Part shown: piece by piece, positions 1 through 64,000 of the stretch
How positions within the stretch are numbered: the stretch's first letter is position 1
Layout: each line of letters begins with the position of its first letter
DNA from: Dehalococcoidia bacterium
GTDB taxonomy: Bacteria; Chloroflexota; Dehalococcoidia; Lucifugimonadales; UBA3495
DNA length: 64,000 nt
NCBI GenBank assembly: GCA_965220505.1
Contig: CBDCQE010000003.1
Location: forward strand, 890,106 to 954,105
Direction: 5' to 3'
The notes under the pieces: model-generated
Database searches by the model: none
What the model saw: only the letters and a program-made list of their open reading frames with translations
What the model was told of the DNA's origin: nothing
Program-made: the position numbers and the translations under genes

Positions 1-1261
1 TCAGGACGTTGCCGCGAATGCGGGCCTGCACGTTTTCCTCGGCGACGTTGGCCTCGGTCCCAGCAAAGTGTGCCGCCAGCATCTCGGTGAAGGCGTGATG
101 TGCGGGCTCGATGGGGATGCGCCAGAGGCTGATGCCCAGGTTGTCCGCCAGTTCCTGCGAATCGGCGACGCTGCCTTCCGATGAGTAGCGCGACGGCATG
201 GTGACGCCAACCACGTTCTCGGAGCCCAGGGCGTCCGCCGCTACCGTGGCGGTTAACGCGGAGTCTATCCCGCCGGATAACCCGACCAGCGCTCGGCCAA
301 AGCCCGACTTGCGCACGTAGTCGCGGGTGCCCACCACCAACGCCTGGTACACCTCCTCCGTCTCCTCCAGCGACCGGCACAATAACGTCTGCGCCGACTG
401 ACGGTCCGATAACCGGTGCTCCGATACCTTGTTGACGCGGGGCTGGCCCACCTCGCTCAGGATCTCCGGATTTTCCTTGCGCGCCCGGGGATCTCTCAGC
501 CGCTGGCGGAACACCGATTCCACGTTCAGATCGGCCACGATCAGGCTGTCCTCGAATGCGGGTCCGCGGGCAATCACGGCGCCATCCGGTGAGCAGATTA
601 CGCTGGCCCCGTCGAATACCAGCTCGTCCTGCCCACCCACGGCGTTGAGGTATGCGACAAACACGCCGTGATCGGCGGCCCGCGTGGCGATCATCCGCTC
701 CCGCTGGCCGGCCTTGCCGGCGTGGAACGGGGACGCGTTGATGTTGACGATCACCTCGGCGCCAGCCTCCCGCTGCACCGCGATGGGCCCTATGGAGTAC
801 CAGATGTCCTCGCAGATGCCGACGCCCACCGGCGTCCCGTTGATGATGTAGACCGGGCATTCCTCGCCACGCCGGAAATACCGGTCCTCGTCGAACACCC
901 CGTAGTTGGGCAGGTACATCTTGTGGTACCAGTCCAGGACTCGGCCATCGTTGATGATCGCAGCGGCGTTGGCCACGTCGTTCTGGCCGGTCAGAATGTC
1001 AGGACAGCCCACAAACGCGGCAATGCCCCTGGTTGCTGCAGCCACGCGCTCCACCGCGACCGCGCATTCGGATAAGAACGACGGTTTGAACAGCAGGTCT
1101 TCAGGCGGATATCCCGTAACGGCAAGTTCGGGAAAGGCGACCACATCCGCGTGTCGCGCCCGCGCTTCCTCGATCAACTCTATGATCCGGGAGGTGTTGC
1201 CGGGAATGTCACCGACGGTGGGGTTGAACTGGGCCAGGGCCAGTCGGAGGGTGCGTTGCAT
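1..1261 (-). CDS. nadE: glutamine-dependent NAD+ synthetase (C-terminus runs off the window start; absent from the ORF track because there is no stop in the window)
   Basis: I checked every minus-frame triplet (plus positions 2-4, 5-7 ... 1259-1261) and found no stop. It starts at ATG 1261-1259 (MQRTLRLALAQFNPTVGDI...). The N-terminal half looks like a CN-hydrolase, followed by the SGGIDS PP-loop (about nt 262-279) typical of NAD synthetase. Confidence 0.9.
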   Translation of the reverse strand, partial: MQRTLRLALAQFNPTVGDIPGNTSRIIELIEEARARHADVVAFPELAVTGYPPEDLLFKPSFLSECAVAVERVAAATRGIAAFVGCPDILTGQNDVANAAAIINDGRVLDWYHKMYLPNYGVFDEDRYFRRGEECPVYIINGTPVGVGICEDIWYSIGPIAVQREAGAEVIVNINASPFHAGKAGQRERMIATRAADHGVFVAYLNAVGGQDELVFDGASVICSPDGAVIARGPAFEDSLIVADLNVESVFRQRLRDPRARKENPEILSEVGQPRVNKVSEHRLSDRQSAQTLLCRSLEETEEVYQALVVGTRDYVRKSGFGRALVGLSGGIDSALTATVAADALGSENVVGVTMPSRYSSEGSVADSQELADNLGISLWRIPIEPAHHAFTEMLAAHFAGTEANVAEENVQARIRGNVL

Positions 1262-1267
1262 CGACGT

Positions 1268-1273
1268 ATTATA
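1268..1273 (-). promoter_or_regulatory. perfect TATAAT -10 box 6 nt upstream of the nadE ATG (possible leaderless transcript)
   Basis: The minus strand reads gctacgtTATAATacgtcgATG. There is no Shine-Dalgarno and no good -35. Confidence 0.3.
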
Positions 1274-1305
1274 ACGTAGCCTCGACATGAGGCCGGTTGG
1301 CTTCC

Positions 1306-1314
1306 TGCTATAAT
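1306..1314 (+). promoter_or_regulatory. extended -10 promoter candidate TGCTATAAT
   Basis: Exact 9-mer TGCTATAAT in the divergent nadE/MFS intergenic region. The same 9-mer recurs upstream of three other transcription units. Confidence 0.4.
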
Positions 1315-1444
1315 CCCACGGAATTTCGGTCGGGGTTCAGGGACGCCGGCCAACGGGCCGACGTGATCTAGTGAACCTGGTTTCCGTTCTCTGCTGCCGT
1401 TCAGAGCTCAAGGCTGGCTGCATGGGCGGTACTCTTTCCCGCTG

Positions 1445-2761
1445 ATGCGCGCCCTCCAGACCCGCGCCGCGCGGACCACTCCCTTCTACTACGGATGGGT
1501 CATCGTCGGCCTTTCGGGAGTCGCCTCCTATTCATCGCGCCCGCTGATGTCTGTCGCCGTCCTGACGGTGTTTTTTATCCCCATGTCCGAGCAGTTCGGC
1601 TGGACCCGGGCCCAATTCGCCGGAGCGGTCAGCCTCGGCGGTGTGGTGGGGGCGGTTGCCGCTCCCCTGGTCGGGCCGGTGTTGGACCGTTACGGCGCCG
1701 GCATGGTGGTTGGGATTTCATCCGGCATCGCCGGAGTGTGCGCCGTCATACTCGGCGCGGTGACCCAGATCTGGCAGTTCTATCTGGTCTACGTGCCGGG
1801 CCGGATGGTCTTTTCCAGCCCCCTGGAATTGGGTACGTCGGTGGCGGTGAGCAACTGGTTCATCCGTCGAAGGCCATTCGCCCTGGCCCTGAACCATGTG
1901 TCCCAAGGATCGGGCCTGGCGATAATGCCGCTGGTGGCCCAGGCGATCACCGGCGCCTGGGGATGGGAAACGGCATGGTACGCGCTGGGGGTTTGGACAG
2001 TAGCCATAGGGGTGGTACCCGCGATTTTGCTGATGGCACGCCGTCCGGAGGACCTGGGAATCGAACCGGACGGTGGAAACGTCCAGCCCCGCGCCGACTC
2101 GCACGGGTCGTCGAGGCGCCGGCCTCAGAGCGCTGAAGAAGAGATCAACTTCACCCTCCGCCAGACGATGAGGACCCGGGCTTTCTGGCTCATGGTGCTG
2201 TTTTCTTTTGCCAGCTTCATCGTGCAGGCCGGCGTTTCGCTGCACCAGGTGCCGCACTTCATCGATCAGGGAGTGCCGGCATCCACAGCCGTGTGGGCCG
2301 CCAGCACTTTCGCCATATCCCAGGTCCCGGCAAGCATCTTCTGGTCGGCGATATCGCAGCGAACGGCGGCACGGTTCGTAATGCTCGCTTCAGGTTTGGT
2401 GGTCGCGTGCGGAGCCATCACCACCGCGTTCGCCAGCGAGATCGCCGGGGGCATACTGGGAGCGTTCATCCTGGGGTTCGGCGTTGGCGGACTGCACATC
2501 ATCGGCCGCCTGGTGTGGGCCGACTACTTCGGGCGTCTGCACCTGGGGGCAATCCGCGCCTGGGGATTGGCGGCGCAGGTGGGCGGGCAGGCGCTGGGTC
2601 CCATAGCCGCCGGATTGGCAGTGGACCGAGTGGGCAGTTACCAGGGTGCGTTCCTCGCTTTTGGCATCAACCTGGCGGTGGTCTCCGTGCTGATGATGAC
2701 CGCGACCCGCCCGGGACGCGAGGCGGCCGACGGAGGCCAGCAAATCACCGCCGCCAGATAG
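1445..2761 (+). CDS. MFS transporter (oxalate/formate-antiporter-like)
   Basis: 438 aa, about 12 hydrophobic helices, N-terminal FYYGWVIVG motif. Paralogous to the gene at 27229-28563. Confidence 0.85.
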   Translation: MRALQTRAARTTPFYYGWVIVGLSGVASYSSRPLMSVAVLTVFFIPMSEQFGWTRAQFAGAVSLGGVVGAVAAPLVGPVLDRYGAGMVVGISSGIAGVCAVILGAVTQIWQFYLVYVPGRMVFSSPLELGTSVAVSNWFIRRRPFALALNHVSQGSGLAIMPLVAQAITGAWGWETAWYALGVWTVAIGVVPAILLMARRPEDLGIEPDGGNVQPRADSHGSSRRRPQSAEEEINFTLRQTMRTRAFWLMVLFSFASFIVQAGVSLHQVPHFIDQGVPASTAVWAASTFAISQVPASIFWSAISQRTAARFVMLASGLVVACGAITTAFASEIAGGILGAFILGFGVGGLHIIGRLVWADYFGRLHLGAIRAWGLAAQVGGQALGPIAAGLAVDRVGSYQGAFLAFGINLAVVSVLMMTATRPGREAADGGQQITAAR

Positions 2762-2791
2762 CCGTTGCTGGCCATCAGCTCGGCACGCGTC

Positions 2792-3151
2792 TTACTCCCA
2801 GGAGCGCAGGCGGATCTCCTCGCTGGTATCCATGTCGGCCTGGGCTTCATCCGGTTGGTCGTTGAACAGGTAGGACAGGGATCGCCGCGAGTAGTAGTTG
2901 TCGTCGTCCGGGTCCAGCCGGATGGCCTCGGTCAGGTCGTCGATGGACTGCTGGTACTCTCCGACTTCGTACCAGGACACTCCGCGGTTGAACCAAGCGT
3001 CGGCACAATTGGCGTCCATGTCTATCGCCGATGTGTAATCCGCGATGGCTCGCTCGTACACGCCGTTTCGGCTGTACCGGTTGCCCCGGTCCACGTACTC
3101 TTCGGCTGTTTCCGGTTCCGGAGGCGGGGTGGGTCTGTTCAGATTGGTCAC
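2792..3151 (-). CDS. TPR-repeat protein
   Basis: Three 34-aa TPR-like units (YERAIADYTSAIDMDANCADAWFNRGVSWYEVGEYQQSIDDLTEAIRLDP). GTG start 9 nt after the upstream SDR stop. Confidence 0.75.
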   Translation of the reverse strand: MTNLNRPTPPPEPETAEEYVDRGNRYSRNGVYERAIADYTSAIDMDANCADAWFNRGVSWYEVGEYQQSIDDLTEAIRLDPDDDNYYSRRSLSYLFNDQPDEAQADMDTSEEIRLRSWE

Positions 3152-3159
3152 GTATTGCC

Positions 3160-3951
3160 CTACATGACCGAGCGGACCAGACCGCCGTCCACCAGCATGG
3201 TAGTGCCAGTGATGTAGCTGGAGCGGGAGGAGGCGAGGAACGCTACCAAGTAAGCCAACTCCCTGGGCTCGCCGATGCGTTTCAACGCCGTCTGTTCGGC
3301 TCGCTGGGCGAGCGCGTCCTCCAGCGGAATGCCCTGCGTGCGCGCCCGGTCCTCCACGTTCTCCATCATGCGATCCGACATGATGCTGCCGGGGCAGACG
3401 TTGTTGATCAGGATGTTCTCGTGTCCCAGGTCGTCGGCCAGGTTCTTCATGAACCCGATCACACCCATTCGGGTCGCCGCGGAAAGGGCCAGGTTCGGAA
3501 TGGGAGTGTAGACCGTGCTGGCCAGGATGTTGATGATGCGCCCGCCGCCCTGGGCGCGCAGGTGCGGCAACGCTTCTCGCGTCATTCGGGCAAAGAAGAA
3601 CAGCGAACGGTTGGCCGAGACCTGCCAGAGTTCTTCGGTGGAATCCTTGGCGTAGGCTTGGGGAGGCCCTCCCGAGTTGTTGACCATGATGTCGATCTGC
3701 CCGAAGTGTGACGCCGCGCCGGCGACCAACTCGGCGATGGTTTCTTCGTTGTCCAGATCGCCGGCGTAGGTGAAGATGTCCGCTCCGGTGGCGGCACGTA
3801 TCTCGTCGGCCGCCTGTTCAAGCGGACCCGGAGTGCGGGCGCACATGGCTACCCGCGCCCCCTCTTCCGCCAGCACCTCGGCGCACGCGCGGCCCAGTCC
3901 TCGACTGGCGCCGCCAATTATCGCAACCTTACCGTTCAGTTCCAGATCCAT
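3160..3951 (-). CDS. short-chain dehydrogenase/reductase (SDR)
   Basis: MDLELNGKVAIIGGASRGLG (TGxxxGxG-type) and NNSG motifs. Only the last 263 codons of the 732-aa track ORF look like protein. The rest reads through repeat DNA. Confidence 0.9.
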   Translation of the reverse strand: MDLELNGKVAIIGGASRGLGRACAEVLAEEGARVAMCARTPGPLEQAADEIRAATGADIFTYAGDLDNEETIAELVAGAASHFGQIDIMVNNSGGPPQAYAKDSTEELWQVSANRSLFFFARMTREALPHLRAQGGGRIINILASTVYTPIPNLALSAATRMGVIGFMKNLADDLGHENILINNVCPGSIMSDRMMENVEDRARTQGIPLEDALAQRAEQTALKRIGEPRELAYLVAFLASSRSSYITGTTMLVDGGLVRSVM

Positions 3952-4020
3952 TACCCGGCCTCCTCGAATGCTGCACGGGATTATAACAGCCGAGGCCGCT
4001 TTGACTGCGGTCCGAATGAT

Positions 4021-4050
4021 TTTGCATGGATGCACAGGATGGACGGGATT
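4021..4050 (+). repeat. CAGGATGG-module intergenic repeat, copy a
   Basis: tttgcatggatgcacaggatggacgggatt. Five oriented copies occur in the window. Confidence 0.85.
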
Positions 4051-4069
4051 GGGTTGATTGTCGGGAAAC

Positions 4070-4177
4070 GTCAGAAGCAGGATTTTCGAGATTTGGGGAT
4101 TGTCTGGATTGGGACCGTTTTGCGATAGGGGGTTCGATTCTGCAAAGTAATGGAGTCCGATAATTGCTGCTTTTGAC
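4070..4177. repeat. MITE-like inverted-repeat element, degenerate copy
   Basis: Termini are gtcagaagcaggattt ... aattgctgcttttgac (13/16 complementary). Same family as 33105-33211 and 54986-55075. Confidence 0.6.
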
Positions 4178-4206
4178 GATTTGAGGAAGCGGGTACGCGG
4201 GAGCCT

Positions 4207-4231
4207 GGATTCCGGCTTTCGCCGGAATGAC
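4207..4231. repeat. REP-like palindromic hairpin (ggattccggc tttc gccggaatgac)
   Basis: 8-bp perfect stem attccggc/gccggaat. Identical copy at 11912-11936 and a half copy at 10448-10474. Confidence 0.8.
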
Positions 4232-4329
4232 GGGGTGGAGAGGCCGGAATGAGGAGTGGAGAGGCCGGAATGACGGGGTGGAGAGGCCGGCGTGACGGGG
4301 TGGAGAGGCCGGAATGACGGGATGGGGGT
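4221..4329 (+). repeat. tandem repeat, 5 units of 21-22 nt (gccggaatgacggggtggagag)
   Basis: Units at 4221, 4243, 4264, 4286 and 4308. The first unit overlaps the right arm of the REP hairpin. Confidence 0.9.
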
Positions 4330-4412
4330 TGGCGATGGGGGCGCATGGCCGCAACGGGATTGACGCGCTGCGCTCGCAATGACAGGAGGGCGGGCTGGCG
4401 ATGACAGCGGGT

Positions 4413-5108
4413 TTACGCGGCTCCTCGGACGGGGATGGTGTCGGGGAACTTGACGTGGAAGGTGGCCTCCAGGGCGCGTTTCCACAGGGGCGACAGCTCG
4501 ATGGATGAAGGATCGCCGCGGAGGGTCAGGTCGGCCGGATGACAGGAGCAGGGCCGGGGAGTGAGGCCGCGGGCGTAGAAGTTGTGGTGGTCGGGGAGCC
4601 GGGCCAATGGGGACCGGCTCAAGCCGTGGGCCTGGGAGATCTCCTGATAGTTGGGCAGAGCCATGATCTCCGCCAGTGACCGGGGAATCGGGCGCGACGG
4701 CGGGCGCGGGGGACGGCGAGCGCGTCCGGCCACCAGCCGGCCGGCGATGGCTCCCTCCACCGCGCGGATGAGCGCCGCCACACGGTTGCGGGCGCGGCGG
4801 CTGAGACGCTGGCGCTGGCCGGGATCCGCCGCCGCCAGTTGATCGGGCAACCGGTAGATGTTCCGAAAGATGCGCACTCCGCCGTTGGAGATCCGGCCCT
4901 CGGCCGCCATGACGAACAGGTAGTTGGTCAGCCGGCGTCGAGTGTAACGGTGAACCCAGTTTCGATCCACCACCGCAGCCGTGGCGGCGTGGGACGCCGC
5001 CCGGGCCAGGGCGTTGGCGGCGCGGCCGTAGTCGCCAGCGTTGTGGTCGGACCGGGCCAGCGATAAGAACCGCCGGGCCTGGGTTTGGTGATGCTGGACA
5101 CTGCCCAT
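4413..5108 (-). CDS. hypothetical protein with an N-terminal HEPN/PaREP1-like helical region
   Basis: 231 aa. The N-terminus (ARRFLSLARSDHNAGDYGRAANALARAASHAATAAVVDRNWVH) follows the same helix pattern as the paralogs at 18847-19599. Confidence 0.55.
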   Translation of the reverse strand: MGSVQHHQTQARRFLSLARSDHNAGDYGRAANALARAASHAATAAVVDRNWVHRYTRRRLTNYLFVMAAEGRISNGGVRIFRNIYRLPDQLAAADPGQRQRLSRRARNRVAALIRAVEGAIAGRLVAGRARRPPRPPSRPIPRSLAEIMALPNYQEISQAHGLSRSPLARLPDHHNFYARGLTPRPCSCHPADLTLRGDPSSIELSPLWKRALEATFHVKFPDTIPVRGAA

Positions 5109-5124
5109 GGTGAACGCACGCTCC

Positions 5125-5164
5125 TTTGTTTACATCGATGCACAGGATGGACAGGATGAGGATT
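5125..5164 (+). repeat. CAGGATGG-module intergenic repeat, copy b
   Basis: tttgtttacatcgatgcacaggatggacaggatgaggatt. Confidence 0.8.
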
Positions 5165-5569
5165 GGTATTAGATGGGGTCGGGATGATTTCTTGGGGTTT
5201 GGATGTTCACAGGCGATAGATGTTTGGTTGCCACAGGCGGTTGGTGGTTGGTTGGCGTTGACCAGGTTCCGGATGTTGATCAGCCCCACGGCCGAGGGAT
5301 TTGCGCTGGGGTTTTTTGCTCTCATTTCCCATGTCTGGGGGCACGATGCCCGAAACATGGCGCGCTGTGGCGGGCGCGGTGGCCGGGGCGACTACACCGA
5401 TTAGAGCGGTCGGCGGCAGTCTCCCGCGAAGGCCGATAGCGACTTGGTTGCTGATGGATTTTGGCCGTACTAGCCGGGACCTGGTCGGAATGAGGATATC
5501 CTTGCCTGTGGAAGCCATGATAGCACGGGCGTTCTGTGGGTTGCGGGCCGTGGGTGTCAGGAGTTTAGA

Positions 5570-5601
5570 TTGCATGGATGGACGGGATGGACGGGATTTT
5601 T
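5570..5601 (+). repeat. CAGGATGG-module intergenic repeat, copy c
   Basis: ttgcatggatggacgggatggacgggattttt. Confidence 0.8.
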
Positions 5602-5693
5602 GATAAAGATCGGAGTACCCATCAACTCGAGACGGTTGCACAGTGGGTTGTCGTCAAGACGCCGTGCGGGGATGGTGTACAATCGCCAACGGT

Positions 5694-6641
5694 ATGGCAA
5701 CGAAACAGATTGCAGAATCGACCGGCGTCGAGATTGAGGCGGCCGCAGTGGAATTCGCGCGCGGCGCGGGCGATCTGCTGGCCGGCCACTTCGGACGCGC
5801 CCTCAGCGTGGAGTACAAGGACAAGGCGCAGCAGGACCCGGTAACCACCGCCGACAAGGAGACCCAAGCCTACCTGGAGGAACAGATCCGTCGCCGGTTT
5901 CCCGACCATGGCATATTGGGCGAGGAAGACGACGCCAGCGCCGACGGAGAGCGGACTGCCGCCGATTTCCTGTGGGTGCTGGACCCCCTGGACGGGACCA
6001 CCAACTTCATGAACGGTTTGCCCGTGTACGCTTCCTCCATAGGGGTGCTGTACCGGGGCCGGCCGCTGGCGGGCGCCGTGTACATTCCCTGGCCTTCCGC
6101 CAGCAGCTCCGGCGTTGTGGTCCACTGCCGTGTTGGCGGCGGAGCCTTTGCCGACGGCGAGCCCGTCTCGGTATACCAGGCGGAAAAACCCCGTGGCGAC
6201 CGCCTCATCGGACTGCCCGGCTCTTTCGGCGCGTCAACCCGAGTTGGCAAGGGACTGAAGGGGCAGCCGCTGGGTCAACCCCGGGTCACCGGGAGCATCG
6301 CCTACGAGCTTGCGATGACCGCCCTGGGCGTGATGCAGTTTGCCGTCATCGGCGCGCCTCGCATGTGGGACATGCTGGGCGGCACCGTGGCCGTGCAGGA
6401 AGCCGGCGGCACGGTGATGACCCGGTTGTCGGGCCGCAAGCAATGGCATCCCCTCGATTCCCTGGTGCCGACTTGGGACGATAAACCGCCCACCATGGCC
6501 GAGTTGCGCAAATGGGTCGCGCCGTTGGTCGCGGCCAATCCAACCCTGGCTCCCCTGATAGCCCACAACCTGCATAATCGCAGGCGTCCGTTCCGACGAA
6601 TGTACCGGGGCGTCAAGAAGGCCCTGGGCGCATCGAAGTAA
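5694..6641 (+). CDS. inositol monophosphatase family protein
   Basis: Motifs DPVTTADKETQ, ILGEE and WVLDPLDGTTNF. I prefer ATG 5694 (MATKQIAE) over the track's GTG at 5643. Confidence 0.85.
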   Translation: MATKQIAESTGVEIEAAAVEFARGAGDLLAGHFGRALSVEYKDKAQQDPVTTADKETQAYLEEQIRRRFPDHGILGEEDDASADGERTAADFLWVLDPLDGTTNFMNGLPVYASSIGVLYRGRPLAGAVYIPWPSASSSGVVVHCRVGGGAFADGEPVSVYQAEKPRGDRLIGLPGSFGASTRVGKGLKGQPLGQPRVTGSIAYELAMTALGVMQFAVIGAPRMWDMLGGTVAVQEAGGTVMTRLSGRKQWHPLDSLVPTWDDKPPTMAELRKWVAPLVAANPTLAPLIAHNLHNRRRPFRRMYRGVKKALGASK

Positions 6642-6675
6642 TCGTCCGCCAGCTTCATCTTATTTCAGCACGGTC

Positions 6676-7323
6676 ATGTCAGTTCGCTACGGCGTCAGCC
6701 TGCTCACCGATCCTGATTTCACCGCTCGCGCTTACCGGGCGCGCCAGTTGATTTGCGGCCAGTTCGCTTGCTGGGCGGCTGAGATGCACATGCTGCACAT
6801 GCAGATGTCCGATTACTTCCCCTTTGACGGGACAGATGACCCGAACGCCGAGGGCCAGTTGGCGCGAGAACTGGAACGGCTCGCGGAGCGCTACCGCCGC
6901 GTTTCGCCGCGCTTTCCGCTGTTCAACCGGGGCATCACCACGACGCGCAACACCGATGACGACGGCAACATCTGGTTGGACTTCTCTCCGGAAGTGGTGA
7001 ACGAATCGCTGTACCGGTTGCAGGCGATGGTCGCTGATCTTTTGGAACGCAATTCGGATGTGGGTGGTCCGCGCCGCGTTTACGGCCCCGATTTTCCGCC
7101 CCAGATGCCGCTGCTGTCCCACGCGAACCTGCCCGACTCGGTCTTTGACAGCGCCATCGAGTTCGCGCGATCCGTTACCGACGAACTCAAGGTGTCGCAA
7201 ATCACCCGGGCGTGGCGATTGACGTTGACGCGCTTCGAGTCGAGTGCCGCCGGCGACGACTGGTCCGGCGGACGGTGGGCGACCGATTTGCAGTGGCGCG
7301 TCATCGGCAGCTACAGCCTGTAA
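6676..7323 (+). CDS. hypothetical protein
   Basis: 215-aa ORF with protein-like composition. I recognise no motif with confidence. Confidence 0.55.
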   Translation: MSVRYGVSLLTDPDFTARAYRARQLICGQFACWAAEMHMLHMQMSDYFPFDGTDDPNAEGQLARELERLAERYRRVSPRFPLFNRGITTTRNTDDDGNIWLDFSPEVVNESLYRLQAMVADLLERNSDVGGPRRVYGPDFPPQMPLLSHANLPDSVFDSAIEFARSVTDELKVSQITRAWRLTLTRFESSAAGDDWSGGRWATDLQWRVIGSYSL

Positions 7324-7395
7324 CGCTCGGTGTTGCCGTCCGTTGCCCGGTGATAATCTATACTAGATTCCCGAGGTCAGATATCCGACACGGTC

Positions 7396-8244
7396 ATGGG
7401 CTCGAATATCGTAACGGTTCTAACTTCGTCGATCATAGCGGCGATAGTGATGGCCGGCATCTGCGCGGTCATCCAGGCGGTGGTCAAGGTGCGCGCTCAT
7501 CGCCAGTTGACCCGACTGCATCGGGAACTGGATTTGGCCCGCCAGGAGCATATCCAATCGATGCAATTCCAGCACCAGCGCCAGTGCCAGCTATCCGCCC
7601 AACTTGGCCTGGCCGAGCCACCCCTGCCGGATGTCCTGCAACCTCAACCGGAACCGGACGACACTGGAAAACGCCGTTTCCGGATTCCACTCAGCCTGCC
7701 CTTCCGCCAGAACGGGTCTTTGTTGCAGCGGGCGCCGCGCGGGTCTTCGGCCTTCATCGTGGGCCGTTACGGCGCGAGTTTCGTCGCCTCAACGGTGTGG
7801 AAGACCTCTTCCGGCAGCATCCTGCGCCTGGCCAGTCCGGTCACGAGCCGTGTCCTGGCCTTCGGTCCCCGCGTCATTGGCTTCGCACCCAGGTTCGCTG
7901 CGGCCGGCGGAGGCGCGACCGGCTCGATTGCCGCCAGCACCGGGGTCCGATTCGCGCTGGGCGCAATCTCGATTGTGGGCCTCATTATCGGCCCCCTCTT
8001 GACGGCCTGGGCCGTCTATCGGGAGTTGCGCAAGCTCCGCAGGGCTCGCGAAGAGCACGCCGAAACCCTGGCCCAATTCAGCGCCGATCTCGAGGAGATG
8101 TCCCGCCACACCACCGAACTGGAAGCCCGACTGACGGCCGAAACCCGCCCAGGAAATCAGGCCAGCCCGAAGACGGAGGCGGGCGTGAACGCGCCGGTCT
8201 CTTTGGTCAGTCGCTCGATAGGAGCAGATCGGCCGCGGGTCTAG
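7396..8244 (+). CDS. hypothetical membrane/coiled-coil protein
   Basis: N-terminal TM helix (IIAAIVMAGICAVIQAVV), a second TM (AISIVGLIIGPLLTAWAVY), and charged helical segments. Confidence 0.55.
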   Translation: MGSNIVTVLTSSIIAAIVMAGICAVIQAVVKVRAHRQLTRLHRELDLARQEHIQSMQFQHQRQCQLSAQLGLAEPPLPDVLQPQPEPDDTGKRRFRIPLSLPFRQNGSLLQRAPRGSSAFIVGRYGASFVASTVWKTSSGSILRLASPVTSRVLAFGPRVIGFAPRFAAAGGGATGSIAASTGVRFALGAISIVGLIIGPLLTAWAVYRELRKLRRAREEHAETLAQFSADLEEMSRHTTELEARLTAETRPGNQASPKTEAGVNAPVSLVSRSIGADRPRV

Positions 8245-9023
8245 TGCATTACCAACCCGCCGTCCACGTTGATGGTCTGGCCGGTGATGTTCCGCGCGCC
8301 CGGGCTGGCCAGGAACGCGGCCATGGCAGCGATGTCTTCCGGCTCGTTGGCCCGCCCGATGGGAATGTTCGACGCCCGTTGAGCCTGCAACTCGTCCACC
8401 GAAATTCCCATCTCGGCCGCGCGCTGTTCCATGGTGCTGGTGGACATCGCCGTGATGGTCGAGCCGGGGCAGATGGCGTTGACATTGATATCGTAGCGCG
8501 CCAACTGGTGCGCCGCGATGAGTGTCATGGATATGACGGCGCCCTTGCTGGCGGCGTAGGCGGCGTTGGAGGTTCCCCGGTAGCCCTTACCAGCGATTGA
8601 CGCGATGTTGACGATGCGCCCGCCGCCGCTCTGCTCGATCATCTGTCGGGCCGTGCGCTGCATTACGAAGAACGCGCCCCGGGCGTTTACCCGGTGGATG
8701 CGGTCCCAGTCATCCTCGGAAATATCCATGATGTCGAGGTAACGGGTGACCCCGGCGTTGTTGACCAGGATGTCCACTCGCCCCAGCGCGCTCACGGTGT
8801 CGGCGATCACCCGGTCAATATCGGCTCCATCGCCGATGTCGGCCGCGATGGCCACGCTATTGCGGCCGGTGGCCCGAACGTCGGTAGAAGTTTCCTCCAC
8901 CGCGTCCGCCAGGATGTCGGTGACGGCAACATCGGCCCCGTCGCCGGCCAACGCCAGCGCGGTGGCTCGACCCATGCCACGCCCAGCGCCGGTAACCAGC
9001 GCAACCTTTCCTTCCAATGACAT
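8241..9023 (-). CDS. SDR, FabG-like 3-oxoacyl reductase family
   Basis: Motifs VTGAGRGMG, NNAG and YAASK. Confidence 0.9.
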   Translation of the reverse strand: MSLEGKVALVTGAGRGMGRATALALAGDGADVAVTDILADAVEETSTDVRATGRNSVAIAADIGDGADIDRVIADTVSALGRVDILVNNAGVTRYLDIMDISEDDWDRIHRVNARGAFFVMQRTARQMIEQSGGGRIVNIASIAGKGYRGTSNAAYAASKGAVISMTLIAAHQLARYDINVNAICPGSTITAMSTSTMEQRAAEMGISVDELQAQRASNIPIGRANEPEDIAAMAAFLASPGARNITGQTINVDGGLVMH

Positions 9024-9095
9024 AGCGATCCTCTCCGTGTAGTCCGGTTCAGCGTTCCGTCAGCGGCTCCAGCAGGTCCATAGTGTTTCAACCTA

Positions 9096-10229
9096 TTACA
9101 GCGCCCGCAGCAGCTCCTGGTAGTTCTCCCGTCCCGTCCGTCGCAGGCGGAGTTCTTCCGTAATCTCCAGGTCACCGGAGTCTTCCAGCAGTTCCACGTG
9201 GGCGACCACTTCCGTCAGCGCCGCGAAGAAGTTTCCGCCCTCCAGCTTGCGTCGCTCAAAGGTCCGGCGGGTCACGTCCTCCAGGGGTTGCGGTTCCGGC
9301 CCGGCCGTTACCAGAATGCGGCCCAATCGCCGGGCGTGGAACCGGATCAGGTCCGCCGCCCGCTGCGCCGTCTGGAAGTTGAACTTGTGGTTGTTGTAGA
9401 GACGGTGCGCCGGCAGGATGGCCACCTCGGTGCCCAGATCAGCCACCCGCTGCAGTGAGCGCAGGTAGGTCAGCAAGCCGTAGGAGTCGTCGGGGTCCTG
9501 GTAGTGGACAGGCAGGTTGCGGCGCACCTCACCGGTGTAGTCGGTTTTCATGGTGGGATGCGGACTGATCTCGGGCAGCACGTGGTCGCCGGTGAAAACG
9601 ATGTCGCTGCCGGTTCCGTTGCCGATGACGGCGCAGATTTCGTCGGGCGAGTGCCCGGGGGCGTGCATATAGGTCAGCATGCCCTGTTGTTCGCCGTGGG
9701 TGATCGCGTGCCCGACGTGGTGCGTACGGCGCGAAGCCATGTACCGTTGCCGCTCCTCGGAATCCGAGTGTGTGAAACCATTGGCTCGCGCTGTGGTCCA
9801 CATCGCCTCTTTGATGGGAGAGTTGGTCGCCATTTGCAGGTCCCGAGGATCAAAGGGCAACAACGGTTGGTAAATGTCGTGCGCCCATAGCTCCGCACCG
9901 GACTGCTCGATGACACGCGCCACTCCGCCGTCATGGTCGGCGTGGCCGTGGGTGATGATCACCCGGTCGATGTCCCGCACTTCCAGCCCGCCCAGGGCCA
10001 TACCCGTTCGCAGGAGGTCGAAGGATGCTTCGGCCCCGGGATCGATGAGCGTCAGTCCTTCGTTCTCGAAGATGTACGCCCACGTCGGCCCGGTATGGGA
10101 ATGCCCTTCCTGCGGCACGGCGACGGTGTGAATGATTCGCCCGTACCCATCGGTCAGCCGCAGGGTCATACCGTTGCCGGCGGAGTCGCCGTTACGGAGG
10201 ACATCGATCTCGGTGAAGTAGTCGGGCAT
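9096..10229 (-). CDS. MBL-fold metallo-hydrolase
   Basis: ITHGHADHDGG (HxHxDH) motif. Confidence 0.85.
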   Translation of the reverse strand: MPDYFTEIDVLRNGDSAGNGMTLRLTDGYGRIIHTVAVPQEGHSHTGPTWAYIFENEGLTLIDPGAEASFDLLRTGMALGGLEVRDIDRVIITHGHADHDGGVARVIEQSGAELWAHDIYQPLLPFDPRDLQMATNSPIKEAMWTTARANGFTHSDSEERQRYMASRRTHHVGHAITHGEQQGMLTYMHAPGHSPDEICAVIGNGTGSDIVFTGDHVLPEISPHPTMKTDYTGEVRRNLPVHYQDPDDSYGLLTYLRSLQRVADLGTEVAILPAHRLYNNHKFNFQTAQRAADLIRFHARRLGRILVTAGPEPQPLEDVTRRTFERRKLEGGNFFAALTEVVAHVELLEDSGDLEITEELRLRRTGRENYQELLRAL

Positions 10230-10333
10230 TTGGGGGTCCCTCCTGGCGCGGAAGCGACAATAGTATTCGATACTATACGGCGCGCATTATAACCGCTTGG
10301 CGGGCGCCCGCGGCGGAGTTTCGTTTCAGGTGG

Positions 10334-10370
10334 TTTGTTTGCACGGATGCACAGGATGGACGGGATTTTT
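10334..10370 (+). repeat. CAGGATGG-module intergenic repeat, copy d
   Basis: tttgtttgcacggatgcacaggatggacgggattttt. Confidence 0.8.
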
Positions 10371-10396
10371 GGATGTAAGGGATACCTGGATACCGG

Positions 10397-10474
10397 CCCC
10401 GTATCAAGTACGGGGTGACCCCGCATCGGGGTGCGGGGCAGGCTGTTCTTTCGCCGGTATGACGAGAATAAACC
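10397..10474. repeat. composite of two GC hairpins plus a REP half-site
   Basis: Hairpins ccccgtatcaagtacgggg (10397-10415) and ccccgcatcggggtgcgggg (10419-10438). Then ctttcgccggtatgacgagaataaacc (10448-10474), which matches the tail at 11921-11950. Confidence 0.7.
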
Positions 10475-10531
10475 ATTGAATTGCAGCGCTATCGCGGTCC
10501 GCAACTCCGCGTCGGAAAAGGTGGTTGCCCC

Positions 10532-10540
10532 TGCTATAAT
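10532..10540 (+). promoter_or_regulatory. extended -10 promoter candidate TGCTATAAT
   Basis: Exact 9-mer 45 nt upstream of the SDR start at 10585, which has an AGGAGG RBS. Confidence 0.45.
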
Positions 10541-10584
10541 GCCGGCGTCCGACAGTCAAGACGTCGAAGGCAGGAGGTTGCACG

Positions 10585-11355
10585 ATGCGATTGGAAGGCA
10601 AGGTGGCGCTGATCAGCGGAGCAGCCAGCGGGGTGGATGGTGAGTTGATGGGCTTTGGCGGAGCCGCGGCCCGAATGTTTTGCCGGGAGGGCGCCAGGGT
10701 CGTGCTGGGCGACATCAATACGGAGGGCGGCGAGCGCACCGCCGAGCAGATCCGCGCCGCCGGCGGCGATGCCATATTCGTGAAGCTCGACGTAACCCAG
10801 GAGCAGGACTGGATCGACGCCGTTGCCGCCACCGTGTCCGCCTACGGGACCCTGAACGTCCTGGTGAACAACGCCGGTTCCGGCGCCCGCTACACGGTTG
10901 AGGAAACGACCGAAGAGGCATGGGACGGCCAGATCGACGTCCACGGCAAGGGCACCTTCCTCGGAACCAAGCACGCCATCCCCGAGATGCTCAAGGCCGG
11001 CGGTGGTTCCATCGTGAATATTTCCTCAATCTACGGCCTGGTGGGAAGCCCCACGTCTACGGCATACCACGCCGGCAAGGGCGCGATCCGTCTGTTGACC
11101 AAGTCCACGGCCATGCAGTACGCCGCCGACAACATCCGCGCGAATTCCATCCACCCCGGCTATTGCCGCACACCGTTGACCGCTCGAAGCTACGAGAACG
11201 AACGGCACTTCACCTGGATCAACGAGCAGATCCCCATGGGAAGGGTCGGCATTGCCGACGACATCGCGTATGGCATCGTCTTCCTGGCGTCAGACGAGTC
11301 CTCCTTCATGACCGGTTCGGAATTGGTCATCGACGGCGGCACCACCGCACAGTAG
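10585..11355 (+). CDS. SDR family oxidoreductase
   Basis: Motifs ISGAASGVDG, NNAG and YHAGK. Confidence 0.9.
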   Translation: MRLEGKVALISGAASGVDGELMGFGGAAARMFCREGARVVLGDINTEGGERTAEQIRAAGGDAIFVKLDVTQEQDWIDAVAATVSAYGTLNVLVNNAGSGARYTVEETTEEAWDGQIDVHGKGTFLGTKHAIPEMLKAGGGSIVNISSIYGLVGSPTSTAYHAGKGAIRLLTKSTAMQYAADNIRANSIHPGYCRTPLTARSYENERHFTWINEQIPMGRVGIADDIAYGIVFLASDESSFMTGSELVIDGGTTAQ

Positions 11356-11386
11356 GCCATTTCTAGACCGGGAAGGAGCATGGCCA

Positions 11387-11857
11387 ATGGCGGTATCCAA
11401 GGACCGGGTGCTGTTCAAAGAGCACGGCGTGCTCGTTACCTACGAGCGGTTCATCGAACCGGAGGGTAAGGAGTACCGGATCGAGGACATCCTCGCGGTC
11501 GACATGGAGATCGTCGAGGAGGAATCGGACCGGCCGCCCATCCGATGGTGGCGCACCGTGGGCAGTGGGGGAATCATCGGGTTTGCCGTGGCTGCCGTGG
11601 GTGGCTTCGCCGGCGCATGGCTGACCATGGGGATCTTGGTCGTGCTGATGGCGGTGGCGGTGACCTGGTGGAGCAACCGCATCCGGTCCAACAAGTTCAA
11701 GGTCTACCACGTCATCGTGACCCTGCCCACCCAGCGGGAGGACCGGCAGGAACACCGCATCATATCGTCTACCAGCCGTTTTTTCAGCGAACGACTGAAG
11801 GTGGCCCTGGAACGGGCGATGGTGGAGCGGCCGGCGCGGTTTGAAGGGAAAGGGTAG
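11387..11857 (+). CDS. hypothetical membrane protein
   Basis: 156 aa with two central TM helices (GGIIGFAVAAVGGFAGAWLTMGILVVLMAVAV). Confidence 0.6.
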   Translation: MAVSKDRVLFKEHGVLVTYERFIEPEGKEYRIEDILAVDMEIVEEESDRPPIRWWRTVGSGGIIGFAVAAVGGFAGAWLTMGILVVLMAVAVTWWSNRIRSNKFKVYHVIVTLPTQREDRQEHRIISSTSRFFSERLKVALERAMVERPARFEGKG

Positions 11858-11874
11858 CATCCCGTTTTAGGCAG

Positions 11875-11908
11875 TTTCTTTGCATGGATGGACAGGATGC
11901 AAGGGATT
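11875..11908 (+). repeat. CAGGATGG-module intergenic repeat, copy e
   Basis: tttctttgcatggatggacaggatgcaagggatt. Confidence 0.8.
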
Positions 11909-11911
11909 ATT

Positions 11912-11950
11912 GGATTCCGGCTTTCGCCGGAATGACGAGAAGAATAAACC
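11912..11950. repeat. REP-like hairpin plus conserved tail
   Basis: ggattccggctttcgccggaatgac is identical to 4207-4231. The tail gagaagaataaacc matches 10461-10474. Confidence 0.8.
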
Positions 11951-11965
11951 ACCTACACTGGAACG

Positions 11966-12943
11966 CTACCCCTCGCTGACGTCGATGACCACCTTGCCGA
12001 CGGTGGCCGCGCGCACTGCCTCGTGGGCTCCGGCGGTGTCTTCCAGTGGGAAGTGAGGGCCGTCCATTCCCACCAGATCCCCGGATGCCAGCCAGCGGTT
12101 AGTGTCTTCGACTCCAGCGGTCTTGGCCTCTTCGGACATGTCGTACACCAGCACGTGCCGCACGTTCACGTTACTGACCGGGAATTCGAACGGCGGCGCT
12201 GGTCCGTCTCCGGCGGCGTAGATGGCGATGCTGCCGCCCCGCTTGATGATCCGTTGGCTCACCGCGAAGTTGCCGGAGTAGTCCACCTCGACGATCAGGT
12301 CGACGCCCTCACCGTTGGTGATTTCCAGGATCCGCGCGGCGGTGTCCTCGGTGCGGTAGTTGACGGTGTGCTGCGCGCCGGCCTGGCGAGCGATCTCTGC
12401 CTTGGCATCGCCGCTCACCGTGCTGATGATCGTGTCGGCGCCGCCTATTCTCGCCATCTGCAGCGCCATGTTGCCCACCGCTCCGGCGCCTCCGGGAACC
12501 AGGATGGTCTTGCCGTCCAACGGCCCGTCGGCGAACACGCAGCGGTGCGCGGTGAGGGCGGGCACACCCAGGCCGGCCGCAAGGGAGAAGTCGACGTTAT
12601 CGGGCATCCGGACGGCCCGGTTCGACGGCTGCACCGTGTACTCCGCAGCGGTTCCGAAAGCCCTTCCGAACTGAGACTGGTAGAGCCAAACCCGCTCGCC
12701 TAACCGGCTTTCCGGCACCCCTTCGCCTACCAGGTCGATGACGCCGCCGCCGTCCTGGTTGGGGATAATGCGTGGGTGGCTGATCCGAGCGGTCGTGCCC
12801 TGCCGCCGTTTCCAGTCCGACGGGTTTACCCCGGACGTGACCACCCGAACCCGCACCTCGCCGGGCCCCGGCTCCGGATCGGGCATCTCGCCAACCTGCA
12901 GCACCGAGGCGTCTCCATTTTCCTCATACCAGACTGCGCGCAT
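11966..12943 (-). CDS. NADPH:quinone oxidoreductase / zinc-type MDR dehydrogenase
   Basis: MDR N-terminus (GEVRVRVVTSGVNPSD) and a GGAGAVG Rossmann motif. Confidence 0.85.
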   Translation of the reverse strand: MRAVWYEENGDASVLQVGEMPDPEPGPGEVRVRVVTSGVNPSDWKRRQGTTARISHPRIIPNQDGGGVIDLVGEGVPESRLGERVWLYQSQFGRAFGTAAEYTVQPSNRAVRMPDNVDFSLAAGLGVPALTAHRCVFADGPLDGKTILVPGGAGAVGNMALQMARIGGADTIISTVSGDAKAEIARQAGAQHTVNYRTEDTAARILEITNGEGVDLIVEVDYSGNFAVSQRIIKRGGSIAIYAAGDGPAPPFEFPVSNVNVRHVLVYDMSEEAKTAGVEDTNRWLASGDLVGMDGPHFPLEDTAGAHEAVRAATVGKVVIDVSEG

Positions 12944-13019
12944 TTCAATACCTCCTGGGCCGGCGCGGAAGAACCCCCGGCCAGACGACGTCCTGGGTCA
13001 GTTGGTCAGTTGTTTCCGC

Positions 13020-14483
13020 TCAGCGCCGTCGCCGCCGGGTTGCACCCAAAGCCAGCAGCCCCAGCGGCCCGGCAAGCAGCGCGGCCGACGCCAGTTCCGT
13101 GGGAAGATTCCCGCTTGTTGGTCCTGGAGGCGGAGCGCCGCAGCCGCCACCGGATGGCGCTGCCGGCGGCGCTGCGGTGGCGGGAGCCGGCATGGGCGTG
13201 TACGTGGGGGCCGGCTCGTTGTTGGGCATTGGCGTAGCAGTCGGCGCCGCCGTTGCCTGAGGCGCCGGGACCTGCTGGGTCGATCCCGCCGGCGTCGGTG
13301 TCGGGCGACGGGTGGGTATTGCCTGGAAAGCCGGCAACACCGGCGTGGACAATTCGCGTGGGGAAAGCCCCAGCGATTCTCGCCATTCGTTGTCCAGTTC
13401 CACGATGGTGAGCCCGTAGGCCGCTTCCAACGACTTTTCGAAGTTGTGCATGGTACGTATGGCAGCAAACAGACGAGTCATTTTCTCCGTGCCGTAAGTG
13501 TCGAGCATGTACGTCACCACGGAGTGGCCCAAGCCGTAGTTGCGCAGCGTTTCCTCAGGCGTGCCGGCGTAGGTGCGCAGGCTGGCGAGCGGCGGCACGG
13601 CGTCGTTCCGTATGGCAGTGTTCACGTAGAAGCCGAACTCCGTGTTGCCGCCTTCCGAATACACGGCCAGACCTTCGTTCAACCACGTATGCACCTGGCC
13701 GTAGGCGGTTCCCGCAGCGTCGGCCACCAGCAGATGGGTAAATTCGTGCGCGGTGGTGCTCAGTATATTATCGCCGACAAACACGTCGGTCGAACCGTCT
13801 ACCAATAGCGTTCGCTCGGTCGTAAAAGCCTGCCCCAGGGTGCGCAGTTGTCGCGCGGCCACCCGAGACTTGGGCGGCATGGCCGCGCGCATGTCGGCGT
13901 AATCTGAATAGACCACCAGGTTCATGGGCTCGGTCAACTCCACGCCCAGTATCGGTCCCATGTGGGCATAGGTGTCGGCTGCGACCTCCAAGACCTGGTT
14001 GGCCCGTTCCTCTGATTGACTTGTATGATGGTAGTAGTAGACGTTGATCAGGCCGTCGGAGACCGAATCCCAGTCCAGACCGCGGTTCAGGTACACCAGG
14101 ACCTGGGGTTCCGTTTCCAGCCGTTGGCCATCGGCGGTGCGGATGTCAAAATAGTACGACAACCGCGTTCCCGTGGGGATGAACTCGTTGGACGTCTTGC
14201 TCTGGAACAGCGCTTCGCCGGAGATGCGCTCACCCGGCTCGAACTCTACGGTGCGATAAACGCTGCGGCTGGATTGCCCCAACTTGCGAACGTAAACCCG
14301 GATCTCCTCGATTGGACTGGAACTCTGTGCTTCCAAGTGGAAACGCAATCCGTCAGGAAACTGGTTCTCAACGCCCTGTTCGGTGACGGTGATCGCCTGC
14401 TGGGCATCGGCGCCTCTCGCCTCGAAAGCGAATGAACCGACAATAATGAGCAGGATGGCGATTGCGGCGACCCATTTCGTCAT
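13020..14483 (-). CDS. secreted peptidase MA-like metalloprotease with a Pro/Thr-rich linker and a C-terminal sorting-signal-like tail
   Basis: Signal/TM at the MTKWVAAIAILLIIVGSFA start (ATG 14483). HEFTH ... NEGLAVYSE gluzincin motifs. The tail is LPTELASAALLAGPLGLLALGATRRRRR. Confidence 0.75.
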   Translation of the reverse strand: MTKWVAAIAILLIIVGSFAFEARGADAQQAITVTEQGVENQFPDGLRFHLEAQSSSPIEEIRVYVRKLGQSSRSVYRTVEFEPGERISGEALFQSKTSNEFIPTGTRLSYYFDIRTADGQRLETEPQVLVYLNRGLDWDSVSDGLINVYYYHHTSQSEERANQVLEVAADTYAHMGPILGVELTEPMNLVVYSDYADMRAAMPPKSRVAARQLRTLGQAFTTERTLLVDGSTDVFVGDNILSTTAHEFTHLLVADAAGTAYGQVHTWLNEGLAVYSEGGNTEFGFYVNTAIRNDAVPPLASLRTYAGTPEETLRNYGLGHSVVTYMLDTYGTEKMTRLFAAIRTMHNFEKSLEAAYGLTIVELDNEWRESLGLSPRELSTPVLPAFQAIPTRRPTPTPAGSTQQVPAPQATAAPTATPMPNNEPAPTYTPMPAPATAAPPAAPSGGGCGAPPPGPTSGNLPTELASAALLAGPLGLLALGATRRRRR

Positions 14484-14624
14484 GGTGGCAACCTCTAAGC
14501 TTGGTTTTCCATACCGCATACGCCCTGCCTCGCCGTTGGGATTGCCCTCCCCGTTCGAGCCACGCCGACTACACGGGGCCGGTCTTACCCGCACCGGGAT
14601 GCGCCCGAACTCGCGACGCTGCGA

Positions 14625-15470
14625 TCAGGCCGGGATGTTGAGCGCGCGACGGGCGTTTTCCAGCAGCACCTTGGGTATCACGTGGTCCCGCATTTGCAGG
14701 TTCTGGAAATCTGCCAGCCAGTTGTCCGGTTGTATGAAGGGGTAGTCGGAACCGAACATCACCTTGTCCTGCAACCGCGTATTGGTCTCCCGGATCAGCG
14801 TTTCCGGTATGAACCGTGGCATCCAGCCGGACAGGTCCAGGAAGACGTTGGACTTGTGCAGCGCAACGGCGATCTGTTCGTCGATCCAGGGCCAGGCGGG
14901 ATGGGCCATGATGATGGTCATATTCGGGAAGTCGGCCGCCACGTCGTCGAAGCAAGGTATGGGTTGGCTGTATTTCAGCTTGAGGCCGCTGCCGCCCGGG
15001 GTCCCCGAGCCGGCTCCGGCGAACCCGGAGTGGAACAGAACCGGAATGCCCAGATTGTCGGCCACCTCGTACAACGGGTAGAACTTCGTGTCGTTGGGGA
15101 AAAAGGCCTGATGAATGGGGTGCAGTTTCAAACCTTTCAGGCCCAGTTCCTTCACCGACCGCTCCAGCTCGTAGCACGCGGCCTTGCCCAACCAGGGGTC
15201 CACCGAAGCGAACCCCATGAACTGTTCGGGATGTGCCTTGACGATGCTGGCCACCCAGTCATTACTATCGGGTTTCTCGCCGGTGTTGGTGGTGGTGTCC
15301 ACCGAGAAAATGACGCCGAACAGGTCCAGTTCGCGGAATTTATCGGCCATTTCTGCGGGATTGCTGGGCGGTGGCGGTGCCCGGAAGTAACGCAGCAACT
15401 CCGCCTCAATCTCGATCTCGGGCAACCCCGGCTCACGGGGCACGTGGATGTGCATGTCGATGGCTTGCAT
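14625..15470 (-). CDS. amidohydrolase-2 family (ACMSD-like) metal-dependent hydrolase
   Basis: MQAIDMHIHV start with a GGAGAA RBS (alternative ATG at 15485). Conserved H/D pattern (LHPIHQ, FHSG, FGSDYP). Confidence 0.8.
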   Translation of the reverse strand: MQAIDMHIHVPREPGLPEIEIEAELLRYFRAPPPPSNPAEMADKFRELDLFGVIFSVDTTTNTGEKPDSNDWVASIVKAHPEQFMGFASVDPWLGKAACYELERSVKELGLKGLKLHPIHQAFFPNDTKFYPLYEVADNLGIPVLFHSGFAGAGSGTPGGSGLKLKYSQPIPCFDDVAADFPNMTIIMAHPAWPWIDEQIAVALHKSNVFLDLSGWMPRFIPETLIRETNTRLQDKVMFGSDYPFIQPDNWLADFQNLQMRDHVIPKVLLENARRALNIPA

Positions 15471-15555
15471 CAGATGGTTCTCCATCAGAGGGGGGCGATT
15501 GCCAGGTTGATTGAGCTGTGATTTTATACGCAGAAAATAGGGAGGTTGCAAAGCG

Positions 15556-15858
15556 TTGGATGCGGAAAGTGAACGCAGATACCAGGAATTGTTGAAGGCA
15601 ATCAGCTTAATCCATCGGCACGTCCATGCGGATGGCAGCCCGGCAGTCGTATCATTGTCCGACGACCGTCGTCCAGTGGTATCCGAGAACCGCGCTGACC
15701 GGCGGTTTAGAGAAATGGAAGAGGCCAACGAGCGGCGGCATCAGGAGTTGCTGAAGGCGATCGCTCTGCTCTACCATCACGTCCACGACGATGATGGCAA
15801 GGCCATCATTCCCCTGCCGGACATTGAACCGGTCGCGCCGGCTCCCGCTGACGACTGA
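15556..15858 (+). CDS. small hypothetical protein with an internal His-rich duplication
   Basis: TTG start. ERRYQELLKAISLIHRHVHADG and ERRHQELLKAIALLYHHVHDDDG lie about 50 aa apart. Confidence 0.5.
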   Translation: MDAESERRYQELLKAISLIHRHVHADGSPAVVSLSDDRRPVVSENRADRRFREMEEANERRHQELLKAIALLYHHVHDDDGKAIIPLPDIEPVAPAPADD

Positions 15859-15870
15859 GGCCCAAGCATA

Positions 15871-16200
15871 TTATTTCGCCGGTAGGGTAGCGGCGAACTC
15901 GGTGCCTCGTCCTACCCACTGGCTCAAGCCGGAGTCTGACTCCAACCCTGCTAGCTGCACCAGCACCCAACCGCGCATCGGCCGGCCGGTCATGTCCATT
16001 ACGCCAGCGTGGGGCCGGGCCAACGCTTCCTCGTAGCCCTCCGGTCCCACTCGTACCATCAAACCCTTGTCGGTCACGCAGCAGCACATATTGCCGGACA
16101 GCATGAATGCCAGCCCGCCGAACATCTTGCGCTCGGCAATATCAGGGTATCCGGAAAGAATTTCCTTGACCCGGGCGGCCAGCGCTTCGTCGTAGGCCAT
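15871..16200 (-). CDS. TfoX N-terminal domain protein
   Basis: 109 aa. KMFGGLAFMLSGNMCCCV motif typical of the TfoX_N family. Confidence 0.75.
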   Translation of the reverse strand: MAYDEALAARVKEILSGYPDIAERKMFGGLAFMLSGNMCCCVTDKGLMVRVGPEGYEEALARPHAGVMDMTGRPMRGWVLVQLAGLESDSGLSQWVGRGTEFAATLPAK

Positions 16201-16212
16201 GGCCGCTTCCGG

Positions 16213-16815
16213 CTAGGGTTGCCGGCCCATGTAGCCGATCATCTTATCCTGCGTGCTGGCGGAATCAGGCACGGCGATCGCGGCTCCGACGAAGCCGGCC
16301 TGCCGTCCCATATCGGCAAAGCCGCCGGACACTAGCATCCCATATGCGAACTCCACCATCTCGCTGTCGAGGGTACTGTCCTGGCCGGTGGCCTGGGCCA
16401 GGTCCCAACAATGGACGAGTTGATCCAGCACGGTGCCCATCATAACGCGCGCCACCGGCATCTCGCCGAAGGGAGTCATTGCCGTTCGCTCCAGGGCATC
16501 GGGACTGGCGGCAAGTTCCAGCGCGCGGTCAACCGCGGCGTGGTAGGCGCGGATCAGGACGGCAACGTCCGTTTCGCCTTGATAGCTGCTCTCGGCCTCG
16601 TTGGGGCGAATGTCGGGCACGTTGCCGGTGATGCAGCCGGCGGTGAACTCCAGCCCACCGATGAGGTGGTTGAACAAGTCCAGCACGCTCCACTGGGAGC
16701 ACGGCGTCGCGTCCGTAGCCTGAGCCTGGGTTACGCCGCTGGCCACTTCTTTGGTGCGACGGGTAACCCGTTCCAGCTGGGCCACCGGGTCAGGCGTTGG
16801 CGCTTCGGTAGTCAT
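16213..16815 (-). CDS. DinB/TIGR03086-like metal-binding protein (mycothiol-maleylpyruvate-isomerase N-terminal-like)
   Basis: Start ATG 16815 is 2 nt after the aprA-like stop. PCSQWSVLDLFNHLIGG motif. Confidence 0.7.
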   Translation of the reverse strand: MTTEAPTPDPVAQLERVTRRTKEVASGVTQAQATDATPCSQWSVLDLFNHLIGGLEFTAGCITGNVPDIRPNEAESSYQGETDVAVLIRAYHAAVDRALELAASPDALERTAMTPFGEMPVARVMMGTVLDQLVHCWDLAQATGQDSTLDSEMVEFAYGMLVSGGFADMGRQAGFVGAAIAVPDSASTQDKMIGYMGRQP

Positions 16816-16817
16816 AC

Positions 16818-18677
16818 CTAGAACACCTGCGGGCAGTCGCGGGTGAAGACGCTCCACTCGCCCTTTTCGGCGTCGTAGCGGGAGTTGACGAACACCTTCC
16901 AGTTGCTCTCGTCCATTTCGGGATAGTCGCTGCGATAGTAGAAGCCCGGCCAACGGGTTTCCTTGCGGTGCAGCATGTGGCGCAGGTGGGCCTCGCCGAC
17001 CCAGGCACGGTGGATGAGCTCGTGGCAGCGCAGCAACTCGTGGCGGTTGCGGGCGCCCAGCTTCTCCAGGTCTTCCCGGAACATGCCCAGCAGTTCCAGG
17101 CCGCGCAGCATGGTGGCCTCGTTGGTCGTGAACCCGGCGGAAACTCCGGCCACGTACTCGTCCATGAGCTTTTGCAGGCGGAACAGGCCCTGCCTGGGCA
17201 GCAGGTAGTTGGGGTTCACCTCGGGGTTTGAGGATGCGTACTGGTTTTCCTCAAAGGTGACCATGGGGGCCCAGGCTTGCCGCTTGAGTTCGTCGATCTG
17301 GCGGTCGTCGGTCTTGGATTGCCCCGGGTGGTCCATGGCGTAGATCACGGCGGACTTGCCAGCCAGCCGGCCCTCGGTGAACGAACCGGACGAGAACTTG
17401 TGCGGGCACGCTCCGACGCCGTCGCCGGCGGCGAACAGGCCCTGCACGGTGGTCATCTTGTTGTAGCCCCAGTGGTATCCGTCGGGAGCCACGTCTTCGG
17501 GGCCGCTGACCCAGGCGCCGGACTCGCCGCTGTGGCTGCCCATGATGTAGGGTTCGGCCAGGACGACCTCTGAAGGACGTTCCTCGGGAGCGATATTATG
17601 CGCCGCCCAGAGGATGGCCTGGGAAATGGTCATGTCCAGGAAGTCTTCCCAGGCTTCGGCGATGATCTCCCGCTTGCGGTCCTCGTCGCCGGCGGCCAGC
17701 GCGTCGATGGCCTCCGGGGTTTTCAACTGGATGGGGCCGTTGCCGGCCTGGATTTCCGTCCAGAGCAGGTGGTTGCGCAGCGGTGTCGGCGTGGGGAACG
17801 CGGAACCGTATGGGTCGTACTTCTTGAGCTCGGGCAGCCGGTTGATAAAGTAGTTGTCGCCGGCTGCGTTGGTCAGGTCCGCGCGGAACAGCTGCGACCA
17901 CGCGCCCACCGGTCCGTAGGAGTCCTTGAAACGGCTGGGGACGAAGCGATGCTCCATTTGGGTCATCTCTGCGCCCACCGGGATTACCAGACCGTACACC
18001 GAGCCCGTGTCGAAGATGGAGTACCACGTGCGGCCCATACCCTCGCCTACGCTGCGGGGCCGGAACAGGGCGGTTGCGCCGCCGGCCGCGCTGATGACCG
18101 ACCGGGCCTTGAAGATGTAGATCACGTCCTCGCGGACCCCGAAGCCGACTGCCCCGGCGATCCGGTTCGAGTCATCGGCGTCGGTGAAAAGGTGGGAGAT
18201 GAACACCCGCTCGAAGTGGTCTTCGGGTCCGATGACTTTCTTGGTTGCCTCGGACACGATGGGCTTGTAAGCCTCGCCGTGGATCATCACCTGCCAGCGC
18301 CCTTCGCGGACGTACAGCCCTTCGTCGTCGTACCAGAAGGGGAGGCCCCATTCCTCAAACATGTGCACGCTGCTGTCCACGTGACGGGCCACGTCATAGA
18401 CGAGGTCCTCGCGGGAGATGCCCATCATATCGTTGCGGACATATTCGACGTAGTCTTCGGGCTGGTTCCAGCCGTGTCGCATGCCCATGTACATGTTGAT
18501 GGCGGAAAGCCCTTCCCCGACCGCCCCGCTGCGATCCGTGGCCGCCTTGTCGACCATCACGATGCGCAAGTCGTCGCCGCCCCAGTAACGGGCCTCGATT
18601 GCCGCTCCGCAGCCGGACATGCCGCCGCCGATGATCAGGACGTCGCTTTCAACGATGCGGGTTGTTGGTTCAGCCAT
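16818..18677 (-). CDS. aprA: adenylylsulfate (APS) reductase alpha-subunit homolog
   Basis: Start at ATG 18677 (MAEPTTRIVESDVLIIGGGMSGCGAA) with a GAGGAG RBS. AprA-type blocks: MIHGEAYKP, FRPRSVGEGMGRTWY, PHKFSSGSFTEGR, RKETRWPGFYYRSDYPE. Confidence 0.85.
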   Translation of the reverse strand: MAEPTTRIVESDVLIIGGGMSGCGAAIEARYWGGDDLRIVMVDKAATDRSGAVGEGLSAINMYMGMRHGWNQPEDYVEYVRNDMMGISREDLVYDVARHVDSSVHMFEEWGLPFWYDDEGLYVREGRWQVMIHGEAYKPIVSEATKKVIGPEDHFERVFISHLFTDADDSNRIAGAVGFGVREDVIYIFKARSVISAAGGATALFRPRSVGEGMGRTWYSIFDTGSVYGLVIPVGAEMTQMEHRFVPSRFKDSYGPVGAWSQLFRADLTNAAGDNYFINRLPELKKYDPYGSAFPTPTPLRNHLLWTEIQAGNGPIQLKTPEAIDALAAGDEDRKREIIAEAWEDFLDMTISQAILWAAHNIAPEERPSEVVLAEPYIMGSHSGESGAWVSGPEDVAPDGYHWGYNKMTTVQGLFAAGDGVGACPHKFSSGSFTEGRLAGKSAVIYAMDHPGQSKTDDRQIDELKRQAWAPMVTFEENQYASSNPEVNPNYLLPRQGLFRLQKLMDEYVAGVSAGFTTNEATMLRGLELLGMFREDLEKLGARNRHELLRCHELIHRAWVGEAHLRHMLHRKETRWPGFYYRSDYPEMDESNWKVFVNSRYDAEKGEWSVFTRDCPQVF

Positions 18678-18769
18678 TTTGAGATCGGTCTCCTCTTCGG
18701 TGATCAGTTGACGCCCAATGTGGACGGGCGCGGCATTCAGCGTCACCGCGCCCAAAAGCGGCGACGGGC

Positions 18770-18778
18770 AGTATAACA
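18770..18778 (-). promoter_or_regulatory. extended -10 promoter candidate TGTTATACT upstream of the aprA-like gene
   Basis: The minus strand reads ggtcTGTTATACTgcc, about 90 nt upstream of ATG 18677. An 8-bp hairpin (gggcgcgg/ccgcgccc) follows in the leader. Confidence 0.35.
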
Positions 18779-18846
18779 GACCGCCGGTAGAAAGCCGCGG
18801 AGGCAAGCCGGGTTCAGCGACCGAAGGAACTAACGGGTCGCGCGAT

Positions 18847-19215
18847 TCAATCCAGGCTTTCCAGCGTGTCGATGAACACGCTGATAATTTCTTTCCCGTA
18901 GCGTATTCCATCGGCCGGTGGAGGCCACGCATAAAATCCTTGGTGATAGGCCGACGCCATCATGTATTGGCCCCATAAATGCGGCGGTGCGCCCTCGTCA
19001 CCGATTAAACGTTGCATGGCTTCCTGAAGCAGCGCATGGGTATGGTGCTCCCAACCCCGACGTTCCGCCACCGCTTTGATGGCGTGAGCAGCGGCGCCCC
19101 AGACCTTGTTGCTGGCCTCTTCCAATTCGCCGCGAGCCAACTCGTCATCCACCAGATCCAGGAAATGCCTACTTCGCTCTCGGTGGTAAGCGATGGTATC
19201 CGCGCTGGTGGTCAT
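18847..19215 (-). CDS. HEPN/PaREP1-like small helical protein, paralog C
   Basis: 122 aa, AGGAGG RBS. ASNKVWGAAAHAIKAVAERRGWEHHTH contains an R-x4-H pattern. Confidence 0.65.
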   Translation of the reverse strand: MTTSADTIAYHRERSRHFLDLVDDELARGELEEASNKVWGAAAHAIKAVAERRGWEHHTHALLQEAMQRLIGDEGAPPHLWGQYMMASAYHQGFYAWPPPADGIRYGKEIISVFIDTLESLD

Positions 19216-19230
19216 GGGCCACCCTCCTGC

Positions 19231-19599
19231 CTAGCCCAGGCTTTCCAGGGTTTGGACGAACTCGGAGATCACCGATTTCCCGTAGCGTATGCTGTCTGCG
19301 TCGGGAGGGCCACCGTAGAATCGCTGGTGGTAGTGCGAGGCAATGTAATATTGCCCTTCAATATGCTGCGGTGCGCCTTCCTCTCTAACTAATCGCAGGA
19401 CAGCGCTTTCAATCAAGGCATGAGCGTGGTGCTCCCAGCCCCGGCGTTCAGCCGCCCCCTTAATGGCATGAGCAGCGGCGCCCCAGACCTTGTTGCTGGC
19501 CTCTTCCAATTCGCCGCGAGCCAACTCGTCATCCACCAGATCCAGGAAATGCCTACTTCGCTCGCGGTGGTAAGCGATGGTATCCGCGCTGGTGGTCAT
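19231..19599 (-). CDS. HEPN/PaREP1-like small helical protein, paralog B
   Basis: True start is ATG 19599 (MTTSADTIAYH) with a GAGGAT RBS. The first 47 aa are identical to paralog C. Confidence 0.65.
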   Translation of the reverse strand: MTTSADTIAYHRERSRHFLDLVDDELARGELEEASNKVWGAAAHAIKGAAERRGWEHHAHALIESAVLRLVREEGAPQHIEGQYYIASHYHQRFYGGPPDADSIRYGKSVISEFVQTLESLG

Positions 19600-19603
19600 G
19601 GGA

Positions 19604-20065
19604 TTATCCTCGCGACAGGTTGGCGCCAACCAACCATCCGGCGTCCAGGTCAACCTCGGGTTTGCAGATCTTGATGAAGTCTCCCAGGTCGCCGATGTAA
19701 GGCGCTTCGCCCTGGCGACAGACGCGTATGTATTCGACCACTGCCGCAAGATTTACCGTACCCGAGGCGTCTACAAAGGGTGAGGTTCCCGCGTCGGCAG
19801 TGTCGGTCAACTTCCACCGACCTGGACCCGTGTCCTGGTTGGTGAACCAGTCACGCTTGAGCACGCCGTCGACGTCGGGGGAACGTTCGCCCATGGCCAG
19901 TTCTACTGCCTGCCACAGCTGGGCCCGACGGATGGGTTCGCCGCGAGTCACGAGCACGTCACGGATTATCTTGCTGGCCAACAAGGTGATGTTGTCGTCG
20001 GCATGGACGGCGTAATCGGAATTCGCGGCCCCGCCGGCTGTAGCTGAGGTGGTGGGTGTGCTCAT
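19604..20065 (-). CDS. hypothetical protein (possible winged-helix), first gene of a 3-gene module
   Basis: Start at ATG 20065 (MSTPTTS) with an AGGAGA RBS. Its TAA stop is 4 nt before paralog B's ATG. Confidence 0.55.
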   Translation of the reverse strand: MSTPTTSATAGGAANSDYAVHADDNITLLASKIIRDVLVTRGEPIRRAQLWQAVELAMGERSPDVDGVLKRDWFTNQDTGPGRWKLTDTADAGTSPFVDASGTVNLAAVVEYIRVCRQGEAPYIGDLGDFIKICKPEVDLDAGWLVGANLSRG

Positions 20066-20138
20066 TGGGTCTCCTGGGTGAAATGGGCCACAGCGGTCTC
20101 TCGGGCTGCTGTGCCGAACACAACGTTTGCCGGCACCA

Positions 20139-20147
20139 ATTATAGCA
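20139..20147 (-). promoter_or_regulatory. extended -10 promoter candidate TGCTATAAT
   Basis: Exact 9-mer on the minus strand, 74 nt upstream of ATG 20065. Confidence 0.45.
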
Positions 20148-20280
20148 AGAGCCTTCATGCCGGCGTTGGTTGGGCGCCCTGGAAATAGCGCCGGCGACCG
20201 GACCGCGGGGCGGCTCAGCAGCGTATTTTGACATGCTGCCAGGCTCCACGCCGTTCAGGCTTGGCAACGCTGCGCAGGGC

Positions 20281-21801
20281 TCACAATCCGTCGATTTCGA
20301 GGGTTCGAACCTCGTCGGCGCTCAGGTCCGCCACGCGTATGGCGTGGTTGTTGGTGTCGGCGATGTACAGCAGCGGCTCCCGGCCGTCATCGAAGTTGGC
20401 GAAACTCAGTCCGCTGGGTTCGCTGAAGGTGGCCAATCGGTTCTCGCCGTCATGCAGGCCCATGGCCCCGGAGCCCAGAACCGTCTGCACGGAGCGGGTC
20501 AGCGGCAGGACCTTCTTGATCTTGTGGTTGTAGGTGTCCGCGATGAACAACTCGCCGTTGTGCCACTCGATACCGATGGGATGCTGCAACCGGACGTTGT
20601 GTTCCACACCATCCCGGTCTCCGAAGGCGAAGAGATCGATGCCAACCAGGGTTGCTACGCGACCGGTAGTCGGATCTATTCCCGCGCTTCTCACACTGCT
20701 GGTTTCCGAATCGGCGAAATACAGGATCGGGTTGTCGCCCCGGTCTTTGCCGACGACGATGCCGCTGGGCTGCGCCAGCGTCGCCTGGGCCAATGGGCCG
20801 TTGTCGATGTTCTCGCCGCCGGTACCGGCATGGGGACACACCGCGCCGTCGGCCAATGACAATCGCCACAACTGGTGTGTCCCGGCCATGGCGATATAGA
20901 GCGTTCCATCATGGTGCGTTAGATCCCACGGGCTGCTCAGGGCCACTTGCCGTCCGGGTCCCTGGGCCCGACGGTCGTGACCTTGTTCGCCGGTTCCGGC
21001 GATGGTATCGACCTTGCAGGTTGCCAGATTGATCCGGCGAATGGCGTGGTTCTCGGTGTCGGCGACGTACAGAGTGTCGCTCAGCAACTCCATGCCCTGC
21101 GGGTGGTTGAACGCGGCGCTGGCATAGTCGCCATCGACGAAGTCCTCGGCGCCGGAACCGATGACCCACTGAACCTGTCCGTGCAGATCGGTCACGACAA
21201 TGCGGTTGTGGTTGGTGTCCGCGATGAACAGACGATTGCCGGGGCCATCGGCCAGTACCTTGCCGGGGAACGCCAACGCTGATTCTTCTACCGCTTCCGG
21301 TACCAGGCCCAGGTCACGACGGTCAATCATGCCCTTTTCGTCGAACTCGGCGATCATCCGCCCCAGCAGGTCGTCGAAAGCTTCGTAGGGCAGTTCGCCT
21401 TCATGCTTGCCGATGACCTTGCCTTCGGGATCAACGAACATCAGCGTGGGCCACGCACGACATGCGTACTGCCGCCAGACCTCGAACTCGGCGTCGTTGA
21501 CGATAGGATGCTTCAGCTCATAACGCTGGGCGGCCAGCAGCACGTTGTCGGCGTACTTCTCGTTGGGGAACTTGGCCGAGTGGACCCCGATGACCACCAA
21601 CTCGTCCGCATACTTTTCTTCCATTTTCCGCAACTGCGGAAACACGTGCATGCAGTTCACTCAACAGTACGTCCAGAAGTCGAGGACCACGAGCTTGCCG
21701 CGCAGATCTTCCATGCTCAGCGGCCGGTCGGTGTTGATCCATTCGACGTTGGCGGGGAAGTCCGGCGCGTTGACGGTGCCGGCGAAAGAGCGGGTGGCCA
21801 T
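20281..21801 (-). CDS. thioredoxin-like (redoxin) domain + NHL-repeat beta-propeller protein with an in-frame TGA at 21663-21661 (candidate selenocysteine; alternatively a pseudogene)
   Basis: Hand translation upstream of the track ORF gives ATG 21801 (GGAGG RBS), [59 protein letters not shown]. Total length is 1521 nt, in frame. NHL repeats follow ([51 protein letters not shown]). Confidence 0.7.
21625..21642 (-). promoter_or_regulatory. SECIS-like stem-loop candidate
   Basis: mRNA UUUCCGC-AGUU-GCGGAAA (7-bp stem, 4-nt loop containing G) begins 18 nt after the UGA. Confidence 0.35.
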
Positions 21802-21842
21802 TGTGGAGCCTCCAGAGGTGGGTTGATACCGGGGTTGCGGCG

Positions 21843-22649
21843 TTAATCAGTGTGCCCTTGCCGCACCTCGCGGGCGCGGTTGATGATGCGCTGGGCGTCG
21901 GAGATGGTTCTCTGCCGGTAGTCAGGCTGGTCGGTGAGCAACGGCTGTTGCCGTCCTTCCTCCTCGTATTCCTGTTCCCCGGCGTACGCGGAGTAGATGT
22001 CTGGCGGGATGCTGAGCGAAAGCTCACGCAGTTCGGGGTCAACCTGCCGGATGCGTCCCAGCAGATGGCCGATGTTATGGGTGCGTTGGTATCTGACGCC
22101 GTGAGCTTCCAGCAGGGCTTTCATGCCGTGTTCCAGCGCGGCCTGCGCGTGCTGACCGATGAGCAAATCGATGTTCCCCAAATCAATCATTTGCTCAAAA
22201 GCGGTCAGGTGCGCTTCAGCGTGCAGTAGCCGGTTGTTGTAGTTCATCCAGTCGTACTCGCACTCCGTTTCGTCGTCTTCACCATATACGGAACCAGGCT
22301 GTTGCGGGACCCGCGACATGAAGACTCCATCGTGCACGGCGCGGGTTTCGACGCTGTTGACATAGCGGCGCCGGTACCGGAAGTCCTGCGTAGTGCGCCA
22401 TACCAACTGCACGGACACCGGGTATTCGTAGATGGCTTGGGCAATTCCTTGCGCCCATTCGACAGCCCGGTCCTTGTACTGCTGATCCGGCATCCCTGGG
22501 TTTATGAGCATGATGTCGATGTCGGAGCGGCGTTCTTGATAGTCACCCCGGGCCCGTGATCCAAAGAGGATGGCGGCCAACGGCTGCTCCCGCTCGTACA
22601 CGGCTTGCGCTACGCTCAACGCGCGCTGGTCGCAGGTGGCGGCGGTCAT
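21843..22649 (-). CDS. fused minimal nucleotidyltransferase (MNT) + HEPN domain protein
   Basis: Start at ATG 22649 (AGGAGA RBS). The N-terminus has [21 protein letters not shown] (GS-x10-DxD). The C-terminus has YQRTHNIGH (R-x5-H). Confidence 0.75.
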
Positions 22650-22711
22650 CAGGCTATTCTCCTGAGTTGCATTTCTACGAGGCCCCTGCCATGACGACAT
22701 GCGTGAATCAG

Positions 22712-23113
22712 TCAAGATTGAGCGATTTCCAAGACGACAACAAGCGCAAGCCCGGCGATGACTGCCAACCCAATCATCATTACCGACGTACCGATAATCT
22801 TCTTGTAGTCGCCCTGGTTACGGTTACCGCGCAAGACGACGGCAAGCACGGTGAGGGTAACGCCAACGCCGGTTGCGATTCCAACCAGGCCGGCGATGCC
22901 ATAATCACCAAAGTCCCTACCTCCCAGGGACCGGTCGTATATCACAATTGCCTGGTATGTCGCAGCGGTGATGGCGCCAACGCTGACCAGGGTTGCGCCA
23001 ATGCCCACCAGCCCCAAGAGGCCAACGACGACATCCTGATAGATCTGGCGGCGACTCCGCGACGGTCCGGGCGCATGTTCCGTCGCCCGGCTATCGCGGC
23101 GGCTGCGACTCAA
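22712..23113 (-). CDS. hypothetical integral membrane protein
   Basis: 133 aa, four hydrophobic helices, basic N-terminus. Confidence 0.55.
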   Translation of the reverse strand: MSRSRRDSRATEHAPGPSRSRRQIYQDVVVGLLGLVGIGATLVSVGAITAATYQAIVIYDRSLGGRDFGDYGIAGLVGIATGVGVTLTVLAVVLRGNRNQGDYKKIIGTSVMMIGLAVIAGLALVVVLEIAQS

Positions 23114-23615
23114 ATGCCAGAGTGGCGTAGCGCATGAAGATGGCGCCCACCGGTTCGCCCAAAGGCGCGTTAGCCACCAGAACTGCGATGACGTGTTCCT
23201 TGCCGGGCTCGCCGGGCTCTTCCAACAGGACGCGCTTGGGTGTGTTGTTGCCCGTCACCGCGCCGATGTTGCGGTCGATCTTGCCGTCGATGTACACCTC
23301 GCCGTAGTTGTCCACGTTGGTCTCGAACCAGACCCGGCAGGTGGAAACATCCTGGCCCTTCACCGTCTCCGGCATGGTGAATCGGAGCCGATACCAGGCG
23401 AAGGTGAACCCAACCGAGTAGCGCTTCTGGAAATCCGCTCCGCTCTCCCATCCGGAGTCGTCGTAGTCGGGCAGCCGGGCGTTGCTACCCAGCATCTCAG
23501 CGACGAGCCCCTGGTTGGGCTCACCTGGCTCGAGGCCCTGCGCTATTCGCCATCCGTCCGATTTAATGACGGCCAGATCGTCTTTCTGTTCAAGGTCAAG
23601 GGCTACTCGGGGCAT
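23091..23615 (-). CDS. jelly-roll (glycoside hydrolase family 2 sugar-binding-domain-like) protein
   Basis: Start at ATG 23615 (AAGGAG RBS). YDDSGWE ... FAWYRLRF ... VYIDGK pattern. Confidence 0.5.
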   Translation of the reverse strand: MPRVALDLEQKDDLAVIKSDGWRIAQGLEPGEPNQGLVAEMLGSNARLPDYDDSGWESGADFQKRYSVGFTFAWYRLRFTMPETVKGQDVSTCRVWFETNVDNYGEVYIDGKIDRNIGAVTGNNTPKRVLLEEPGEPGKEHVIAVLVANAPLGEPVGAIFMRYATLAFESQPPR

Positions 23616-23692
23616 GGGGGAAACTCCTTTATTGCTTTCATGAGTGAGATGGCATGGAGGAAAGTAAGATTGTTCTCCTCCGTAGCGCGCGT

Positions 23693-24418
23693 CTAGGACT
23701 TGAGGTGCTGGGCAAAGAACTCCAGCGTGCGTGGCCACGACCGGTCAGCGGCTTCCTTCTGGTAGCGTGGGCCGGTGAAGTCCATGAACGCGTGGTCGGC
23801 GTCGCGGTACACGTAGAACTGGTGCTCCTTGCCCAGGCGGTTCAACTCCTCGTCGAACCTGCGCATATTCTCCTGGGAGGGGTTCTCGTCGACCTCGCCG
23901 AAGTGGAACAGCATGGGGCAGTTGATGTTGCTGGCCAGCTCGAACGGTGGTGTTTCGCCCGCGCCCCAGGTTACCAGCAGGTTTCCGCCATAATATGGCG
24001 CGACCGCCGAGAAGTGGGGGTTCGATGCGGCGGCCAGCCAGGCGACCCGCCCGCCCATGCAGAACCCGGTCACGCCGATCCGGTCGGTGACGGCATCGTG
24101 GTTGCGGAGCCAGTCCACGGTGGCATTGATGTCCGCGACGATGTCAGGATCGCTGAGCACGTCCCAGGGGCGGGGCCGTGGATCAGCGTTCATCACCTCG
24201 TCTGAGTTGCGGTGGTACAGGTTCGGAGCGACAGCGGCAAAGCCTTCACCGGCCAGCCGGTCACAGATCGTGCGGATGAACTCGTCAACGCCGCCGCCGT
24301 GCTGCGCCACCACCACAGCGGGGAATGGGGCGGTGAAGCCCGCACTGCTGCTGGGCACGCTGGCGTACATATCCATCTCGCTGCCGTCGACGGTAAGCTT
24401 TTCCCAGAAACTGGCCAT
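23693..24418 (-). CDS. dienelactone hydrolase family protein, copy 1
   Basis: Start at ATG 24418 (GGGAGG RBS). GVTGFCMGG nucleophile elbow and DHAF motif. Confidence 0.85.
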   Translation of the reverse strand: MASFWEKLTVDGSEMDMYASVPSSSAGFTAPFPAVVVAQHGGGVDEFIRTICDRLAGEGFAAVAPNLYHRNSDEVMNADPRPRPWDVLSDPDIVADINATVDWLRNHDAVTDRIGVTGFCMGGRVAWLAAASNPHFSAVAPYYGGNLLVTWGAGETPPFELASNINCPMLFHFGEVDENPSQENMRRFDEELNRLGKEHQFYVYRDADHAFMDFTGPRYQKEAADRSWPRTLEFFAQHLKS

Positions 24419-24483
24419 AACGGTACCTCCCGTGTCTGTGAACTGAAACTGCCGGCGCCCTTCGGAACCTTTGCCGGCAACGT

Positions 24484-25224
24484 CTAACCCTTGAGATACT
24501 GCGCGAAAAACTCCAACGTGCGCGGCCAAGATTCCACGGCCGCTCCCTCGTGATACCTGCCGCCGGACGGGTTCATGAAGGCGTGGTCAGCGCCGGCGTA
24601 GGTGTAGAACCGGTGTGCCTTGCCCAGCCGGTCCAGTTCGGCGTCGAGTTTGTGCATGTCGTCCTGGGACGGGTTGGCGTCGATCTCACCGAAGTGGAAG
24701 AGCATGGGGCAGTCGATGTTGCTTGCCAGATCGAAGGGCGGGGTTTCTCCGTCGCCCCATGTGATCATCAGATTGCCGCCGTAATATGGAACCACCGCCT
24801 TGTAGTTCGGATTGGTAGCGGCGGCCAGCCATGCCACGCGACCGCCCATGCAGAAGCCGGTCACGCCGATGCGGTCGCTTTGTATCGCATCATGGTTCAA
24901 AAGCCAGTCGACCGTGGCGTTCATGTCGGCGACGATGCCGGGGTCACTGAGCAGAGTTGCCGGGCTGGGACGCGGACCCCCGTCTGCAGAGGCGGCAATG
25001 GCTTCTTCACTGTGCCGGTGATACAGGTTGGGTGCAACCGCCGCGTATCCGTCCGCCGCCAGTCGGTCGCAGATGTCCTGGATGAAGGCGTCCACGCCGG
25101 TGGCGTGTTGCGCCACCACTACCGCCGGATATGGAGCGGAATAACCGGCGCTGCTGGAGGGCACCGCCGCGTACATGTCCATTTGCTGCCCGTCTACGTT
25201 GATCTTTTCCCAAAAACTAGCCAT
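24484..25224 (-). CDS. dienelactone hydrolase family protein, copy 2 (tandem paralog)
   Basis: Collinear with copy 1 along its full length (MASFWEK..., GVTGFCMGGRVAWLAA, CPMLFHFGE). Confidence 0.85.
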   Translation of the reverse strand: MASFWEKINVDGQQMDMYAAVPSSSAGYSAPYPAVVVAQHATGVDAFIQDICDRLAADGYAAVAPNLYHRHSEEAIAASADGGPRPSPATLLSDPGIVADMNATVDWLLNHDAIQSDRIGVTGFCMGGRVAWLAAATNPNYKAVVPYYGGNLMITWGDGETPPFDLASNIDCPMLFHFGEIDANPSQDDMHKLDAELDRLGKAHRFYTYAGADHAFMNPSGGRYHEGAAVESWPRTLEFFAQYLKG

Positions 25225-25253
25225 TTATGAACCTCTCTGTTGTCGAATGAGTT

Positions 25254-25496
25254 TTATCCCATCTTGTCATCAAGTCTCGAAGAACAGGCATTTTGCCGCG
25301 AGTGATCTTCCCACGCTACCTTGAACAGCCAGTTCAACATCGATGCTAAGGCCAGAAGCGCCAGGGCAGCGCCCAGCGCTGACAACGCAGGGATGCCCCG
25401 TATCTCCAGTACGACCCGGAACACGATATCGAACAACCAGAACCAAGCGCCCGTGACAATAAGGACCGCCCAAGCCGAACGCAGTCTTCCCATCAC
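25254..25496 (-). CDS. small two-TM hypothetical protein
   Basis: 80 aa, two hydrophobic helices, locally lower GC. Confidence 0.45.
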   Translation of the reverse strand: MMGRLRSAWAVLIVTGAWFWLFDIVFRVVLEIRGIPALSALGAALALLALASMLNWLFKVAWEDHSRQNACSSRLDDKMG

Positions 25497-25497
25497 A

Positions 25498-25689
25498 TCA
25501 ATCCATTAGCATCCTGGCTATCAAAATCGTCGTGCAGAATCCGAGCACACCTCCGAAGGTGGACACCAAAATCCCCCGCCCAATTTCGTTGATGTTCGTA
25601 GGGCTCCCCACGACCGCCAAGAACGCTGCCACAGCGACCACGATGGCGATAATCACGGCGATTACTAGGACCAGATTTTTGTCTTGCAT
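25498..25689 (-). CDS. small two-TM hypothetical protein
   Basis: Start at ATG 25689 (GAGGTG RBS). 63 aa. Its stop is 1 nt before the next gene's start. Confidence 0.45.
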   Translation of the reverse strand: MQDKNLVLVIAVIIAIVVAVAAFLAVVGSPTNINEIGRGILVSTFGGVLGFCTTILIARMLMD

Positions 25690-25729
25690 GGTGCACCTCG
25701 GGCCTGTGCACAGACCATTCAGCCGTACG

Positions 25730-27064
25730 CTAAACCAGTCCCTCATCGCGCACTTGCGCCAGCGTCGCCTCGAAGGCGGCCAGGGTGGCGTCGATGTCCG
25801 CCTCGGAGTGGGTTGCGGACACCAGGAACGCGCCCCGGCCCATGATGTCGATGCCGTGGTTTTGCAGGCCGCGCTTGATTCCGGTTACCGCCGGCGTGGC
25901 GGCGGCTCGCTTGATCTGCCGGTCGACCTCCGGTCCGAATTCGTTGTCGAAGTCGCCCTCCGCCAGCGTGAAGTGGATCATGGACGCGATGCCGTAGGCG
26001 TGTCCTCCGACCTCCATGCGGGTGAACACCTCGTTGAGGCCCGCCTTGAGCCGGGCCGCCATAGCGTCGGCCTGCTCGTTCATCGGCTCGGCGGCGATGA
26101 GTTCCAGGCAAGTCGCGCCCGCCACCGCCGACAGGGGATTTCCGTTGAACGTCCCTGGATGATAGACGCGCTCGGTGTTGTCCCATTCAGGGTCGCCGCG
26201 TTGGGCGATCATGTCCACGATATCGGCTTTGCCGCCGACGGCGCCGCCGGGAAGGGCACCGGCCACGATCTTGGCCATTGTCGTCAGATCGGGGGTGATC
26301 CCGTAACGGACCTGGGCGCCGCCGGGAGATGCGCGAAACCCGGTGACAACCTCGTCGAAGATCAGGATCACGCCGTGCTGGTCGCAAAGTTGGCGGAGGC
26401 CGGCCAGGTATTGCGGCACGTTGAAAGGGAGCTGCCCGTAGTGTGCCCCGGTGGGCTCCAGGATGATTGCGGCGATGTCGCTGTCACGCTCCATGGCTTG
26501 CTGCACCGCGTTCAGGTTCCCGGCCGGCACGATAATCATGCTGCCCCAGGACTCCGCAGGAATCCCGGGGGCCGGACGATCGGAGCCGGCCATGGCGTAG
26601 TCGTGCCACCCGTGGAAGTGGTCCTGCAGTTTGATGACCTTGTTGCGCCCGGTGTAGGCGCGGGCCAGACGCATCGCCATCAATGTCGCTTCGGTGCCGC
26701 TGCTGTGGAAGCGCACCCTTTCCACGGCCGGCATCAGGTTCATTATCGCCCGGGCCCAGCGCAGTTCCTCATCGGTACACGCTCCGAGGTGGGTGCCCCG
26801 CCGGATCTGCTCCGACACGGCATCCGCGATGGCGGGATGAGAGTGTCCTAACAACAATGCACCGTGGCCGGACACGTAGTCGATGTACTCGTTGCCGTCC
26901 ACGTCCCACTTTCGTGGGCCCTGTCCGTGGGTGATATAGAGAGGAAAGGGTTCGGCGTAACGATTGTCGTGCGTTACCCCTCCCGGGAATATGCCCACGG
27001 CGTCACGATAACGTTCGGCGGAGCCGGCGTGGTTTGCGATGTACTGTTCCAGGATGGTGGGCAT
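25730..27064 (-). CDS. class III aminotransferase (glutamate-1-semialdehyde aminomutase-like)
   Basis: Start at ATG 27064. Motifs SGHGALLLGH, HSSGTEA, FDEVVTGFR, and a PLP lysine in TTMAKIVAG. Confidence 0.85.
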   Translation of the reverse strand: MPTILEQYIANHAGSAERYRDAVGIFPGGVTHDNRYAEPFPLYITHGQGPRKWDVDGNEYIDYVSGHGALLLGHSHPAIADAVSEQIRRGTHLGACTDEELRWARAIMNLMPAVERVRFHSSGTEATLMAMRLARAYTGRNKVIKLQDHFHGWHDYAMAGSDRPAPGIPAESWGSMIIVPAGNLNAVQQAMERDSDIAAIILEPTGAHYGQLPFNVPQYLAGLRQLCDQHGVILIFDEVVTGFRASPGGAQVRYGITPDLTTMAKIVAGALPGGAVGGKADIVDMIAQRGDPEWDNTERVYHPGTFNGNPLSAVAGATCLELIAAEPMNEQADAMAARLKAGLNEVFTRMEVGGHAYGIASMIHFTLAEGDFDNEFGPEVDRQIKRAAATPAVTGIKRGLQNHGIDIMGRGAFLVSATHSEADIDATLAAFEATLAQVRDEGLV

Positions 27065-27228
27065 TTTCCGTCTCCCCATTTGCAATTCATTAGGTGAAGC
27101 CAGCCGGACGTTGGTAGTGCTCCACCCGCCGGCCTCGATTGGTCTTTCGAGCCGGAACCCAGGCGGTCCCGTCGGAATTTACCGCTCGGGTTGAGGCCCA
27201 TTGTAGCACCGGCGTGTGGTTCACACAG

Positions 27229-28563
27229 TTATCGGGCCGGTGTCTCGGTATTCTCGGCCATCAACTCGGGAGGCCGCTTTATGAACAGGAAACACGTGCC
27301 CGCAAGGAAGGCGCAAATCGCTCCGGGGAGGATTGCGTAATCGTAGTCCCCGAAATGGTCTGCCACCCAACCCGCATATACGGGTGATGCTACCAGGGCC
27401 CAGGCGTAGGCGAAGGTGATGTACCCGCGCAGCGTGGCAAACCTGGTGCGGCCATAGTACTCACCAAGCGCGGCCCACACGATCACACCGGCTCCGTCCA
27501 TCATGCCTTCGCACACGATGAACGCTACCACCAACGTGATACCCACTGCCGTCTGCCAGTCCCCCAACCATAGGCACAGGTATCCGATCCCTTCCACCGT
27601 CAGGCTCAGGAACATGATGGTTTTCTTAGATACCCGGTCACCCAGGTAGCCCATTACCAGCCGCGATACGAAGTTGATTGCGGACATCGCACCGATAAGG
27701 TTCGCCGCCATCTGGGTGCTCATGCCCTTGTCTTCAACCATAATCGGGAACAGGCTGATCAGGATACCCAGCGTCGCCATTTGCCGCAGTCCGGCGCCGG
27801 CGAGCAAGAGCCAGTAGGCCTGCGTTCTCAGCGCCTCCCCCACCGTGTAGTCCCGCGTTTCGCGCCGGGCCGCGGGCGAACCGGGGCGAGCAGGAGGCGG
27901 GCGCGTGGCGCCGTCGGGCAACAGTCCCATGTCCTCCGGGCGATTTCTGAACCAGAAACATAGGGGCAGCAGGATAACCGCATAAAACGCCCCCGACGCG
28001 ATCAGGCCCCACCGCAGTCCGGCCCGGTCGATCAGAAGGTTCATCGTCGGAATCAGCGCCAGGCCGCCCAGCGACGCCACGGCGGCCAGTATGGATATCG
28101 CCAGCGCTCGGCGGCGGTGGAACCACTGGTTCAGGCCGGCGAAGCAGGCGTGCTGGAAACCCATGCTGTTTCCCAATGACACCAAGCCCAGATAGATGAG
28201 CGCGAAGCCCCAGAACCCGGGCAGCCAGAAGGCCATGATCAGGTAGCCGACGACGGTGATTATCAATGACGGCACCAGCACCTTGCGGTTCCCGAATTTG
28301 TCGATGAGCCACCCGGCCAACGGACCCTCCAGCCCGCCTTCGGCGCGCGCTATCGAAAAAACCAGGTTCGTTTGCGCCTGGGTAATGCCCAACTGCTCGC
28401 GGATTGGCAGCACCAGAACGCCGAATCCGCGGAAGAAGATGCCGCTGGCGAAGAAACTCATCACCGAAGTGACGACGACCATCCACCAGCCGTAATAGAT
28501 GCGGCCGCCGGACGACACACCTCCCGTGGGCGCTGCGCCCGCTCGTTCCTCTGTCCTAGCCAC
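27229..28563 (-). CDS. MFS transporter
   Basis: 444 aa, about 12 TM helices, IYYGWWMVVV N-terminal motif. Confidence 0.85.
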   Translation of the reverse strand: MARTEERAGAAPTGGVSSGGRIYYGWWMVVVTSVMSFFASGIFFRGFGVLVLPIREQLGITQAQTNLVFSIARAEGGLEGPLAGWLIDKFGNRKVLVPSLIITVVGYLIMAFWLPGFWGFALIYLGLVSLGNSMGFQHACFAGLNQWFHRRRALAISILAAVASLGGLALIPTMNLLIDRAGLRWGLIASGAFYAVILLPLCFWFRNRPEDMGLLPDGATRPPPARPGSPAARRETRDYTVGEALRTQAYWLLLAGAGLRQMATLGILISLFPIMVEDKGMSTQMAANLIGAMSAINFVSRLVMGYLGDRVSKKTIMFLSLTVEGIGYLCLWLGDWQTAVGITLVVAFIVCEGMMDGAGVIVWAALGEYYGRTRFATLRGYITFAYAWALVASPVYAGWVADHFGDYDYAILPGAICAFLAGTCFLFIKRPPELMAENTETPAR

Positions 28564-28727
28564 CAGTTCGACCGTCGACTCACATCAAATTCACCCGGCC
28601 TGCCCGCCGTCGGCGGCCTGGCCGGGTGCACGTACAACGGGCGCCAGTGTACCCTCCGGGTTGTGTTAGGGCAACGCGAAAGAGAATGCGACAAGGCTTC
28701 CAAAGTAACCCGCAGCGTACCAGCCGT

Positions 28728-28736
28728 TGCTATAAT
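28728..28736 (+). promoter_or_regulatory. extended -10 promoter candidate TGCTATAAT
   Basis: Exact 9-mer 36 nt upstream of ATG 28772 (GGAGG RBS). Confidence 0.45.
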
Positions 28737-28771
28737 CGGCCGCAATTCACTCGCACGATTGGAGGCTAACG

Positions 28772-29674
28772 ATGGCTGAGGATTTGTCTGGGCTCCTTGC
28801 CGAAACCGAACTCACGCTGCTCGACGGGAACCAGGTTCGCACTGAAGGCCCCCTGTGGCACCCGGGCGGCTACCTTACCTTTGTGGATCTGCAACGAGAG
28901 CAGTTGCTCAAGTGGGACCCGCAAACGCGAGAGACCACGGTGGTTCGCGAAAACACCGGCGAGGGGAACGGCTGCACTTTGGACCGACAGGGAAATCTCC
29001 TGATGTGTGAAGGCGCGGATCACCGGTGCGTCACCCGCATGGACGCGGACGGCAACGTTAGCTCGATCGCCGACCGTTGGGACGGCAAGCGATTCAACAA
29101 ACCCAACGACGTCATCTGCCGCACCGACGGGACCATCTATTTCACCGACCCGCACCTTCGCTTTCCTGAGGAACTGCGCGAGATCCCGTTCGCCGGCGTG
29201 TACCGTATCGATCCGGCGGGAAACGTGCACCTGGCTACCGACGAGTGCGAGTATTCGAACGGTCTCGCCCTTTCTCCCGACGAATCGGTACTGTACGTCG
29301 CCATCAGCCGGGCGGAGCCGGCGGATTTCGACCGCGAGGAGAACGGGGAATTTTGCCCAAACCGACGTATCCGAGCCTTCGATGTCGCGGCCGACGGGAC
29401 ATTGAGCGGCAATCGGATCCTCATCGAAATGGGGTCAGACGCCCCGGGCGTCCCGGATGGTATGAAAGTGGATATCGACGGCCGGGTCTGGTGCACCGGC
29501 TCGGGCGGAGTGTGGATCGTTTCTCCGGATGGGGAGCGTCTGGGGGTTCTGGAAACCCCGGAAGTTACGCGGAATATCTGCTTCGGCGGAGACGACATGC
29601 GCACGCTGTTCCTGACTTCGGGTCAGTCCCTCTACAGCATCCGCGTGCAAACGCCTGGGATCGGCGCCTTCTGA
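28772..29674 (+). CDS. SMP-30/gluconolactonase/LRE family protein
   Basis: Motifs EGPLWHP, NKPNDV, YFTDP, SNGLALSPDE and PDGMKVD. Confidence 0.85.
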   Translation: MAEDLSGLLAETELTLLDGNQVRTEGPLWHPGGYLTFVDLQREQLLKWDPQTRETTVVRENTGEGNGCTLDRQGNLLMCEGADHRCVTRMDADGNVSSIADRWDGKRFNKPNDVICRTDGTIYFTDPHLRFPEELREIPFAGVYRIDPAGNVHLATDECEYSNGLALSPDESVLYVAISRAEPADFDREENGEFCPNRRIRAFDVAADGTLSGNRILIEMGSDAPGVPDGMKVDIDGRVWCTGSGGVWIVSPDGERLGVLETPEVTRNICFGGDDMRTLFLTSGQSLYSIRVQTPGIGAF

Positions 29675-29833
29675 TCGGGAGCCGTGAGCGCTGGAAAGCG
29701 TTACGCCGACTTCAAAGGCCACCCGCACGAGTTCTACCGGAAGATGGGTTTTGCTATCGCCGGGGTTCTGCCCGACGCAAACGGGCGCGGCAAGCCGGAT
29801 ATCTTCCTCGCCAAATCGGTGGCGCAGCGGTGA
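29675..29833 (+). pseudogene. C-terminal remnant of a GNAT acetyltransferase
   Basis: Same frame as, and directly after, the SMP-30 TGA: ...HEFYRKMGFAIAGVLPDANGRGKPDIFLAKSV*. It has no start codon and lacks the roughly 100 N-terminal residues of a GNAT. Confidence 0.5.
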
Positions 29834-29906
29834 TCTACGCCAAATTGTGGTAAAACAAGACTGAACCCAAGGGATCGCCACACGCAATGATAACGAGGAG
29901 GCTCAA

Positions 29907-30827
29907 ATGACCACCGCCACCAATGTCGTCGGCAACGGCGCGCACACTTACGAATTCGACCGGAACTGGGCCCAGGCGCCCGATGGCATTCCAATGCCAG
30001 CTGCGGCGGTTTTCGGCGACGACGAGGACCGCGTCTATTGCTTCAACCGCAACCCCGACCATCCCATTATGGTTTTCGACAAGGACGGTCAGTTCATCAA
30101 GTCCTGGGGCGCCGGGATGTTCGAGTTCCCCCACGCAATCATCATCGACCAGTGGGGCTACGTGTGGCTCGTAGATCGCAACATGGGCCAGATTTTCAAG
30201 CTCACCAAGGATGGTGAGTTGGTGATGACGATAGGTGAGTACGGTTTCCGGTCTGACACCGGAGCAGACAACACCGCTTTCGATTCCAACTCGTGGCACC
30301 AGGTGGTACGCGGCGCAGATCCGTTCAACATGCCGGCCGGCATCGCGCTGAACGACGACGGCGAAATCTACATCGCCGACGGCTACGCAAACGCCCGGGT
30401 GCACAAGTTCACTCCTACCGGCGAGCACATCTTCTCGTGGGGCGAACCCGGTTCCGGCCCTGGCCAGTTCAACTTGCCGCATGGCGCCTGGATCAACCGC
30501 CAGGGCAATCTGCTGATCGCCGATCGGGAAAACGATCGCGTCCAGGTCTTCAACCAGGACGGCACGCACGTTACTGACTGGCCCAGCAAACTGATTGGCC
30601 CCGCCGTCATCTGCATTGACGACGATGACGTGGCTTACGTGGCGGAACACAATGGCGGCATGCTGAGTATCCTGGATGCGAATGGAGAGCGGCTGGCGCA
30701 GTGGGGAGACCTCACCCACCGCAGCTGCCATGGGGTTTGGGTCGACAGCCAAAAAGATCTGTACGTGGTTGAACCCTATGAGGGAAGCACCGGCCGCACC
30801 GTGGTGAAGTACACTCGCAAGGGTTAG
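29907..30827 (+). CDS. NHL-repeat six-bladed beta-propeller protein (peptidyl-alpha-hydroxyglycine lyase-like)
   Basis: Repeated motifs: PHAIIIDQWGYVWLVDR, PAGIALNDDGEIYIADGYANARVHKF, FNLPHGAWINRQGNLLIADRENDRVQVF. Confidence 0.75.
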   Translation: MTTATNVVGNGAHTYEFDRNWAQAPDGIPMPAAAVFGDDEDRVYCFNRNPDHPIMVFDKDGQFIKSWGAGMFEFPHAIIIDQWGYVWLVDRNMGQIFKLTKDGELVMTIGEYGFRSDTGADNTAFDSNSWHQVVRGADPFNMPAGIALNDDGEIYIADGYANARVHKFTPTGEHIFSWGEPGSGPGQFNLPHGAWINRQGNLLIADRENDRVQVFNQDGTHVTDWPSKLIGPAVICIDDDDVAYVAEHNGGMLSILDANGERLAQWGDLTHRSCHGVWVDSQKDLYVVEPYEGSTGRTVVKYTRKG

Positions 30828-30851
30828 GCTTCGCGCTGCGCACCTTGCACG

Positions 30852-30883
30852 GGGGTGGTTGCATAACCACCCCTTTATTTTTT
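30852..30883 (+). terminator. rho-independent terminator
   Basis: 9-bp stem ggggtggtt/aaccacccc, loop gcat, then tttatttttt, 25 nt after the stop at 30827. Confidence 0.85.
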
Positions 30884-30884
30884 G

Positions 30885-30941
30885 GTGCGAATTCCGTTCA
30901 GCACATTTTTTTGTTTCGCAACGATATTGAACAATTCGCAC
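30885..30941. promoter_or_regulatory. inverted repeat (candidate operator) overlapping the -35 box
   Basis: GTGCGAATTccGTTC ... GAACAATTCGCAC. 13 complementary positions with a 2-nt bulge and a 29-nt spacer. Confidence 0.35.
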
Positions 30942-30957
30942 AATATCTGATTATAAT
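30927..30957 (+). promoter_or_regulatory. sigma70-like promoter candidate (TTGAAC-19 nt-TATAAT)
   Basis: Lies in the only AT-rich intergenic stretch, upstream of 31081. The spacer is 1-2 nt longer than optimal. Confidence 0.35.
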
Positions 30958-31080
30958 GTGCAGCCGAACGTGCACCCGGTCCCGTTGCGGCTTCGCGCCG
31001 CTCCAATCACGATCAGGATTGCGCGCGCATAATAACTTCGGAGATTTGACTCCCAGCACTGATTTAGAGGATGTACAGCA

Positions 31081-31527
31081 ATGGCAACCGTCACGCTCAA
31101 CATCTCCGGCGACAGCCAGGAGGTAATTTCAGTTATCCGTTCCCTGGCAAAGCAACACGAGGGGTCTCACGCTCAGGTCGCAACGGAGCCTCCGATGGTG
31201 ACCGACGGCGCGGCCATAACCAGCGTGGACACCGTGTCACGAGGAAACGCGTGGACCGCCAGCACCGCGCGGGACACTCGGAGCAACGTGTCCGCTGACG
31301 CACAGCGGTTGTTGGACGCCCTGGTGCGCGCCCCCGACCATCAGATGCACATCGACGAAATCTACAGCCAGCTCGAGCTGGACCGTTACGGCTTGATCGG
31401 TGCGCGGCGGTCCATCTCCGCCGCCCTCCGGCGCAACGTGGCCACGGCCGACGCTACCCTGCTTACCACCAGGGACCGGCGCGTTACCCTGAGCAGCGAA
31501 TACGCGGACGCGATCTCAGTAGAGTAG
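31081..31527 (+). CDS. hypothetical protein
   Basis: 148 aa, AGAGGA RBS. The C-terminal half could be helix-turn-helix-like (weak call). Confidence 0.5.
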   Translation: MATVTLNISGDSQEVISVIRSLAKQHEGSHAQVATEPPMVTDGAAITSVDTVSRGNAWTASTARDTRSNVSADAQRLLDALVRAPDHQMHIDEIYSQLELDRYGLIGARRSISAALRRNVATADATLLTTRDRRVTLSSEYADAISVE

Positions 31528-31631
31528 GGTACCTGTGCTTCGGTTAACCGACGATTCTCCCAGCAGCCACGTGGGGACACGTCCTGCGCCGCGTGGCATC
31601 GCGACCGTCAGGGATCAGGGTCGCCGCAGGA

Positions 31632-33083
31632 TCATGCCACCCGCTCCGGCCACACCGGGTCATGATATCCCAGCGGCACCGTGGGCCTTGCCCAGTACGG
31701 TTGCGTTTCGGAAAGCTGAACCGTCGGGGCCAAATGCGTTAGTCGGCCCGCAGGTACGTCGCTGACGGTGCACCACTGACTGATCTCATCGGCGCTGAAA
31801 TCCGAGGCTACGTCGCACAGGCTCGATTCCGGCACCTGTCCCCGGTCTACGAGCCACTTGCCGATTTGTGCCAGGGAAATCCTGACTAGCCAACTCCCGC
31901 CTTCCCGGGCGCGGCGCGCAAGAGCGGTTAACGCGCCGTAGGCCATCAGGTATCCGGTCAGGTAGTCGATCGCGGACACCGGATAAAACTGCGGTCCGGG
32001 TTCGGCTCCAGGGAACAACTGTCCCTGGCGGTCCGTGATGCCGCTAACCGTCTGCACCACCGTATCGAAACCGCGGCGGTCAGCCCACGGTCCGACGCGG
32101 CCGAAAGCGGACAACGAAACGTAGACGATACCCGGCCGGAGTTTCGCCAGGTCTTCCGGAGCGAGACCGCGCTGCGCCAGTGTCCCCGGTCGGTAGCCTT
32201 GCGAGAATACGTCGGCCTGGCTCACCAGATGATGCATTGTAGCGAGGTCCTGCGCGTCCCTGAGATCCAGGCGGGTGGACAACTTGCCGTGTCCGGTGTC
32301 GAATTCCTGGGCCTCACTGCTGGGCAGGTGCTCGGCCGTGACTTTCATAACGTCCGCGCCATGCTCTGCCAACGTGCGGGCGCAAGTGGGGCCGGCCAGG
32401 ACGCGGGTCAGGTCCAGAACGCGGATCCCGGAAAGTGGCCGGGAACCTTCGGGCAGCGGTTCCGGCGGGCTGTCGGCGATCTTATCGATTTCAAGCAGGG
32501 GCAAAGACGCAACGGCGGCTGACTGCGGATGCTGGGCCCATTCGGCCATGGAGCGCACCATCCCGCCGGCTCCTCGGGCGGCAATTATCGCCTCTTCCAG
32601 TTCCAAGGCGTCCCATTTCGCGACGGCTTGCCGTACTGCTTCACGGTCCTCGGGCACGCCCAGCACGCTCAACGCCGCTTCCCGATGATTGGGAAAGTTG
32701 CAGTGCAGGTAGCTCCACCGGCCGTTCCTGGCGGGATAGACTCCCATTACGGATGGCCGCTCTCCGGCTGCCGGCGCGCCGTTCAGCATCATGTACCTGC
32801 TGCTGCGCAAGGATGCCGTAGCGTGCCGGGCGTCCACCGCGATGTCCTGTCGCCGGCCGGTGCGGGTCTCCCACAGGTCGGAGACTGCCAGTCCGACGGC
32901 GGCCAGGCTTGCTGCGGCCGCTTCGCCGATGCGGAAAGGAGTTGGCAGGATCGGGTCGACCCCACCGGTGAACGAAACTCGCGAAGCCTGCGCCGGATCG
33001 CAGCCCGGAATGGTGAGCAAGGTTGATAGAATTTGATCAGCCACTACGAAATCCTTTGCTTTGCGCCTTTCTGGAATTTTCAC
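31632..33083 (-). CDS. family III CoA-transferase (CaiB/BaiF-like) with an atypical N-terminal about 200 aa
   Basis: GIRVLDLTRVLAGPTCARTLAEHGADVMKV lies near residue 210. Catalytic-Asp block RGFDTVVQTVSG. Confidence 0.8.
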   Translation of the reverse strand: MKIPERRKAKDFVVADQILSTLLTIPGCDPAQASRVSFTGGVDPILPTPFRIGEAAAASLAAVGLAVSDLWETRTGRRQDIAVDARHATASLRSSRYMMLNGAPAAGERPSVMGVYPARNGRWSYLHCNFPNHREAALSVLGVPEDREAVRQAVAKWDALELEEAIIAARGAGGMVRSMAEWAQHPQSAAVASLPLLEIDKIADSPPEPLPEGSRPLSGIRVLDLTRVLAGPTCARTLAEHGADVMKVTAEHLPSSEAQEFDTGHGKLSTRLDLRDAQDLATMHHLVSQADVFSQGYRPGTLAQRGLAPEDLAKLRPGIVYVSLSAFGRVGPWADRRGFDTVVQTVSGITDRQGQLFPGAEPGPQFYPVSAIDYLTGYLMAYGALTALARRAREGGSWLVRISLAQIGKWLVDRGQVPESSLCDVASDFSADEISQWCTVSDVPAGRLTHLAPTVQLSETQPYWARPTVPLGYHDPVWPERVA

Positions 33084-33104
33084 GTGTACTCGGTTTCGTA
33101 AATT

Positions 33105-33211
33105 GTCAGAATCAGGATTTGTCGGATTTCAGGATTAGCAGGATTGGGTTGGCTAGCGCATTGGCGTCAGCATCCTGAAAATCCGATAATCGTGGAAATC
33201 CTGATTCTGAC
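33105..33211. repeat. MITE-like inverted-repeat element
   Basis: Perfect 16-nt termini gtcagaatcaggattt / aaatcctgattctgac. Internal GGATT/AATCC-rich arms. Confidence 0.75.
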
Positions 33212-33381
33212 TATCTCCCGAAAGTGGGTACGGATAATGCTGGAACTTGACGATCATATTACACCAAAAGATCAAGGCCCAATGATTTTGAAAGAGCGCG
33301 CGTTGTCGGTCTGGGGCTACCCGTGTATATTGTTTGCATCGTGGGGCGGAGCGGACCGTATGATCGGTCAGGGTAAGAGCA

Positions 33382-33771
33382 TTGCAAGATAACGCGATCA
33401 GCCTGGGCTCCTGGGACATTACCTCCGAAGCAGTCCGCGAATACCTTTCGGCCGTCGGCGACGATCTGCCGCTGTACATGGACTCGCAATGCGCTCCTCC
33501 GATCATGCTTGCTGCCCGCGTCGTGGCTTTGTTGTTGGAACGCTTGTCGTTGCCCGACGGCGCGATCCATAGTCTGCAGGATCTGGAAACCGTGGATGCG
33601 TTGCGCGTCGGTTCCACGGTTTCCGCGGTGGCCTGCCTTGAACCGGTACGCGAGCGCGGCGGAATGAGGTTTCTTACCGTCAATTACACGGTCTCCGACG
33701 AACCCACGGGCTCGGATTTAATGAATGGTCGCACCACCGTGCTGCTTCCCGCAGATGAGAGCGACGAATAG
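33382..33771 (+). CDS. hotdog-fold protein (MaoC N-terminal-like dehydratase subunit)
   Basis: 129 aa, TTG start, lying 11 nt upstream of a MaoC-like partner. The call rests on size and context. Confidence 0.5.
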   Translation: MQDNAISLGSWDITSEAVREYLSAVGDDLPLYMDSQCAPPIMLAARVVALLLERLSLPDGAIHSLQDLETVDALRVGSTVSAVACLEPVRERGGMRFLTVNYTVSDEPTGSDLMNGRTTVLLPADESDE

Positions 33772-33782
33772 ACAGAGCCGAT

Positions 33783-34247
33783 ATGCCTGCTGACGCTTCA
33801 ACACACGAACCCTCGCAATTCGACGTGGGCTACGCGATCGCCCCGGTGCGACGCGTCGTCAGTCGAGAAAATATTGATGCCTACCGATCGGCTTCGGGCG
33901 ACCACAACCGTATCCACTACGATGATGAATTTGCGGCGGCCAGCCGTTTCGAGGGCGTCATCGCCCACGGTATGCTGACTTTGGCCATGATCTCCGAAAT
34001 GATGGCGGGCGAGTACGGTTCCTGCTGGCTGCGGTCAGGTAGCCTGCGCGTCAGGTTCCGTGGTGCGGCGCATCCTGGAGATCTTCTGGAAGCTGTCGGT
34101 GCGGTGACCAAGAGCGAATCGGCCGCTGACGGCAGCCGCGTAACTTGCAACGTAGAGCTTCTGAACGTTGATAATGGAAACAGAATCATCACCGGGTCGG
34201 CGACCGTGGTGTTGAGTCCGGCAGATATGAGGGAAAGGGCGGAATGA
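33783..34247 (+). CDS. MaoC-like (R)-hydratase/dehydratase
   Basis: SGDHNRIHYDDEFA and IAHGML motifs. Confidence 0.8.
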   Translation: MPADASTHEPSQFDVGYAIAPVRRVVSRENIDAYRSASGDHNRIHYDDEFAAASRFEGVIAHGMLTLAMISEMMAGEYGSCWLRSGSLRVRFRGAAHPGDLLEAVGAVTKSESAADGSRVTCNVELLNVDNGNRIITGSATVVLSPADMRERAE

Positions 34248-35275
34248 GCACGAACGGAGATATGCCGCGGGTACGCGTCGCGGTGGATGCGATGGGTGGG
34301 GACTTTGGTCCGCCGGAAACCGTTCCCGGAGTTCTGGCCGCGCTGGACGCCCACCCCGATTTGACCGTCATTCTGGTGGGGGACCCCGATGAGGTGCAGG
34401 CGGAATTGTCGCGCCACGACGTGGCCGGCCGAGCCGTTTCGGTAGTGCCCTCGGAGGGAAAGGTCGAGGATGAAGAGCATCCCATAGCTGCCCTGCGACG
34501 GAAACCGAAATCGTCAATCGCCGTTTCGATGGGACTGGTTCAGCAGGGCGTAGCCGACATGGTGGTGTCCATGGGCTCGACCGGTGCCACCATGGCCACT
34601 GCGGTGATGGCGCTGGGCTTGCTGGAAGGATTGGAACGGCCCTGCATCGGCGGCAACTTCCTGGGGGTGGCGCCAAACACCACCGTGGTCGATCTGGGCA
34701 GCAACGTGGATTGCCGCCCGTCGTTGCTGCTGAGCTTTGCCGCGCTGGGGGTCGCATTTTCCCGCCGCCGCCTGGGCATCGAAAACCCTCGGGTGGCGCT
34801 GCTCAGCGTTGGTGAGGAGTCGGCAAAAGGCAATCGCCAGGTCCAGGAGAGCCATACCCTTTTTCGAGAGAGCCATCTCAATTTCGTGGGCAACGTCGAG
34901 GGAATGGACTTTTTCACCGGCAAGGCCGATGTCATCGTGTGCGATGGGTTCATCGGCAATATCCTGATCAAGTTCGCGGAAGGTCTGGGTTCCGCGCTGG
35001 TCCCGTATCTCCATCAACGGCTGTCGGCCGTTCTGCCGGACGAGCAGGTGCAGCAAATCGGAGAAGCGCTGTGGACCACCATGAACCTGCCGCGCACCAT
35101 GGGCGGACCGCTGTTCGGCGTGGACGGTCTCGTCATGATAGGTCACGGTTCGTCGACGGCCAACGGCGTCGCCGGCGCGATCAACACCGGCCTGCTGTGC
35201 CATCGGCTGGAGTTGGTGGAAGGTTTCCGGCAAGAACTGGCGGAATTGCATCGCGCCGTCGCGCGCGAGGCGTGA
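34244..35275 (+). CDS. plsX: phosphate acyltransferase PlsX
   Basis: VAVDAMGGDFGP motif. ATGA overlap with the upstream gene. Confidence 0.9.
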   Translation: MSTNGDMPRVRVAVDAMGGDFGPPETVPGVLAALDAHPDLTVILVGDPDEVQAELSRHDVAGRAVSVVPSEGKVEDEEHPIAALRRKPKSSIAVSMGLVQQGVADMVVSMGSTGATMATAVMALGLLEGLERPCIGGNFLGVAPNTTVVDLGSNVDCRPSLLLSFAALGVAFSRRRLGIENPRVALLSVGEESAKGNRQVQESHTLFRESHLNFVGNVEGMDFFTGKADVIVCDGFIGNILIKFAEGLGSALVPYLHQRLSAVLPDEQVQQIGEALWTTMNLPRTMGGPLFGVDGLVMIGHGSSTANGVAGAINTGLLCHRLELVEGFRQELAELHRAVAREA

Positions 35276-35293
35276 AGGATTGGGTGTTCAACC

Positions 35294-36058
35294 ATGTACA
35301 CGATTGATTTGAGCGGTCAGGTTGCCCTGGTTACCGGCTCGTCCCGGGGAATTGGGGCCGTGATCGCGGCCCGGCTTGCTGCCGCCGGAGCCTCGGTGGG
35401 CATCAACTACCGGAGCAATGCCGCCGCAGCCGATGCCGTGATCGACGAAATCCGCGCCGCTGGCGGCGAAGCGCTGCGCGTACCCGGCGATGTTTCCGAC
35501 GAAAACACTGCGGAAGCGGTGGTGAAAACCACCGCCGACCGGCTGGGCCGGCTGGACATCCTGGTCAACAACGCTGGCGTCAATCGCGACCGGCTCATGC
35601 TGCGCATGACCGCCGCGGACTGGGATGACGTGCTCACGGTGAACCTGCGCGGCACGTTCCTCGCCACCCGTTTCGCCATTCCGTTGATGCTTCGCCAGCG
35701 GTACGGACGCGTCGTCAACATCTCATCGGTGGTGGGGCTCACCGGGAACCCGGGGCAGTCCAACTATGCCGCGTCCAAGGCTGGGCAAATCGGATTTACG
35801 AAAGCCATGGCGCGGGAAGTGGCCAGCCGGAGCATCACGGTGAACGCGGTAGCGCCGGGTTTCATCGAGGTCGGCGATGACGGCGGAATGACCGCCGACA
35901 TGACTGACGACCAGCGCAGCCAGGTGCTCTCGCGCATCCCGGCCGGGCGCTTCGGAGCCGCCGAGGACGTTGCCTCGGCCGTTCTTTACCTGGTCAGCCC
36001 GGGCGCCGGCTACGTCAATGGCCAGACGCTGACCATAGACGGCGGCCTTACCGCTTGA
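35294..36058 (+). CDS. fabG: 3-oxoacyl-ACP reductase
   Basis: Motifs VTGSSRGIG, NNAG, YAASKAG and PGFI. Confidence 0.85.
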   Translation: MYTIDLSGQVALVTGSSRGIGAVIAARLAAAGASVGINYRSNAAAADAVIDEIRAAGGEALRVPGDVSDENTAEAVVKTTADRLGRLDILVNNAGVNRDRLMLRMTAADWDDVLTVNLRGTFLATRFAIPLMLRQRYGRVVNISSVVGLTGNPGQSNYAASKAGQIGFTKAMAREVASRSITVNAVAPGFIEVGDDGGMTADMTDDQRSQVLSRIPAGRFGAAEDVASAVLYLVSPGAGYVNGQTLTIDGGLTA

Positions 36059-36089
36059 TAATAGCGCCCATGGAAGGGAGTACTTCGCG

Positions 36090-37244
36090 ATGAAAGCCAC
36101 CACACGATTCCGCCAACTGCTCGCCAACCCTGGGATCATCACGGCGCCTGGCGCTTATGATTGCCTTACCGCCGCCATCATCGAACGGGCCGGTTTTCCC
36201 GCCGTGTACATGACCGGAGCCGGAACGTCGGTGGCCCGCATCGGCTACCCCGACCTGGCGCTGGCCACCGCCACCGAGATGCTGGCGAACGCGTCGGCAA
36301 TCGCTTCCACAGTGGATGTGCCCGTGATCGCCGACGCCGACACCGGTTACGGCGGAACCATGAACGTGCGCCGCACCATCCGCGAGTATGAACGCACGGG
36401 TGTGGCGGCGGTCCATATTGAGGACCAGCAGTTCCCGAAGCGCTGTGGCCACCTGGAAGACAAGCGGGTGGTGTCCATCGACGAGATGGTGCAGAAAATC
36501 CATGCCGCCGTGGACGCGCGCACCGATGATGATTTCACCATCATCGTTCGCACCGACGCACTGGCGGTGACCGGTTGGGATGACACGATGCGCCGCTGCG
36601 ATGCTTTCACGGGGGCTGGAGCTGATGCGCTGTTTGTCGAAGCCATCCGGTCCGCCGAAGAGGCTGCGGAGGTGGTCGCTCAAACCTCGGTTCCGCTGCT
36701 GTATAACTTCGTGGAAACGGGCAAGTCGCCGCTGCTGAACGTTGCGGAACTGGAAAAGCTGGGGTTCAAGATGGTCATCTTCCCCGGCAGCGCCTTCATG
36801 TCGGTGGCCCACACCGTGGCGCGGGTAATGGCCGAACTCAAAGCTACCGGCACCACCGAGCACCTGGTGGGTGAAATGACCCCGCTCACCGAGGCGTTCG
36901 AACTCATGGGCCTGTCTCAGATGCTGGAGCGGGACGCCGGGTACGCCGTTGCGAACGACGCCGATAGCGAAAAGGCGGCGAGTGAACGCCGCTTCCGGGA
37001 GAAAGAAAGCAAAGCGATGGCTATATATGAAACGCGCATCAAGCCGGGTCTTACGGAAGAACACCTGGGCAAACTGCTGATTATCAACACGGAAACCGGC
37101 GAGTACGAACTGTTCCACGACGAATATACAGGCCAGTTGCGTTGGATGGATTACAAATACGGTGACCCGGTGCACATGATACGGATTGGCCATCCAGTGG
37201 TTGATTACTGGGGCTGGAAGCCAGTGGAAGAACCGAAGCTGTGA
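36090..37244 (+). CDS. isocitrate lyase/PEP mutase family enzyme fused in frame to a C-terminal domain of about 75 aa of unknown function
   Basis: Motifs ADADTGYGG and EDQQFPKRCGH. After about 300 aa, a linker (SEKAASERRFREKESKA) leads into MAIYETRIKPGL... An internal ATG at 37017 is preceded by GGGAGAAAG. Confidence 0.75.
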   Translation: MKATTRFRQLLANPGIITAPGAYDCLTAAIIERAGFPAVYMTGAGTSVARIGYPDLALATATEMLANASAIASTVDVPVIADADTGYGGTMNVRRTIREYERTGVAAVHIEDQQFPKRCGHLEDKRVVSIDEMVQKIHAAVDARTDDDFTIIVRTDALAVTGWDDTMRRCDAFTGAGADALFVEAIRSAEEAAEVVAQTSVPLLYNFVETGKSPLLNVAELEKLGFKMVIFPGSAFMSVAHTVARVMAELKATGTTEHLVGEMTPLTEAFELMGLSQMLERDAGYAVANDADSEKAASERRFREKESKAMAIYETRIKPGLTEEHLGKLLIINTETGEYELFHDEYTGQLRWMDYKYGDPVHMIRIGHPVVDYWGWKPVEEPKL

Positions 37245-37627
37245 CGGCGATGCAAGGTTACGTCAACGCAGATCCCAAAGAGCCTCGCATTATCGTCCCC
37301 GTACTTGACGCTGACGGAACTCTCGTGCCCCTGGAAATGGCCATCGACACGGGTTTCACCGGATTTATGACCTTGCGCCCCAGGATCACCCTTGCTCTGG
37401 GACTGGAGCGAGGGGAGGACAGGAGGATGATGCTGGCGGACGGGCAGGTCATTTCCACGCCCACATGCTGGGCGACGACAATCTGGCACGGCAATCCAAC
37501 GCGGATCCCGGTGTTGGAAATTGACGCCCGGCCCGTCATCGGCATGTCACTCCTCTGGAACAGCGACGTAGCCATTGCAGCGCGAGAGAACGGCCGGGTG
37601 ACAATAACCGAAGCGGCCGCAACCTAG
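37241..37627 (+). CDS. retropepsin-like (clan AA) aspartic protease
   Basis: AIDTGFTGFM (D-T-G) motif. 128 aa. GTGA start/stop overlap with the upstream gene. Confidence 0.7.
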   Translation: MTAMQGYVNADPKEPRIIVPVLDADGTLVPLEMAIDTGFTGFMTLRPRITLALGLERGEDRRMMLADGQVISTPTCWATTIWHGNPTRIPVLEIDARPVIGMSLLWNSDVAIAARENGRVTITEAAAT

Positions 37628-37640
37628 CCACCGTCTGCTG

Positions 37641-40091
37641 ATGACGGCCGACGGCGCAAGCAGACCATCTTTTCGGGGTGGGGAAGATTTCCCTCGCCGC
37701 CTGCCGGTCGAGGTGGCGCAATGGCAAGCCGACGGCCTGATTTCCGAGGAGCAAGCCGGCGCCATCCTGGACCGTTATGGCCTCTCTACGGAAGACGAGC
37801 TTCCCGGCGAACCTGCCGACACGGATTCCATTGGCTCCGCCGATTCCACTGGAGACTTGGTGGAACAGGGCTCCATCGTCAGCAGAGCCGTTTCCATCAT
37901 CGGGGTGATGGGTGCTCTCCTGGTTGGGCTGGGCATCATCATTTACGTCGCCGCCAATTGGGACGTGATCCCGGTTTGGGCTCGGGTCGCCATGCTGGTG
38001 GGGTTGACGGCCGCTATCAATGCCGCGGGCTGGGCGCTGCTGGCCAAGTTCGAATACCCGCGCATCGGCGTGGCCATGCTCGTGGTCGGAGGGCTGGCTT
38101 ATGGGGCGGCGATCCATCTGATCGCCCAGATTTACCACGTTCCCGTAAATCATCCCAATCTGACCACCGCGTGGTTCCTGGGAGCGCTGCCGATGGGGTA
38201 TATCGCGCGTTCCCGCCTGGTGGTGGGATTGTCTCTGGTGCTCCTCGTCCTGAGCATGGGGTTCCGGACCCAATGGTGGCTGGAATACTACGGCGCGGAT
38301 ACGCTCCTGTATCTGGCGCCGCTGACCATTGCGCTTTCGGCTGCGGTGGTTGCCCTGGGACTGCTCCAATTGCGGTTCACCTGGACGCGGCCTCTGGCGG
38401 CGTATTGCTACTACCCGGGCCTGGCAATTGGCCTGGCGGCCTTTGCCGCGATGACGGTCGCCAGCATCTGGGTCGATGTTGGAAATCTGACCTGGGCGGT
38501 GTTGTCCGCCGAGTATTGGGTCACGGCCGGCGTGGGTATCGCGACGGCTGCGGCTGCCACAGGCATTCTCTGGTGGAACTCCCGCGCCCAGCCGGATACT
38601 CGTCCCGTTGCCGACACTGCGTTGGCGGCCACGATGGTTGTCACTGCGGCGTGCATCTGGGGCTGGTTTGCCTATCCCGCGGCTGTCATGTGGTGGCTGT
38701 TCAACCTCGTTGCGTTCGGCGGCGTTGCGCTGTTGGCTTTCCTCAAACGTTCGCCAATTCTGCTCGGGGGCGGTGCCATATTGTTTGTACTGCTGGTGGC
38801 AATGCGGTTCGTCAGCCTGGTGGACCTGGATGGTGAGGCCGCGTCGGTATTGCTTTCCGCCGCCGCGCTGACGGTGGCGGCATGCGTCTATTCCGGGAGC
38901 CTCGTCATGCGGGTTGTGCCGCTGGTGGCGCCATACGTTCGGATTGTGGCGGCGGTGGGGCTGGCTCTGGCCGCGTCGAGCCTCCACGTCATGGGGTACG
39001 GGGCCTTCTGGCGCTGGGAAACCACACTGGTCTGGTACTCGATTCCGGCAGAATACTGGGCCGTCGTGGCAGCGGGGTGGCTACTTGCAGTAGCGGGGGT
39101 TGGCCTCAGCTTATGGAGACGTGGGCGCTCCGGCTACGGCGGTGCGGTTTGGGAAGCCGGCGCGGTGGCGGCCATGGCGGCGCTGACGCTGGCGATGTGG
39201 CTGGGGCTGATGTATGGGGTGTCGATGTGGGAGGTATTCAACCTCGCTTTGCTGGCAGGCATCGCGGCGTTGATCTGGTACGCCTACCGGCGCCGGCAGC
39301 GGTCCGTGGCGGACTTCGCTTGTTTGGTTTTCGCTTGTTCCCTGGTAATACGGTGCATCGCGGCGATAGACGTCATGACGGAGAACGGCCTGCTTTTGTG
39401 GCTGGGGCCGGTGGGTTTGGGCATTGGAGCGCTGGTCTTCCTCACCGGCCGGCTCCAGGTGCGTTGGTCGGGAACCGCCACACCCGAGCTTCGGACCAAC
39501 TCCCGGGTTTGGGATCTGGCCGGCCTTTCTGTCGCCATCGCCAGCGTCTACGCCATGAGTTACAGCGATCCCTGGAACCCGGCGCACGCTGCGACGGAGG
39601 GCTCTGCGCTGGCCTTTCTGGAAGAGTATTGGTTCCTGGCTGCCACGGCTTGGGGCGCCGCGATCGTTGTTGGAATCGTGATTTGGGTGGTGGACGGAAG
39701 ACAGTCCGCTCCAGCGCCGGCGTCACCGGGGCAGCTGCGATGGGAGACGGCGGCCGCGGCCGCAATGGGTGTCCTTACCCTCGTGGCTTGGTTGGGTCTG
39801 CTCCTGAGTTGGACGTGGACCTGGCTCCCGCTGAACGCCGCCCTGCTGGGCGCGGTGCTGGCGCTGGTGGCGGCCGGGTACCGCTGGAACCGTGGCGACC
39901 TGATCAACCTGGCGGTGGTAGCGTTCGGGATTACGCTGTTCACCCGCTATTTCGAGTTTGGCTTCGGGTTGCTGGGTCAGTCCCTGGCGTTCATCGTCGC
40001 CGGGGCGATCATGCTGGGCATGGGCTTCGGGCTGGAATTCCTGCGGCGGCGGATGCTGCGCAGCGTGCGCGTTGTTGCGGAGCCGGCATGA
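37641..40091 (+). CDS. large polytopic membrane protein (DUF2157-like N-terminus)
   Basis: GLISEEQAGAILDRYGL cytoplasmic motif followed by more than 20 hydrophobic helices. 816 aa. Confidence 0.7.
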   Translation: MTADGASRPSFRGGEDFPRRLPVEVAQWQADGLISEEQAGAILDRYGLSTEDELPGEPADTDSIGSADSTGDLVEQGSIVSRAVSIIGVMGALLVGLGIIIYVAANWDVIPVWARVAMLVGLTAAINAAGWALLAKFEYPRIGVAMLVVGGLAYGAAIHLIAQIYHVPVNHPNLTTAWFLGALPMGYIARSRLVVGLSLVLLVLSMGFRTQWWLEYYGADTLLYLAPLTIALSAAVVALGLLQLRFTWTRPLAAYCYYPGLAIGLAAFAAMTVASIWVDVGNLTWAVLSAEYWVTAGVGIATAAAATGILWWNSRAQPDTRPVADTALAATMVVTAACIWGWFAYPAAVMWWLFNLVAFGGVALLAFLKRSPILLGGGAILFVLLVAMRFVSLVDLDGEAASVLLSAAALTVAACVYSGSLVMRVVPLVAPYVRIVAAVGLALAASSLHVMGYGAFWRWETTLVWYSIPAEYWAVVAAGWLLAVAGVGLSLWRRGRSGYGGAVWEAGAVAAMAALTLAMWLGLMYGVSMWEVFNLALLAGIAALIWYAYRRRQRSVADFACLVFACSLVIRCIAAIDVMTENGLLLWLGPVGLGIGALVFLTGRLQVRWSGTATPELRTNSRVWDLAGLSVAIASVYAMSYSDPWNPAHAATEGSALAFLEEYWFLAATAWGAAIVVGIVIWVVDGRQSAPAPASPGQLRWETAAAAAMGVLTLVAWLGLLLSWTWTWLPLNAALLGAVLALVAAGYRWNRGDLINLAVVAFGITLFTRYFEFGFGLLGQSLAFIVAGAIMLGMGFGLEFLRRRMLRSVRVVAEPA

Positions 40092-40594
40092 CACCAACGG
40101 CTAGCATCCTGTTCTTCGTGGTGGTGGTGGCGCAGGTAGTTGGGCTGGTCGCGTTCGCCGGCGTGCGGGAGGTTGCCGTGACCGCGGGACGGGAGATAAC
40201 CCTGCAGACCGCACCCGTCGACCCGCGCTCCCTGTTCCAGGGCGACTACGCGATTCTGGACTATGAAATAGCCGTCCTGCCGGAGGGCCTACGGGATTTT
40301 CCAGCCGGCAGCGAGATATTCGTAGTGCTACACGAATGCGGCGATGTGTGGTGCGCAGCAGCCTGGCACGAGCCGGTTCGACCGTCGTCGTCCGACGTCT
40401 TTATTCGAGGTGTGGTCAACCGACGCGGCCGGCTGGATTTCGGGATCGGCACCTACTTCGTGCCAGAGGGGACGGGCCACATCATCGAGCGCGCCGAGGA
40501 CGTCAAGGTGGTCGTCTCCCTGGACGAACAAGGGCAGGCAGTCATTAAGGATGTTCTGGTGGATGGGGCGCCTTTTGCTCCCGACGGAAACTAA
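40088..40594 (+). CDS. GDYXXLXY-domain protein
   Basis: 168 aa. N-terminal TM and FQGDYAILDY motif. ATGA overlap with the upstream membrane protein. It is the only credible part of track ORF 38882-40594. Confidence 0.75.
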   Translation: MTPTASILFFVVVVAQVVGLVAFAGVREVAVTAGREITLQTAPVDPRSLFQGDYAILDYEIAVLPEGLRDFPAGSEIFVVLHECGDVWCAAAWHEPVRPSSSDVFIRGVVNRRGRLDFGIGTYFVPEGTGHIIERAEDVKVVVSLDEQGQAVIKDVLVDGAPFAPDGN

Positions 40595-40626
40595 CCACCG
40601 GAGAGCAGCCGGGGACTCTGACGCCC

Positions 40627-42063
40627 CTACTGTCGGTTGCCCCAGTCAACGTAGCGCGTGCTTGCCATAGCGCTAATTTGCAGTTCTTGACAGAACCCGG
40701 GTCGCTCGGCTCGATGAACCTGCCGGTCCGGCTTTGGGCCCGGCGGGCCGTTCTCCAGGGCTTCCGACAATATTCGGCCGTCCATGTCTGACGCTTCCGC
40801 GTCCAATCCCAGCAGATGCAGTATGGTGGGAGCGAAATCGATGTTGCCGGTTGGCGTCTCGATGGTGGTTTCACGCCGGAACGATGGCCCGCTGGCCAGG
40901 CCGGTGTTGCGCAGTTCGTGTTGGCTGAGGCTGCCGTGCTGACCCTGACCGATTGCGCCTCCGGTGGCGGGAGCGTAACCGGGGTAACCTGCCGGATTGT
41001 CGAGACTTTGCCAAGGGAACGACATGAGCAGGTCCGGCGAGCGCGGCCCCTCGCATCCCAGCAGGTCCAGGGGCAGCGTGCCGGCCGGTTTCCCGACACG
41101 CTCCGACGCGAAAAACGGGCCACACCAGGGTTGGGAAGCCAGCCACGTGGTCAGCGCCTCGGCCGTCCGGGGATCGCCTCCGTTGACGTACAGCAGCGCA
41201 GACCCGCCGTTGGCAGCCACCGCGACGCCACCCGGAAGATCGATCGTCGGAAACTCGGCTTCACGCAGCAATTGCTCCACCCGGACCACCTCGCTGATCG
41301 TCGAATAGCCGTGGTCCGATGTAACGAATATGTCGGTTGTGTCGGCGCGCCCGTTCACCCGCAGCCAGTCCAGCAACTCGCCGAACTCTGCATCCGCTTC
41401 AGCGAGGGCTTGCGGAGTCCTGCCCAGTCCGACGCCGTCCTCGTGCTGCGTCTTGTCCGGTTCCGACGACCACAGCAGGGCCACCGTCGGGTCGCGTTCG
41501 GGCAGGACGAACTCGGTCAGGATACGTCGCGCGTGCACCAAACGCGCCGTGTTGGGCAGGTCCTGCGCCGGCCATTCGCCGAACCTTTCCGCCAGTTCAG
41601 CGTACAGCGGGCGCGGTAACGCGAAATCGGGATGAATGGTCGCGCCGCCGGAGGTCGCCGCATTGGGATTGTGCATGTAGGCGTTGCCGCTGGTCCCGGT
41701 GCCGATGGCGAAGTATTCCATGCTGTGCCGTCCCAACAGATCGGCCAATGTCGGGACCAACAGCGCATGTCCGGTGGTGTCCACAACCTCCTGCAGCGTG
41801 GGTTCCATGGCGGGGATCACACGGTGCGGATCGAAGTCGCGGCAGAGGAAGGTGTTACCGGCGAGGCCGTGTCGGCCGGGCAGGCAACCAGTGACGAGAC
41901 TCGACGCGTTGACCCGGGTCACCGTTGGGAACACCGGATGATGGTTTGCGAAAGTCACGCCGCCGTTGGCGAACTTTGACAGGTTTGGCATCAGTTCCGG
42001 CGTAATCTGCGCCGGCTGGAGGCCGTCGAACACCATAATCAATACCCTGCGTTGGACTGCCAT
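40627..42063 (-). CDS. alkaline-phosphatase-superfamily nucleotide pyrophosphatase/phosphodiesterase (NPP) family protein
   Basis: Start at ATG 42063 (GAGGAGG RBS). Motifs VFDGLQP, FPTVTRVNASSLVTG and TSDHG. Confidence 0.8.
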   Translation of the reverse strand: MAVQRRVLIMVFDGLQPAQITPELMPNLSKFANGGVTFANHHPVFPTVTRVNASSLVTGCLPGRHGLAGNTFLCRDFDPHRVIPAMEPTLQEVVDTTGHALLVPTLADLLGRHSMEYFAIGTGTSGNAYMHNPNAATSGGATIHPDFALPRPLYAELAERFGEWPAQDLPNTARLVHARRILTEFVLPERDPTVALLWSSEPDKTQHEDGVGLGRTPQALAEADAEFGELLDWLRVNGRADTTDIFVTSDHGYSTISEVVRVEQLLREAEFPTIDLPGGVAVAANGGSALLYVNGGDPRTAEALTTWLASQPWCGPFFASERVGKPAGTLPLDLLGCEGPRSPDLLMSFPWQSLDNPAGYPGYAPATGGAIGQGQHGSLSQHELRNTGLASGPSFRRETTIETPTGNIDFAPTILHLLGLDAEASDMDGRILSEALENGPPGPKPDRQVHRAERPGFCQELQISAMASTRYVDWGNRQ

Positions 42064-42080
42064 TGTGCCTCCTCTCGTGC

Positions 42081-43040
42081 TCAATTTACCGCCGGCTGGG
42101 ACCACCCCAGCAATTCGCGGATCACTCGCAGTGATGTCTCAACGTCGACGCCCCCAGGTTCGGCCACCCGGACAGGCCCGCCGTTTTCGTCCAGCACCCG
42201 GCAGCGGCCCCACAGGGCGCGGTCGTCGGTGGTTGTCGAGTCATCTACCGTCATCGTCACCGAGCGAAGCTTGATGGCGTGCGGGGCTATTGCCGCGACC
42301 AGCGTCAGCGGGTCGTACATATTGAACCGCTCGCGCGTGGCTCCTTGCCGGAACCAGCTCGCGAGCAACCGTTCGGCCAGGATGCCGGCCGCGGAGGACG
42401 GGCGCGCGCCGGCCACATCATCGGAAGTCAGGAAAACCTGTCGGCACGGCGCCATGTCGATCAGAGTTAGCGGAAACCCCGATTCCATCACCAGACGCGC
42501 GGCCGTCGGATCACTGTAAAAGTTGAACTCCGCGTGCGGTGTGATGTTTCCCGGAGTGTCCACCGCGCCGCCCATGACCAGCAGGCGCTTGGCCAGCGGT
42601 AAAACCGTTGGATGATCCCGGTGCAGCCGGGCAAGGTTGGTAAGGGGTCCCAGGGCAATCACAGTGACGGCGCCCGGATTCGCCCGAAGGGTTTGGGCCA
42701 GGGACTGCACCGCGCCAGTATCGGATGTGCGCGACGTCGGTGGAGGCAGGGGGTGGGTAAGGCCCTCTGCGGAGTGGACATCACGTGCATAGGCGAAGCG
42801 GCCGCGAACCGGCCGAGTGGCTCCTTTGGCTACAGGGATGTCAGTGCGCCCCAGGCTTTCCAAAATAGCCAGTGCGTTTCGGGTTGCCGGCCCGATCGGG
42901 ACGTTACCCGCCGTTGTGGTCAGGCCAATAACGTCGATCTCAGGCGATGACAGCGCCATCAGTAACGCTATGGCATCGTCGACACCGGGATCGGTGTCGA
43001 TCACCATCGGTTCTGGAACCACGGGGTGCGGAGCCGTCAT
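42081..43040 (-). CDS. inosine/uridine-preferring nucleoside hydrolase family protein
   Basis: VIDTDPGVDDAIALLMAL motif. Confidence 0.85.
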   Translation of the reverse strand: MTAPHPVVPEPMVIDTDPGVDDAIALLMALSSPEIDVIGLTTTAGNVPIGPATRNALAILESLGRTDIPVAKGATRPVRGRFAYARDVHSAEGLTHPLPPPTSRTSDTGAVQSLAQTLRANPGAVTVIALGPLTNLARLHRDHPTVLPLAKRLLVMGGAVDTPGNITPHAEFNFYSDPTAARLVMESGFPLTLIDMAPCRQVFLTSDDVAGARPSSAAGILAERLLASWFRQGATRERFNMYDPLTLVAAIAPHAIKLRSVTMTVDDSTTTDDRALWGRCRVLDENGGPVRVAEPGGVDVETSLRVIRELLGWSQPAVN

Positions 43041-43044
43041 GCCG

Positions 43045-44079
43045 TCAGCCTGGTTCCAGGATGACCGAATGGCAGTACGCGCGTATGGCGCGCGCCGACG
43101 AGTACTTGAACCGGAAACCGGCGGACTGTTTGAATTTGGCTGAGCTCATTATCAGCGGATGTTTCGACAACTGCCTACCCATCGAGTTGAACGCCCGGCC
43201 GGCTCCGGCGTGCCTGGGCAAACCGGGCACGCGGCACCATTCCAGGATGTCCAACGAATCTACCACCCCGTCGCCAGCCACATTGAACACCCCGTCCAAG
43301 CGCTGCGTTATCACGCGTTCTATCGCTCGCGCGAGGTCATGTTGATGGAGGAACTGGAGCGGAAAGCTGCGCTTCCGGTTGGCGGTAACAGCCGGCAGCA
43401 ACAGCTCATCCGCCGCGGGACTCGCGTGATTGGTGCTGACTGACATAGCCGCGCGCAGCACGGCGACCTTCATTTCAGCATCGCCGTTGGCTGCTGTCGA
43501 TGGATCGTCGTCGGCCGCCGCCGGCAGGCTAGGCTCGGCGTCGGCGAGGTAGCGGTGTTGGCGGCTGGGATTTGTGGCGGTCCTCTCCGTAACGGGGACG
43601 GGGTTGTCGGCATTTGCGCCATAGACACGAACGTCCGACAGGTAGACGAATTGACGCACTCCCGCGATGCGGGCCGCGCGGAGCCAAAGTTGCGCGTCGG
43701 CACAGAACTGTTCGGGGTTGGGTCCATCGTAATAGCTTCCCACGTGGATCAGCGAATCGACCCCTTCCAGTTGCAACACGTCCGGAATGTCGGCGATCGT
43801 CAGTTCGTGCCCCTCCAGGAACATGTCCCAGGCCTTCTGCTGCATGAAGTCCGGAATGTCGGACATGGTGAGGATGCCGCCCACCCGATTTTGGGCCAGG
43901 CGGTAGGTGGAAATGCGTTCCACCGGCCAGCGCAAGGGGCGTTCTGCGATTGCCACCAGCCAACAGTCGGGTCGTTCCCGCTCCAAGTAGAGTAGCATCT
44001 GCGCCCCGAAGCTGGATGCAGCGCCCACCACGCCGATGACGTGGGAAAACTCGCGCGAGGTTCCAGGGGAGGTGCTCAT
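43045..44079 (-). CDS. NAD-dependent epimerase/dehydratase-like protein, degenerate motifs
   Basis: Rossmann-like GVVGAASSFG and SDVRVYG. The YxxxK position reads YLADA (Lys absent). It carries an acidic/Ala-rich insertion (PAAADDDPSTAANGDAE). Confidence 0.65.
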   Translation of the reverse strand: MSTSPGTSREFSHVIGVVGAASSFGAQMLLYLERERPDCWLVAIAERPLRWPVERISTYRLAQNRVGGILTMSDIPDFMQQKAWDMFLEGHELTIADIPDVLQLEGVDSLIHVGSYYDGPNPEQFCADAQLWLRAARIAGVRQFVYLSDVRVYGANADNPVPVTERTATNPSRQHRYLADAEPSLPAAADDDPSTAANGDAEMKVAVLRAAMSVSTNHASPAADELLLPAVTANRKRSFPLQFLHQHDLARAIERVITQRLDGVFNVAGDGVVDSLDILEWCRVPGLPRHAGAGRAFNSMGRQLSKHPLIMSSAKFKQSAGFRFKYSSARAIRAYCHSVILEPG

Positions 44080-44132
44080 TATTCAGCGCGTCCTGATCCC
44101 GTTTAGTCGACGGTCTCGTCCATCAGACCCAG

Positions 44133-44795
44133 TCAGCGGCGATCCCGAAACATTTGCATCTCAGTCGCAACGGCGTCTTCGGGCAAGGGGGCGGCGGCTC
44201 GTGGGCCGAAGTTGCGGGCCAGCACGAAGATCTGCGCCAGCCGCTCCACTAGGTCGCAGACTTCCAGCGCTTCCCAGATGTCCGGCCCGACGCCAACGGC
44301 GCCGTGGTTGCGCAGCAGGGCGGCGTTCCGGTCGCCCAGCGCGGCGTAGGCCTGCTCGGCCAGTTCCTGCGTTCCGGGAAAGGCGTACTTGCTGACCTTG
44401 ATCGGACCGCCGATGGTCATCAGCATTTCGTCGATCAACGGCGGAATGTCCCGCCCGATGACCGCGGCCACCGAAGCGTAAATGGAGTGAGTGTGCGCCA
44501 CCGCCTGCACATCGGCCCGCTGGCGATAAATCTCGAGGTGCAACCGAGTCTCCGAGGACGGCGGCATGGGTGCCGGAGACACCGGCTCGCCATCCAGGTT
44601 CACCACCACCAGTTCATCCGGCTTCAGCCGGTAGTAGGGATGATGCGTGGGGGTTACCAGCAGCAGGCTATCATCCCCCGAGCCCGTCAAGCGCAGACTG
44701 GTGTTCCCGGAATATGCGCCCACCAGGCCGCGCCGGTACATCTCGCGGGTGGCCTCGGTGAGGGTGGCGCGCTGTTCAGCCCATTGGTCGGACAC
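44133..44795 (-). CDS. class II aldolase/adducin family protein (MtnB/FucA-like)
   Basis: GTG 44795 with a GGGGAGGA RBS, overlapping the hpnE stop by 20 nt. Motifs GNTSLR and HTHS. Confidence 0.75.
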   Translation of the reverse strand: MSDQWAEQRATLTEATREMYRRGLVGAYSGNTSLRLTGSGDDSLLLVTPTHHPYYRLKPDELVVVNLDGEPVSPAPMPPSSETRLHLEIYRQRADVQAVAHTHSIYASVAAVIGRDIPPLIDEMLMTIGGPIKVSKYAFPGTQELAEQAYAALGDRNAALLRNHGAVGVGPDIWEALEVCDLVERLAQIFVLARNFGPRAAAPLPEDAVATEMQMFRDRR

Positions 44796-46215
44796 TATTT
44801 TCCTCCCCGGTGACTGCGGCGGAGCCGAAACGCGACATAACCGCTGCAGCGGCATTATATCCGCTGATGATTGCCCCCTCCATAGTCGAAGGCCATCCCG
44901 TGTCCGTCCATTCCCCCGCCAAAAAGAGATTGGGCGAAGCAGTGACCGGACCAGGCCGGAGGCGCTGCGCCCCGGGAGTGCACCGGAAAGTGGCGTTTCG
45001 CTGTTTCACTACAGTCGACTTCAGCAGCTGTGCATCACGGGCTTTGGGGAACGCGGCGCGCATCTCTTTGGCGATGCTGTTCATCAGGTCCGGTCTCGGC
45101 AGGTCGATGTGTTCCCAGGCTGCGCTGATGGACACCGTCAACGACTGGCCACCGTGCGACCAGTTACCGCCTCGGATTAGCGAATCGTTGAAAACCCATT
45201 GCAAGGGGTTGTCGAGAAAGTAGCAGAACTCCCCTGCCATCACCGGTCGGTCGTATTCCAGATGGACGTTGACGATGGGCGAGGATTGCAAGCCGGTCAA
45301 CGAGTTGAAGGGCTCTTTTTCCGCCAGATGGCCCGGGATCAGGCTGGGCAGGATCCAGAACGGCACCGTGCTCACGTAGGCATTGGCTGCGAACACCTGG
45401 TGGTTCCCCGCCGCGACGCGCTGCACGGATCCGTTGGTATCAGCCTCGATGGCGCGAGCCGGACAACCGAGCAGCGTGCGCACGCCCAGCTTGTGCAGGT
45501 AGGCTTCGCTGGGCACGCCCAGAGCCTGTGCCAGGGACGCCTTGGGATACCCGAGGTTGATCTCGCGTCTGCCCCGCAACAAGCCGTCCTGGGTGATCAT
45601 CAATCCCATCGCCGCGCTGACGTCCCGGATGTTGTCGTTGAGAGTTCCCTCGATGATCACGTTCCAAAGGTTGTAGATGCACCGTTCGGACTGGCCGTGG
45701 GCTCTCAGCCAGTCGTAAAACGAGGTTGTTTCCATTTCAGGCGCGGCACGGTCGGCCCGCATCGCGGCAATCACCCCGCGGATCGCGCGTAACTTGTCAC
45801 CCAGGCTCAGGTGGCGATAGGTGACGAAAGCCGCCAGCAGGTGGGCTGGGGCGGGGCCGCCGAGGCCGCAGAGTTTGCCCCCGCGCCCGGCGCGGTCATA
45901 GACATCGACGTTCAGCCTGGGCTGCAAATGCCACCGGTCGCTGACCCCGATACGCTCCAGGAACTCGATGAGGTTGCGACAGGCGCCCACGAACACGTGC
46001 TGCCCGTTGTCCAACTCCCGCTCGCTCTCCGGGTCGACAAACGAGAAAGCTCGACCTCCCAGGGAGTTGCGAGCCTCGAGCAGCGTAACCCGCCAACCGG
46101 ACTCGGCGAGCCTGGCAGCCGTGGCGATGCCCGCCAGTCCGCCGCCAATCACCAGCGCCGACGGCTGGGCATCGCCGCGGCTATCGGTCACTTCATCAAG
46201 GGGCCCGTGAGCCAT
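44776..46215 (-). CDS. hpnE: hydroxysqualene dehydroxylase (FAD-dependent amine-oxidase family)
   Basis: VIGGGLAGIATAARL ... LLEARNSLGGRA dinucleotide-binding motif. Positioned after hpnC-hpnD. Confidence 0.85.
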   Translation of the reverse strand: MAHGPLDEVTDSRGDAQPSALVIGGGLAGIATAARLAESGWRVTLLEARNSLGGRAFSFVDPESERELDNGQHVFVGACRNLIEFLERIGVSDRWHLQPRLNVDVYDRAGRGGKLCGLGGPAPAHLLAAFVTYRHLSLGDKLRAIRGVIAAMRADRAAPEMETTSFYDWLRAHGQSERCIYNLWNVIIEGTLNDNIRDVSAAMGLMITQDGLLRGRREINLGYPKASLAQALGVPSEAYLHKLGVRTLLGCPARAIEADTNGSVQRVAAGNHQVFAANAYVSTVPFWILPSLIPGHLAEKEPFNSLTGLQSSPIVNVHLEYDRPVMAGEFCYFLDNPLQWVFNDSLIRGGNWSHGGQSLTVSISAAWEHIDLPRPDLMNSIAKEMRAAFPKARDAQLLKSTVVKQRNATFRCTPGAQRLRPGPVTASPNLFLAGEWTDTGWPSTMEGAIISGYNAAAAVMSRFGSAAVTGEENSVRPMG

Positions 46216-47123
46216 GCCCTGGCCATCAGCCCCAGCTTGGCGCCTTTGCTCAAGCTGATGCGCTCTTGAAACACGTCGTATCCGGCGGCTTCGATCTTGT
46301 TGAGCACTCCGCCGTAGATGAGGCCCAGGGCAGCCGGGCAGGCGCGGGATCTCGGCGAGAGGTACGGGAGCAACCGCCGGCCGCTGGCGAAGTACTCCCG
46401 GGCGCGGTCGATCTGGAATTGCATCAGGTTGGCGAAACCGTCGGTCACTGCTCGATTTTCCAAGTCCGCTTCAGTTACTCCAAACCGGTCCAGCTCGTCC
46501 TGTGGCAAATACACCCGACCGAACTCCCAGTCCTCAAGCACATCCCGGCAGATGTTGGTCAGCTGCATGGCCAACCCGAGGTCGATAGCGCCCTGGTGCG
46601 CTTCTTCGCGGCCGCGATATCCGAAAATGTGGATGCAAATCAGCCCGACCACAGAGGCTACCTGGTAACAGTAGGCGCGCAATTCTTCGAAATTAGCGTA
46701 CCTGGTCTTGACCAGGTCGGATTCCACGCCGTTCAGGACTTCCTGAAAATATTGCTCGGGGATGTTGTAGGTTGCCGCCACATCGGCTAACCCGATGAAC
46801 AGCGGCTGGTCTGCGTTGCCGGCGTAAGCCTGAGTCAATTTACGGCGCAGATGCTCGATGCGCTGCAGCTTCTCAGCGTGGTATCCTTCGGCGTCGACCG
46901 AGTCATCGCAATACCGGCAGAACGTGTATGCAACGTAGATGGCCCGCCGCTGCCGGGCCGGCAGCGTCAGGAAGGCGAAATAAAAATTGCGGGCTTCGCG
47001 CCTGGTTACCCGGCGGCATTCCTCATAGGCCGCTGCCAAAGCCTGCGGTGACGGTGAGGATGCTGTCGATAATGGGGTCGTCATGGGGCTTGCTTCAAGG
47101 TTTGGGCAATCCGTACCCGGCAC
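46188..47123 (-). CDS. hpnD: presqualene diphosphate synthase (squalene/phytoene synthase family)
   Basis: FYFAFLTLPARQRRAIYVAYTFCRYCDDSVD (DxxxD) motif. The start could be ATG 47084. Confidence 0.8.
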   Translation of the reverse strand: MPGTDCPNLEASPMTTPLSTASSPSPQALAAAYEECRRVTRREARNFYFAFLTLPARQRRAIYVAYTFCRYCDDSVDAEGYHAEKLQRIEHLRRKLTQAYAGNADQPLFIGLADVAATYNIPEQYFQEVLNGVESDLVKTRYANFEELRAYCYQVASVVGLICIHIFGYRGREEAHQGAIDLGLAMQLTNICRDVLEDWEFGRVYLPQDELDRFGVTEADLENRAVTDGFANLMQFQIDRAREYFASGRRLLPYLSPRSRACPAALGLIYGGVLNKIEAAGYDVFQERISLSKGAKLGLMARAWLTGPLMK

Positions 47124-48093
47124 CCAGCTTGTTTCCCAGCCAGGCAGACGCCAACAGCCACGCCTTCTGCCGTTTCGACAACGCGGGCCGGCGGCTCAGG
47201 ACGTCGTATCCCTGCCGGCGAATGGCGTGGAGGACGACCACGCCGCCCCGTGTGAAGAGGGCCACCGGCAATTGGGCCCGACGGTGCAGAGAATTAACCA
47301 GAGGCGCGCCTTGTTGGAACATGCTCATGGCGATTTCGCATTCGTACCGCAACAGCGCGCGGAATGCATCGGTGGCCGCGCCGTTCGCGATGTCGCCCTC
47401 GGTGACACCGAACCTCCTCATGTCGGTTTGGGGGAGATAGATCCGGCCTCGGTCCCGATAGTCACGGCTGACGTCCTGCCAGAAATTGGTGAGTTGCAGG
47501 GCGGTGCAGGTGTGGTCGGCGAGTAGTTGCCGCCGGCGATCAGCGTACCCAAACAGGTACAGGTACAGGCGTCCAACGGGGTTCGCGGAATGGCGGCAAT
47601 ACTCCACCACGTCATCGAGTGTCTCGAAACGCCCGAATCCCTGATCCATCAAGTTGGCGCGGATGAGGAGTTGGAACGGTTCCCTGGGGATGTCGAAAGA
47701 GGCGACCGTGTGCTGTACCGCGATTGATATGGGGTGCGTAGGTTGACCGGAATAAATCGCCTCCAGCTCGTCTTCCCACCACGCCAGTTGGCCACGGCGG
47801 TAGGCGGTGATCGTGTCGTCGAGTTTGCCGTTCTCAACTGCGGTTGCAACCGGTTCAGAGGGCAGGGATTCGTCGCCCAGGTCGTCCACCATCCGGCACC
47901 AGGCGTAGATTGCATAGACGTGCGGCAGTTTTTGCCTGGGCGTGATCCAGCCGCCGACGTTGAAATTCTCGTAGTGGCTGCGGGCCAGCGTTTCGCAGTA
48001 TCGGTACGCCTCGGCCAGCGTCACCGGCTCCGCGGATGCGATACTGCCGCCCCCGTCGTTGGAGGGGTTTCGCTCTTCAACTGCGGCTGACAT
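47095..48093 (-). CDS. hpnC: hydroxysqualene synthase (squalene synthase HpnC)
   Basis: SHYENFNVGG and YAWCRMVDDLGDE motifs. First gene of the hpnCDE trio. Confidence 0.8.
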   Translation of the reverse strand: MSAAVEERNPSNDGGGSIASAEPVTLAEAYRYCETLARSHYENFNVGGWITPRQKLPHVYAIYAWCRMVDDLGDESLPSEPVATAVENGKLDDTITAYRRGQLAWWEDELEAIYSGQPTHPISIAVQHTVASFDIPREPFQLLIRANLMDQGFGRFETLDDVVEYCRHSANPVGRLYLYLFGYADRRRQLLADHTCTALQLTNFWQDVSRDYRDRGRIYLPQTDMRRFGVTEGDIANGAATDAFRALLRYECEIAMSMFQQGAPLVNSLHRRAQLPVALFTRGGVVVLHAIRRQGYDVLSRRPALSKRQKAWLLASAWLGNKLGAGYGLPKP

Positions 48094-48116
48094 GTTGCTC
48101 GACGTCCGGAGGTCGC

Positions 48117-48560
48117 CTACTCGCCCACGATCTGGACCATGACCTCGCGTGGCCGCGGGTGGTCCAACTCAATGAAGAAAATACTCTGCCACTGACCGAA
48201 GGGCATCTTCCCATCGATGAGCGGGATGGTTTCGCTCGACCCCAGCATCAAATGCTGCAGGTGCGCATGACCGTTGGGAGATTCCTCCTCGGTCATGTTG
48301 ACCGTGCGGACCGAGAAATCGTTGTGCCGGTATTCCCCGAAACGGGGGCACATCTTCTCCAAAAAACGCGTCATGTCTTCAATCAATAACGGTTCGTTCT
48401 CGTTGATGATCACGGCCGCGGTGGTGTGGCGGGAGTACACCACTACGAACCCGTTGCTGACGCGGGCCTTCCCGACACAACCCTTGACCCAGTCAGTGAT
48501 ATCGATGAACTCGGGCGCGCCGGTGGTGTCGACTTTCAGGGAAAAATGTTCGGTTTTCAT
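48117..48560 (-). CDS. yjbQ: YjbQ/UPF0047 family protein (secondary thiamine-phosphate synthase-like)
   Basis: Start at ATG 48560. Motifs VVVYSRHTTAAVIINENE and NGHAHL. Confidence 0.75.
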   Translation of the reverse strand: MKTEHFSLKVDTTGAPEFIDITDWVKGCVGKARVSNGFVVVYSRHTTAAVIINENEPLLIEDMTRFLEKMCPRFGEYRHNDFSVRTVNMTEEESPNGHAHLQHLMLGSSETIPLIDGKMPFGQWQSIFFIELDHPRPREVMVQIVGE

Positions 48561-48598
48561 GAGCTGCACTCTGTAGGGGAGTGTGATGAACGGAAACC

Positions 48599-50701
48599 TT
48601 ATGTGGGATGAGTTGAGGTACGAGACTGCGGTTCGATAGGCCGAGAACCGTTGCCCCGGGGTCCGCCGAGCGGGTCTTCTTGAACCCGGCACGCCCGATA
48701 GCGAGCCAAAGCTATCAGCGGCCAGGTGTTTCGATAAAGGTGGTAGTTGATCATGAAACCCGCCGATAGCTCAGCACCCTGAAATCCGCGTTCGCCGGCC
48801 TGGGGGATTTTGTCTACTCGTTCGCCCTTCAGGTACCCCGGAAACCCGGTGCCGGTGAAATACGGCTCGTCCCAGTTGCCCCCCGCAAGTTGTGATGCCA
48901 GCAAGTATGAAACGCCACGGTGCGTGGCACGGTGGTCGCCGTATCCGGCGGCTACCAGCGCAATGATAGCCCAAGCGGTCTGGGAAGCGGTACTTGGCCC
49001 AACACCTCGTTGCGTCGAATCTATATATGACGCGCAGGATTCGCCCCAACCTCCATCAGGATTCTGATGGTCAATAAGCCACTGCACCGCTCGTCGAATG
49101 TAGGGCTGGCGCATATCTTCGCCTGTAGCCTCCAACGCCGGCAGGACCGCTCCCAAACCGTAGACATAGTTTACGCCCCAGCGGCCGAACCAACTACCAT
49201 CATCCTCTTGCTCGTGCCGGAGATAGCGATACGCCTGTTGCAGGAATGCCTGGTCGGTTTTGTACCCGAGTTTGCCGTACATTTCCAAAACATGAGCGGT
49301 TACGTCCGCGCTGGACGGGTCAAGAACCTCGCCAAAATCGCTGAACGTCAGGGCCGTGACATAACCGTGATTGTTGTCCTTGTCGAAGGATGCCCACCCA
49401 CCGTCCCTGCTCTGCATCCCCCGCACCCAGTCGAGCGCGCGAGAGATTGAATCCTGGCGCAAACGGTCCTCAGCGCCCGGCAATTTGCCAAGGCGCAGGG
49501 CGAGCACGACCTCGGCGGTATCGTCGATATCCGGATAGCAGTTGTTGTGAAATTCGAAAGCCCACCCGCCCGGTTGCAGTTGTGGCGCCTGCACCTGCCA
49601 GTCACCACCGACCAGTATCTGCTTGTCGACCAACCAACGGGTGGCCGATTCCAGCATGGGATCATTGGGAGGCAATCCGCTTTCGGCCAGCCCCTGAACG
49701 ACCAGACACGTGTCCCACACCGGTGATATGCAGCCCTGAATGGTCCAGTGGTCGCCCTTTTGGATGGAGAAACCGTCCAGGCCGGCGAATCCCCGGGACA
49801 TGGTGGGGTTCTCGTTATCGAAGCCGCACACGCTCAGGGCGATCAGGCTGTACACCCAGGGGGGCTGAATCCCGCCCCAGCTCCCGTCGTCTTCCTGATG
49901 GTCCAGGATCCAACGAATGGCTTTGCGTTCCGCGAAATTGCGCAAAGGGTTAGCCGGAATCCGATCGTAAGTCTTCCCCAGCAACCGCTCGGCCAGATGC
50001 ACCAGCCGGGGCAAATTGAACCCGGGTGGTGCGGGTATGGAATAATCGGTTGCAGACCGACCGTCGGGAAACAGTTCGTCGATGGCGTGCTCCGGCGCAA
50101 CGGGCCGAGCGGTACGGCGCGACAGCACGATGGACAAGGGAACAATGCATCCTCTTGCCCAACTGGCAAAACGGTAGATGCTCAACGGCGCCCAATCAGG
50201 CAGCAATATCATCTCAATCGGGAGGCTCGGGGTGCCGGTCCATTCCCACTGTCCGAACAAGGCCAGCCAAATGCGCGTGAACATCCGGGTCTGCGGCACC
50301 CCTCCCCGATCCAGTGCGAACTGCCGGGCGCGACTCATGTGGTCCGATTGCGGGTCTTCGCCGCACAGTTTCAGCGCGAAATAGCATTCCACAGTGGTGG
50401 ACAGATCGCCGGGAGCGCCGTAATAGATCGCCCACGATCCGTCGTCAAGCTGCTTGCTCCGGAGATAATTGACGATGTGCCGCTCGCGCTCGGGATTCCG
50501 ATGTCCCAGGAACTGGGATAGCATCACATACTCGGCTTCCATGGTGTTGTTCGATTCCAGCTCGCCCCACCAGAAGCCATCGGGGTCCTGAATCCGCCGG
50601 AAGTAGCCTTGAAGTCGCTCGATCGATGCGTCCAGCGCTTCAAGCGACGGTACTTCGATACGAGCGTCGGTCTCACTGCGGACGATTTCCTGAACAACCA
50701 T
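48599..50701 (-). CDS. shc: squalene-hopene cyclase
   Basis: DIDDTAEV (DxDDTA) catalytic motif and multiple QW repeats (DGSWxG, DGGWG). Confidence 0.95.
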   Translation of the reverse strand: MVVQEIVRSETDARIEVPSLEALDASIERLQGYFRRIQDPDGFWWGELESNNTMEAEYVMLSQFLGHRNPERERHIVNYLRSKQLDDGSWAIYYGAPGDLSTTVECYFALKLCGEDPQSDHMSRARQFALDRGGVPQTRMFTRIWLALFGQWEWTGTPSLPIEMILLPDWAPLSIYRFASWARGCIVPLSIVLSRRTARPVAPEHAIDELFPDGRSATDYSIPAPPGFNLPRLVHLAERLLGKTYDRIPANPLRNFAERKAIRWILDHQEDDGSWGGIQPPWVYSLIALSVCGFDNENPTMSRGFAGLDGFSIQKGDHWTIQGCISPVWDTCLVVQGLAESGLPPNDPMLESATRWLVDKQILVGGDWQVQAPQLQPGGWAFEFHNNCYPDIDDTAEVVLALRLGKLPGAEDRLRQDSISRALDWVRGMQSRDGGWASFDKDNNHGYVTALTFSDFGEVLDPSSADVTAHVLEMYGKLGYKTDQAFLQQAYRYLRHEQEDDGSWFGRWGVNYVYGLGAVLPALEATGEDMRQPYIRRAVQWLIDHQNPDGGWGESCASYIDSTQRGVGPSTASQTAWAIIALVAAGYGDHRATHRGVSYLLASQLAGGNWDEPYFTGTGFPGYLKGERVDKIPQAGERGFQGAELSAGFMINYHLYRNTWPLIALARYRACRVQEDPLGGPRGNGSRPIEPQSRTSTHPT

Positions 50702-50728
50702 GGTACTTGCGCCCCCAAATGTGAAACG

Positions 50729-51730
50729 CTAAAGGTAGCCGTAATCCCTGAACCAGCGGACCGCTTTTTCCAGCGCTACCTCAACCGGGCTCTGTGGCAA
50801 ACCCAGTTCCGACACCGCTTTTTCGCTGCTCACGTACATCGGGTGCTTGGTGACTTTGATCGCTTCTACCGGAACCGTTGGGGGACGGCGCAGGAGGGTG
50901 CCTTCGACGAATTCGTCGAAGTAAGCCACTCCCAGAATGGCCCAATGCGGGATGCGAAACTTAGGCGCGCGCCGTCCGGTGATCCCCGACAGGATGTCGA
51001 AAATCTCCTTCAAAGTGAGATTGCGGCACCCGAGGATGTACCGCTCCCCTGGTATGCCGCGTTCCATCGCCAGTATGTGACCTTCGGCAACGTCCGCAAC
51101 ATCGACCAAGTTCATTCCCGTTGCGATGTAGCCGGGAGTCTTGCCGCGGGCGAAGAACAAGGGAATTTGCCCGGTCGGTGTCGGTTTGACGTCCCATTCC
51201 CCTACCGGAGCGCAAGGATTGACTACCACGACCTCCATCTCGGCGTCATTGGCCGCCAAAGCGATCTGCTCGGTGGCATACTTGGACTGTTTGTAGTATC
51301 CGATAAGCAAAGCCGGTCGAGGCGGCATGTCTTCAGTGCCCAGGTGATCCGGGTCGTTCGACCCGTTTTCAGGGATGCCTATGGTGGCGACCGAGCTGGT
51401 GAAAACCACTCTTCGCACTCCGGCCCGCCGCGCAGCGTCGAGCAGGTTTACCGTCCCGACCACGTTCGAGCGGTACATTTCGCGGGGGCGGCGGGACCAG
51501 AAGGAGTAAATAGCCGCGCAGTGATACACAGTCTCGCAGCCGGCGGCAGCCCGCCGCACCGATTCGCTATCCAACAGGTCGCCGGTTACTTGCGCCACTC
51601 CCGTTTCTCGGATGGCCAGGTCGATGGCAGATGGCCTCACCAGGGCGCGGACATCCTCGCCGCGGGCCCATAACGCGCGTGCCAGGTTGCCGCCGATAAA
51701 GCCGGTGGCGCCCGTTACCAGCGTGGTCAT
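50729..51730 (-). CDS. hpnA: hopanoid-associated sugar epimerase (NAD-dependent epimerase/dehydratase)
   Basis: MTTLVTGATGFIGGNL motif. Lies between shc and hpnG. Confidence 0.8.
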   Translation of the reverse strand: MTTLVTGATGFIGGNLARALWARGEDVRALVRPSAIDLAIRETGVAQVTGDLLDSESVRRAAAGCETVYHCAAIYSFWSRRPREMYRSNVVGTVNLLDAARRAGVRRVVFTSSVATIGIPENGSNDPDHLGTEDMPPRPALLIGYYKQSKYATEQIALAANDAEMEVVVVNPCAPVGEWDVKPTPTGQIPLFFARGKTPGYIATGMNLVDVADVAEGHILAMERGIPGERYILGCRNLTLKEIFDILSGITGRRAPKFRIPHWAILGVAYFDEFVEGTLLRRPPTVPVEAIKVTKHPMYVSSEKAVSELGLPQSPVEVALEKAVRWFRDYGYL

Positions 51731-52470
51731 GGTGCCAACCCGGCCGCGCCGGATGATGGAGTGGGCAGACCATACAACGCGCCCGACACGCAGTCGGCCA
51801 GCCGAGACCGTGCGATCTGAGCCTGATGGGCAAGTCGGATCAGGCCGGGCACACTGCCTGGATGCGTCGCCATCCCGCGCAGGACATTGATAATCCCGTT
51901 TCCCATTTCACCGAGGTAGCCTGGTAGCTCATCGCCTGCGGTGTCCAGAACTGCCCGGACCGAAGCGAACGGTATCCCGTGAGCGGCGGCTACCCTCGCG
52001 GCCCAGTAGTCTTCCATGTTGACCGATAGTGATCCCGTCTCTGCGCGCAGGATGGATTTCGTTTTAACGCCCGCTATTGCCGTCACCGTTGCCGAGGGAC
52101 CGCCGACGAAGCGGGTTGCACTCCGGTCAGCCCAAGACCTGATCCGGCCGGCCAGTGTTGGATCGGCTGAGATGGGCCCCGGAAGGTCAATGGAGTGAAA
52201 TACCTCGGCGACGTGCAGGTCGCCGGTCAGCAAACCCGGGTCGGTCGCGCCGCAGAATCCGATCAACGCTATCGCCGACGGCGATTCGGCGGCCACTGCC
52301 TCTATGCCCGCTTCGGTGCTTTGCCGGCCCACGCCGACAACACGCAACATCATGCCGCTTCCGTGCGGGTCGCCGATCGCCCGGCGCACTCCGGCGAGTT
52401 CCGTGGCCATGGGTGCAACTACGGCAAGCATAGAAGTAACAAGGGCGACCAACCTGAACCGGCCGGCCAT
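51727..52470 (-). CDS. hpnG: hopanoid-associated phosphorylase/nucleosidase (PNP/MTAN family)
   Basis: PNP_UDP_1-like (LIGFCGA, MEDYWAA). 4-nt overlap with hpnA. Confidence 0.75.
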   Translation of the reverse strand: MAGRFRLVALVTSMLAVVAPMATELAGVRRAIGDPHGSGMMLRVVGVGRQSTEAGIEAVAAESPSAIALIGFCGATDPGLLTGDLHVAEVFHSIDLPGPISADPTLAGRIRSWADRSATRFVGGPSATVTAIAGVKTKSILRAETGSLSVNMEDYWAARVAAAHGIPFASVRAVLDTAGDELPGYLGEMGNGIINVLRGMATHPGSVPGLIRLAHQAQIARSRLADCVSGALYGLPTPSSGAAGLAP

Positions 52471-52536
52471 CGTTCGCGTTGTCTTTCGGAATGTCCGCCA
52501 CCTATTGTGTCGAACGGATGCAATGCCAGGGCACGT

Positions 52537-53613
52537 CTAGCCGACGCTGATCCCTCCCTTGTGGGCCGCGCCGGATTTGATGAACGTCACCCATTCCCGG
52601 GGTTTGCCAATTGCGTTGAATATCGTTGCCGATTCGAAACCGCAATGCATCATGCAGTTGTTGCAGCGAGGGTCCCTCCCCACGCCGTATTTTTCTTCCC
52701 ACAAGTGGGGTTCGTATAGTTCATCAATCTCGGTAGTGTGTTCATCGGCCAGAGGATAACAGGGTTTGCGCCAGCCCATAACCGTGTAAGTGGGATTGGA
52801 CCATGCAGTACACTGGTATTCTCGCTCCCCCCGGAGGAAGTTCAGGTACAGCGGGTTGTTATAGAACCGCATTCCCTCCATCCGGGTCGGGTCCAGCAGG
52901 TCGCGGAACACGTTCCTGGATTCCTGCCGGGTGAGGAACAGATCCTGGTCGGGAGCGTCTTCAAAGTCGTAACCGGGCGAAATCATCGACCCTTCGACGC
53001 CCAGGTCGCCGACGTAGCGGAACATCTCCCGTAAGTCCTCGACGTCGCTGTTGCGGAATACGGTGGTGTTGGTGCAGACGCGATAGCCCCGGTCCACCGC
53101 CATTTGGATGCCGTCCACCGCGCGCTTGAAAACACCGGAGCGCGCTACAGATTCGTCGTGCTTTTCCTCCATGCCGTCCATGTGGATGACCCAGCAGAAG
53201 TATTTGGACGGCGGTATTTTGTCCAGCATGCGCGGCAGCAGCAGCGCGTTGGTGCAGCAATAGACGAAGTATTTTTCGTCGACCAGCGTGTTGATGATCT
53301 CGTCGATTTTGGGATGGATCGTCGGCTCGCCGCCGGCGATGGACACGATGGGCGCCCCCGACTTGTGCACGGCGTCCAAGGCTTCTGCCACGGGCATCAT
53401 TTGGTCCAGGACGCCCCGGTATTCGCGTATCCGGCCGCACCCGATGCAGGCCAGGTTGCACATCTCCAAGGGCTCCAGCATGGTGACCAGGGGGAAACGC
53501 TTGCGGCCACGAAGCCGGTTCTTGAGGATGTACCAGCCCATGCGAACGCCCAGTTCCATCGGGCGCTTGGCCGGTTTGACAACGGTGCCTGGATCTTTAT
53601 TTGTCCGTACCAT
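52537..53613 (-). CDS. hpnH: adenosylhopane synthase, radical SAM
   Basis: CNLACIGC (CxxxCxxC) motif and a conserved C-terminal extension. Confidence 0.85.
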   Translation of the reverse strand: MVRTNKDPGTVVKPAKRPMELGVRMGWYILKNRLRGRKRFPLVTMLEPLEMCNLACIGCGRIREYRGVLDQMMPVAEALDAVHKSGAPIVSIAGGEPTIHPKIDEIINTLVDEKYFVYCCTNALLLPRMLDKIPPSKYFCWVIHMDGMEEKHDESVARSGVFKRAVDGIQMAVDRGYRVCTNTTVFRNSDVEDLREMFRYVGDLGVEGSMISPGYDFEDAPDQDLFLTRQESRNVFRDLLDPTRMEGMRFYNNPLYLNFLRGEREYQCTAWSNPTYTVMGWRKPCYPLADEHTTEIDELYEPHLWEEKYGVGRDPRCNNCMMHCGFESATIFNAIGKPREWVTFIKSGAAHKGGISVG

Positions 53614-53646
53614 GCTCGGTATCCCCGTATTTCATCGCCAGCGTGT

Positions 53647-54663
53647 TCAGAATAGACGGTAAGCCATGAAGTCAATCAGGTTTTTTGCGTCCTCGTTGGC
53701 CCAGGGCGGCAGTTCCAACATGGCCAGAGCAGCCCGCCCTTCTTCAGCGGTCGCATCAGTGAGTTCGTCGGTTTGGCGGTCGGCGCCCAGGTCATCGAGT
53801 ATGTTGAGAACGCGATTTACATCGTCCTCGTCGAGCTCCTCCTGGGAGTACAGGCGCAACAACTCTTCACGATTGACCCCTTCGGCGTACTGGAAGGCGT
53901 ATACGATGGGGTAGCTTTTTTTGCGCTGGACGATGTCGCTGTCCGTGGACTTTCCGGTAATGGCTTCGTCGCCCCAAATGCCCAGATAGTCGTCCCTGAT
54001 CTGGAACAATCGCCCGATGGCCCGGCCGAACCGCGCCACGCCTTCCAGGGTCTCCCGCTCATCCGTGGCGATGGTTGCCCCGATGACCATGCTGCTGCGG
54101 ATGAGCGCTCCGGTTTTGAGGGCGATCATGTCCAGGTATTCGTCAGATGCAATGACTTCGCGCCGCTCGAACTCCAGGTCACGGCACTGGCCTTCAATCA
54201 TTTCCAGGTAGCTTTGCGTGAGGAGTTGAGAGACGCGGATGGTGGTGTCCGGCGGCACGTTGCCGTCGATACTCAAAGTGCTCAGGTCTCCCAACGATTG
54301 CATCGCGTCGCCGGCCACCAGAGCCTGTTCCGTGCCCCAGACTGCCCACACGGTGGGCTGGTGCCTCCGTTCCAAGCCCTGGTCCTGGATGTCGTCGTGA
54401 ACCAGCGAAAAATTGTGGATGAGCTCCAGCGCGGCGGCGGCCGGGGCAGCATGGCCGGGGTCTCCCTGGAGGGCATCGCACGCGAACATGCAAAGCGTGG
54501 GACGGAGCGCCTTGCCCTGGGACGCGGGAGTAGGCGCCGGAATGCCCGTCCGGTCCGACCAACCTAAATGATACCGCAGCAACGTGTTGACCGCGTGATC
54601 TTCCAGAGGCGGTACTGCGGCCGCTAACGCGTTTTCCAAGTGTTCTCGATAACGGTCAAACAT
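53647..54663 (-). CDS. polyprenyl diphosphate synthase (FPP/GGPP synthase family)
   Basis: LVHDDIQD and RDDYLG aspartate-rich motifs. The alternative upstream ATG 54756 would add 31 aa. Confidence 0.8.
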   Translation of the reverse strand: MFDRYREHLENALAAAVPPLEDHAVNTLLRYHLGWSDRTGIPAPTPASQGKALRPTLCMFACDALQGDPGHAAPAAAALELIHNFSLVHDDIQDQGLERRHQPTVWAVWGTEQALVAGDAMQSLGDLSTLSIDGNVPPDTTIRVSQLLTQSYLEMIEGQCRDLEFERREVIASDEYLDMIALKTGALIRSSMVIGATIATDERETLEGVARFGRAIGRLFQIRDDYLGIWGDEAITGKSTDSDIVQRKKSYPIVYAFQYAEGVNREELLRLYSQEELDEDDVNRVLNILDDLGADRQTDELTDATAEEGRAALAMLELPPWANEDAKNLIDFMAYRLF

Positions 54664-54842
54664 GGCGGGCAGACTTGGCGCTTCTTTTCGCGCCCGGTCG
54701 TTGCCCGGCCGACCCAACCGGCTAGCCTCCGTGGAGGCTGTTGGTGTTGTGCCCATTGACGAAGCCTGCCGTGCGGTGAGGATGACGAGGTAGGCGCGGC
54801 GCGCGGTTTCCGGGTAGGGCCCGTCCGTTCCAACGTTGGCAA

Positions 54843-54871
54843 AATGTAGCGAACGCCGGCAATCATGTCAA
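54843..54871 (-). promoter_or_regulatory. sigma70-like promoter candidate for the hopanoid array (TTGACA-17 nt-TACATT)
   Basis: The minus strand reads cTTGACAtgattgccggcgttcgcTACATTtt, upstream of both candidate starts of the polyprenyl synthase. Confidence 0.45.
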
Positions 54872-54985
54872 GCAAGGTGATCCGGGCCACGTTTCACGCA
54901 GCAGCCGGGCTCTGCGTGGGCTGCGTATGGCGGATACGGGTCAAGATGGTCCCGGACGATCACGTGCCTCCGCTTTCGGGAGTTT

Positions 54986-55075
54986 GTCAGAAGCAGGATT
55001 TTCAAGATTCGACCGCCCACACGATAACCAATCCGATCCGGTAAATCCTGAAATCCGGCAAATCCTGCTTCTGAC
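54986..55075. repeat. MITE-like inverted-repeat element
   Basis: Perfect 16-nt termini gtcagaagcaggattt / aaatcctgcttctgac. Confidence 0.75.
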
Positions 55076-55116
55076 GATACCGTGCCTCAAAGCAGGCAAG
55101 CGCGAGTATCCCCGGT

Positions 55117-55163
55117 GAGAAAATGCGCGCCCGAAAGACGGCGCTCCCGCTACAGCGGGAGCG
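55117..55163 (-). terminator. terminator candidate downstream of the moaD/thiS-like gene
   Basis: Minus strand: 9-bp hairpin cgctcccgc-tgta-gcgggagcg, then gcgcc-gtctttcg-ggcgc followed by attttctc. Confidence 0.4.
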
Positions 55164-55196
55164 TCAGAGCCACGGAGTCGGCAATACGCCAGGTTC

Positions 55197-55478
55197 TCAG
55201 GTCAATCCGCCGGCTACCGCGGGAACGATGCTGATCTCGTCTCCGGACTTGATAGACGTCCGGAGGCCCTGGTCGAACCGGATATCCTCGCCGTTGACAT
55301 AAATGTTCACGAAGTAGCGCAGTTCGCCTTCTTCGTCCAGCAGCCGTTCTTTGAAGCCGGGATAATCGCTCTCCAGCGTGTCTATCATTTGGGACAGATC
55401 GGCCACGTCCAGCTCGACTTTGTCCGCGCCGCCAGTCATCCGTCGCAGTGGGGTGGGAATGCGTACCGTTACGCCCAT
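55197..55478 (-). CDS. MoaD/ThiS-family sulfur-carrier-like protein ending GG-LT
   Basis: Start at ATG 55478 (AGGAGGA RBS). Beta-grasp-like, 93 aa, C-terminus ...ISIVPAVAGGLT. Confidence 0.7.
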   Translation of the reverse strand: MGVTVRIPTPLRRMTGGADKVELDVADLSQMIDTLESDYPGFKERLLDEEGELRYFVNIYVNGEDIRFDQGLRTSIKSGDEISIVPAVAGGLT

Positions 55479-55572
55479 CGGAATGTCTCCTCCTGCCATG
55501 CTGTCATGCCGTGCCACGCTTTGCGCTACGGCAGATTAGTTTACATATCCGGCTCGTGGTCCGGTTTACCGG

Positions 55573-55824
55573 TCAGCCTTCGATCACATCGCCTGCGATG
55601 GGGTCGACGCGCACGCCGGTGTTTCCCACCCAATCGAGGCCGCGCTGGATTTCGTCATCCGATCCTTCCAGCTCAAGGATGACCCATCCCACATCCCGAC
55701 GGACGTCGGCACGTCGGATGTTGGTGACGATATCAAAGTCACGCCCGAGCCGGTAGATAATGGGCTCGCGCACCATTTCAGCCGAGAACGTGAACCGCAC
55801 CCGCTGCTTGGCCATGGCCGTCAC
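55573..55824 (-). CDS. stand-alone NIL-domain protein
   Basis: 83 aa. FDIVTNIRRADV ... GWVILELEGSDDEI pattern, as in the C-terminal NIL domain of MetN-type ABC ATPases. Confidence 0.6.
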   Translation of the reverse strand: MTAMAKQRVRFTFSAEMVREPIIYRLGRDFDIVTNIRRADVRRDVGWVILELEGSDDEIQRGLDWVGNTGVRVDPIAGDVIEG

Positions 55825-57110
55825 ACCTGCGCCGCCATGCGGTTTTCCAGAGCCGCCTCGAAGGAACCCATCATCGGTTTGACCAACAAGGGGTTCACCA
55901 CTTCTTCGACCGCTTCCTGGGTCTTCAGGCCATTGCCGGTAATGTAGGCCACGGTCAATTCGTCGGGGCCAATCGCACCGGTCTCCGCCAGGTACTTCAG
56001 GGTGGAAACCGTGACGCCGCCAGCGGTCTCGGTGAATATGCCTTCCGTTTCGGCCAAAAGTTTGATGCCGTCAACCACCTGGGATTCCGGCACAGCGTAC
56101 CCGCTGCCGTCAGACTCGCGAATGACGCGCAGGGCGTAGATCCCGTCCGCCGGATTGCCGATAGCCAGAGATTTCGCAATGCTGTCGGGCCGCACGGGGC
56201 GGATCTGGTTCTGCTGATTTTCCCAGGCGGACACGATGGGACAACAGCCCGCCGCCTGCGCCATGTGCATCCGGGTCGTGACTGCCGGGTGATGCACCGT
56301 GTTCTGGTCAGCGCCGAAGGGCATAGGCGATACGCCGTCAAGCAGACCCAGGCAGGCCAGTTCGTTGAATCCTTTCCAGATCTTGGTGAACATCGCCCCG
56401 GAAGCCGATGGGACAACAACGTGGTCCGGCACACGCCAGCCGAGCTGCTCGGCCACTTCGTAACCCAACGTCTTGCTGCCCTCGGCATAATACGGCCGCA
56501 TGTTGATGTTGACGAAGGCCCAGTGGTAGTTGTCGCTTACCTCGCTGCACAGTCGGTTGACTTCGTCGTAGGTGCCTTCGACCGCTACCAGCGTGGGGTT
56601 GTAGACTGCGGCGCCGATGACCTTCCCGCGCTCCAGGTCGGCGGGTATAAAAACCACTGCGTCGACGCCGGCGCGTGCGGCATGCGCGGCTACGCTGCAA
56701 GCCAGGTTTCCGGTGCTGGCGCAGGCCAGCGTCTCGTATCCGAATTCAACCGCCTTCGTCGCGGCAACCGACACCACCCGGTCCTTGAAAGAGAAAGACG
56801 GGTTCACGCTATCGTTCTTGATGTACAGGTTGTTCAGGCCCAGCCGCTTGCCCAGGTTTTTGGCCTTCAGCAGCGGGGTATATCCGGCCATGATGTCCAC
56901 CGGATCGTCTGCCTCCGCCGGCAACAGATCCTGGTAACGCCAGATGCTCAACGGGCCGTTGGTGATGCGCTGGTGCGTGACCACCTCGGAAATGGTCACG
57001 TAGTCATAGATGACCTCGAGCGGGCCGAAGCAGAAGTCGCAAACGTTCAGGGGTTCGCCCGGGTATTCCCGGCCGCATTCCCGGCACTTTAATCCTTTGA
57101 CAAACGCCAC
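55821..57110 (-). CDS. thrC: threonine synthase-family PLP enzyme with an N-terminal zinc ribbon
   Basis: GTG start with a GGAGG RBS. CRECG ... CDFCFGPLE zinc ribbon. PLP-Lys motif PSFSFKDR. Confidence 0.8.
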   Translation of the reverse strand: MAFVKGLKCRECGREYPGEPLNVCDFCFGPLEVIYDYVTISEVVTHQRITNGPLSIWRYQDLLPAEADDPVDIMAGYTPLLKAKNLGKRLGLNNLYIKNDSVNPSFSFKDRVVSVAATKAVEFGYETLACASTGNLACSVAAHAARAGVDAVVFIPADLERGKVIGAAVYNPTLVAVEGTYDEVNRLCSEVSDNYHWAFVNINMRPYYAEGSKTLGYEVAEQLGWRVPDHVVVPSASGAMFTKIWKGFNELACLGLLDGVSPMPFGADQNTVHHPAVTTRMHMAQAAGCCPIVSAWENQQNQIRPVRPDSIAKSLAIGNPADGIYALRVIRESDGSGYAVPESQVVDGIKLLAETEGIFTETAGGVTVSTLKYLAETGAIGPDELTVAYITGNGLKTQEAVEEVVNPLLVKPMMGSFEAALENRMAAQV

Positions 57111-57200
57111 CGGATGTTACCTCCGTGGTTCTTGATGTGCCCGTGCGTCAGTTTGCAACCCAAGCGTCTGCGTGGATCAAAACACGTACACCGGCCACAT

Positions 57201-57229
57201 ATTGTGCCAGAGGATGCCCGTACTATCAA
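57201..57229 (-). promoter_or_regulatory. sigma70-like promoter candidate (TTGATA-17 nt-CACAAT) upstream of thrC
   Basis: Minus strand: gTTGATAgtacgggcatcctctggCACAATatg. Lies between the tRNA-Thr gene and thrC. Confidence 0.4.
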
Positions 57230-57267
57230 CCGGGCCAGCATCGCGCGCCGGTTGGGCCAGGGAAAAG

Positions 57268-57343
57268 TGGAGCCGATGAAGGGACTCGAACCCTTGACCT
57301 GCGGTTTACGAAACCGCTGCTCTTCCGGCTGAGCTACATCGGC
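57268..57343 (-). tRNA. tRNA-Thr (anticodon CGU), CCA encoded
   Basis: 76 nt GCCGATGTAGCTCAGCCGGAAGAGCAGCGGTTTCGTAAACCGCAGGTCAAGGGTTCGAGTCCCTTCATCGGCTCCA folds by hand into a cloverleaf: 7-bp acceptor stem, GCTC/GAGC D stem, GCGGT/ACCGC anticodon stem with loop TTCGTAA, and AAGGG/CCCTT T stem. Confidence 0.95.
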
Positions 57344-57582
57344 GTGCAACCTATTGTACCCGCAACCCAACCCCTTTCCAACCGTGGCCGCTTCATCGTT
57401 GCCGCCGGCTCGGTGTGACTAACCGGTTGCACGGCTCAGGAACGTTTCGGGGAGCGTTGCCGTCTACGCGGTCCGGACGACGCGCGTCATCGAAACCTCC
57501 CGGTTGACGTTGAGTATCACCCGCGCATAGCATTCGGCCACCGCGGGGGCAGTGACCGCCTCCCAAGCAGGAGTAGACCAGC

Positions 57583-58359
57583 ATGCGCGAAAACACTATG
57601 AAAAAGAAACTGCGGGCCGGCCAGCCGGTATTCGGCTCAATGATTACCTTCCCTTCCCCGGTGGTGGTTGAGATGCTCGGACATCTCGGCTACGACTGGG
57701 TGCTTATCGACAACGAGCACGGCAGCATAACCGTCGACTTGGCCGAGGACATGATCCGTGCCGCCGAATACTCGGGCACGGCTCCGATAGTCAGGCCGGT
57801 CGGCAACCGGCCGGAAATCATCTCTCCCTTCCTGGACCGGGGCGCGTGGGGAGTCCAGGTACCCCACGTGAACACCGCTGAAGAGGCCCGGGCCGCCGTG
57901 GCCGCCGTCAAGTATTATCCGGAAGGAGACCGCGGCCTGTTCAGCGGGGGACGACCCGCCGAGTACGGTTTCAGCGGCGCCACGCCGGACTACGTAGCGG
58001 ATGCGAACCGAAACACGCTGGTGTGCCTCATGCTGGAAGAGGTCGAGGCCATCGAGAACATTCCGGAACTGGTGAACGTGCCTGGGGTGGATGTGTATTT
58101 CATCGGAGCGGGTGACCTGTCCCAGAGCATGGGCTATCCGGGCCAGCAGACTCATCCGGAAGTCCAGGCTCTGGTGGAGAAGGGCGTACAGCAAATCGCA
58201 GCGTCCGGTATCACCGCCGGGTGCAGTTGCCCGGACGCCCTGGTTCCACACTATCTCGAATTGGGTGTGCGATACTTCCACAACACGGTCGGCCGGCTGT
58301 TGCAGTCGGCCAGCGCGGAGTATCTGAACAACATGCGGGCGGCGGCGAACGGCCTGTAG
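57583..58359 (+). CDS. HpcH/HpaI family 2-keto-3-deoxy-acid aldolase
   Basis: Motifs GYDWVLIDNEHG, RPVGN and VQVPHV. The start could be ATG 57598. Confidence 0.8.
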   Translation: MRENTMKKKLRAGQPVFGSMITFPSPVVVEMLGHLGYDWVLIDNEHGSITVDLAEDMIRAAEYSGTAPIVRPVGNRPEIISPFLDRGAWGVQVPHVNTAEEARAAVAAVKYYPEGDRGLFSGGRPAEYGFSGATPDYVADANRNTLVCLMLEEVEAIENIPELVNVPGVDVYFIGAGDLSQSMGYPGQQTHPEVQALVEKGVQQIAASGITAGCSCPDALVPHYLELGVRYFHNTVGRLLQSASAEYLNNMRAAANGL

Positions 58360-58404
58360 CCCGAAACCGAGCAACATTTCTCGCTGCCCAGAAAGGAGCA
58401 AGCC

Positions 58405-58986
58405 ATGACTACCCCCGTTGACCCCAACCAGGTTTGTCTGACCGGCGAAAACTCGTTCATCCGGCTGTCGCAAGAGGCCGGCGGCGAGCAGACTACCCGC
58501 ACCAGCCACTGGCGTATCCTCTGGTCGCCCGGTGGCGCGGGACACGTCCTGTTTCTCAAGAGCGCGGATTTGGAGCGCGATCCGGTGCGCGTCTATTCCG
58601 ACAACATCGCCATGACGCGCTACCTCCAGGACGAAATCGAAAGCATGCTGTTCCCGGAGTTCGCTGACCCCAACCTGCCGGTGATCCCGGCGGAGTTCAG
58701 CAGGTCCGGCGGCATCGAGAGCGCCTACAACGAGATCGTCGTCGCATCCACCGAGACGGTTGTGCTTAGTTGGCACGACTTCCTGACGCCCTTCGTGCTC
58801 AACAACCCCGCCGGCCCGGAGTCTGGCCGCACGCACGGGGTGTACAGTTGCTTCTTCCCGGCGCGAAGCGCCCAAATCACCGTGGGCGACCGGGCCCTGA
58901 GCGGGGTGGTGTCGTTGGAAGCGCGCGGCTCGGCCCAGAGCAGCACGGCGTGTTGCGCCTGGTCGGAGACCTGGGTAAAGCCGTGA
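58405..58986 (+). CDS. hypothetical protein
   Basis: 193 aa, AGGAGC RBS. I recognise no motif. Confidence 0.5.
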   Translation: MTTPVDPNQVCLTGENSFIRLSQEAGGEQTTRTSHWRILWSPGGAGHVLFLKSADLERDPVRVYSDNIAMTRYLQDEIESMLFPEFADPNLPVIPAEFSRSGGIESAYNEIVVASTETVVLSWHDFLTPFVLNNPAGPESGRTHGVYSCFFPARSAQITVGDRALSGVVSLEARGSAQSSTACCAWSETWVKP

Positions 58987-59001
58987 TGCGCTGACCCGAC
59001 C

Positions 59002-60582
59002 TCACGGCAACGGGCAGATCGCGCCGTCGACGTACAGGATTTGCAGGGCCTGCAGCGCGACCTGTTCGACCTGCTGTGTCGCGGCGGGTTCGAGCCCCTG
59101 GCACAGGTTTGCAATCGACTGTGCGACGGTGGTGTTTCCGTCCAGCCCGTGCAGCAATCGGGCTACCAGCCCGCTGCACGGGAGCCCTTCCGGATGTCCG
59201 TCGGTTACCAACCCGTAACCCCACACGAAATCGCCGTCCGCCAACACCGGTTGCCGCTGCAGGACGACCCCGTCCGCCAGACGCGGCTGGTCTTCCGGCC
59301 GCAGGGGATGTTCACTCCGGCGCCGTCGTTCGGCCTCGACGTCGGTTACGCTTCGGCCGAAGGCGGCCGGAGCCAACCCGTGGGACAGCACGGCCCGCTC
59401 GTATCCGCGAGGCGGTTGACCGGCCACCGCCTGGATGAACGACTGGCGCGGGGTTAGCGACGGGTCGTCGTCGAGCAGCCGGCGCGCCTCCCAGAAGTAC
59501 GAGTCCGCCGTCCGATTGCTGGAGTAGAACAATCTGGCTAACTCTCGAAAGTGACCGTACTCCTTGTAGTACAACTGCTGGTACACCTGTCCGACCGGAC
59601 CGGCCATGTCGGGATCGGACAAGACTGAGGCCACTGCAGCGGCGGCCAGGGTGGCCGAGGTCAACGCAAGGTGCACCCCGGACGAGAACAGGGGATCGAT
59701 GAAGCAGCCGGCGTCACCAACCAGGATGTAGCCCGGTCCATAGAGAGATCGGCAACGGTACGACCAGTCCCGGACGATTTCCGGTCCCGACACCAGACGG
59801 GCGTTCTCAAGCATCTTCGCGGTTTGCGGAGCGGCGGCAACCTGAGCATCCAGGAACCCGCGCGCGCCAAGACGCCGGATGCCTTCCTGGCCTGTTTCGG
59901 AGTCCACCACCGCGCCCACGCTGGACCATCCGTTACGCAGCGGGATGTTCCACATCCAGCCGTTGGATTGAGATTCAATCAGGATATTGCCTTGGTCCGG
60001 TGCCTGGAGCCGGTCAGCGCCCTGGTAGTATGCGTAAACCGCAAGGTTGCGGAAGAATTCGTCCCACTGCCGCAGGCCCAGCTGGCGCGAAAGTAAGCCA
60101 CCCTGGCCGCTGGCGTCGATTACGTACCGAGCCGGCAGGGTTTCATCGCCACAGCGCACCGCGACCGCAGTCTGCGCGTCGTCGAGCACGACCTCAGTGG
60201 CGGCGCATCCTTCCAGTACGTGCACGCCGGAGCGTCGTGCGTTGTCGAGGAGGATGGCATCGAACTCGGGCCGCCAAACCTGGTACGAATGGGGGTTGGA
60301 AGCATTAGTCTCGCTGAAGTACCAGCTCCACGGCTGCCGGTCCACGCCCCAAATCATGGTGGCGCCGCGCTTCAGCACGAACCCGGCTTGTTGCACCCGT
60401 TCCAACACGCCAAGATCTTCCAGAATCGGGATGCTGGCCGGGAGAAGCGATTCGCCCACGTGATCCCGTGGGAAGCGTTCCCTTTCCAGCAGGGTGACCG
60501 GGTAACCGCGACGGGCCAGGAGGGTGCTGACGCACGAGCCGGCCGGGCCGCCGCCGATGACAACGATGGGTGGGTTTGGCAC
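59002..60582 (-). CDS. flavin-dependent halogenase family protein
   Basis: GGGPAGS FAD motif, GWMWNIP (WxWxIP), conserved Lys in FVLKRGATMIWG, and FIDPLFSSGVHLA. About 100 aa of C-terminal extension. Confidence 0.75.
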   Translation of the reverse strand: MPNPPIVVIGGGPAGSCVSTLLARRGYPVTLLERERFPRDHVGESLLPASIPILEDLGVLERVQQAGFVLKRGATMIWGVDRQPWSWYFSETNASNPHSYQVWRPEFDAILLDNARRSGVHVLEGCAATEVVLDDAQTAVAVRCGDETLPARYVIDASGQGGLLSRQLGLRQWDEFFRNLAVYAYYQGADRLQAPDQGNILIESQSNGWMWNIPLRNGWSSVGAVVDSETGQEGIRRLGARGFLDAQVAAAPQTAKMLENARLVSGPEIVRDWSYRCRSLYGPGYILVGDAGCFIDPLFSSGVHLALTSATLAAAAVASVLSDPDMAGPVGQVYQQLYYKEYGHFRELARLFYSSNRTADSYFWEARRLLDDDPSLTPRQSFIQAVAGQPPRGYERAVLSHGLAPAAFGRSVTDVEAERRRRSEHPLRPEDQPRLADGVVLQRQPVLADGDFVWGYGLVTDGHPEGLPCSGLVARLLHGLDGNTTVAQSIANLCQGLEPAATQQVEQVALQALQILYVDGAICPLP

Positions 60583-60594
60583 GGGTGATATTAG

Positions 60595-61026
60595 CTAGAC
60601 TAACTGGGCGAGATGAGCAAATGGATTTATCACCCGGAGACCGTCGTAGTCCTGCGTGTCGCTCATGTCCTCGGAGTACACGGCATCGCAGCCGAGCAGG
60701 CGGGCAGCGGCGAGGATGGCGCAGTCCCAATAATTCAGACCGATGCGCTCGCGTAGGGAGAGAGCATCCAGCACCAGGTCAAGGGTCACATCTTGTACCG
60801 GAAAGCGTAGCAGGCGCAAGTTTATGAAACCGAGAGCTTCTTCATGGCTCATTTGCCATGGGCCGCGGTCACGGGTAGCCTGGGTATAGAATTCCTGTAG
60901 GACCTGCGCCGACAGGGTAAGGTCTGTGCCGCCCAGCAGGTCAAGTGCCACTGCTCGCTTATCCGTTTCTCCCGGTAGTGGGCTAACCGCATAAAGCGGG
61001 ATGTTGGTATCAACGAAGCGCATCAC
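60595..61026 (-). CDS. vapC: PIN-domain toxin
   Basis: MMRFVDTNI plus conserved acidic residues. 143 aa. Confidence 0.8.
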   Translation of the reverse strand: MMRFVDTNIPLYAVSPLPGETDKRAVALDLLGGTDLTLSAQVLQEFYTQATRDRGPWQMSHEEALGFINLRLLRFPVQDVTLDLVLDALSLRERIGLNYWDCAILAAARLLGCDAVYSEDMSDTQDYDGLRVINPFAHLAQLV

Positions 61027-61285
61027 GGTCGTGCAGTTCGTCGCGCGTCAGCTTTTTTGCGGTCCGCAGTTCGTCGCCTCTGGCCTTGGCGCGGGCATCG
61101 ATGCGGGCTTGTGTATCAGCCCACGTCTCGCGCCAGTTTTCCGCTTCGGCCTCGGAGATAGGCTTGGGCAGCAAATTGGCCAAGCGCGCGCCGACCCACT
61201 CCTCCACTGAGGCTCCGACGGCCTCGGCGTTGCGCTGGTAGTAGCGATAGGTCTCGTCGTCCACGGATATGGCGATGGTTTTCAT
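61010..61285 (-). CDS. antitoxin (VapB-like)
   Basis: 91 aa, overlaps vapC by 17 nt. N-terminal beta-strand MKTIAISVDDETY. Confidence 0.65.
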   Translation of the reverse strand: MKTIAISVDDETYRYYQRNAEAVGASVEEWVGARLANLLPKPISEAEAENWRETWADTQARIDARAKARGDELRTAKKLTRDELHDRDALR

Positions 61286-61327
61286 AGCGCAGCCCGCCTG
61301 TACAGCATAGCATGGCCGATCCGAGGG

Positions 61328-62971
61328 CTAGCGATAATACTGCGAGAACACCGGCTCTTCGCGGGTGATGATTTCCAGCACGCAGGGCTGCCCGGTAGAC
61401 GAGATTTCCTTGGCCCTCTCGATGGCGGGACCGACTTCGTCCGGGTCCGTTACGTACTCGGAATACGCGCCCAGGGCTTCGGCCATGCGGGCGTACTCGC
61501 CGGTGACGTACTTGGTGCCGTACCGTTCCGTCGCAACCGGAATGTTCTTCTCGTAGCCGCCCATGGCCCCGTTGTTCACGATAACCGTGATGATGCCGAG
61601 CTTTTCCCGGGCCGCCGTCTCGAAGTCCGTTCCGGCCATGCCGACCGCGACGTCACCCATCAGGTTGACGCAGGTCTTCTCCGGGAAGGCCACTTTCGCG
61701 CCCATGGCGTAACCCAGGCCGCTGCCCAACTGGGTCGAGTTGCCCCAACCGATGTATCCCCGAGGAGTGGTGGCCGCGTAGAAGGGCACGATCTGGTCCC
61801 GCGGGTTACCCGAGTCATGGGTGACGATGCTGTTGGCCTTGTCCAGCCGCGCATTCAACTCGTAGACCACGCGGTACGGGCTGATGGGAACGTCATTACT
61901 GGAAAGCCGGGGCATCCATTCGGCCAGCCACGCCTGTCGCACCTGCCGGATCTCGGCGGCTACCGATTCGTCGCCACGTCGGCCGGTTTCGCCCAGTCGA
62001 TCTTTGACTTCCTCGATCAGTTGCCCGAGCACCAGTTTCGCGTCGCCAACGATGATTTCGTCCAGCGGGTACTCCCCGTTCAGGTCCTTTTCGTCGATGG
62101 TGGACTGGATGACGGTCTTACCGGCCGGAACCGGCGCTGACGCCAGGGTTTTCTGGAAGCTCGTCCCGATGCCGAAAACCACGTCACTCTGCGCCAGAAA
62201 CTCGCCGACCATTCTGGTGCCGGTGTTGCCGCCGGCGCCCAGGGCCAGGGGATGGTTCTCCGGGAAACCGCTCTTGCCCAGCGTGGTGGTCATAGTCGGC
62301 GCGTTCAGCAACTCGGCCAGTTCCACCAACTCCGGGGTGGCCTCGGCGTAGAGCACGCCCTGACCCGCGTAGATCACAGGCCGGCGGGCGTTCACCAGCA
62401 ACTCGGCGACACGGGAAAGGTCGCGCGGGTCTCCGGCTGACCGGTGCTTTTGCTGCGGAAGATAATGGAACTGTTCCTCCGAAATCTCACCGGCCAGAAC
62501 GTCGTTTGGCATCTCCACCAACACCGGGTAGGGCCGACCGGTGCGCAGTTGGGTGTACGCCCGACGCATCATCTCGGGTATGCGTTCCGTGTGGTTGGCG
62601 GAGTCGGCCCACTTGGTGACGCCTTCATAGTTCCGGGCGGCGTCAAAGTCGGACGACATCCCGTGTCGTCGCGTTCCCGGATGATTGGGCACCATCAGCA
62701 GGGGCGAGGAGTCGGCGTACGCCTGCGCGACCCCAGAAAAGGCGTTTTCGATGCCGGGACCACCCTGGACGAGGACCACGCCGTTCTTGTTGCCGTTGTT
62801 GACCCGGCTGTAGGCGTCGGCCATGTTGACCGCGGTACGCTCCATACGGGAGATGATCGGTCGTATGCCGGCCGCCGCGCAGGCGTCGATCAGGATGTTG
62901 TTGGGAAAGCAGAAAACGACGTCCACGCCCTCCCGGGCCAGGATGTTGGCGAACGCGGTCTTTCCGTCCAT
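61328..62971 (-). CDS. thiamine-diphosphate-dependent enzyme (acetolactate synthase large-subunit-like)
   Basis: ThDP-binding GDVAVGMAG ... VNNGAMGG motif. N-terminal Pyr domain. 547 aa. Confidence 0.8.
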   Translation of the reverse strand: MDGKTAFANILAREGVDVVFCFPNNILIDACAAAGIRPIISRMERTAVNMADAYSRVNNGNKNGVVLVQGGPGIENAFSGVAQAYADSSPLLMVPNHPGTRRHGMSSDFDAARNYEGVTKWADSANHTERIPEMMRRAYTQLRTGRPYPVLVEMPNDVLAGEISEEQFHYLPQQKHRSAGDPRDLSRVAELLVNARRPVIYAGQGVLYAEATPELVELAELLNAPTMTTTLGKSGFPENHPLALGAGGNTGTRMVGEFLAQSDVVFGIGTSFQKTLASAPVPAGKTVIQSTIDEKDLNGEYPLDEIIVGDAKLVLGQLIEEVKDRLGETGRRGDESVAAEIRQVRQAWLAEWMPRLSSNDVPISPYRVVYELNARLDKANSIVTHDSGNPRDQIVPFYAATTPRGYIGWGNSTQLGSGLGYAMGAKVAFPEKTCVNLMGDVAVGMAGTDFETAAREKLGIITVIVNNGAMGGYEKNIPVATERYGTKYVTGEYARMAEALGAYSEYVTDPDEVGPAIERAKEISSTGQPCVLEIITREEPVFSQYYR

Positions 62972-63125
62972 GCAGTTGTCCTCCGTTGGATGTCGATAAC
63001 TTGGCCATTATACCTGCCATCCGATGGTCGTTGGCAGACGAGGGGGCGTGGTCGGTTCACCTCGGTCAACCCCGCAGCAGCAACGTGTGTCCCGAAGGAC
63101 TCCCTTATGCCAACGGGATTGCCGC

Positions 63126-63148
63126 CCCCGCATCAAGTGCGGGGCGAC
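63126..63148. repeat. GC hairpin repeat ccccgcatcaagtgcggggcgac
   Basis: Same element as 10397-10419 (ccccgtatcaagtacggggtgac), with compensatory stem changes. Confidence 0.6.
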
Positions 63149-63242
63149 GTTGCTGAGCTCGCAATGGCACTGTCCCCGCAACTCTGAACAGTTACGGGGA
63201 TTCGCGTTATGATAAAGCCCAAAGTTCTCAGGAGGAGTTGAA

Positions 63243-63677
63243 ATGCCCGAATATATTCCGTCGACCAGGGATTGGGTGCGTGAGCAGGTCGATTTGTACG
63301 AAAGCAGCGGGGGCACCGAAGGGACCACGCTGCGAGACACCGGCCTGCCCGTAATCATAGTTACCAACCGCGGCAACAAGACCGGCGCCATTCGCAAAAC
63401 CCCGCTGATGCGCGTGAAGGTCGGCGACGCCTACGTGTTGGTGGGTTCGCAAGGAGGTGCGCCGCGCAATCCCGTTTGGGTGTACAACCTTCGCGCGGAT
63501 GCCAACGTGGAAGTCAGGGACGGGGTGGACGTGTACACCATGCGGGTCCGCGAGGTGTCCGACGCGGACGAACGCGCCCGGCTCTGGTCCGCATCCGTCG
63601 AGGCGTTTCCTCCCTACGAGGAATACCAGGGCCGCACTTCAAGAACGATACCGGTTTTCGTGGCGGAACCCGTCTGA
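63243..63677 (+). CDS. deazaflavin (F420)-dependent nitroreductase/quinone reductase family (DDN-like)
   Basis: Motifs GGAPRNPVWVYNLRA and RTIPVFV. 144 aa, AGGAGG RBS. Confidence 0.75.
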   Translation: MPEYIPSTRDWVREQVDLYESSGGTEGTTLRDTGLPVIIVTNRGNKTGAIRKTPLMRVKVGDAYVLVGSQGGAPRNPVWVYNLRADANVEVRDGVDVYTMRVREVSDADERARLWSASVEAFPPYEEYQGRTSRTIPVFVAEPV

Positions 63678-63905
63678 GCGCGTCGGGGTTCTTCGCCAGC
63701 GGAAGGGCGCGCAGCGCCGTCGACGGCGGCGAAACCCGTGATTTTCCGATTCAGGCGGTGAAAATCGTTGTTTGCCGCCGTTGATGCAAGTATAGTATTG
63801 GCAGCGAAATTGCGCCGGTCCTCCTTCCTTGGGTATTGTATTCGCCGTGCCCGACGAAACAGACCTAGCGTGTGCACTGCGATTACCAACCAAGGGGGAT
63901 TAACC

Positions 63906-64000
63906 GTGGCCCTTTCCGACATGACCCTTGAATGCAGCGACTGCGGAGCAGAGTTTCTCTTCACCGTAGGCGAGCAGGAATTTTATGCCTCGCGAGGCTT
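63906..64000 (+). CDS. zinc-ribbon domain protein, N-terminal fragment (runs off the window end)
   Basis: GTG 63906, 6 nt after AAGGGGGA: VALSDMTLECSDCGAEFLFTVGEQEFYASRG (CxxC ... GEQEFY motif). Not in the ORF track because it has no stop. Confidence 0.6.
   Translation, partial: MALSDMTLECSDCGAEFLFTVGEQEFYASRG

Follow-up and report, generated by a model that had tools for sequence, protein, structure and literature searches.

A gene on the minus strand of the 64-kb window analysed here (the whole stretch of DNA under study) raises the question of whether a TGA codon within its reading frame terminates translation or is decoded as selenocysteine (Sec). The gene had been called from GTG 21660, and the original prediction was that the same frame extends upstream through the TGA and encodes a candidate Sec-containing thioredoxin-NHL protein, the alternative being a nonsense mutation or an assembly error. 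We conclude that the TGA is almost certainly a Sec codon with its own hairpin signal, in a gene encoding a Sec-containing orthologue of the NHLRC2/SOQ1 family. This reading is supported by the retention of the TGA in 78 of 80 species, by the hairpin downstream of it and by the presence of SelB and SelA in relatives.

Gene structure and reading frame

As originally predicted, the minus-strand frame runs upstream of GTG 21660 through one TGA to ATG 21801, which is preceded by GGAGG, and the re-derived translation was the same, with the motif C-U-V-N-C (Table 1). Between ATG 21801 and the stop at 20283-20281, this is the single internal TGA. In tblastn searches, query residues 1-506 were matched in 80 genomes. 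Both cysteines neighboring the TGA are strictly retained, with Cys46 being invariant (TGT in 65 sequences and TGC in 14) and Cys50 unchanged across 79 Sec forms. Elsewhere in the window, TGA is an ordinary stop, terminating 23 of the 56 open reading frames (ORFs), this gene included. A crude search through the window for further genes with in-frame TGA codons returned off-frame noise and adjacent same-frame genes (e.g., plsX/fabG), and no second convincing selenoprotein gene.

Table 1. Features of the predicted selenoprotein gene, in window coordinates.
Feature	Coordinates	Strand	Details and basis
Predicted selenoprotein gene, complete	20281..21801	minus	506 codons + stop; ATG 21801-21799, terminal TGA 20283-20281
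Shine-Dalgarno-like GGAGG	21809..21813	minus	7-nt spacer before ATG; putative function, from sequence only
In-frame TGA, codon 47, predicted Sec	21661..21663	minus	Position 1 in the redox motif U-V-N-C
Cys46 (TGT)	21664..21666	minus	Directly before Sec; "CU" dyad corresponds to "CC" of NHLRC2/SOQ1
Cys50 (TGC), predicted resolving cysteine of UxxC	21652..21654	minus	Equivalent of SOQ1 C434
Spacer between UGA and hairpin, codons V-N-C-M-H-V	21643..21660	minus	18 nt; constant length, synonymous sites free
Predicted SECIS hairpin in codons F-P-Q-L-R-K	21625..21642	minus	Fold, conservation, covariation, recoding control
Hairpin parts	5' arm UUUCCGC 21642-21636; loop AGUU 21635-21632; 3' arm GCGGAAA 21631-21625	minus	
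Thioredoxin-like domain (TlpA/ResA/DipZ-like, Thioredoxin_8), aa 11-138	21388..21771	minus	Pfam; PDB matches to DipZ, ResA and TlpA
NHL-repeat beta-propeller domain, aa 174-505	20287..21282	minus	Pfam NHL, E = 6.8e-21; SOQ1 (7djm) and NHLRC2 (6g7w) matched in their NHL domains

Relationship to NHLRC2 and SOQ1

The Sec codon lies inside the span of the thioredoxin-like domain. When the internal stop is replaced by C, Pfam assigns aa 35-129 to Thioredoxin_8 and aa 11-129 to AhpC-TSA (E = 1.3e-11), and the domain matches PF00578, PF08534, PF13098 and PF13905. These limits imply that the fold begins 5' of the TGA and that the ORF starting at GTG 21660 lacks this part, in agreement with the proposal that the 46 additional codons supply the portion of the redoxin/thioredoxin fold missing from the short ORF. 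The Thioredoxin_8-type N-terminal domain is followed directly by the NHL propeller, which is the architecture of the NHLRC2/SOQ1 family. Phmmer searches against the PDB matched aa 10-505 to SOQ1 (7djj, E = 2.2e-126) and NHLRC2 (6gc1, E = 2.1e-116), the codon-47 TGA in both cases falling opposite the second Cys in CCINC. By these alignments, the protein is a bacterial orthologue of the thioredoxin-like plus NHL-propeller core of NHLRC2/SOQ1.

The active-site context, LDFWTYC-C/U-[IV]NCMHV, is common to the present protein, human NHLRC2 (6gc1) and the lumenal region of Arabidopsis SOQ1 (7djj). Bacterial orthologues carrying the family motif CC(I/V)NC are known (PMC6107167), and we count C-U-V-N-C as a form of it in which Sec takes the place of the second Cys; in SOQ1 numbering, Sec sits at C431 of the C431-C434 redox pair. 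The protein has neither a HAD domain nor a transmembrane helix. Likewise absent is the C-terminal domain of the animal and plant proteins, which is beta-stranded and contains a redox Cys pair; aa 506 aligns to residue 513 of the 667 in SOQ1, where that domain takes electrons from the thioredoxin-like domain and carries the reported methionine sulfoxide reductase (Msr) activity. Most bacterial orthologues also lack it (PMC6107167), and the domain is thus not defining for the bacterial branch. The thiol-disulfide reductases DipZ, ResA and TlpA belong to the same thioredoxin-like subfamily, and CU[VI]NC is similar to SCINC, the active site of DipZ. However, they are Cys proteins that are exported or membrane-anchored and act in cytochrome c maturation, whereas the present protein carries an NHL propeller and, by inspection, an N-terminus devoid of a signal peptide or membrane segment.

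These relationships bear on the possibility that the TGA is a true stop, which would yield a 46-aa peptide and, by re-initiation at GTG 21660 or ATG 21651, a distinct NHL protein. Termination at this position would split the thioredoxin fold at its active site, and in all full-length homologues, including two crystal structures, the corresponding region is a single chain with Cys at this position.

Conservation of the TGA codon

The orthologous gene was compared across GTDB species representatives, nearly all from Dehalococcoidia/SAR202/Chloroflexota. A TGA is found at exactly codon 47 in 78 of the 80 species-level genomes with the orthologue, the other 2 having TGC, and at least 120 further metagenome contigs also carry TGA at codon 47. 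The original prediction placed the TGA at the first Cys of the CxxC, and Cys indeed occupies this column in the Cys-encoding relatives (P0116, L070 and L080), plant SOQ1 and human NHLRC2, with no homologue genuinely beginning at VNCMH. Nucleotide diversity at the 3 codon positions is 0.23/0.14/0.51 in the 44 upstream codons versus 0.30/0.22/0.52 downstream; the codons upstream of the TGA evolve like coding sequence, as a translated region does.

An explanation by nonsense mutation (pseudogene), or by an error in sequencing or assembly, would mean that the gene is dead or truly contains TGC or TGT. It requires a change of just a single nucleotide, since A-to-C/T substitution yields a Cys codon, as in P0116. 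Yet species genomes assembled independently of one another, as well as the metagenome contigs, keep the TGA at the identical codon, purifying selection acts on both sides of it with normal synonymous variation, and constraint at the nucleotide level coincides exactly with the downstream hairpin. Given that the TGA is kept across 78 species, this explanation is excluded as the original prediction had framed it, and we regard it as effectively refuted.

The short form of the gene is widespread in databases, with gene callers reporting it in approximately 115 proteins or clusters, and a GTG immediately follows the TGA, both of which would fit a true stop. All of these short entries, however, are gene-caller truncations from the first ATG after the conserved TGA, and conservation does not extend to the GTG, which gives way to ATC or ATT (Ile), neither being a start codon, in 51 of 79 sequences.

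The Cys-encoding relatives differ in what lies downstream. In P0116, in which TGA has changed to TGC, the hairpin is still intact and, from the sequence comparison, appears to be a fossil SECIS in a Cys revertant; L070 and L080, which have the ancestral-type Cys, contain no hairpin. Flanking synteny, comprising a 215-aa ORF, two dienelactone hydrolases and an aminotransferase, was found in approximately 46 of the 80 loci, and no redox partner was found among conserved operon partners in the flanking synteny of the 80 loci, in agreement with the reported lack of a conserved operon for this family (PMC6107167).

A probable SECIS hairpin downstream of the TGA

The published bacterial SECIS model requires a loop of 3-9 nt, a stem of 4-16 bp, a G in loop position 1 or 2, a distance of 16-37 nt from the UGA and a minimum free energy of at most -7.5 kcal/mol (PMC13188914). 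The hairpin begins exactly 18 nt past the UGA and agrees with this model in all respects, having a 4-nt loop with G at position 2 followed by U, a 7-bp stem, 25 nt between the UGA and the apical loop and a folding energy of -8.8 kcal/mol. The original claim of a hairpin at a distance compatible with the UGA thus stands on the published criteria, and is further borne out by nucleotide-level selection and covariation. Taken alone, the 18-nt hairpin is unusually stable (z = -3.65; 0 of 200 shuffles fold as well); the stability of the surrounding 81 nt is not unusual (z = -0.89).

Synonymous diversity is zero at just 4 of the 155 conserved degenerate codon columns (gene mean, 0.45), and these 4 are the core codons of the hairpin, CCG, CAG, TTG and CGG; TTT, TTG and AAA within the hairpin run counter to the codon preference of the gene itself. 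Across 94 distinct variants, 96.2% of the cells are paired, compared to 34-71% in slid controls, with compensatory changes at 4 of the 7 pairs. Double-change cells number 32, as opposed to 11.1 ± 2.4 in shuffled alignments, and 0 of 500 shuffles reach 32. The four inner pairs never vary in close relatives, so that the covariation is carried by the outer pairs and by more distant metagenomic variants. Other lineages of the TGA-form gene have different hairpins at the same position. In a simplified SECIS test, 141 of 175 natural TGA forms passed (81%) versus 8% of synonymously recoded controls, with the remaining 34 variants failing this strict, no-mismatch test. Against a chance hairpin, this comparative evidence is stronger than the fold energy.

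Like the consensus bacterial SECIS (bSECISearch model; prototype, E. coli fdhF), the element is a coding-sequence stem-loop directly 3' of the UGA, with a small apical loop in which a G at position 1 or 2 is followed by U, and it satisfies the distance and stability thresholds. It differs in its very compact, perfect 7-bp stem with no bulged U; SelB binding to this stem is a prediction. It also overlaps the conserved peptide FPQLRK, so that protein and RNA constraints coincide. Rfam, which has no general bacterial SECIS model, returned only a tRNA-Thr and no SECIS match across the whole window at gathering thresholds, and only chance matches (E > 3) for positions 21540-21720. No other hairpin with an AGUU loop following a TGA was found within the 64-kb window.

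If the TGA were a true stop, the hairpin might instead serve translational coupling, re-initiation or mRNA stability. However, its geometry follows the SECIS rules, and the spacer, which occurs in 55 variants with zero length variation among 79 sequences, displays no conservation resembling a ribosome-binding site.

Selenocysteine-decoding machinery

No selA, selB, selD or tRNA-Sec was detected within the 64-kb window (tblastn with E. coli SelA, SelB and SelD; ARAGORN), nor were SelA, SelB or SelD domains found by Pfam in 30 large window ORFs. In relatives with the TGA form, both SelB and SelA are present. In one of them (L017), SelB (TIGR00475, 358 bits; cutoff, 242) is encoded 5 kb from the TGA-form gene, and another (L048) encodes SelA (TIGR00474, 541 bits). 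Furthermore, SelB is putatively carried on the chromosome of L004, the orthologue of which is 91% identical, and nine more contigs show putative SelB-chromosome pairings, L017 being the directly linked case. Neither tRNA-Sec nor selD was found in the sequence stretches of relatives examined (for tRNA-Sec, 80 genome loci and the selB locus, by ARAGORN). One relative, Dehalococcoidia bacterium UBA1141 (locus L023), has been reported to contain 49 selenoprotein genes (PMC13326102).

The occurrence of SelB and SelA in TGA-form relatives, even with the SelB links beyond L017 being putative, is a further argument against a true stop, which in view of the combined evidence is extremely improbable. 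The UGA could also be read through by a near-cognate Trp or Cys tRNA or under a lineage-specific reassignment, with the hairpin acting as a generic stimulator. In other systems, read-through can be promoted by a hairpin 3' of the stop codon, which lends this scenario some plausibility. Nevertheless, the use of TGA as a normal terminator in the window, including at the end of this gene, argues against reassignment; the position belongs to the redox nucleophile, and no residue but Cys or Sec would function there; and the loop G and the UGA-to-loop distance are defining features of bacterial SECIS elements. Moreover, the lineage encodes SelB and SelA and has been published as rich in selenoproteins (PMC13326102). 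We consider non-Sec read-through very unlikely, and decoding as Sec is the reading followed below.

Proposed mechanism

We propose that the UGA at codon 47 is decoded as Sec. The hairpin 18 nt downstream, with G-U in its 4-nt loop, would be bound by SelB carrying Sec-tRNA(Sec) as the ribosome reaches the UGA, and Sec would be inserted instead of the chain being terminated; the TGA at 20283-20281, which has no hairpin, would end the gene. The product is predicted to be a 506-aa cytoplasmic selenoprotein, in which C46-U47-V-N-C50, placed where the first helix of the thioredoxin fold begins at its N-terminus, would face the cleft with the NHL propeller. The attacking nucleophile would be U47, and C50 would resolve the intermediate as a selenenylsulfide, to be re-reduced by a cellular thiol system. 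By analogy with SOQ1, the reaction may be a protein thiol-disulfide or methionine-sulfoxide-type reduction, with the client held by the propeller.

Comparison with known selenoproteins

The catalogued bacterial thioredoxin-fold UxxC selenoproteins include the Prx-like thiol:disulfide oxidoreductase (PF00578), the thiol:disulfide interchange protein (PF13098) and the Redoxin family protein (PF08534) (PMC13188914, PMC9312934, PMC2398784). The present protein resembles them in having Sec first in a CxxC-type motif of a thioredoxin fold, Cys homologues and a SECIS in the coding region after the UGA, and it combines a PF00578 match with UxxC (U47-x-x-C50), as does the Prx-like family (reference, WP_010940744.1). 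By contrast, its motif is extended to C-U-[VI]-N-C, and a 330-aa NHL beta-propeller is fused to the thioredoxin-like domain, whereas the catalogued families are described as single-domain, a distinction drawn from their descriptions. The protein joins a known kind, the UxxC thioredoxin-fold selenoproteins; its link to NHLRC2/SOQ1 is absent from the selenoprotein literature searched. The reviews and database papers searched contain no NHL, NHLRC2 or SOQ1, though BSepDB itself may list the protein by a domain-based name, and no Sec form of the family is mentioned in the NHLRC2/SOQ1 papers searched. Similarly, the GOS supplementary sequences searched do not contain the motif WTYCU, and none of the NCBIfam selenoprotein models matches. 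We tentatively suggest, at slightly less than an even chance, that Sec-containing NHLRC2/SOQ1 orthologues constitute an uncatalogued family, near-universal in SAR202-type Dehalococcoidia (78 of 80) and occurring elsewhere with different SECIS hairpins.

Implications

Hundreds of public gene models carry the name "alkyl hydroperoxide reductase", are approximately 50 residues short and have lost the active site; the correct annotation would be a 506-aa selenoprotein. Methodologically, the gene offers a clean case of a SECIS overlapping a conserved peptide, accompanied by a likely fossil SECIS and by alternative hairpins in other lineages.

The NHLRC2/SOQ1 family extends from bacteria to humans, is essential in mammals and includes the human protein associated with FINCA disease and a regulator of plant photoprotection. 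Its chemistry is debated, with insulin-reduction assays being negative and a 2024 preprint reporting Msr activity. Sec is found in place of Cys almost exclusively at redox positions with a catalytic role. Thus, if our reading is true, nature itself provides evidence that NHLRC2/SOQ1 has a true catalytic nucleophile in the first Cys of its CxxC; a natural Sec at the position of SOQ1 C431 would argue for redox catalysis by C431, and the Sec form, as a more reactive enzyme, would be of use in finding the substrate. For the bacteria themselves, the protein would be a near-universal addition to selenoproteomes that are already large in SAR202 and in sponge-associated Dehalococcoidia, implying a demand for selenium in abundant ocean bacteria.

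Gene structure and conservation of the in-frame TGA

On the minus strand, the frame of the thioredoxin-NHL gene begins at ATG 21801 (...CTGGAGGCTCCACA ATG GCC ACC...), crosses a single in-frame TGA at codon 47 and then remains open to its terminal TGA, yielding a read-through product of 506 aa, of which the ORF lister gave only the portion from GTG 21660. Gene, TGA and hairpin were all found as described in the original prediction. With Cys placed at the stop, Pfam identified a thioredoxin-like domain (aa 11-138), followed by NHL repeats (E = 6.8e-21). Thus, the domain starts upstream of the TGA, and the codons preceding it indeed supply the part of the redoxin/thioredoxin fold missing from the shorter ORF. 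By inspection, the N-terminus contains no hydrophobic signal or membrane segment, suggesting that the protein is cytoplasmic.

A protein search with the 506-aa query revealed, among the matches listed, approximately 115 clusters with 63-98% identity, all 438-471 aa long and covering only 90% of the query. The cluster proteins inspected begin with MH[VI]FPQLRK, MFPQLRK or MEEKY, corresponding to the first ATGs past the TGA position. One match, the Cys-form protein P0116, is full length, and no full-length U-containing entry was present among the best 120 clusters. Orthologous DNA was taken from 80 GTDB species representatives, nearly all of them MAGs of Dehalococcoidia, SAR202 or Chloroflexota; complete chromosomes of 3-5 Mb are numerous among them. 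In tblastn alignments, which spanned query residues 1-506 in nearly all 80 genomes, 78 genomes carry TGA at the codon matching that of the window, and the other 2 carry TGC (loci L070, with the label Blastocatellia, and L080, with the label Clostridia). For the 44 upstream codons, nucleotide diversity at the three codon positions is 0.23/0.14/0.51, versus 0.30/0.22/0.52 downstream, displaying the three-periodic variation typical of coding sequence, and their synonymous diversity is normal (0.45 versus 0.47). The alternative that the TGA is a nonsense mutation or an assembly error, raised together with the original prediction, is therefore excluded: retention of the TGA in 78/80 species rules out a sequencing error and, together with the coding-type variation upstream, a pseudogene. 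A reassigned code is likewise excluded, because TGA is an ordinary terminator, ending 23 of the 56 predicted ORFs in the window, including this gene.

Coordinates of the features discussed (window positions unless a locus is given)
Feature	Coordinates	Strand	Remarks
Thioredoxin-NHL gene	21801-20281	minus	in-frame TGA 21663-21661; terminal TGA 20283-20281
Thioredoxin_8	within aa 11-138	minus	Pfam E = 1e-14, Cys at stop
AhpC-TSA	within aa 11-138	minus	Pfam E = 1.3e-11, Cys at stop
Redoxin	within aa 11-138	minus	Pfam E = 4.6e-8, Cys at stop
Hairpin UUUCCGC-AGUU-GCGGAAA	21642-21625	minus	18 nt past UGA; sequence and fold
Nucleotidyltransferase + HEPN gene (290 aa, toxin-antitoxin-like) and 133-aa ORF	21843-23113	minus	
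Syntenic block	23091-27085	minus	215-aa ORF (23091-23738), two tandem dienelactone hydrolases, class-III aminotransferase
plsX + fabG	34244-36058	plus	
Amine-oxidase-type flavoprotein	44776-46215		near hopanoid-type cluster
Hopanoid-type triterpenoid cluster	47095-54756	minus	
tRNA-Thr (CGU)	57268-57343	minus	only RNA gene found in window
193-aa ORF	58405-58986	plus	GC3 0.85 (very high); opposite 59002-60582
Tryptophan-halogenase-like flavoprotein	59002-60582	minus	beside 193-aa ORF
P0116 gene	L081:383-1876		TGC in place of TGA; codons L081:518-559
selB	L017:16361-18226		5 kb downstream of TGA-form gene; Dehalococcoidia chromosome OZ241860.1
selA	L048:814-2187		8 kb upstream of TGA-form gene; another MAG

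The hairpin and its evolution

The hairpin is included in the minimum-free-energy fold of the region and, folded alone, reaches -8.8 kcal/mol (z = -3.65). The bacterial SECIS consensus comprises a loop of 3-9 nt whose initial two positions include a G, usually followed by G or U, a stem of 4-16 bp, a distance of 16-37 nt from UGA to apical loop and MFE <= -7.5 kcal/mol (PMC13188914); the window hairpin, with its A-G-U-U loop, 7 bp and 25 nt, conforms in every respect. Searches of the window and hairpin region against Rfam returned no matching family, as expected given that Rfam holds no general bacterial SECIS model.

In a codon alignment of 79 Sec forms (78 loci and the window), mean synonymous diversity across 155 conserved degenerate amino-acid columns is 0.45. 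Only 4 of these columns show zero diversity, and they are consecutive (CCG-CAG-TTG-CGG, aa 55-58), forming the hairpin core; by our arithmetic, random placement would make them consecutive in about 152 of 23 million cases. Synonymous diversity of the flanking TTT codon is 0.05, and TTT, TTG and AAA are minority codons of the gene (27%, 16% and 27%, respectively). The 18-nt spacer between UGA and hairpin is constant in length and occurs in 55 sequence variants.

A scan of JGI metagenomes for the pattern F-W-T-Y-C-TGA-[IV]-N-C yielded at least 120 further contigs. The genome loci and metagenome matches listed comprise 175 distinct TGA-form sequences, 148 of which show an [A/G]GUU loop at an identical offset on varying stems (CUUCCGC/GCGGAAG, CUGCCGC/GCGGCAG, CUCCCGC/GCGGGAG, GCGCCGC/GCGGCGU, UUUCCC/GGGAAA). 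Among 94 distinct 30-mers, picked by loop sequence alone, 96.2% of cells are paired, falling to 34-71% when partners are slid by 1-3 columns; compensatory changes affect 4 of the 7 stem pairs, with two-sided changes in 32 cells versus 11.1 +/- 2.4 in shuffles (reached by 0/500). Strict mismatch-free SECIS criteria are passed by 141/175 natural sequences versus 8% of 3,500 synonymously recoded controls. The hairpin first described as SECIS-like fits the published bacterial criteria and bears the marks of both nucleotide-level selection and covariation.

The remaining TGA-form lineages encode other peptides (PELEA, PVL and PDL types). At this site they have other stable hairpins, several of which begin their loop with G (e.g., GGUCCUG, GGA), suggesting several SECIS types, or SECIS turnover, in one gene family. 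In metagenome loci L085-L204 (e.g., L090, L102, L103, L108, L168), CU[IV]NC is followed by LPELEA, LPVL or FPDLxRLERK, and the hairpins at this position are quite unlike that of the window, some with GGUC-like or GGA loops.

The 2 TGC-carrying loci, L070 and L080, encode I-P-D-L-K-K and lack the hairpin (whole region -5.3 and -4.5 kcal/mol, z ~0). The DNA of P0116 reads TAC TGC TGC ... TTT CCG CAG TTG CGG AAA, differing from the TGA form by one base (TGA to TGC) with the complete TTTCCGCAGTTGCGGAAA hairpin kept, which fits a fossil SECIS after recent Sec-to-Cys conversion; a base or assembly error in its 4-kb contig would look the same. The downstream neighbor of the P0116 gene encodes a 681-aa Thioredox_DsbH/Thioredoxin_7 protein.

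Sec-decoding machinery

The tRNA-Thr is the sole tRNA detected in the window. Pfam found no SelA, SelB or SelD domains in the 30 largest window ORFs, and tblastn with E. coli SelA/B/D (NC_000913.3) gave no match within these 64 kb, a small piece of the ~4-Mb genome. The same queries revealed selB near the TGA-form gene of L017 and selA near that of L048; the products score 358 bits against TIGR00475 and 541 bits against TIGR00474, versus NCBIfam equivalog cut-offs of 242 and 268, respectively. No tRNA-Sec was found in the flanking DNA examined beside either gene. A search with L017 SelB returned 120 close homologues among the matches listed, several titled 'selenocysteine-specific translation elongation factor [Chloroflexi bacterium]'. 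Some lie on contigs that we link, by identical bp totals, to TGA-form contigs: 4,301,394 bp (L004, with an orthologue 91% identical to that of the window), 3,968,852 bp (L011), 3,726,370 bp (L009), 4,250,169 bp (L015) and six more matching TGA-form contigs of the protein search. ENA and NCBI records place SelB on a contig of 4,301,394 bp, the bp total of L004's. Furthermore, 'Dehalococcoidia bacterium UBA1141', the genome of locus L023, is among the ten bacteria richest in selenoprotein genes, with 49 (BSepDB paper, PMC13326102). The lineage decodes Sec, as a Sec-containing protein had been expected to imply; for the window's own genome we infer the same from close relatives.

Collectively, the gene structure, the conservation of the TGA, the constraint on the RNA and the sel genes of relatives make it very probable that the in-frame TGA is a Sec codon with a SECIS hairpin, in line with the original prediction of a UxxC selenoprotein. 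SelB-GTP-Sec-tRNA(Sec) would bind the hairpin and deliver Sec at UGA47, with translation going on.

Genomic neighborhood and other window features

No conserved redox partner was found beside the gene in the flanks of the 80 loci. The usual upstream neighbors, present in about 44-47/80 loci, are those of the syntenic block, which has no apparent functional link to the selenoprotein gene; its 215-aa ORF has no Pfam match, and the true start is probably an internal Met (MPRVALDLEQ...). In the window, the nucleotidyltransferase/HEPN gene and the small ORF part the selenoprotein gene from this neighbor, which directly abuts the TGA-form gene in L004, L006 and L008; the intervening segment thus looks like a small mobile insertion.

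Other in-frame TGAs were rejected as selenoprotein candidates: plsX and fabG are just neighboring genes that share a frame, with one TGA and a few codons between them, and the 193-aa ORF has a Cys codon after its terminal TGA (...WVKP*CADP...), with the frame past the TGA looking non-coding. The hopanoid-type cluster encodes squalene/phytoene synthase, squalene-hopene cyclase, NAD-dependent epimerase, polyprenyl synthetase and a radical-SAM protein with DUF3463 (HpnH-like).

Relationship to the NHLRC2/SOQ1 family

The best PDB sequence match is the lumenal region of Arabidopsis SOQ1 (7djj, E = 2.2e-126, query aa 11-505), followed by human NHLRC2 (6gc1, E = 2.1e-116) and then by DipZ, ResA and TlpA, which match the Trx-like domain only. 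The family hallmark is a CC(I/V)NC motif carried by a Trx-like domain and lying in the cleft against a six-bladed NHL propeller, and the C-terminal domain is usually missing from bacterial orthologues (PMC6107167); the window protein stops at the propeller end, residue 513 of the 667 of the SOQ1 chain. SOQ1 has C431-C434 (Em -274 mV) as its redox pair, from which electrons move on to the C-terminal domain; that domain is reported to act as a methionine sulfoxide reductase (bioRxiv 10.1101/2024.11.01.621559). In the alignment of LDFWTYC-[U] with LDFWTYC-C-INCMHVLPDL of SOQ1, the predicted Sec occupies the position of C431, the N-terminal attacking residue. Most likely, the U47 selenolate would attack an oxidised substrate in the Trx/NHL cleft, C50 would resolve the intermediate to a selenenylsulfide, and a cellular reductant would recycle it.

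In kind, the predicted product is a standard bacterial selenoprotein, with a UxxC thioredoxin fold, Cys homologues and a canonical bSECIS. Selenoprotein catalogues include the UxxC families Prx-like (PF00578), thiol:disulfide interchange (PF13098) and Redoxin (PF08534), in any of which a domain-based scheme could place it. In GenBank, the truncated forms go under the name 'alkyl hydroperoxide reductase' (MDE2787383.1, MBM3941755.1, PKB67894.1). We found no mention of NHL, NHLRC2 or SOQ1 in the selenoprotein literature searched; the GOS supplementary sequences examined lack the motif, and none of the NCBIfam selenoprotein models fits. Judged against these papers, sequences and models, the window protein is, to our knowledge, the first Sec form tied to the NHLRC2/SOQ1 family.

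Follow-up and report, generated by a model that had tools for sequence, protein, structure and literature searches.

Hopanoid biosynthesis genes are clustered in Zymomonas, Rhodopseudomonas palustris, Burkholderia cenocepacia and Streptomyces coelicolor. These canonical hpn clusters hold shc, hpnH, hpnG, hpnA, hpnC-D-E and a polyprenyl synthase gene in one co-directional cluster. The chemistry of HpnH is established (cited in PMC12583986), and adenosylhopane is chemically a 5'-substituted 5'-deoxyadenosine. The conversion of ribosylhopane to bacteriohopanetetrol (BHT) has no assigned gene in the literature, as the first-pass annotation had stated (PMC12583986). In this study, we analysed a window of 64 kb (the whole stretch of DNA, 64,000 nucleotides) from a Dehalococcoidia bacterium. 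It contains the canonical gene set, likewise in one direction. However, it differs from the canonical clusters in a yjbQ gene placed before hpnC, four extra genes at the 3' end, a divergent HpnG and its Dehalococcoidia/SAR202 host. A profile search of the 64-kb window found none of hpnI, hpnJ, hpnK, hpnO, hpnN, hpnP and hpnR, and our literature search found no description of hopanoid clusters in Dehalococcoidia/SAR202.

The array recalls several pathways outside hopanoid biosynthesis. Like the DHAP shunt (DrdK-DrdI-DrdA; MtnP or MtnN/MtnK-MtnA-Ald2), the window combines a nucleosidase/phosphorylase of the PNP family with a DrdA-related class II aldolase, and the substrate class is alike, namely a 5-substituted 5-deoxyribose from the adenosyl group of SAM. 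Unlike the shunt, the array has no MtnK/DrdK kinase, although its HpnG-like protein may act as a phosphorylase that yields the 1-phosphate; in related loci, an FGGY kinase and dehydrogenases stand in. Its genes form part of a lipid operon, and its IUNH-type hydrolase and NPP are foreign to the known shunt. The MtnA/DrdI-type isomerase family, which converts an aldose-1-phosphate to a ketose-1-phosphate, was matched by none of the 13 array products. The FGGY kinase beside a class II aldolase-fold enzyme that marks FucK-FucA, RhaB-RhaD and AraB-AraD also occurs in loci related to ours, whereas the window lacks the FGGY kinase, sugar isomerase, transporter and regulator, and its genes follow hpnE. 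In the futalosine pathway (MqnE then MqnB), addition of the adenosyl radical by a radical SAM enzyme is likewise followed by base removal by a PNP-family enzyme, but the acceptor molecule and the downstream chemistry are different and the window has no mqn genes. The ribulose-1-phosphate aldolase of the haloarchaeal non-carboxylating pentose bisphosphate pathway (NF053831) is the top match of the window aldolase, far below cut-off; the ribose-1-phosphate kinase, R15P isomerase and RuBP phosphatase of that pathway are absent from the window.

Organization of the array and its gene products

The 13 genes run in one direction on the minus strand (Table 1), and the ORF coordinates bear out the layout proposed in the first-pass annotation, with every junction an overlap or a gap of at most 66 nt. 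From ids to the NPP gene the junctions are 33, 66, -4, 27, 38, 23, -29, -28, -20, 53, 4 and 17 nt (range -29 to 66 nt). This includes the 20-nt overlap of the aldolase GTG start with the hpnE stop and the spacings of 4 nt between psSDR and IUNH and 17 nt between IUNH and NPP. The promoter-like site noted earlier is indeed the best sigma-70-like match within the scanned 39.5-55.6 kb, where four such sites were observed against 3.9 expected, a number not above chance. It sits in the only long intergenic gap, and a relative (L061) keeps a promoter-like site at the same position and distance from ids with one mismatch. Nothing resembling a terminator lies between hpnE and the aldolase gene, as had been claimed. 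A terminator-like hairpin (55144-55127) closes the preceding operon, and a convergent gene lies 32 nt beyond the end of the array. The best explanation of this arrangement is that the 13 genes form a single predicted operon of a SAR202-type Dehalococcoidia bacterium. The host belongs to an uncultured MAG lineage of marine Chloroflexota (Dehalococcoidia/SAR202) and is probably sponge-associated.

Table 1. Features of the array, in the order of the genes, with window positions and the supporting profile matches.
Feature	Position	Strand	Evidence
Sigma-70-like promoter TTGACA-17-TACATT	54843..54871	-	~87 nt upstream of ids start codon; 10/12 match
ids, polyprenyl diphosphate synthase, presumed FPP supply	53647..54756	-	Pfam polyprenyl_synt 195 bits
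hpnH, radical SAM adenosylhopane synthase	52537..53613	-	TIGR03470 428 bits, cut-off 225
hpnG-like, PNP/UDP-family phosphorylase or nucleosidase	51727..52470	-	best NCBIfam match HpnG
hpnA, intact extended SDR	50729..51730	-	TIGR03466 394 bits, cut-off 368
shc, squalene-hopene cyclase	48599..50701	-	TIGR01507 747 bits, cut-off 431
yjbQ (UPF0047)	48117..48560	-	Pfam UPF0047 122 bits, TIGR00149 120 bits; ATG start
hpnC	47095..48093	-	TIGR03464 about 295 bits, cut-off 250
hpnD	46188..47123	-	TIGR03465 271.9 bits, best match, just under cut-off 278.6
hpnE	44776..46215	-	TIGR03467 411 bits, cut-off 283
Class II aldolase, FucA/DrdA-type	44133..44795	-	Pfam Aldolase_II 170 bits; GTG start
psSDR, catalytically degenerate extended-SDR-fold protein	43045..44079	-	Pfam Epimerase 19 bits
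IUNH-family nucleoside hydrolase	42081..43040	-	Pfam IU_nuc_hydro 244 bits
NPP/alkaline-phosphatase-superfamily enzyme, last array gene	40627..42063	-	Pfam Phosphodiest PF01663 134 bits

The Pfam and NCBIfam profile scores agree with the gene identities assigned before. Among the proximal genes, ids reached no NCBIfam equivalog cut-off, and HpnH has the Pfam domains Radical_SAM and DUF3463 (hpnH dN/dS 0.025). The HpnG-like protein is strongly divergent: its top match, TIGR03468, scores 89 bits, well under the cut-off of 187, the futalosine hydrolase model TIGR03664 matches weakly (34 bits), and a PDB sequence search gave no match. The gene evolves fast (dN/dS about 0.3), yet an M-E-D-Y motif and D176, that is, a catalytic-type M-E and Asp, are invariant across 48 orthologs. 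At the other extreme, yjbQ is extremely conserved (dN/dS 0.011-0.015). Its place between shc and hpnC, previously thought unusual, proved to be the rule in the lineage, with the same pre-hpnC position in more than 100 loci.

Of the four distal products, the aldolase has 220 aa from the GTG (called protein P0217). It reached no NCBIfam equivalog; its score with NF053831 is 137 bits, where the cut-off is 300. In the PDB, the nearest sequence is 6BTD (DrdA; E 3e-30), a relationship that does not by itself define substrate specificity. The alignment to DrdA includes the metal and acid motifs SSE and HTH, and the FucA-type Glu and His motifs are kept. The IUNH retains an intact DTDPGVDD (the N-terminal DXDXXXDD Ca-binding motif of group I IU-nucleoside hydrolases, aligned to 4KPN), which is nearly invariant in orthologs. 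Instead of the leaving-group His of the HDP motif it has a Tyr (YDP), as do all 45 orthologs; in the IUNHs of related modules this residue is C or H. Autotaxin aligns with the NPP at the DG, Thr nucleophile (PTvT-N), DHG and HG motifs. NPPs are typically secreted or periplasmic. Read by eye, the N-terminus MAVQRRVLIMVFDG goes directly into the catalytic core, and on this visual reading the window enzyme is predicted to be cytoplasmic.

No NCBIfam model matched the psSDR. Its AF2 model (pLDDT 73) was matched by Foldseek to GalE, WbmH and DFR structures with a probability of 1.0, TM 0.5-0.6 and 13-17% identity. The glycine motif reads VGAASSFG in place of TGxxGxxG, where syntenic relatives have TGASGYIG; the catalytic Ser is gone (LSS to LSD), and so is YxxxK (Y to R and K to D with respect to 2Q1W and the syntenic SDRs, which keep the motif). 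Because the cofactor motif, the Ser and YxxxK are all lost, the psSDR is not a plausible reductase, and we rejected it as the missing one. The family is tiny (25 representatives at E<=1e-30 in 1.84 billion).

Conservation and remodelling of the distal genes

The first-pass annotation had proposed a neighbourhood comparison in relatives, and the linkage held. The genes from hpnH to NPP are uninterrupted in 41 of 45 Dehalococcoidia/SAR202 genomes, counted at species level, with loci that are phylogenetically non-independent. The order is kept down to 39% psSDR identity. The downstream flank differs in about 25 of the 41 linkage-keeping genomes, and its synteny is limited to the 18 closest loci. 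Since the linkage to hpnE persists while the flanks turn over, the distal genes are not chance neighbours. Junctions among them are short or overlapping across relatives, and the stop-start overlaps with hpnE are conserved. All four are under purifying selection (dN/dS 0.06-0.16; aldolase 0.06-0.09, psSDR 0.07-0.12, IUNH 0.14-0.16). One genome has a split array, in which ald-psSDR-iunh has been relocated as a unit and adjoins a transposase.

In the reverse test, metagenome contigs, which carry no taxonomy, were anchored on hpnE. Many marine contigs have a variable module directly 3' of this gene, composed of a 2-hydroxyacid dehydrogenase, an FGGY kinase, a class II aldolase, an SDR and a nucleoside hydrolase. 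In every evaluable locus with shc or hpnH (53/53), hpnE is followed by one or more module genes. IUNH was seen in 46 of 48 such loci and in none of the 11 evaluable loci that lack both shc and hpnH. By contrast, NPP in hpnE loci is restricted to the window clade and two further loci (L061 and L062). Its nearest outgroup homologs (57-58% identity) are located last in tkt-tal-pgi-gnd-zwf operons, a setting that favors a sugar phosphate as the substrate. At the level of gene content, this comparison shows that the four distal genes are a remodelled local version of a post-hpnE accessory module of marine Chloroflexota. In the window, the kinase and dehydrogenase have been lost, the SDR has become catalytically dead and NPP has been newly recruited from a paralog found in pentose-phosphate operons.

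Proposed role of the distal genes and alternative explanations

Going by the curated family models, squalene would come from ids, HpnD, HpnC and HpnE and be cyclised by SHC; HpnH would then attach the 5'-deoxyadenosyl group of SAM, yielding adenosylhopane, from which HpnG would strip the adenine. We give an even chance to the reading that the distal module processes the ribosyl or ribosyl-phosphate head group of hopanoids derived from adenosylhopane. The target of the module would then be the C5 ribosyl unit attached to the hopanoid by HpnH. IUNH may remove the base hydrolytically, beside or in place of HpnG. If HpnG is a phosphorylase, NPP may remove or transfer the C-35 phosphate to yield ribosylhopane, whose reduction to BHT could fall to HpnA, an intact SDR, or to a housekeeping reductase. 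The FucA/DrdA-type aldolase would take a keto-phosphate form of the side chain, in the simplest case by a DrdA-like retro-aldol cleavage to DHAP and a C32 hopanoid aldehyde. The psSDR, having lost catalysis, may persist as a non-catalytic partner. As the distal genes stay with the lipid genes across many relatives, they are testable candidates for hopanoid side-chain steps.

The occurrence of the psSDR family in the post-hpnE context only favors this assignment to the side chain, as do the conserved linkage, the purifying selection, the presence of IUNH in loci with shc or hpnH, the pentose-phosphate setting of the NPP paralogs and the kinship of the aldolase with DrdA, given the 5'-deoxyadenosine character of adenosylhopane. 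The earlier reading of the added enzymes as side-chain tailoring candidates is supported in part: linkage and selection agree with it, but the role given to the Rossmann protein does not hold, its catalytic motifs being lost. At the same place, related lineages have an FGGY kinase and a 2-hydroxyacid dehydrogenase, and this favors kinase/aldolase-type chemistry over the plain dephosphorylation and reduction suggested earlier. Several observations weigh against a side-chain role. Canonical hopanoid producers make BHT without distal-type genes in their clusters (PMC12583986). Sister lineages (L046-50, L064 and L072) have hpnH and hpnG and, of the module, only the SDR; the module is therefore not needed for C35 hopanoids as such. 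In one relative (L016), the array is broken between ald and psSDR by two genes on the opposite strand. FGGY and aldolase genes are also found behind hpnE where neither shc nor hpnH lies within 10 kb; one such locus (L140) is bounded by clpB/dnaJ and heme genes. Such loci still hold an HpnG-type gene (best NCBIfam match HpnG, 96-100 bits). The aldolase would also require a ketose-1-phosphate, for which the window offers no kinase or isomerase.

The same gap burdens another explanation, in which the module salvages SAM by-products (5'-deoxyadenosine, 5-deoxyribose or MTA) from abortive turnover of HpnH and further radical SAM enzymes. A variant of the DHAP shunt, with nucleosidase/phosphorylase, kinase (in relatives) and aldolase, would then produce DHAP and acetaldehyde, and co-expression with HpnH would protect that enzyme. 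The best solved homolog of the aldolase, DrdA, is a 5-deoxyribulose-1-phosphate aldolase, the nucleosidase-kinase-aldolase logic parallels DrdK/I/A and MtnP/MtnA/Ald2 (PMC6079011), and hpnH lies within the operon. We nevertheless consider salvage unlikely. The array has neither an MtnK/DrdK-type kinase nor an MtnA/DrdI-type isomerase, and the kinase is wholly lost in the window clade. HpnH incorporates the adenosyl group and does not release it (PMC12583986), and housekeeping detoxification has no obvious reason to adjoin the 3' end of hpnE, including in hpnH-less loci.

It is also conceivable, but rather improbable, that unrelated nucleoside and pentose catabolism genes were ancestrally fused to the hopanoid operon and kept by co-transcription, with no common substrate. 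IUNH would then serve to free ribose, and pentose phosphates would be the substrates of NPP and the aldolase. The pentose-phosphate operons around the closest NPP outgroups, the classic ketose catabolic pair of FGGY kinase and class II aldolase-fold enzyme in relatives, and the aldolase's top NCBIfam match to a ribulose-1-phosphate aldolase of nucleoside degradation would fit such a history. However, although its members were repeatedly gained and lost and both flanks turned over, the module has kept its place 3' of hpnE, and the overlaps with hpnE have been maintained. The SDR subfamily hardly occurs outside this context, and ribokinase, transporter and regulator are all absent beside the distal genes. 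A supply of precursors, in which nucleoside-derived pentose gives DHAP and GAP that feed the MEP pathway for squalene, seems very improbable. Some hopanoid clusters do contain dxs and isp genes. DHAP is the product expected from aldolase family chemistry, and the association with ids and hpnCDE persists where the locus has no shc/hpnH. Against this, the array holds no MEP-pathway gene, the flux argument is weak, and IUNH and SDR track hopanoid-type rather than squalene-only loci.

Returning to the hopanoid side chain, a fuller and more speculative scheme, which is unlikely to hold as a whole, is an undescribed dedicated pathway encoded after hpnE. The ancestral IUNH, SDR, 2-hydroxyacid dehydrogenase, FGGY kinase and class II aldolase would turn adenosylhopane, via a keto-phosphate, into DHAP and a C32 hopanoid aldehyde. 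In the sponge-associated clade, an NPP-type phosphatase would have become the centre of a rewired pathway, supplying the missing step from phosphoribosylhopane to ribosylhopane toward BHT. If this scheme is true, C32 hopanols and hopanoic acids would have a biological, not diagenetic, source, and marine SAR202-type Chloroflexota would contribute extended or truncated hopanoids to the ocean and to sponges without having been recognised as a source.

Organisation and conservation of the array

Thirteen successive ORFs run without a break on the minus strand from 54756 down to 40627 (ORF table), in the order ids-hpnH-hpnG-hpnA-shc-yjbQ-hpnC-hpnD-hpnE-ald-psSDR-iunh-npp. The names that the first-pass annotation had given to all 13 were borne out by Pfam and NCBIfam. 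HpnH, HpnA, SHC, HpnC and HpnE scored above curated NCBIfam cut-offs, HpnD fell marginally under (271.9 vs 278.6) and the HpnG-like PNP-family protein, whose top match is HpnG, far under (89 vs 187). The Pfam match of psSDR, a degenerate SDR-fold protein, is Epimerase at only 19 bits. The junctions are as close as had been described: 33, 66, -4, 27, 38, 23, -29, -28, -20, 53, 4 and 17 nt, computed with relative-supported starts (yjbQ ATG 48560, aldolase GTG 44795, NPP ATG 42063). The aldolase read from this GTG is the called 220-aa protein P0217. The motif TTGACA-17-TACATT is the top sigma-70-like site of the scanned 16 kb; it falls in the sole long intergenic gap, behind the terminator-like hairpin at the end of the upstream operon, and is kept at the same place in locus L061 with one mismatch. 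The same scan found no terminator-like site at the hpnE-aldolase junction, and a convergent gene lies 32 nt beyond the array end. An Rfam scan of the window returned one tRNA and nothing else.

Features of the window, with pairwise dN/dS against three relatives
Feature	Position	Strand	dN/dS	Observation
Tryptophan-halogenase-like flavoenzyme gene and PIN-domain gene	59002-61047	-		Adjoining genes
tRNA-Thr(CGT)	57268-57343	-		Directly upstream of threonine-synthase-family gene
Threonine-synthase-family PLP enzyme gene	55821-57110	-		thrC-like
thrC-like gene, small NIL-like ORF, MoaD/ThiS-like ORF	about 55200-57110	-		Last ORF ends Gly-Gly; hairpin follows
Terminator-like hairpin	55144-55127			Ahead of promoter-like site
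TTGACA-17-TACATT	54871-54843			Promoter-like site
HpnH			0.025
HpnG	51727-52470	-	about 0.3	Fastest-evolving operon gene
SHC			0.08-0.10
YjbQ	48117-48560	-	0.011-0.015	Most constrained array gene
Class II aldolase	44133-44795	-	0.06-0.09
psSDR	43045-44079	-	0.07-0.12
psSDR insertion	43780-43910			Residues about 57-98
IUNH	42081-43040	-	0.14-0.16
NPP	40627-42063	-	0.12-0.15
plsX, FabG-like SDR and PEP-mutase/isocitrate-lyase-family genes	34175-37244	+		Last-named gene follows the other two
Class-III aminotransferase and MFS transporter genes	25730-28584	-		Adjacent; array lies about 13 kb away

The thrC-like, NIL-like and MoaD/ThiS-like set is presumably akin to MetM/MetO- or CysO-type systems, in which sulfur amino-acid synthesis depends on a protein thiocarboxylate. 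HpnO, the aminobacteriohopanetriol enzyme, is a member of the class-III aminotransferases.

Genome loci were retrieved via the SDR-like protein from a species-level genome collection (alignment A1, n=55). All psSDR relatives in this collection are annotated as MAGs of Dehalococcoidia, SAR202 or Chloroflexota, and several bin names resemble those of sponge-microbiome studies. The linkage proposed from the window alone held up: among the 45 loci whose psSDR shows 39-95% identity, the order from hpnH to npp was found in 41 (tblastn synteny table), and two of the four exceptions are truncated at contig ends. Junctions are short or overlapping in all array loci. The sole interrupted array among the 45 (L016) carries a 3.8-kb insertion (L016 6306-9327) with two opposite-strand ORFs between ald and psSDR, one of which has repeated CWG motifs and resembles an RCC1-type repeat protein. 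These ORFs had no PDB match and are unlike the transposase of L037, the fourth exception, where ald-psSDR-iunh stands alone, adjoining DDE transposase and restriction-modification genes. In L026, hpnE has an in-frame stop, which is either a sequencing error or a pseudogene.

Synteny 3' of npp extends to the 18 closest loci only, and about 25 more distant ones keep the array next to other neighbours. This turnover rules out local synteny inertia as the cause of conservation; the array therefore travels as a unit. Comparison across loci places the distal genes with the squalene/hopanoid operon. The gene yjbQ, 95-100% identical in amino acids among close relatives, stands directly before hpnC in every locus examined (>100 related loci), squalene-only operons included. 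To our knowledge, YjbQ (UPF0047) has no primary function assigned.

Gene sets downstream of hpnE

More distant Dehalococcoidia (L046-50) have ids-hpnH-hpnG-hpnA-shc-yjbQ-SQS followed by a canonical SDR. Others of them (L051/52) have ids-yjbQ-hpnCDE followed by 2-hydroxyacid dehydrogenase, FGGY kinase, class II aldolase and two SDRs. In L051 (7397-8906), the kinase gene is broken into two overlapping ORFs and is either a pseudogene or affected by a sequencing error. Metagenome contigs anchored on HpnE (alignment A2, 80 loci) contained further combinations of this module, the variable gene set 3' of hpnE.

Gene sets directly 3' of hpnE
Genes	Loci
2-hydroxyacid dehydrogenase, FGGY kinase, aldolase, SDR, IUNH	L069, L076, L080
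2-hydroxyacid dehydrogenase, FGGY kinase, aldolase, SDR	L070, L075
FGGY kinase, aldolase	L093, L101, L140
SDR, IUNH	L065, L118, L137
Aldolase, SDR	L074
SDR alone	L063, L064, L066, L067, L072, L085

NPP-containing sets of the window type were confined to L061, L062 and the genome clade. In phylogenetically non-independent counts, at least one module gene follows hpnE in 53/53 evaluable loci with shc or hpnH; among loci without shc or hpnH and with at least 5 kb upstream, a module gene is present in seven and absent in nine; and IUNH occurs in 46/48 hopanoid-type loci vs 0/11 of the other type. Compared across lineages, these gene contents and motifs show the distal set to be a remodelled older module, in which the kinase and dehydrogenase were lost, the SDR was inactivated and NPP was gained.

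Loci without shc or hpnH have a PNP-family gene between ids and yjbQ whose top NCBIfam match is HpnG (96-100 bits), on a par with the hopanoid-type loci. Since HpnG is the best match, identifying this gene with MTA nucleosidase or with futalosine hydrolase is unsupported. The operon of one such locus, L140, is cleanly flanked by clpB/dnaJ and heme genes.

Properties of the distal proteins and HpnG

The aldolase is of FucA type, with Ser-Ser-Glu and His-x-His motifs aligned. Among solved structures it is closest to 6BTD (E 3e-30), the entry for DrdA, which serves 5-deoxyribose salvage as its 5-deoxyribulose-1-phosphate aldolase (PMC6079011). It scored below every NCBIfam equivalog cut-off, the top match being a haloarchaeal ribulose-1-phosphate aldolase, and the homologues listed were all at least 81% identical, with no outgroup among them. 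psSDR adopts the extended-SDR fold (AF2 pLDDT 73; GalE-like proteins by Foldseek, 13-17% identity), with VGAASSFG for TGxxGxxG, LSD for LSS, and R and D at the catalytic Y and K; syntenic SDRs of other lineages retain all three motifs. Its family is very small: 25 of 1.84 billion representatives reach E<=1e-30, and no more than three align over the full length from end to end. Exact look-ups of the window psSDR and of P0216 gave no record. A low-confidence insertion of ~32 residues (…ILTMSDIPDFMQQKAWDMFLEGHELTIADIPDVL…) occurs in most of the window clade; the L045-type subclade and all canonical syntenic SDRs lack it.

IUNH keeps DTDPGVDD and has Tyr for the leaving-group His, invariant in 45 orthologs; in other lineages the module IUNHs carry Cys or His there, which rules out a uniform non-canonical catalytic signature. 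NPP retains its metal ligands and Thr nucleophile, and no signal peptide was seen by eye. Its closest homologues outside the array (57-58% identity) end tkt-tal-pgi-gnd-zwf operons in three independent contexts, and because of this position we take NPP to have a probable sugar-phosphate substrate and to have been recruited late. In other Dehalococcoidia contigs (L056-L060), an NPP/alkaline-phosphatase-family gene is the last of such operons, a position often held by 6-phosphogluconolactonase in other bacteria.

HpnG is by far the fastest-evolving, at 41-76% identity where HpnH shows 87-98%, and a PDB sequence search gave no match. However, it keeps its catalytic-type residues: M-E-D-Y and D176 do not vary, and dN/dS is about 0.3 rather than about 1, which rules out a decaying gene supplanted by IUNH.

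Possible role and significance of the module

The first-pass annotation had proposed the distal genes as candidates for tailoring of the hopanoid side chain. Its observation was correct, and its interpretation is supported only in part: psSDR is ruled out as the missing ribosylhopane reductase, its cofactor and catalytic motifs being gone. The HpnH/HpnG pair is the sole operon step with a nucleoside or pentose. HpnH joins the 5'-deoxyadenosyl group of SAM to diploptene and adenine is removed next (PMC12583986); adenosylhopane is therefore a 5'-substituted 5'-deoxyadenosine. The enzyme classes of the module are those of 5-deoxyribose handling by the DrdK/I/A route, or of fucose-type deoxy-sugar handling. 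Since these classes fit the only pentose step, we favour, at roughly even probability, the reading that the module processes the ribosyl or ribosyl-phosphate head group of the hopanoid. IUNH would remove the base by hydrolysis, NPP would deal with phosphate left by a phosphorolytic HpnG, intact HpnA or another reductase would form bacteriohopanetetrol (BHT), and psSDR might be a non-catalytic partner. The aldolase might cleave a C-C bond of the keto-phosphate form to DHAP and a C32 aldehyde; our confidence in this step is low, since the window encodes neither a kinase nor an isomerase that could form the substrate.

Several points argue against head-group processing. FGGY kinase and aldolase genes follow hpnE with neither shc nor hpnH close by, an SDR is all that sister lineages possessing hpnH and hpnG carry, and the clusters of classical hopanoid producers lack these genes even though BHT is made (PMC12583986). 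As a rival reading, the module might salvage the 5'-deoxyadenosine by-product, which we consider unlikely. Somewhat more doubtful is that the genes represent hitch-hiking nucleoside or pentose catabolism, and precursor supply to the MEP pathway is very improbable.

Hopanoids, a major class of bacterial membrane lipid, are also some of the molecular fossils in widest use. In late 2025, no enzyme had yet been assigned to the step from ribosylhopane to BHT and no role to HpnA, B, L or M, and a dedicated search of alphaproteobacterial clusters gave no further candidates (PMC12583986). A 2025-26 survey found low SHC conservation in Chloroflexota and mentioned neither such a module nor YjbQ. SAR202 papers treated hopanoid-like compounds as substrates, not products, and sponge SAR202 genomes were reported only as holding antiSMASH 'terpene' clusters. 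In our literature search, neither this module nor SAR202 hopanoid clusters were found described; the module is a new accessory module and is well supported as such.

The candidate enzymes that the array and its relatives provide (aldolase, nucleoside hydrolase and NPP, with FGGY kinase and dehydrogenases in relatives) form a defined set, are phylogenetically conserved and are directly expressible and assayable. The near-invariant YjbQ inside every such cluster gives an orphan family a concrete pathway context. It is likely that abundant uncultured SAR202-type Dehalococcoidia, including lineages whose MAG names suggest sponge microbiomes, produce C35 hopanoids, which, if true, would affect the source assignment of marine hopanoid signals. 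Should the aldolase shorten the side chain, sedimentary C32 hopanoids would have to be interpreted anew.
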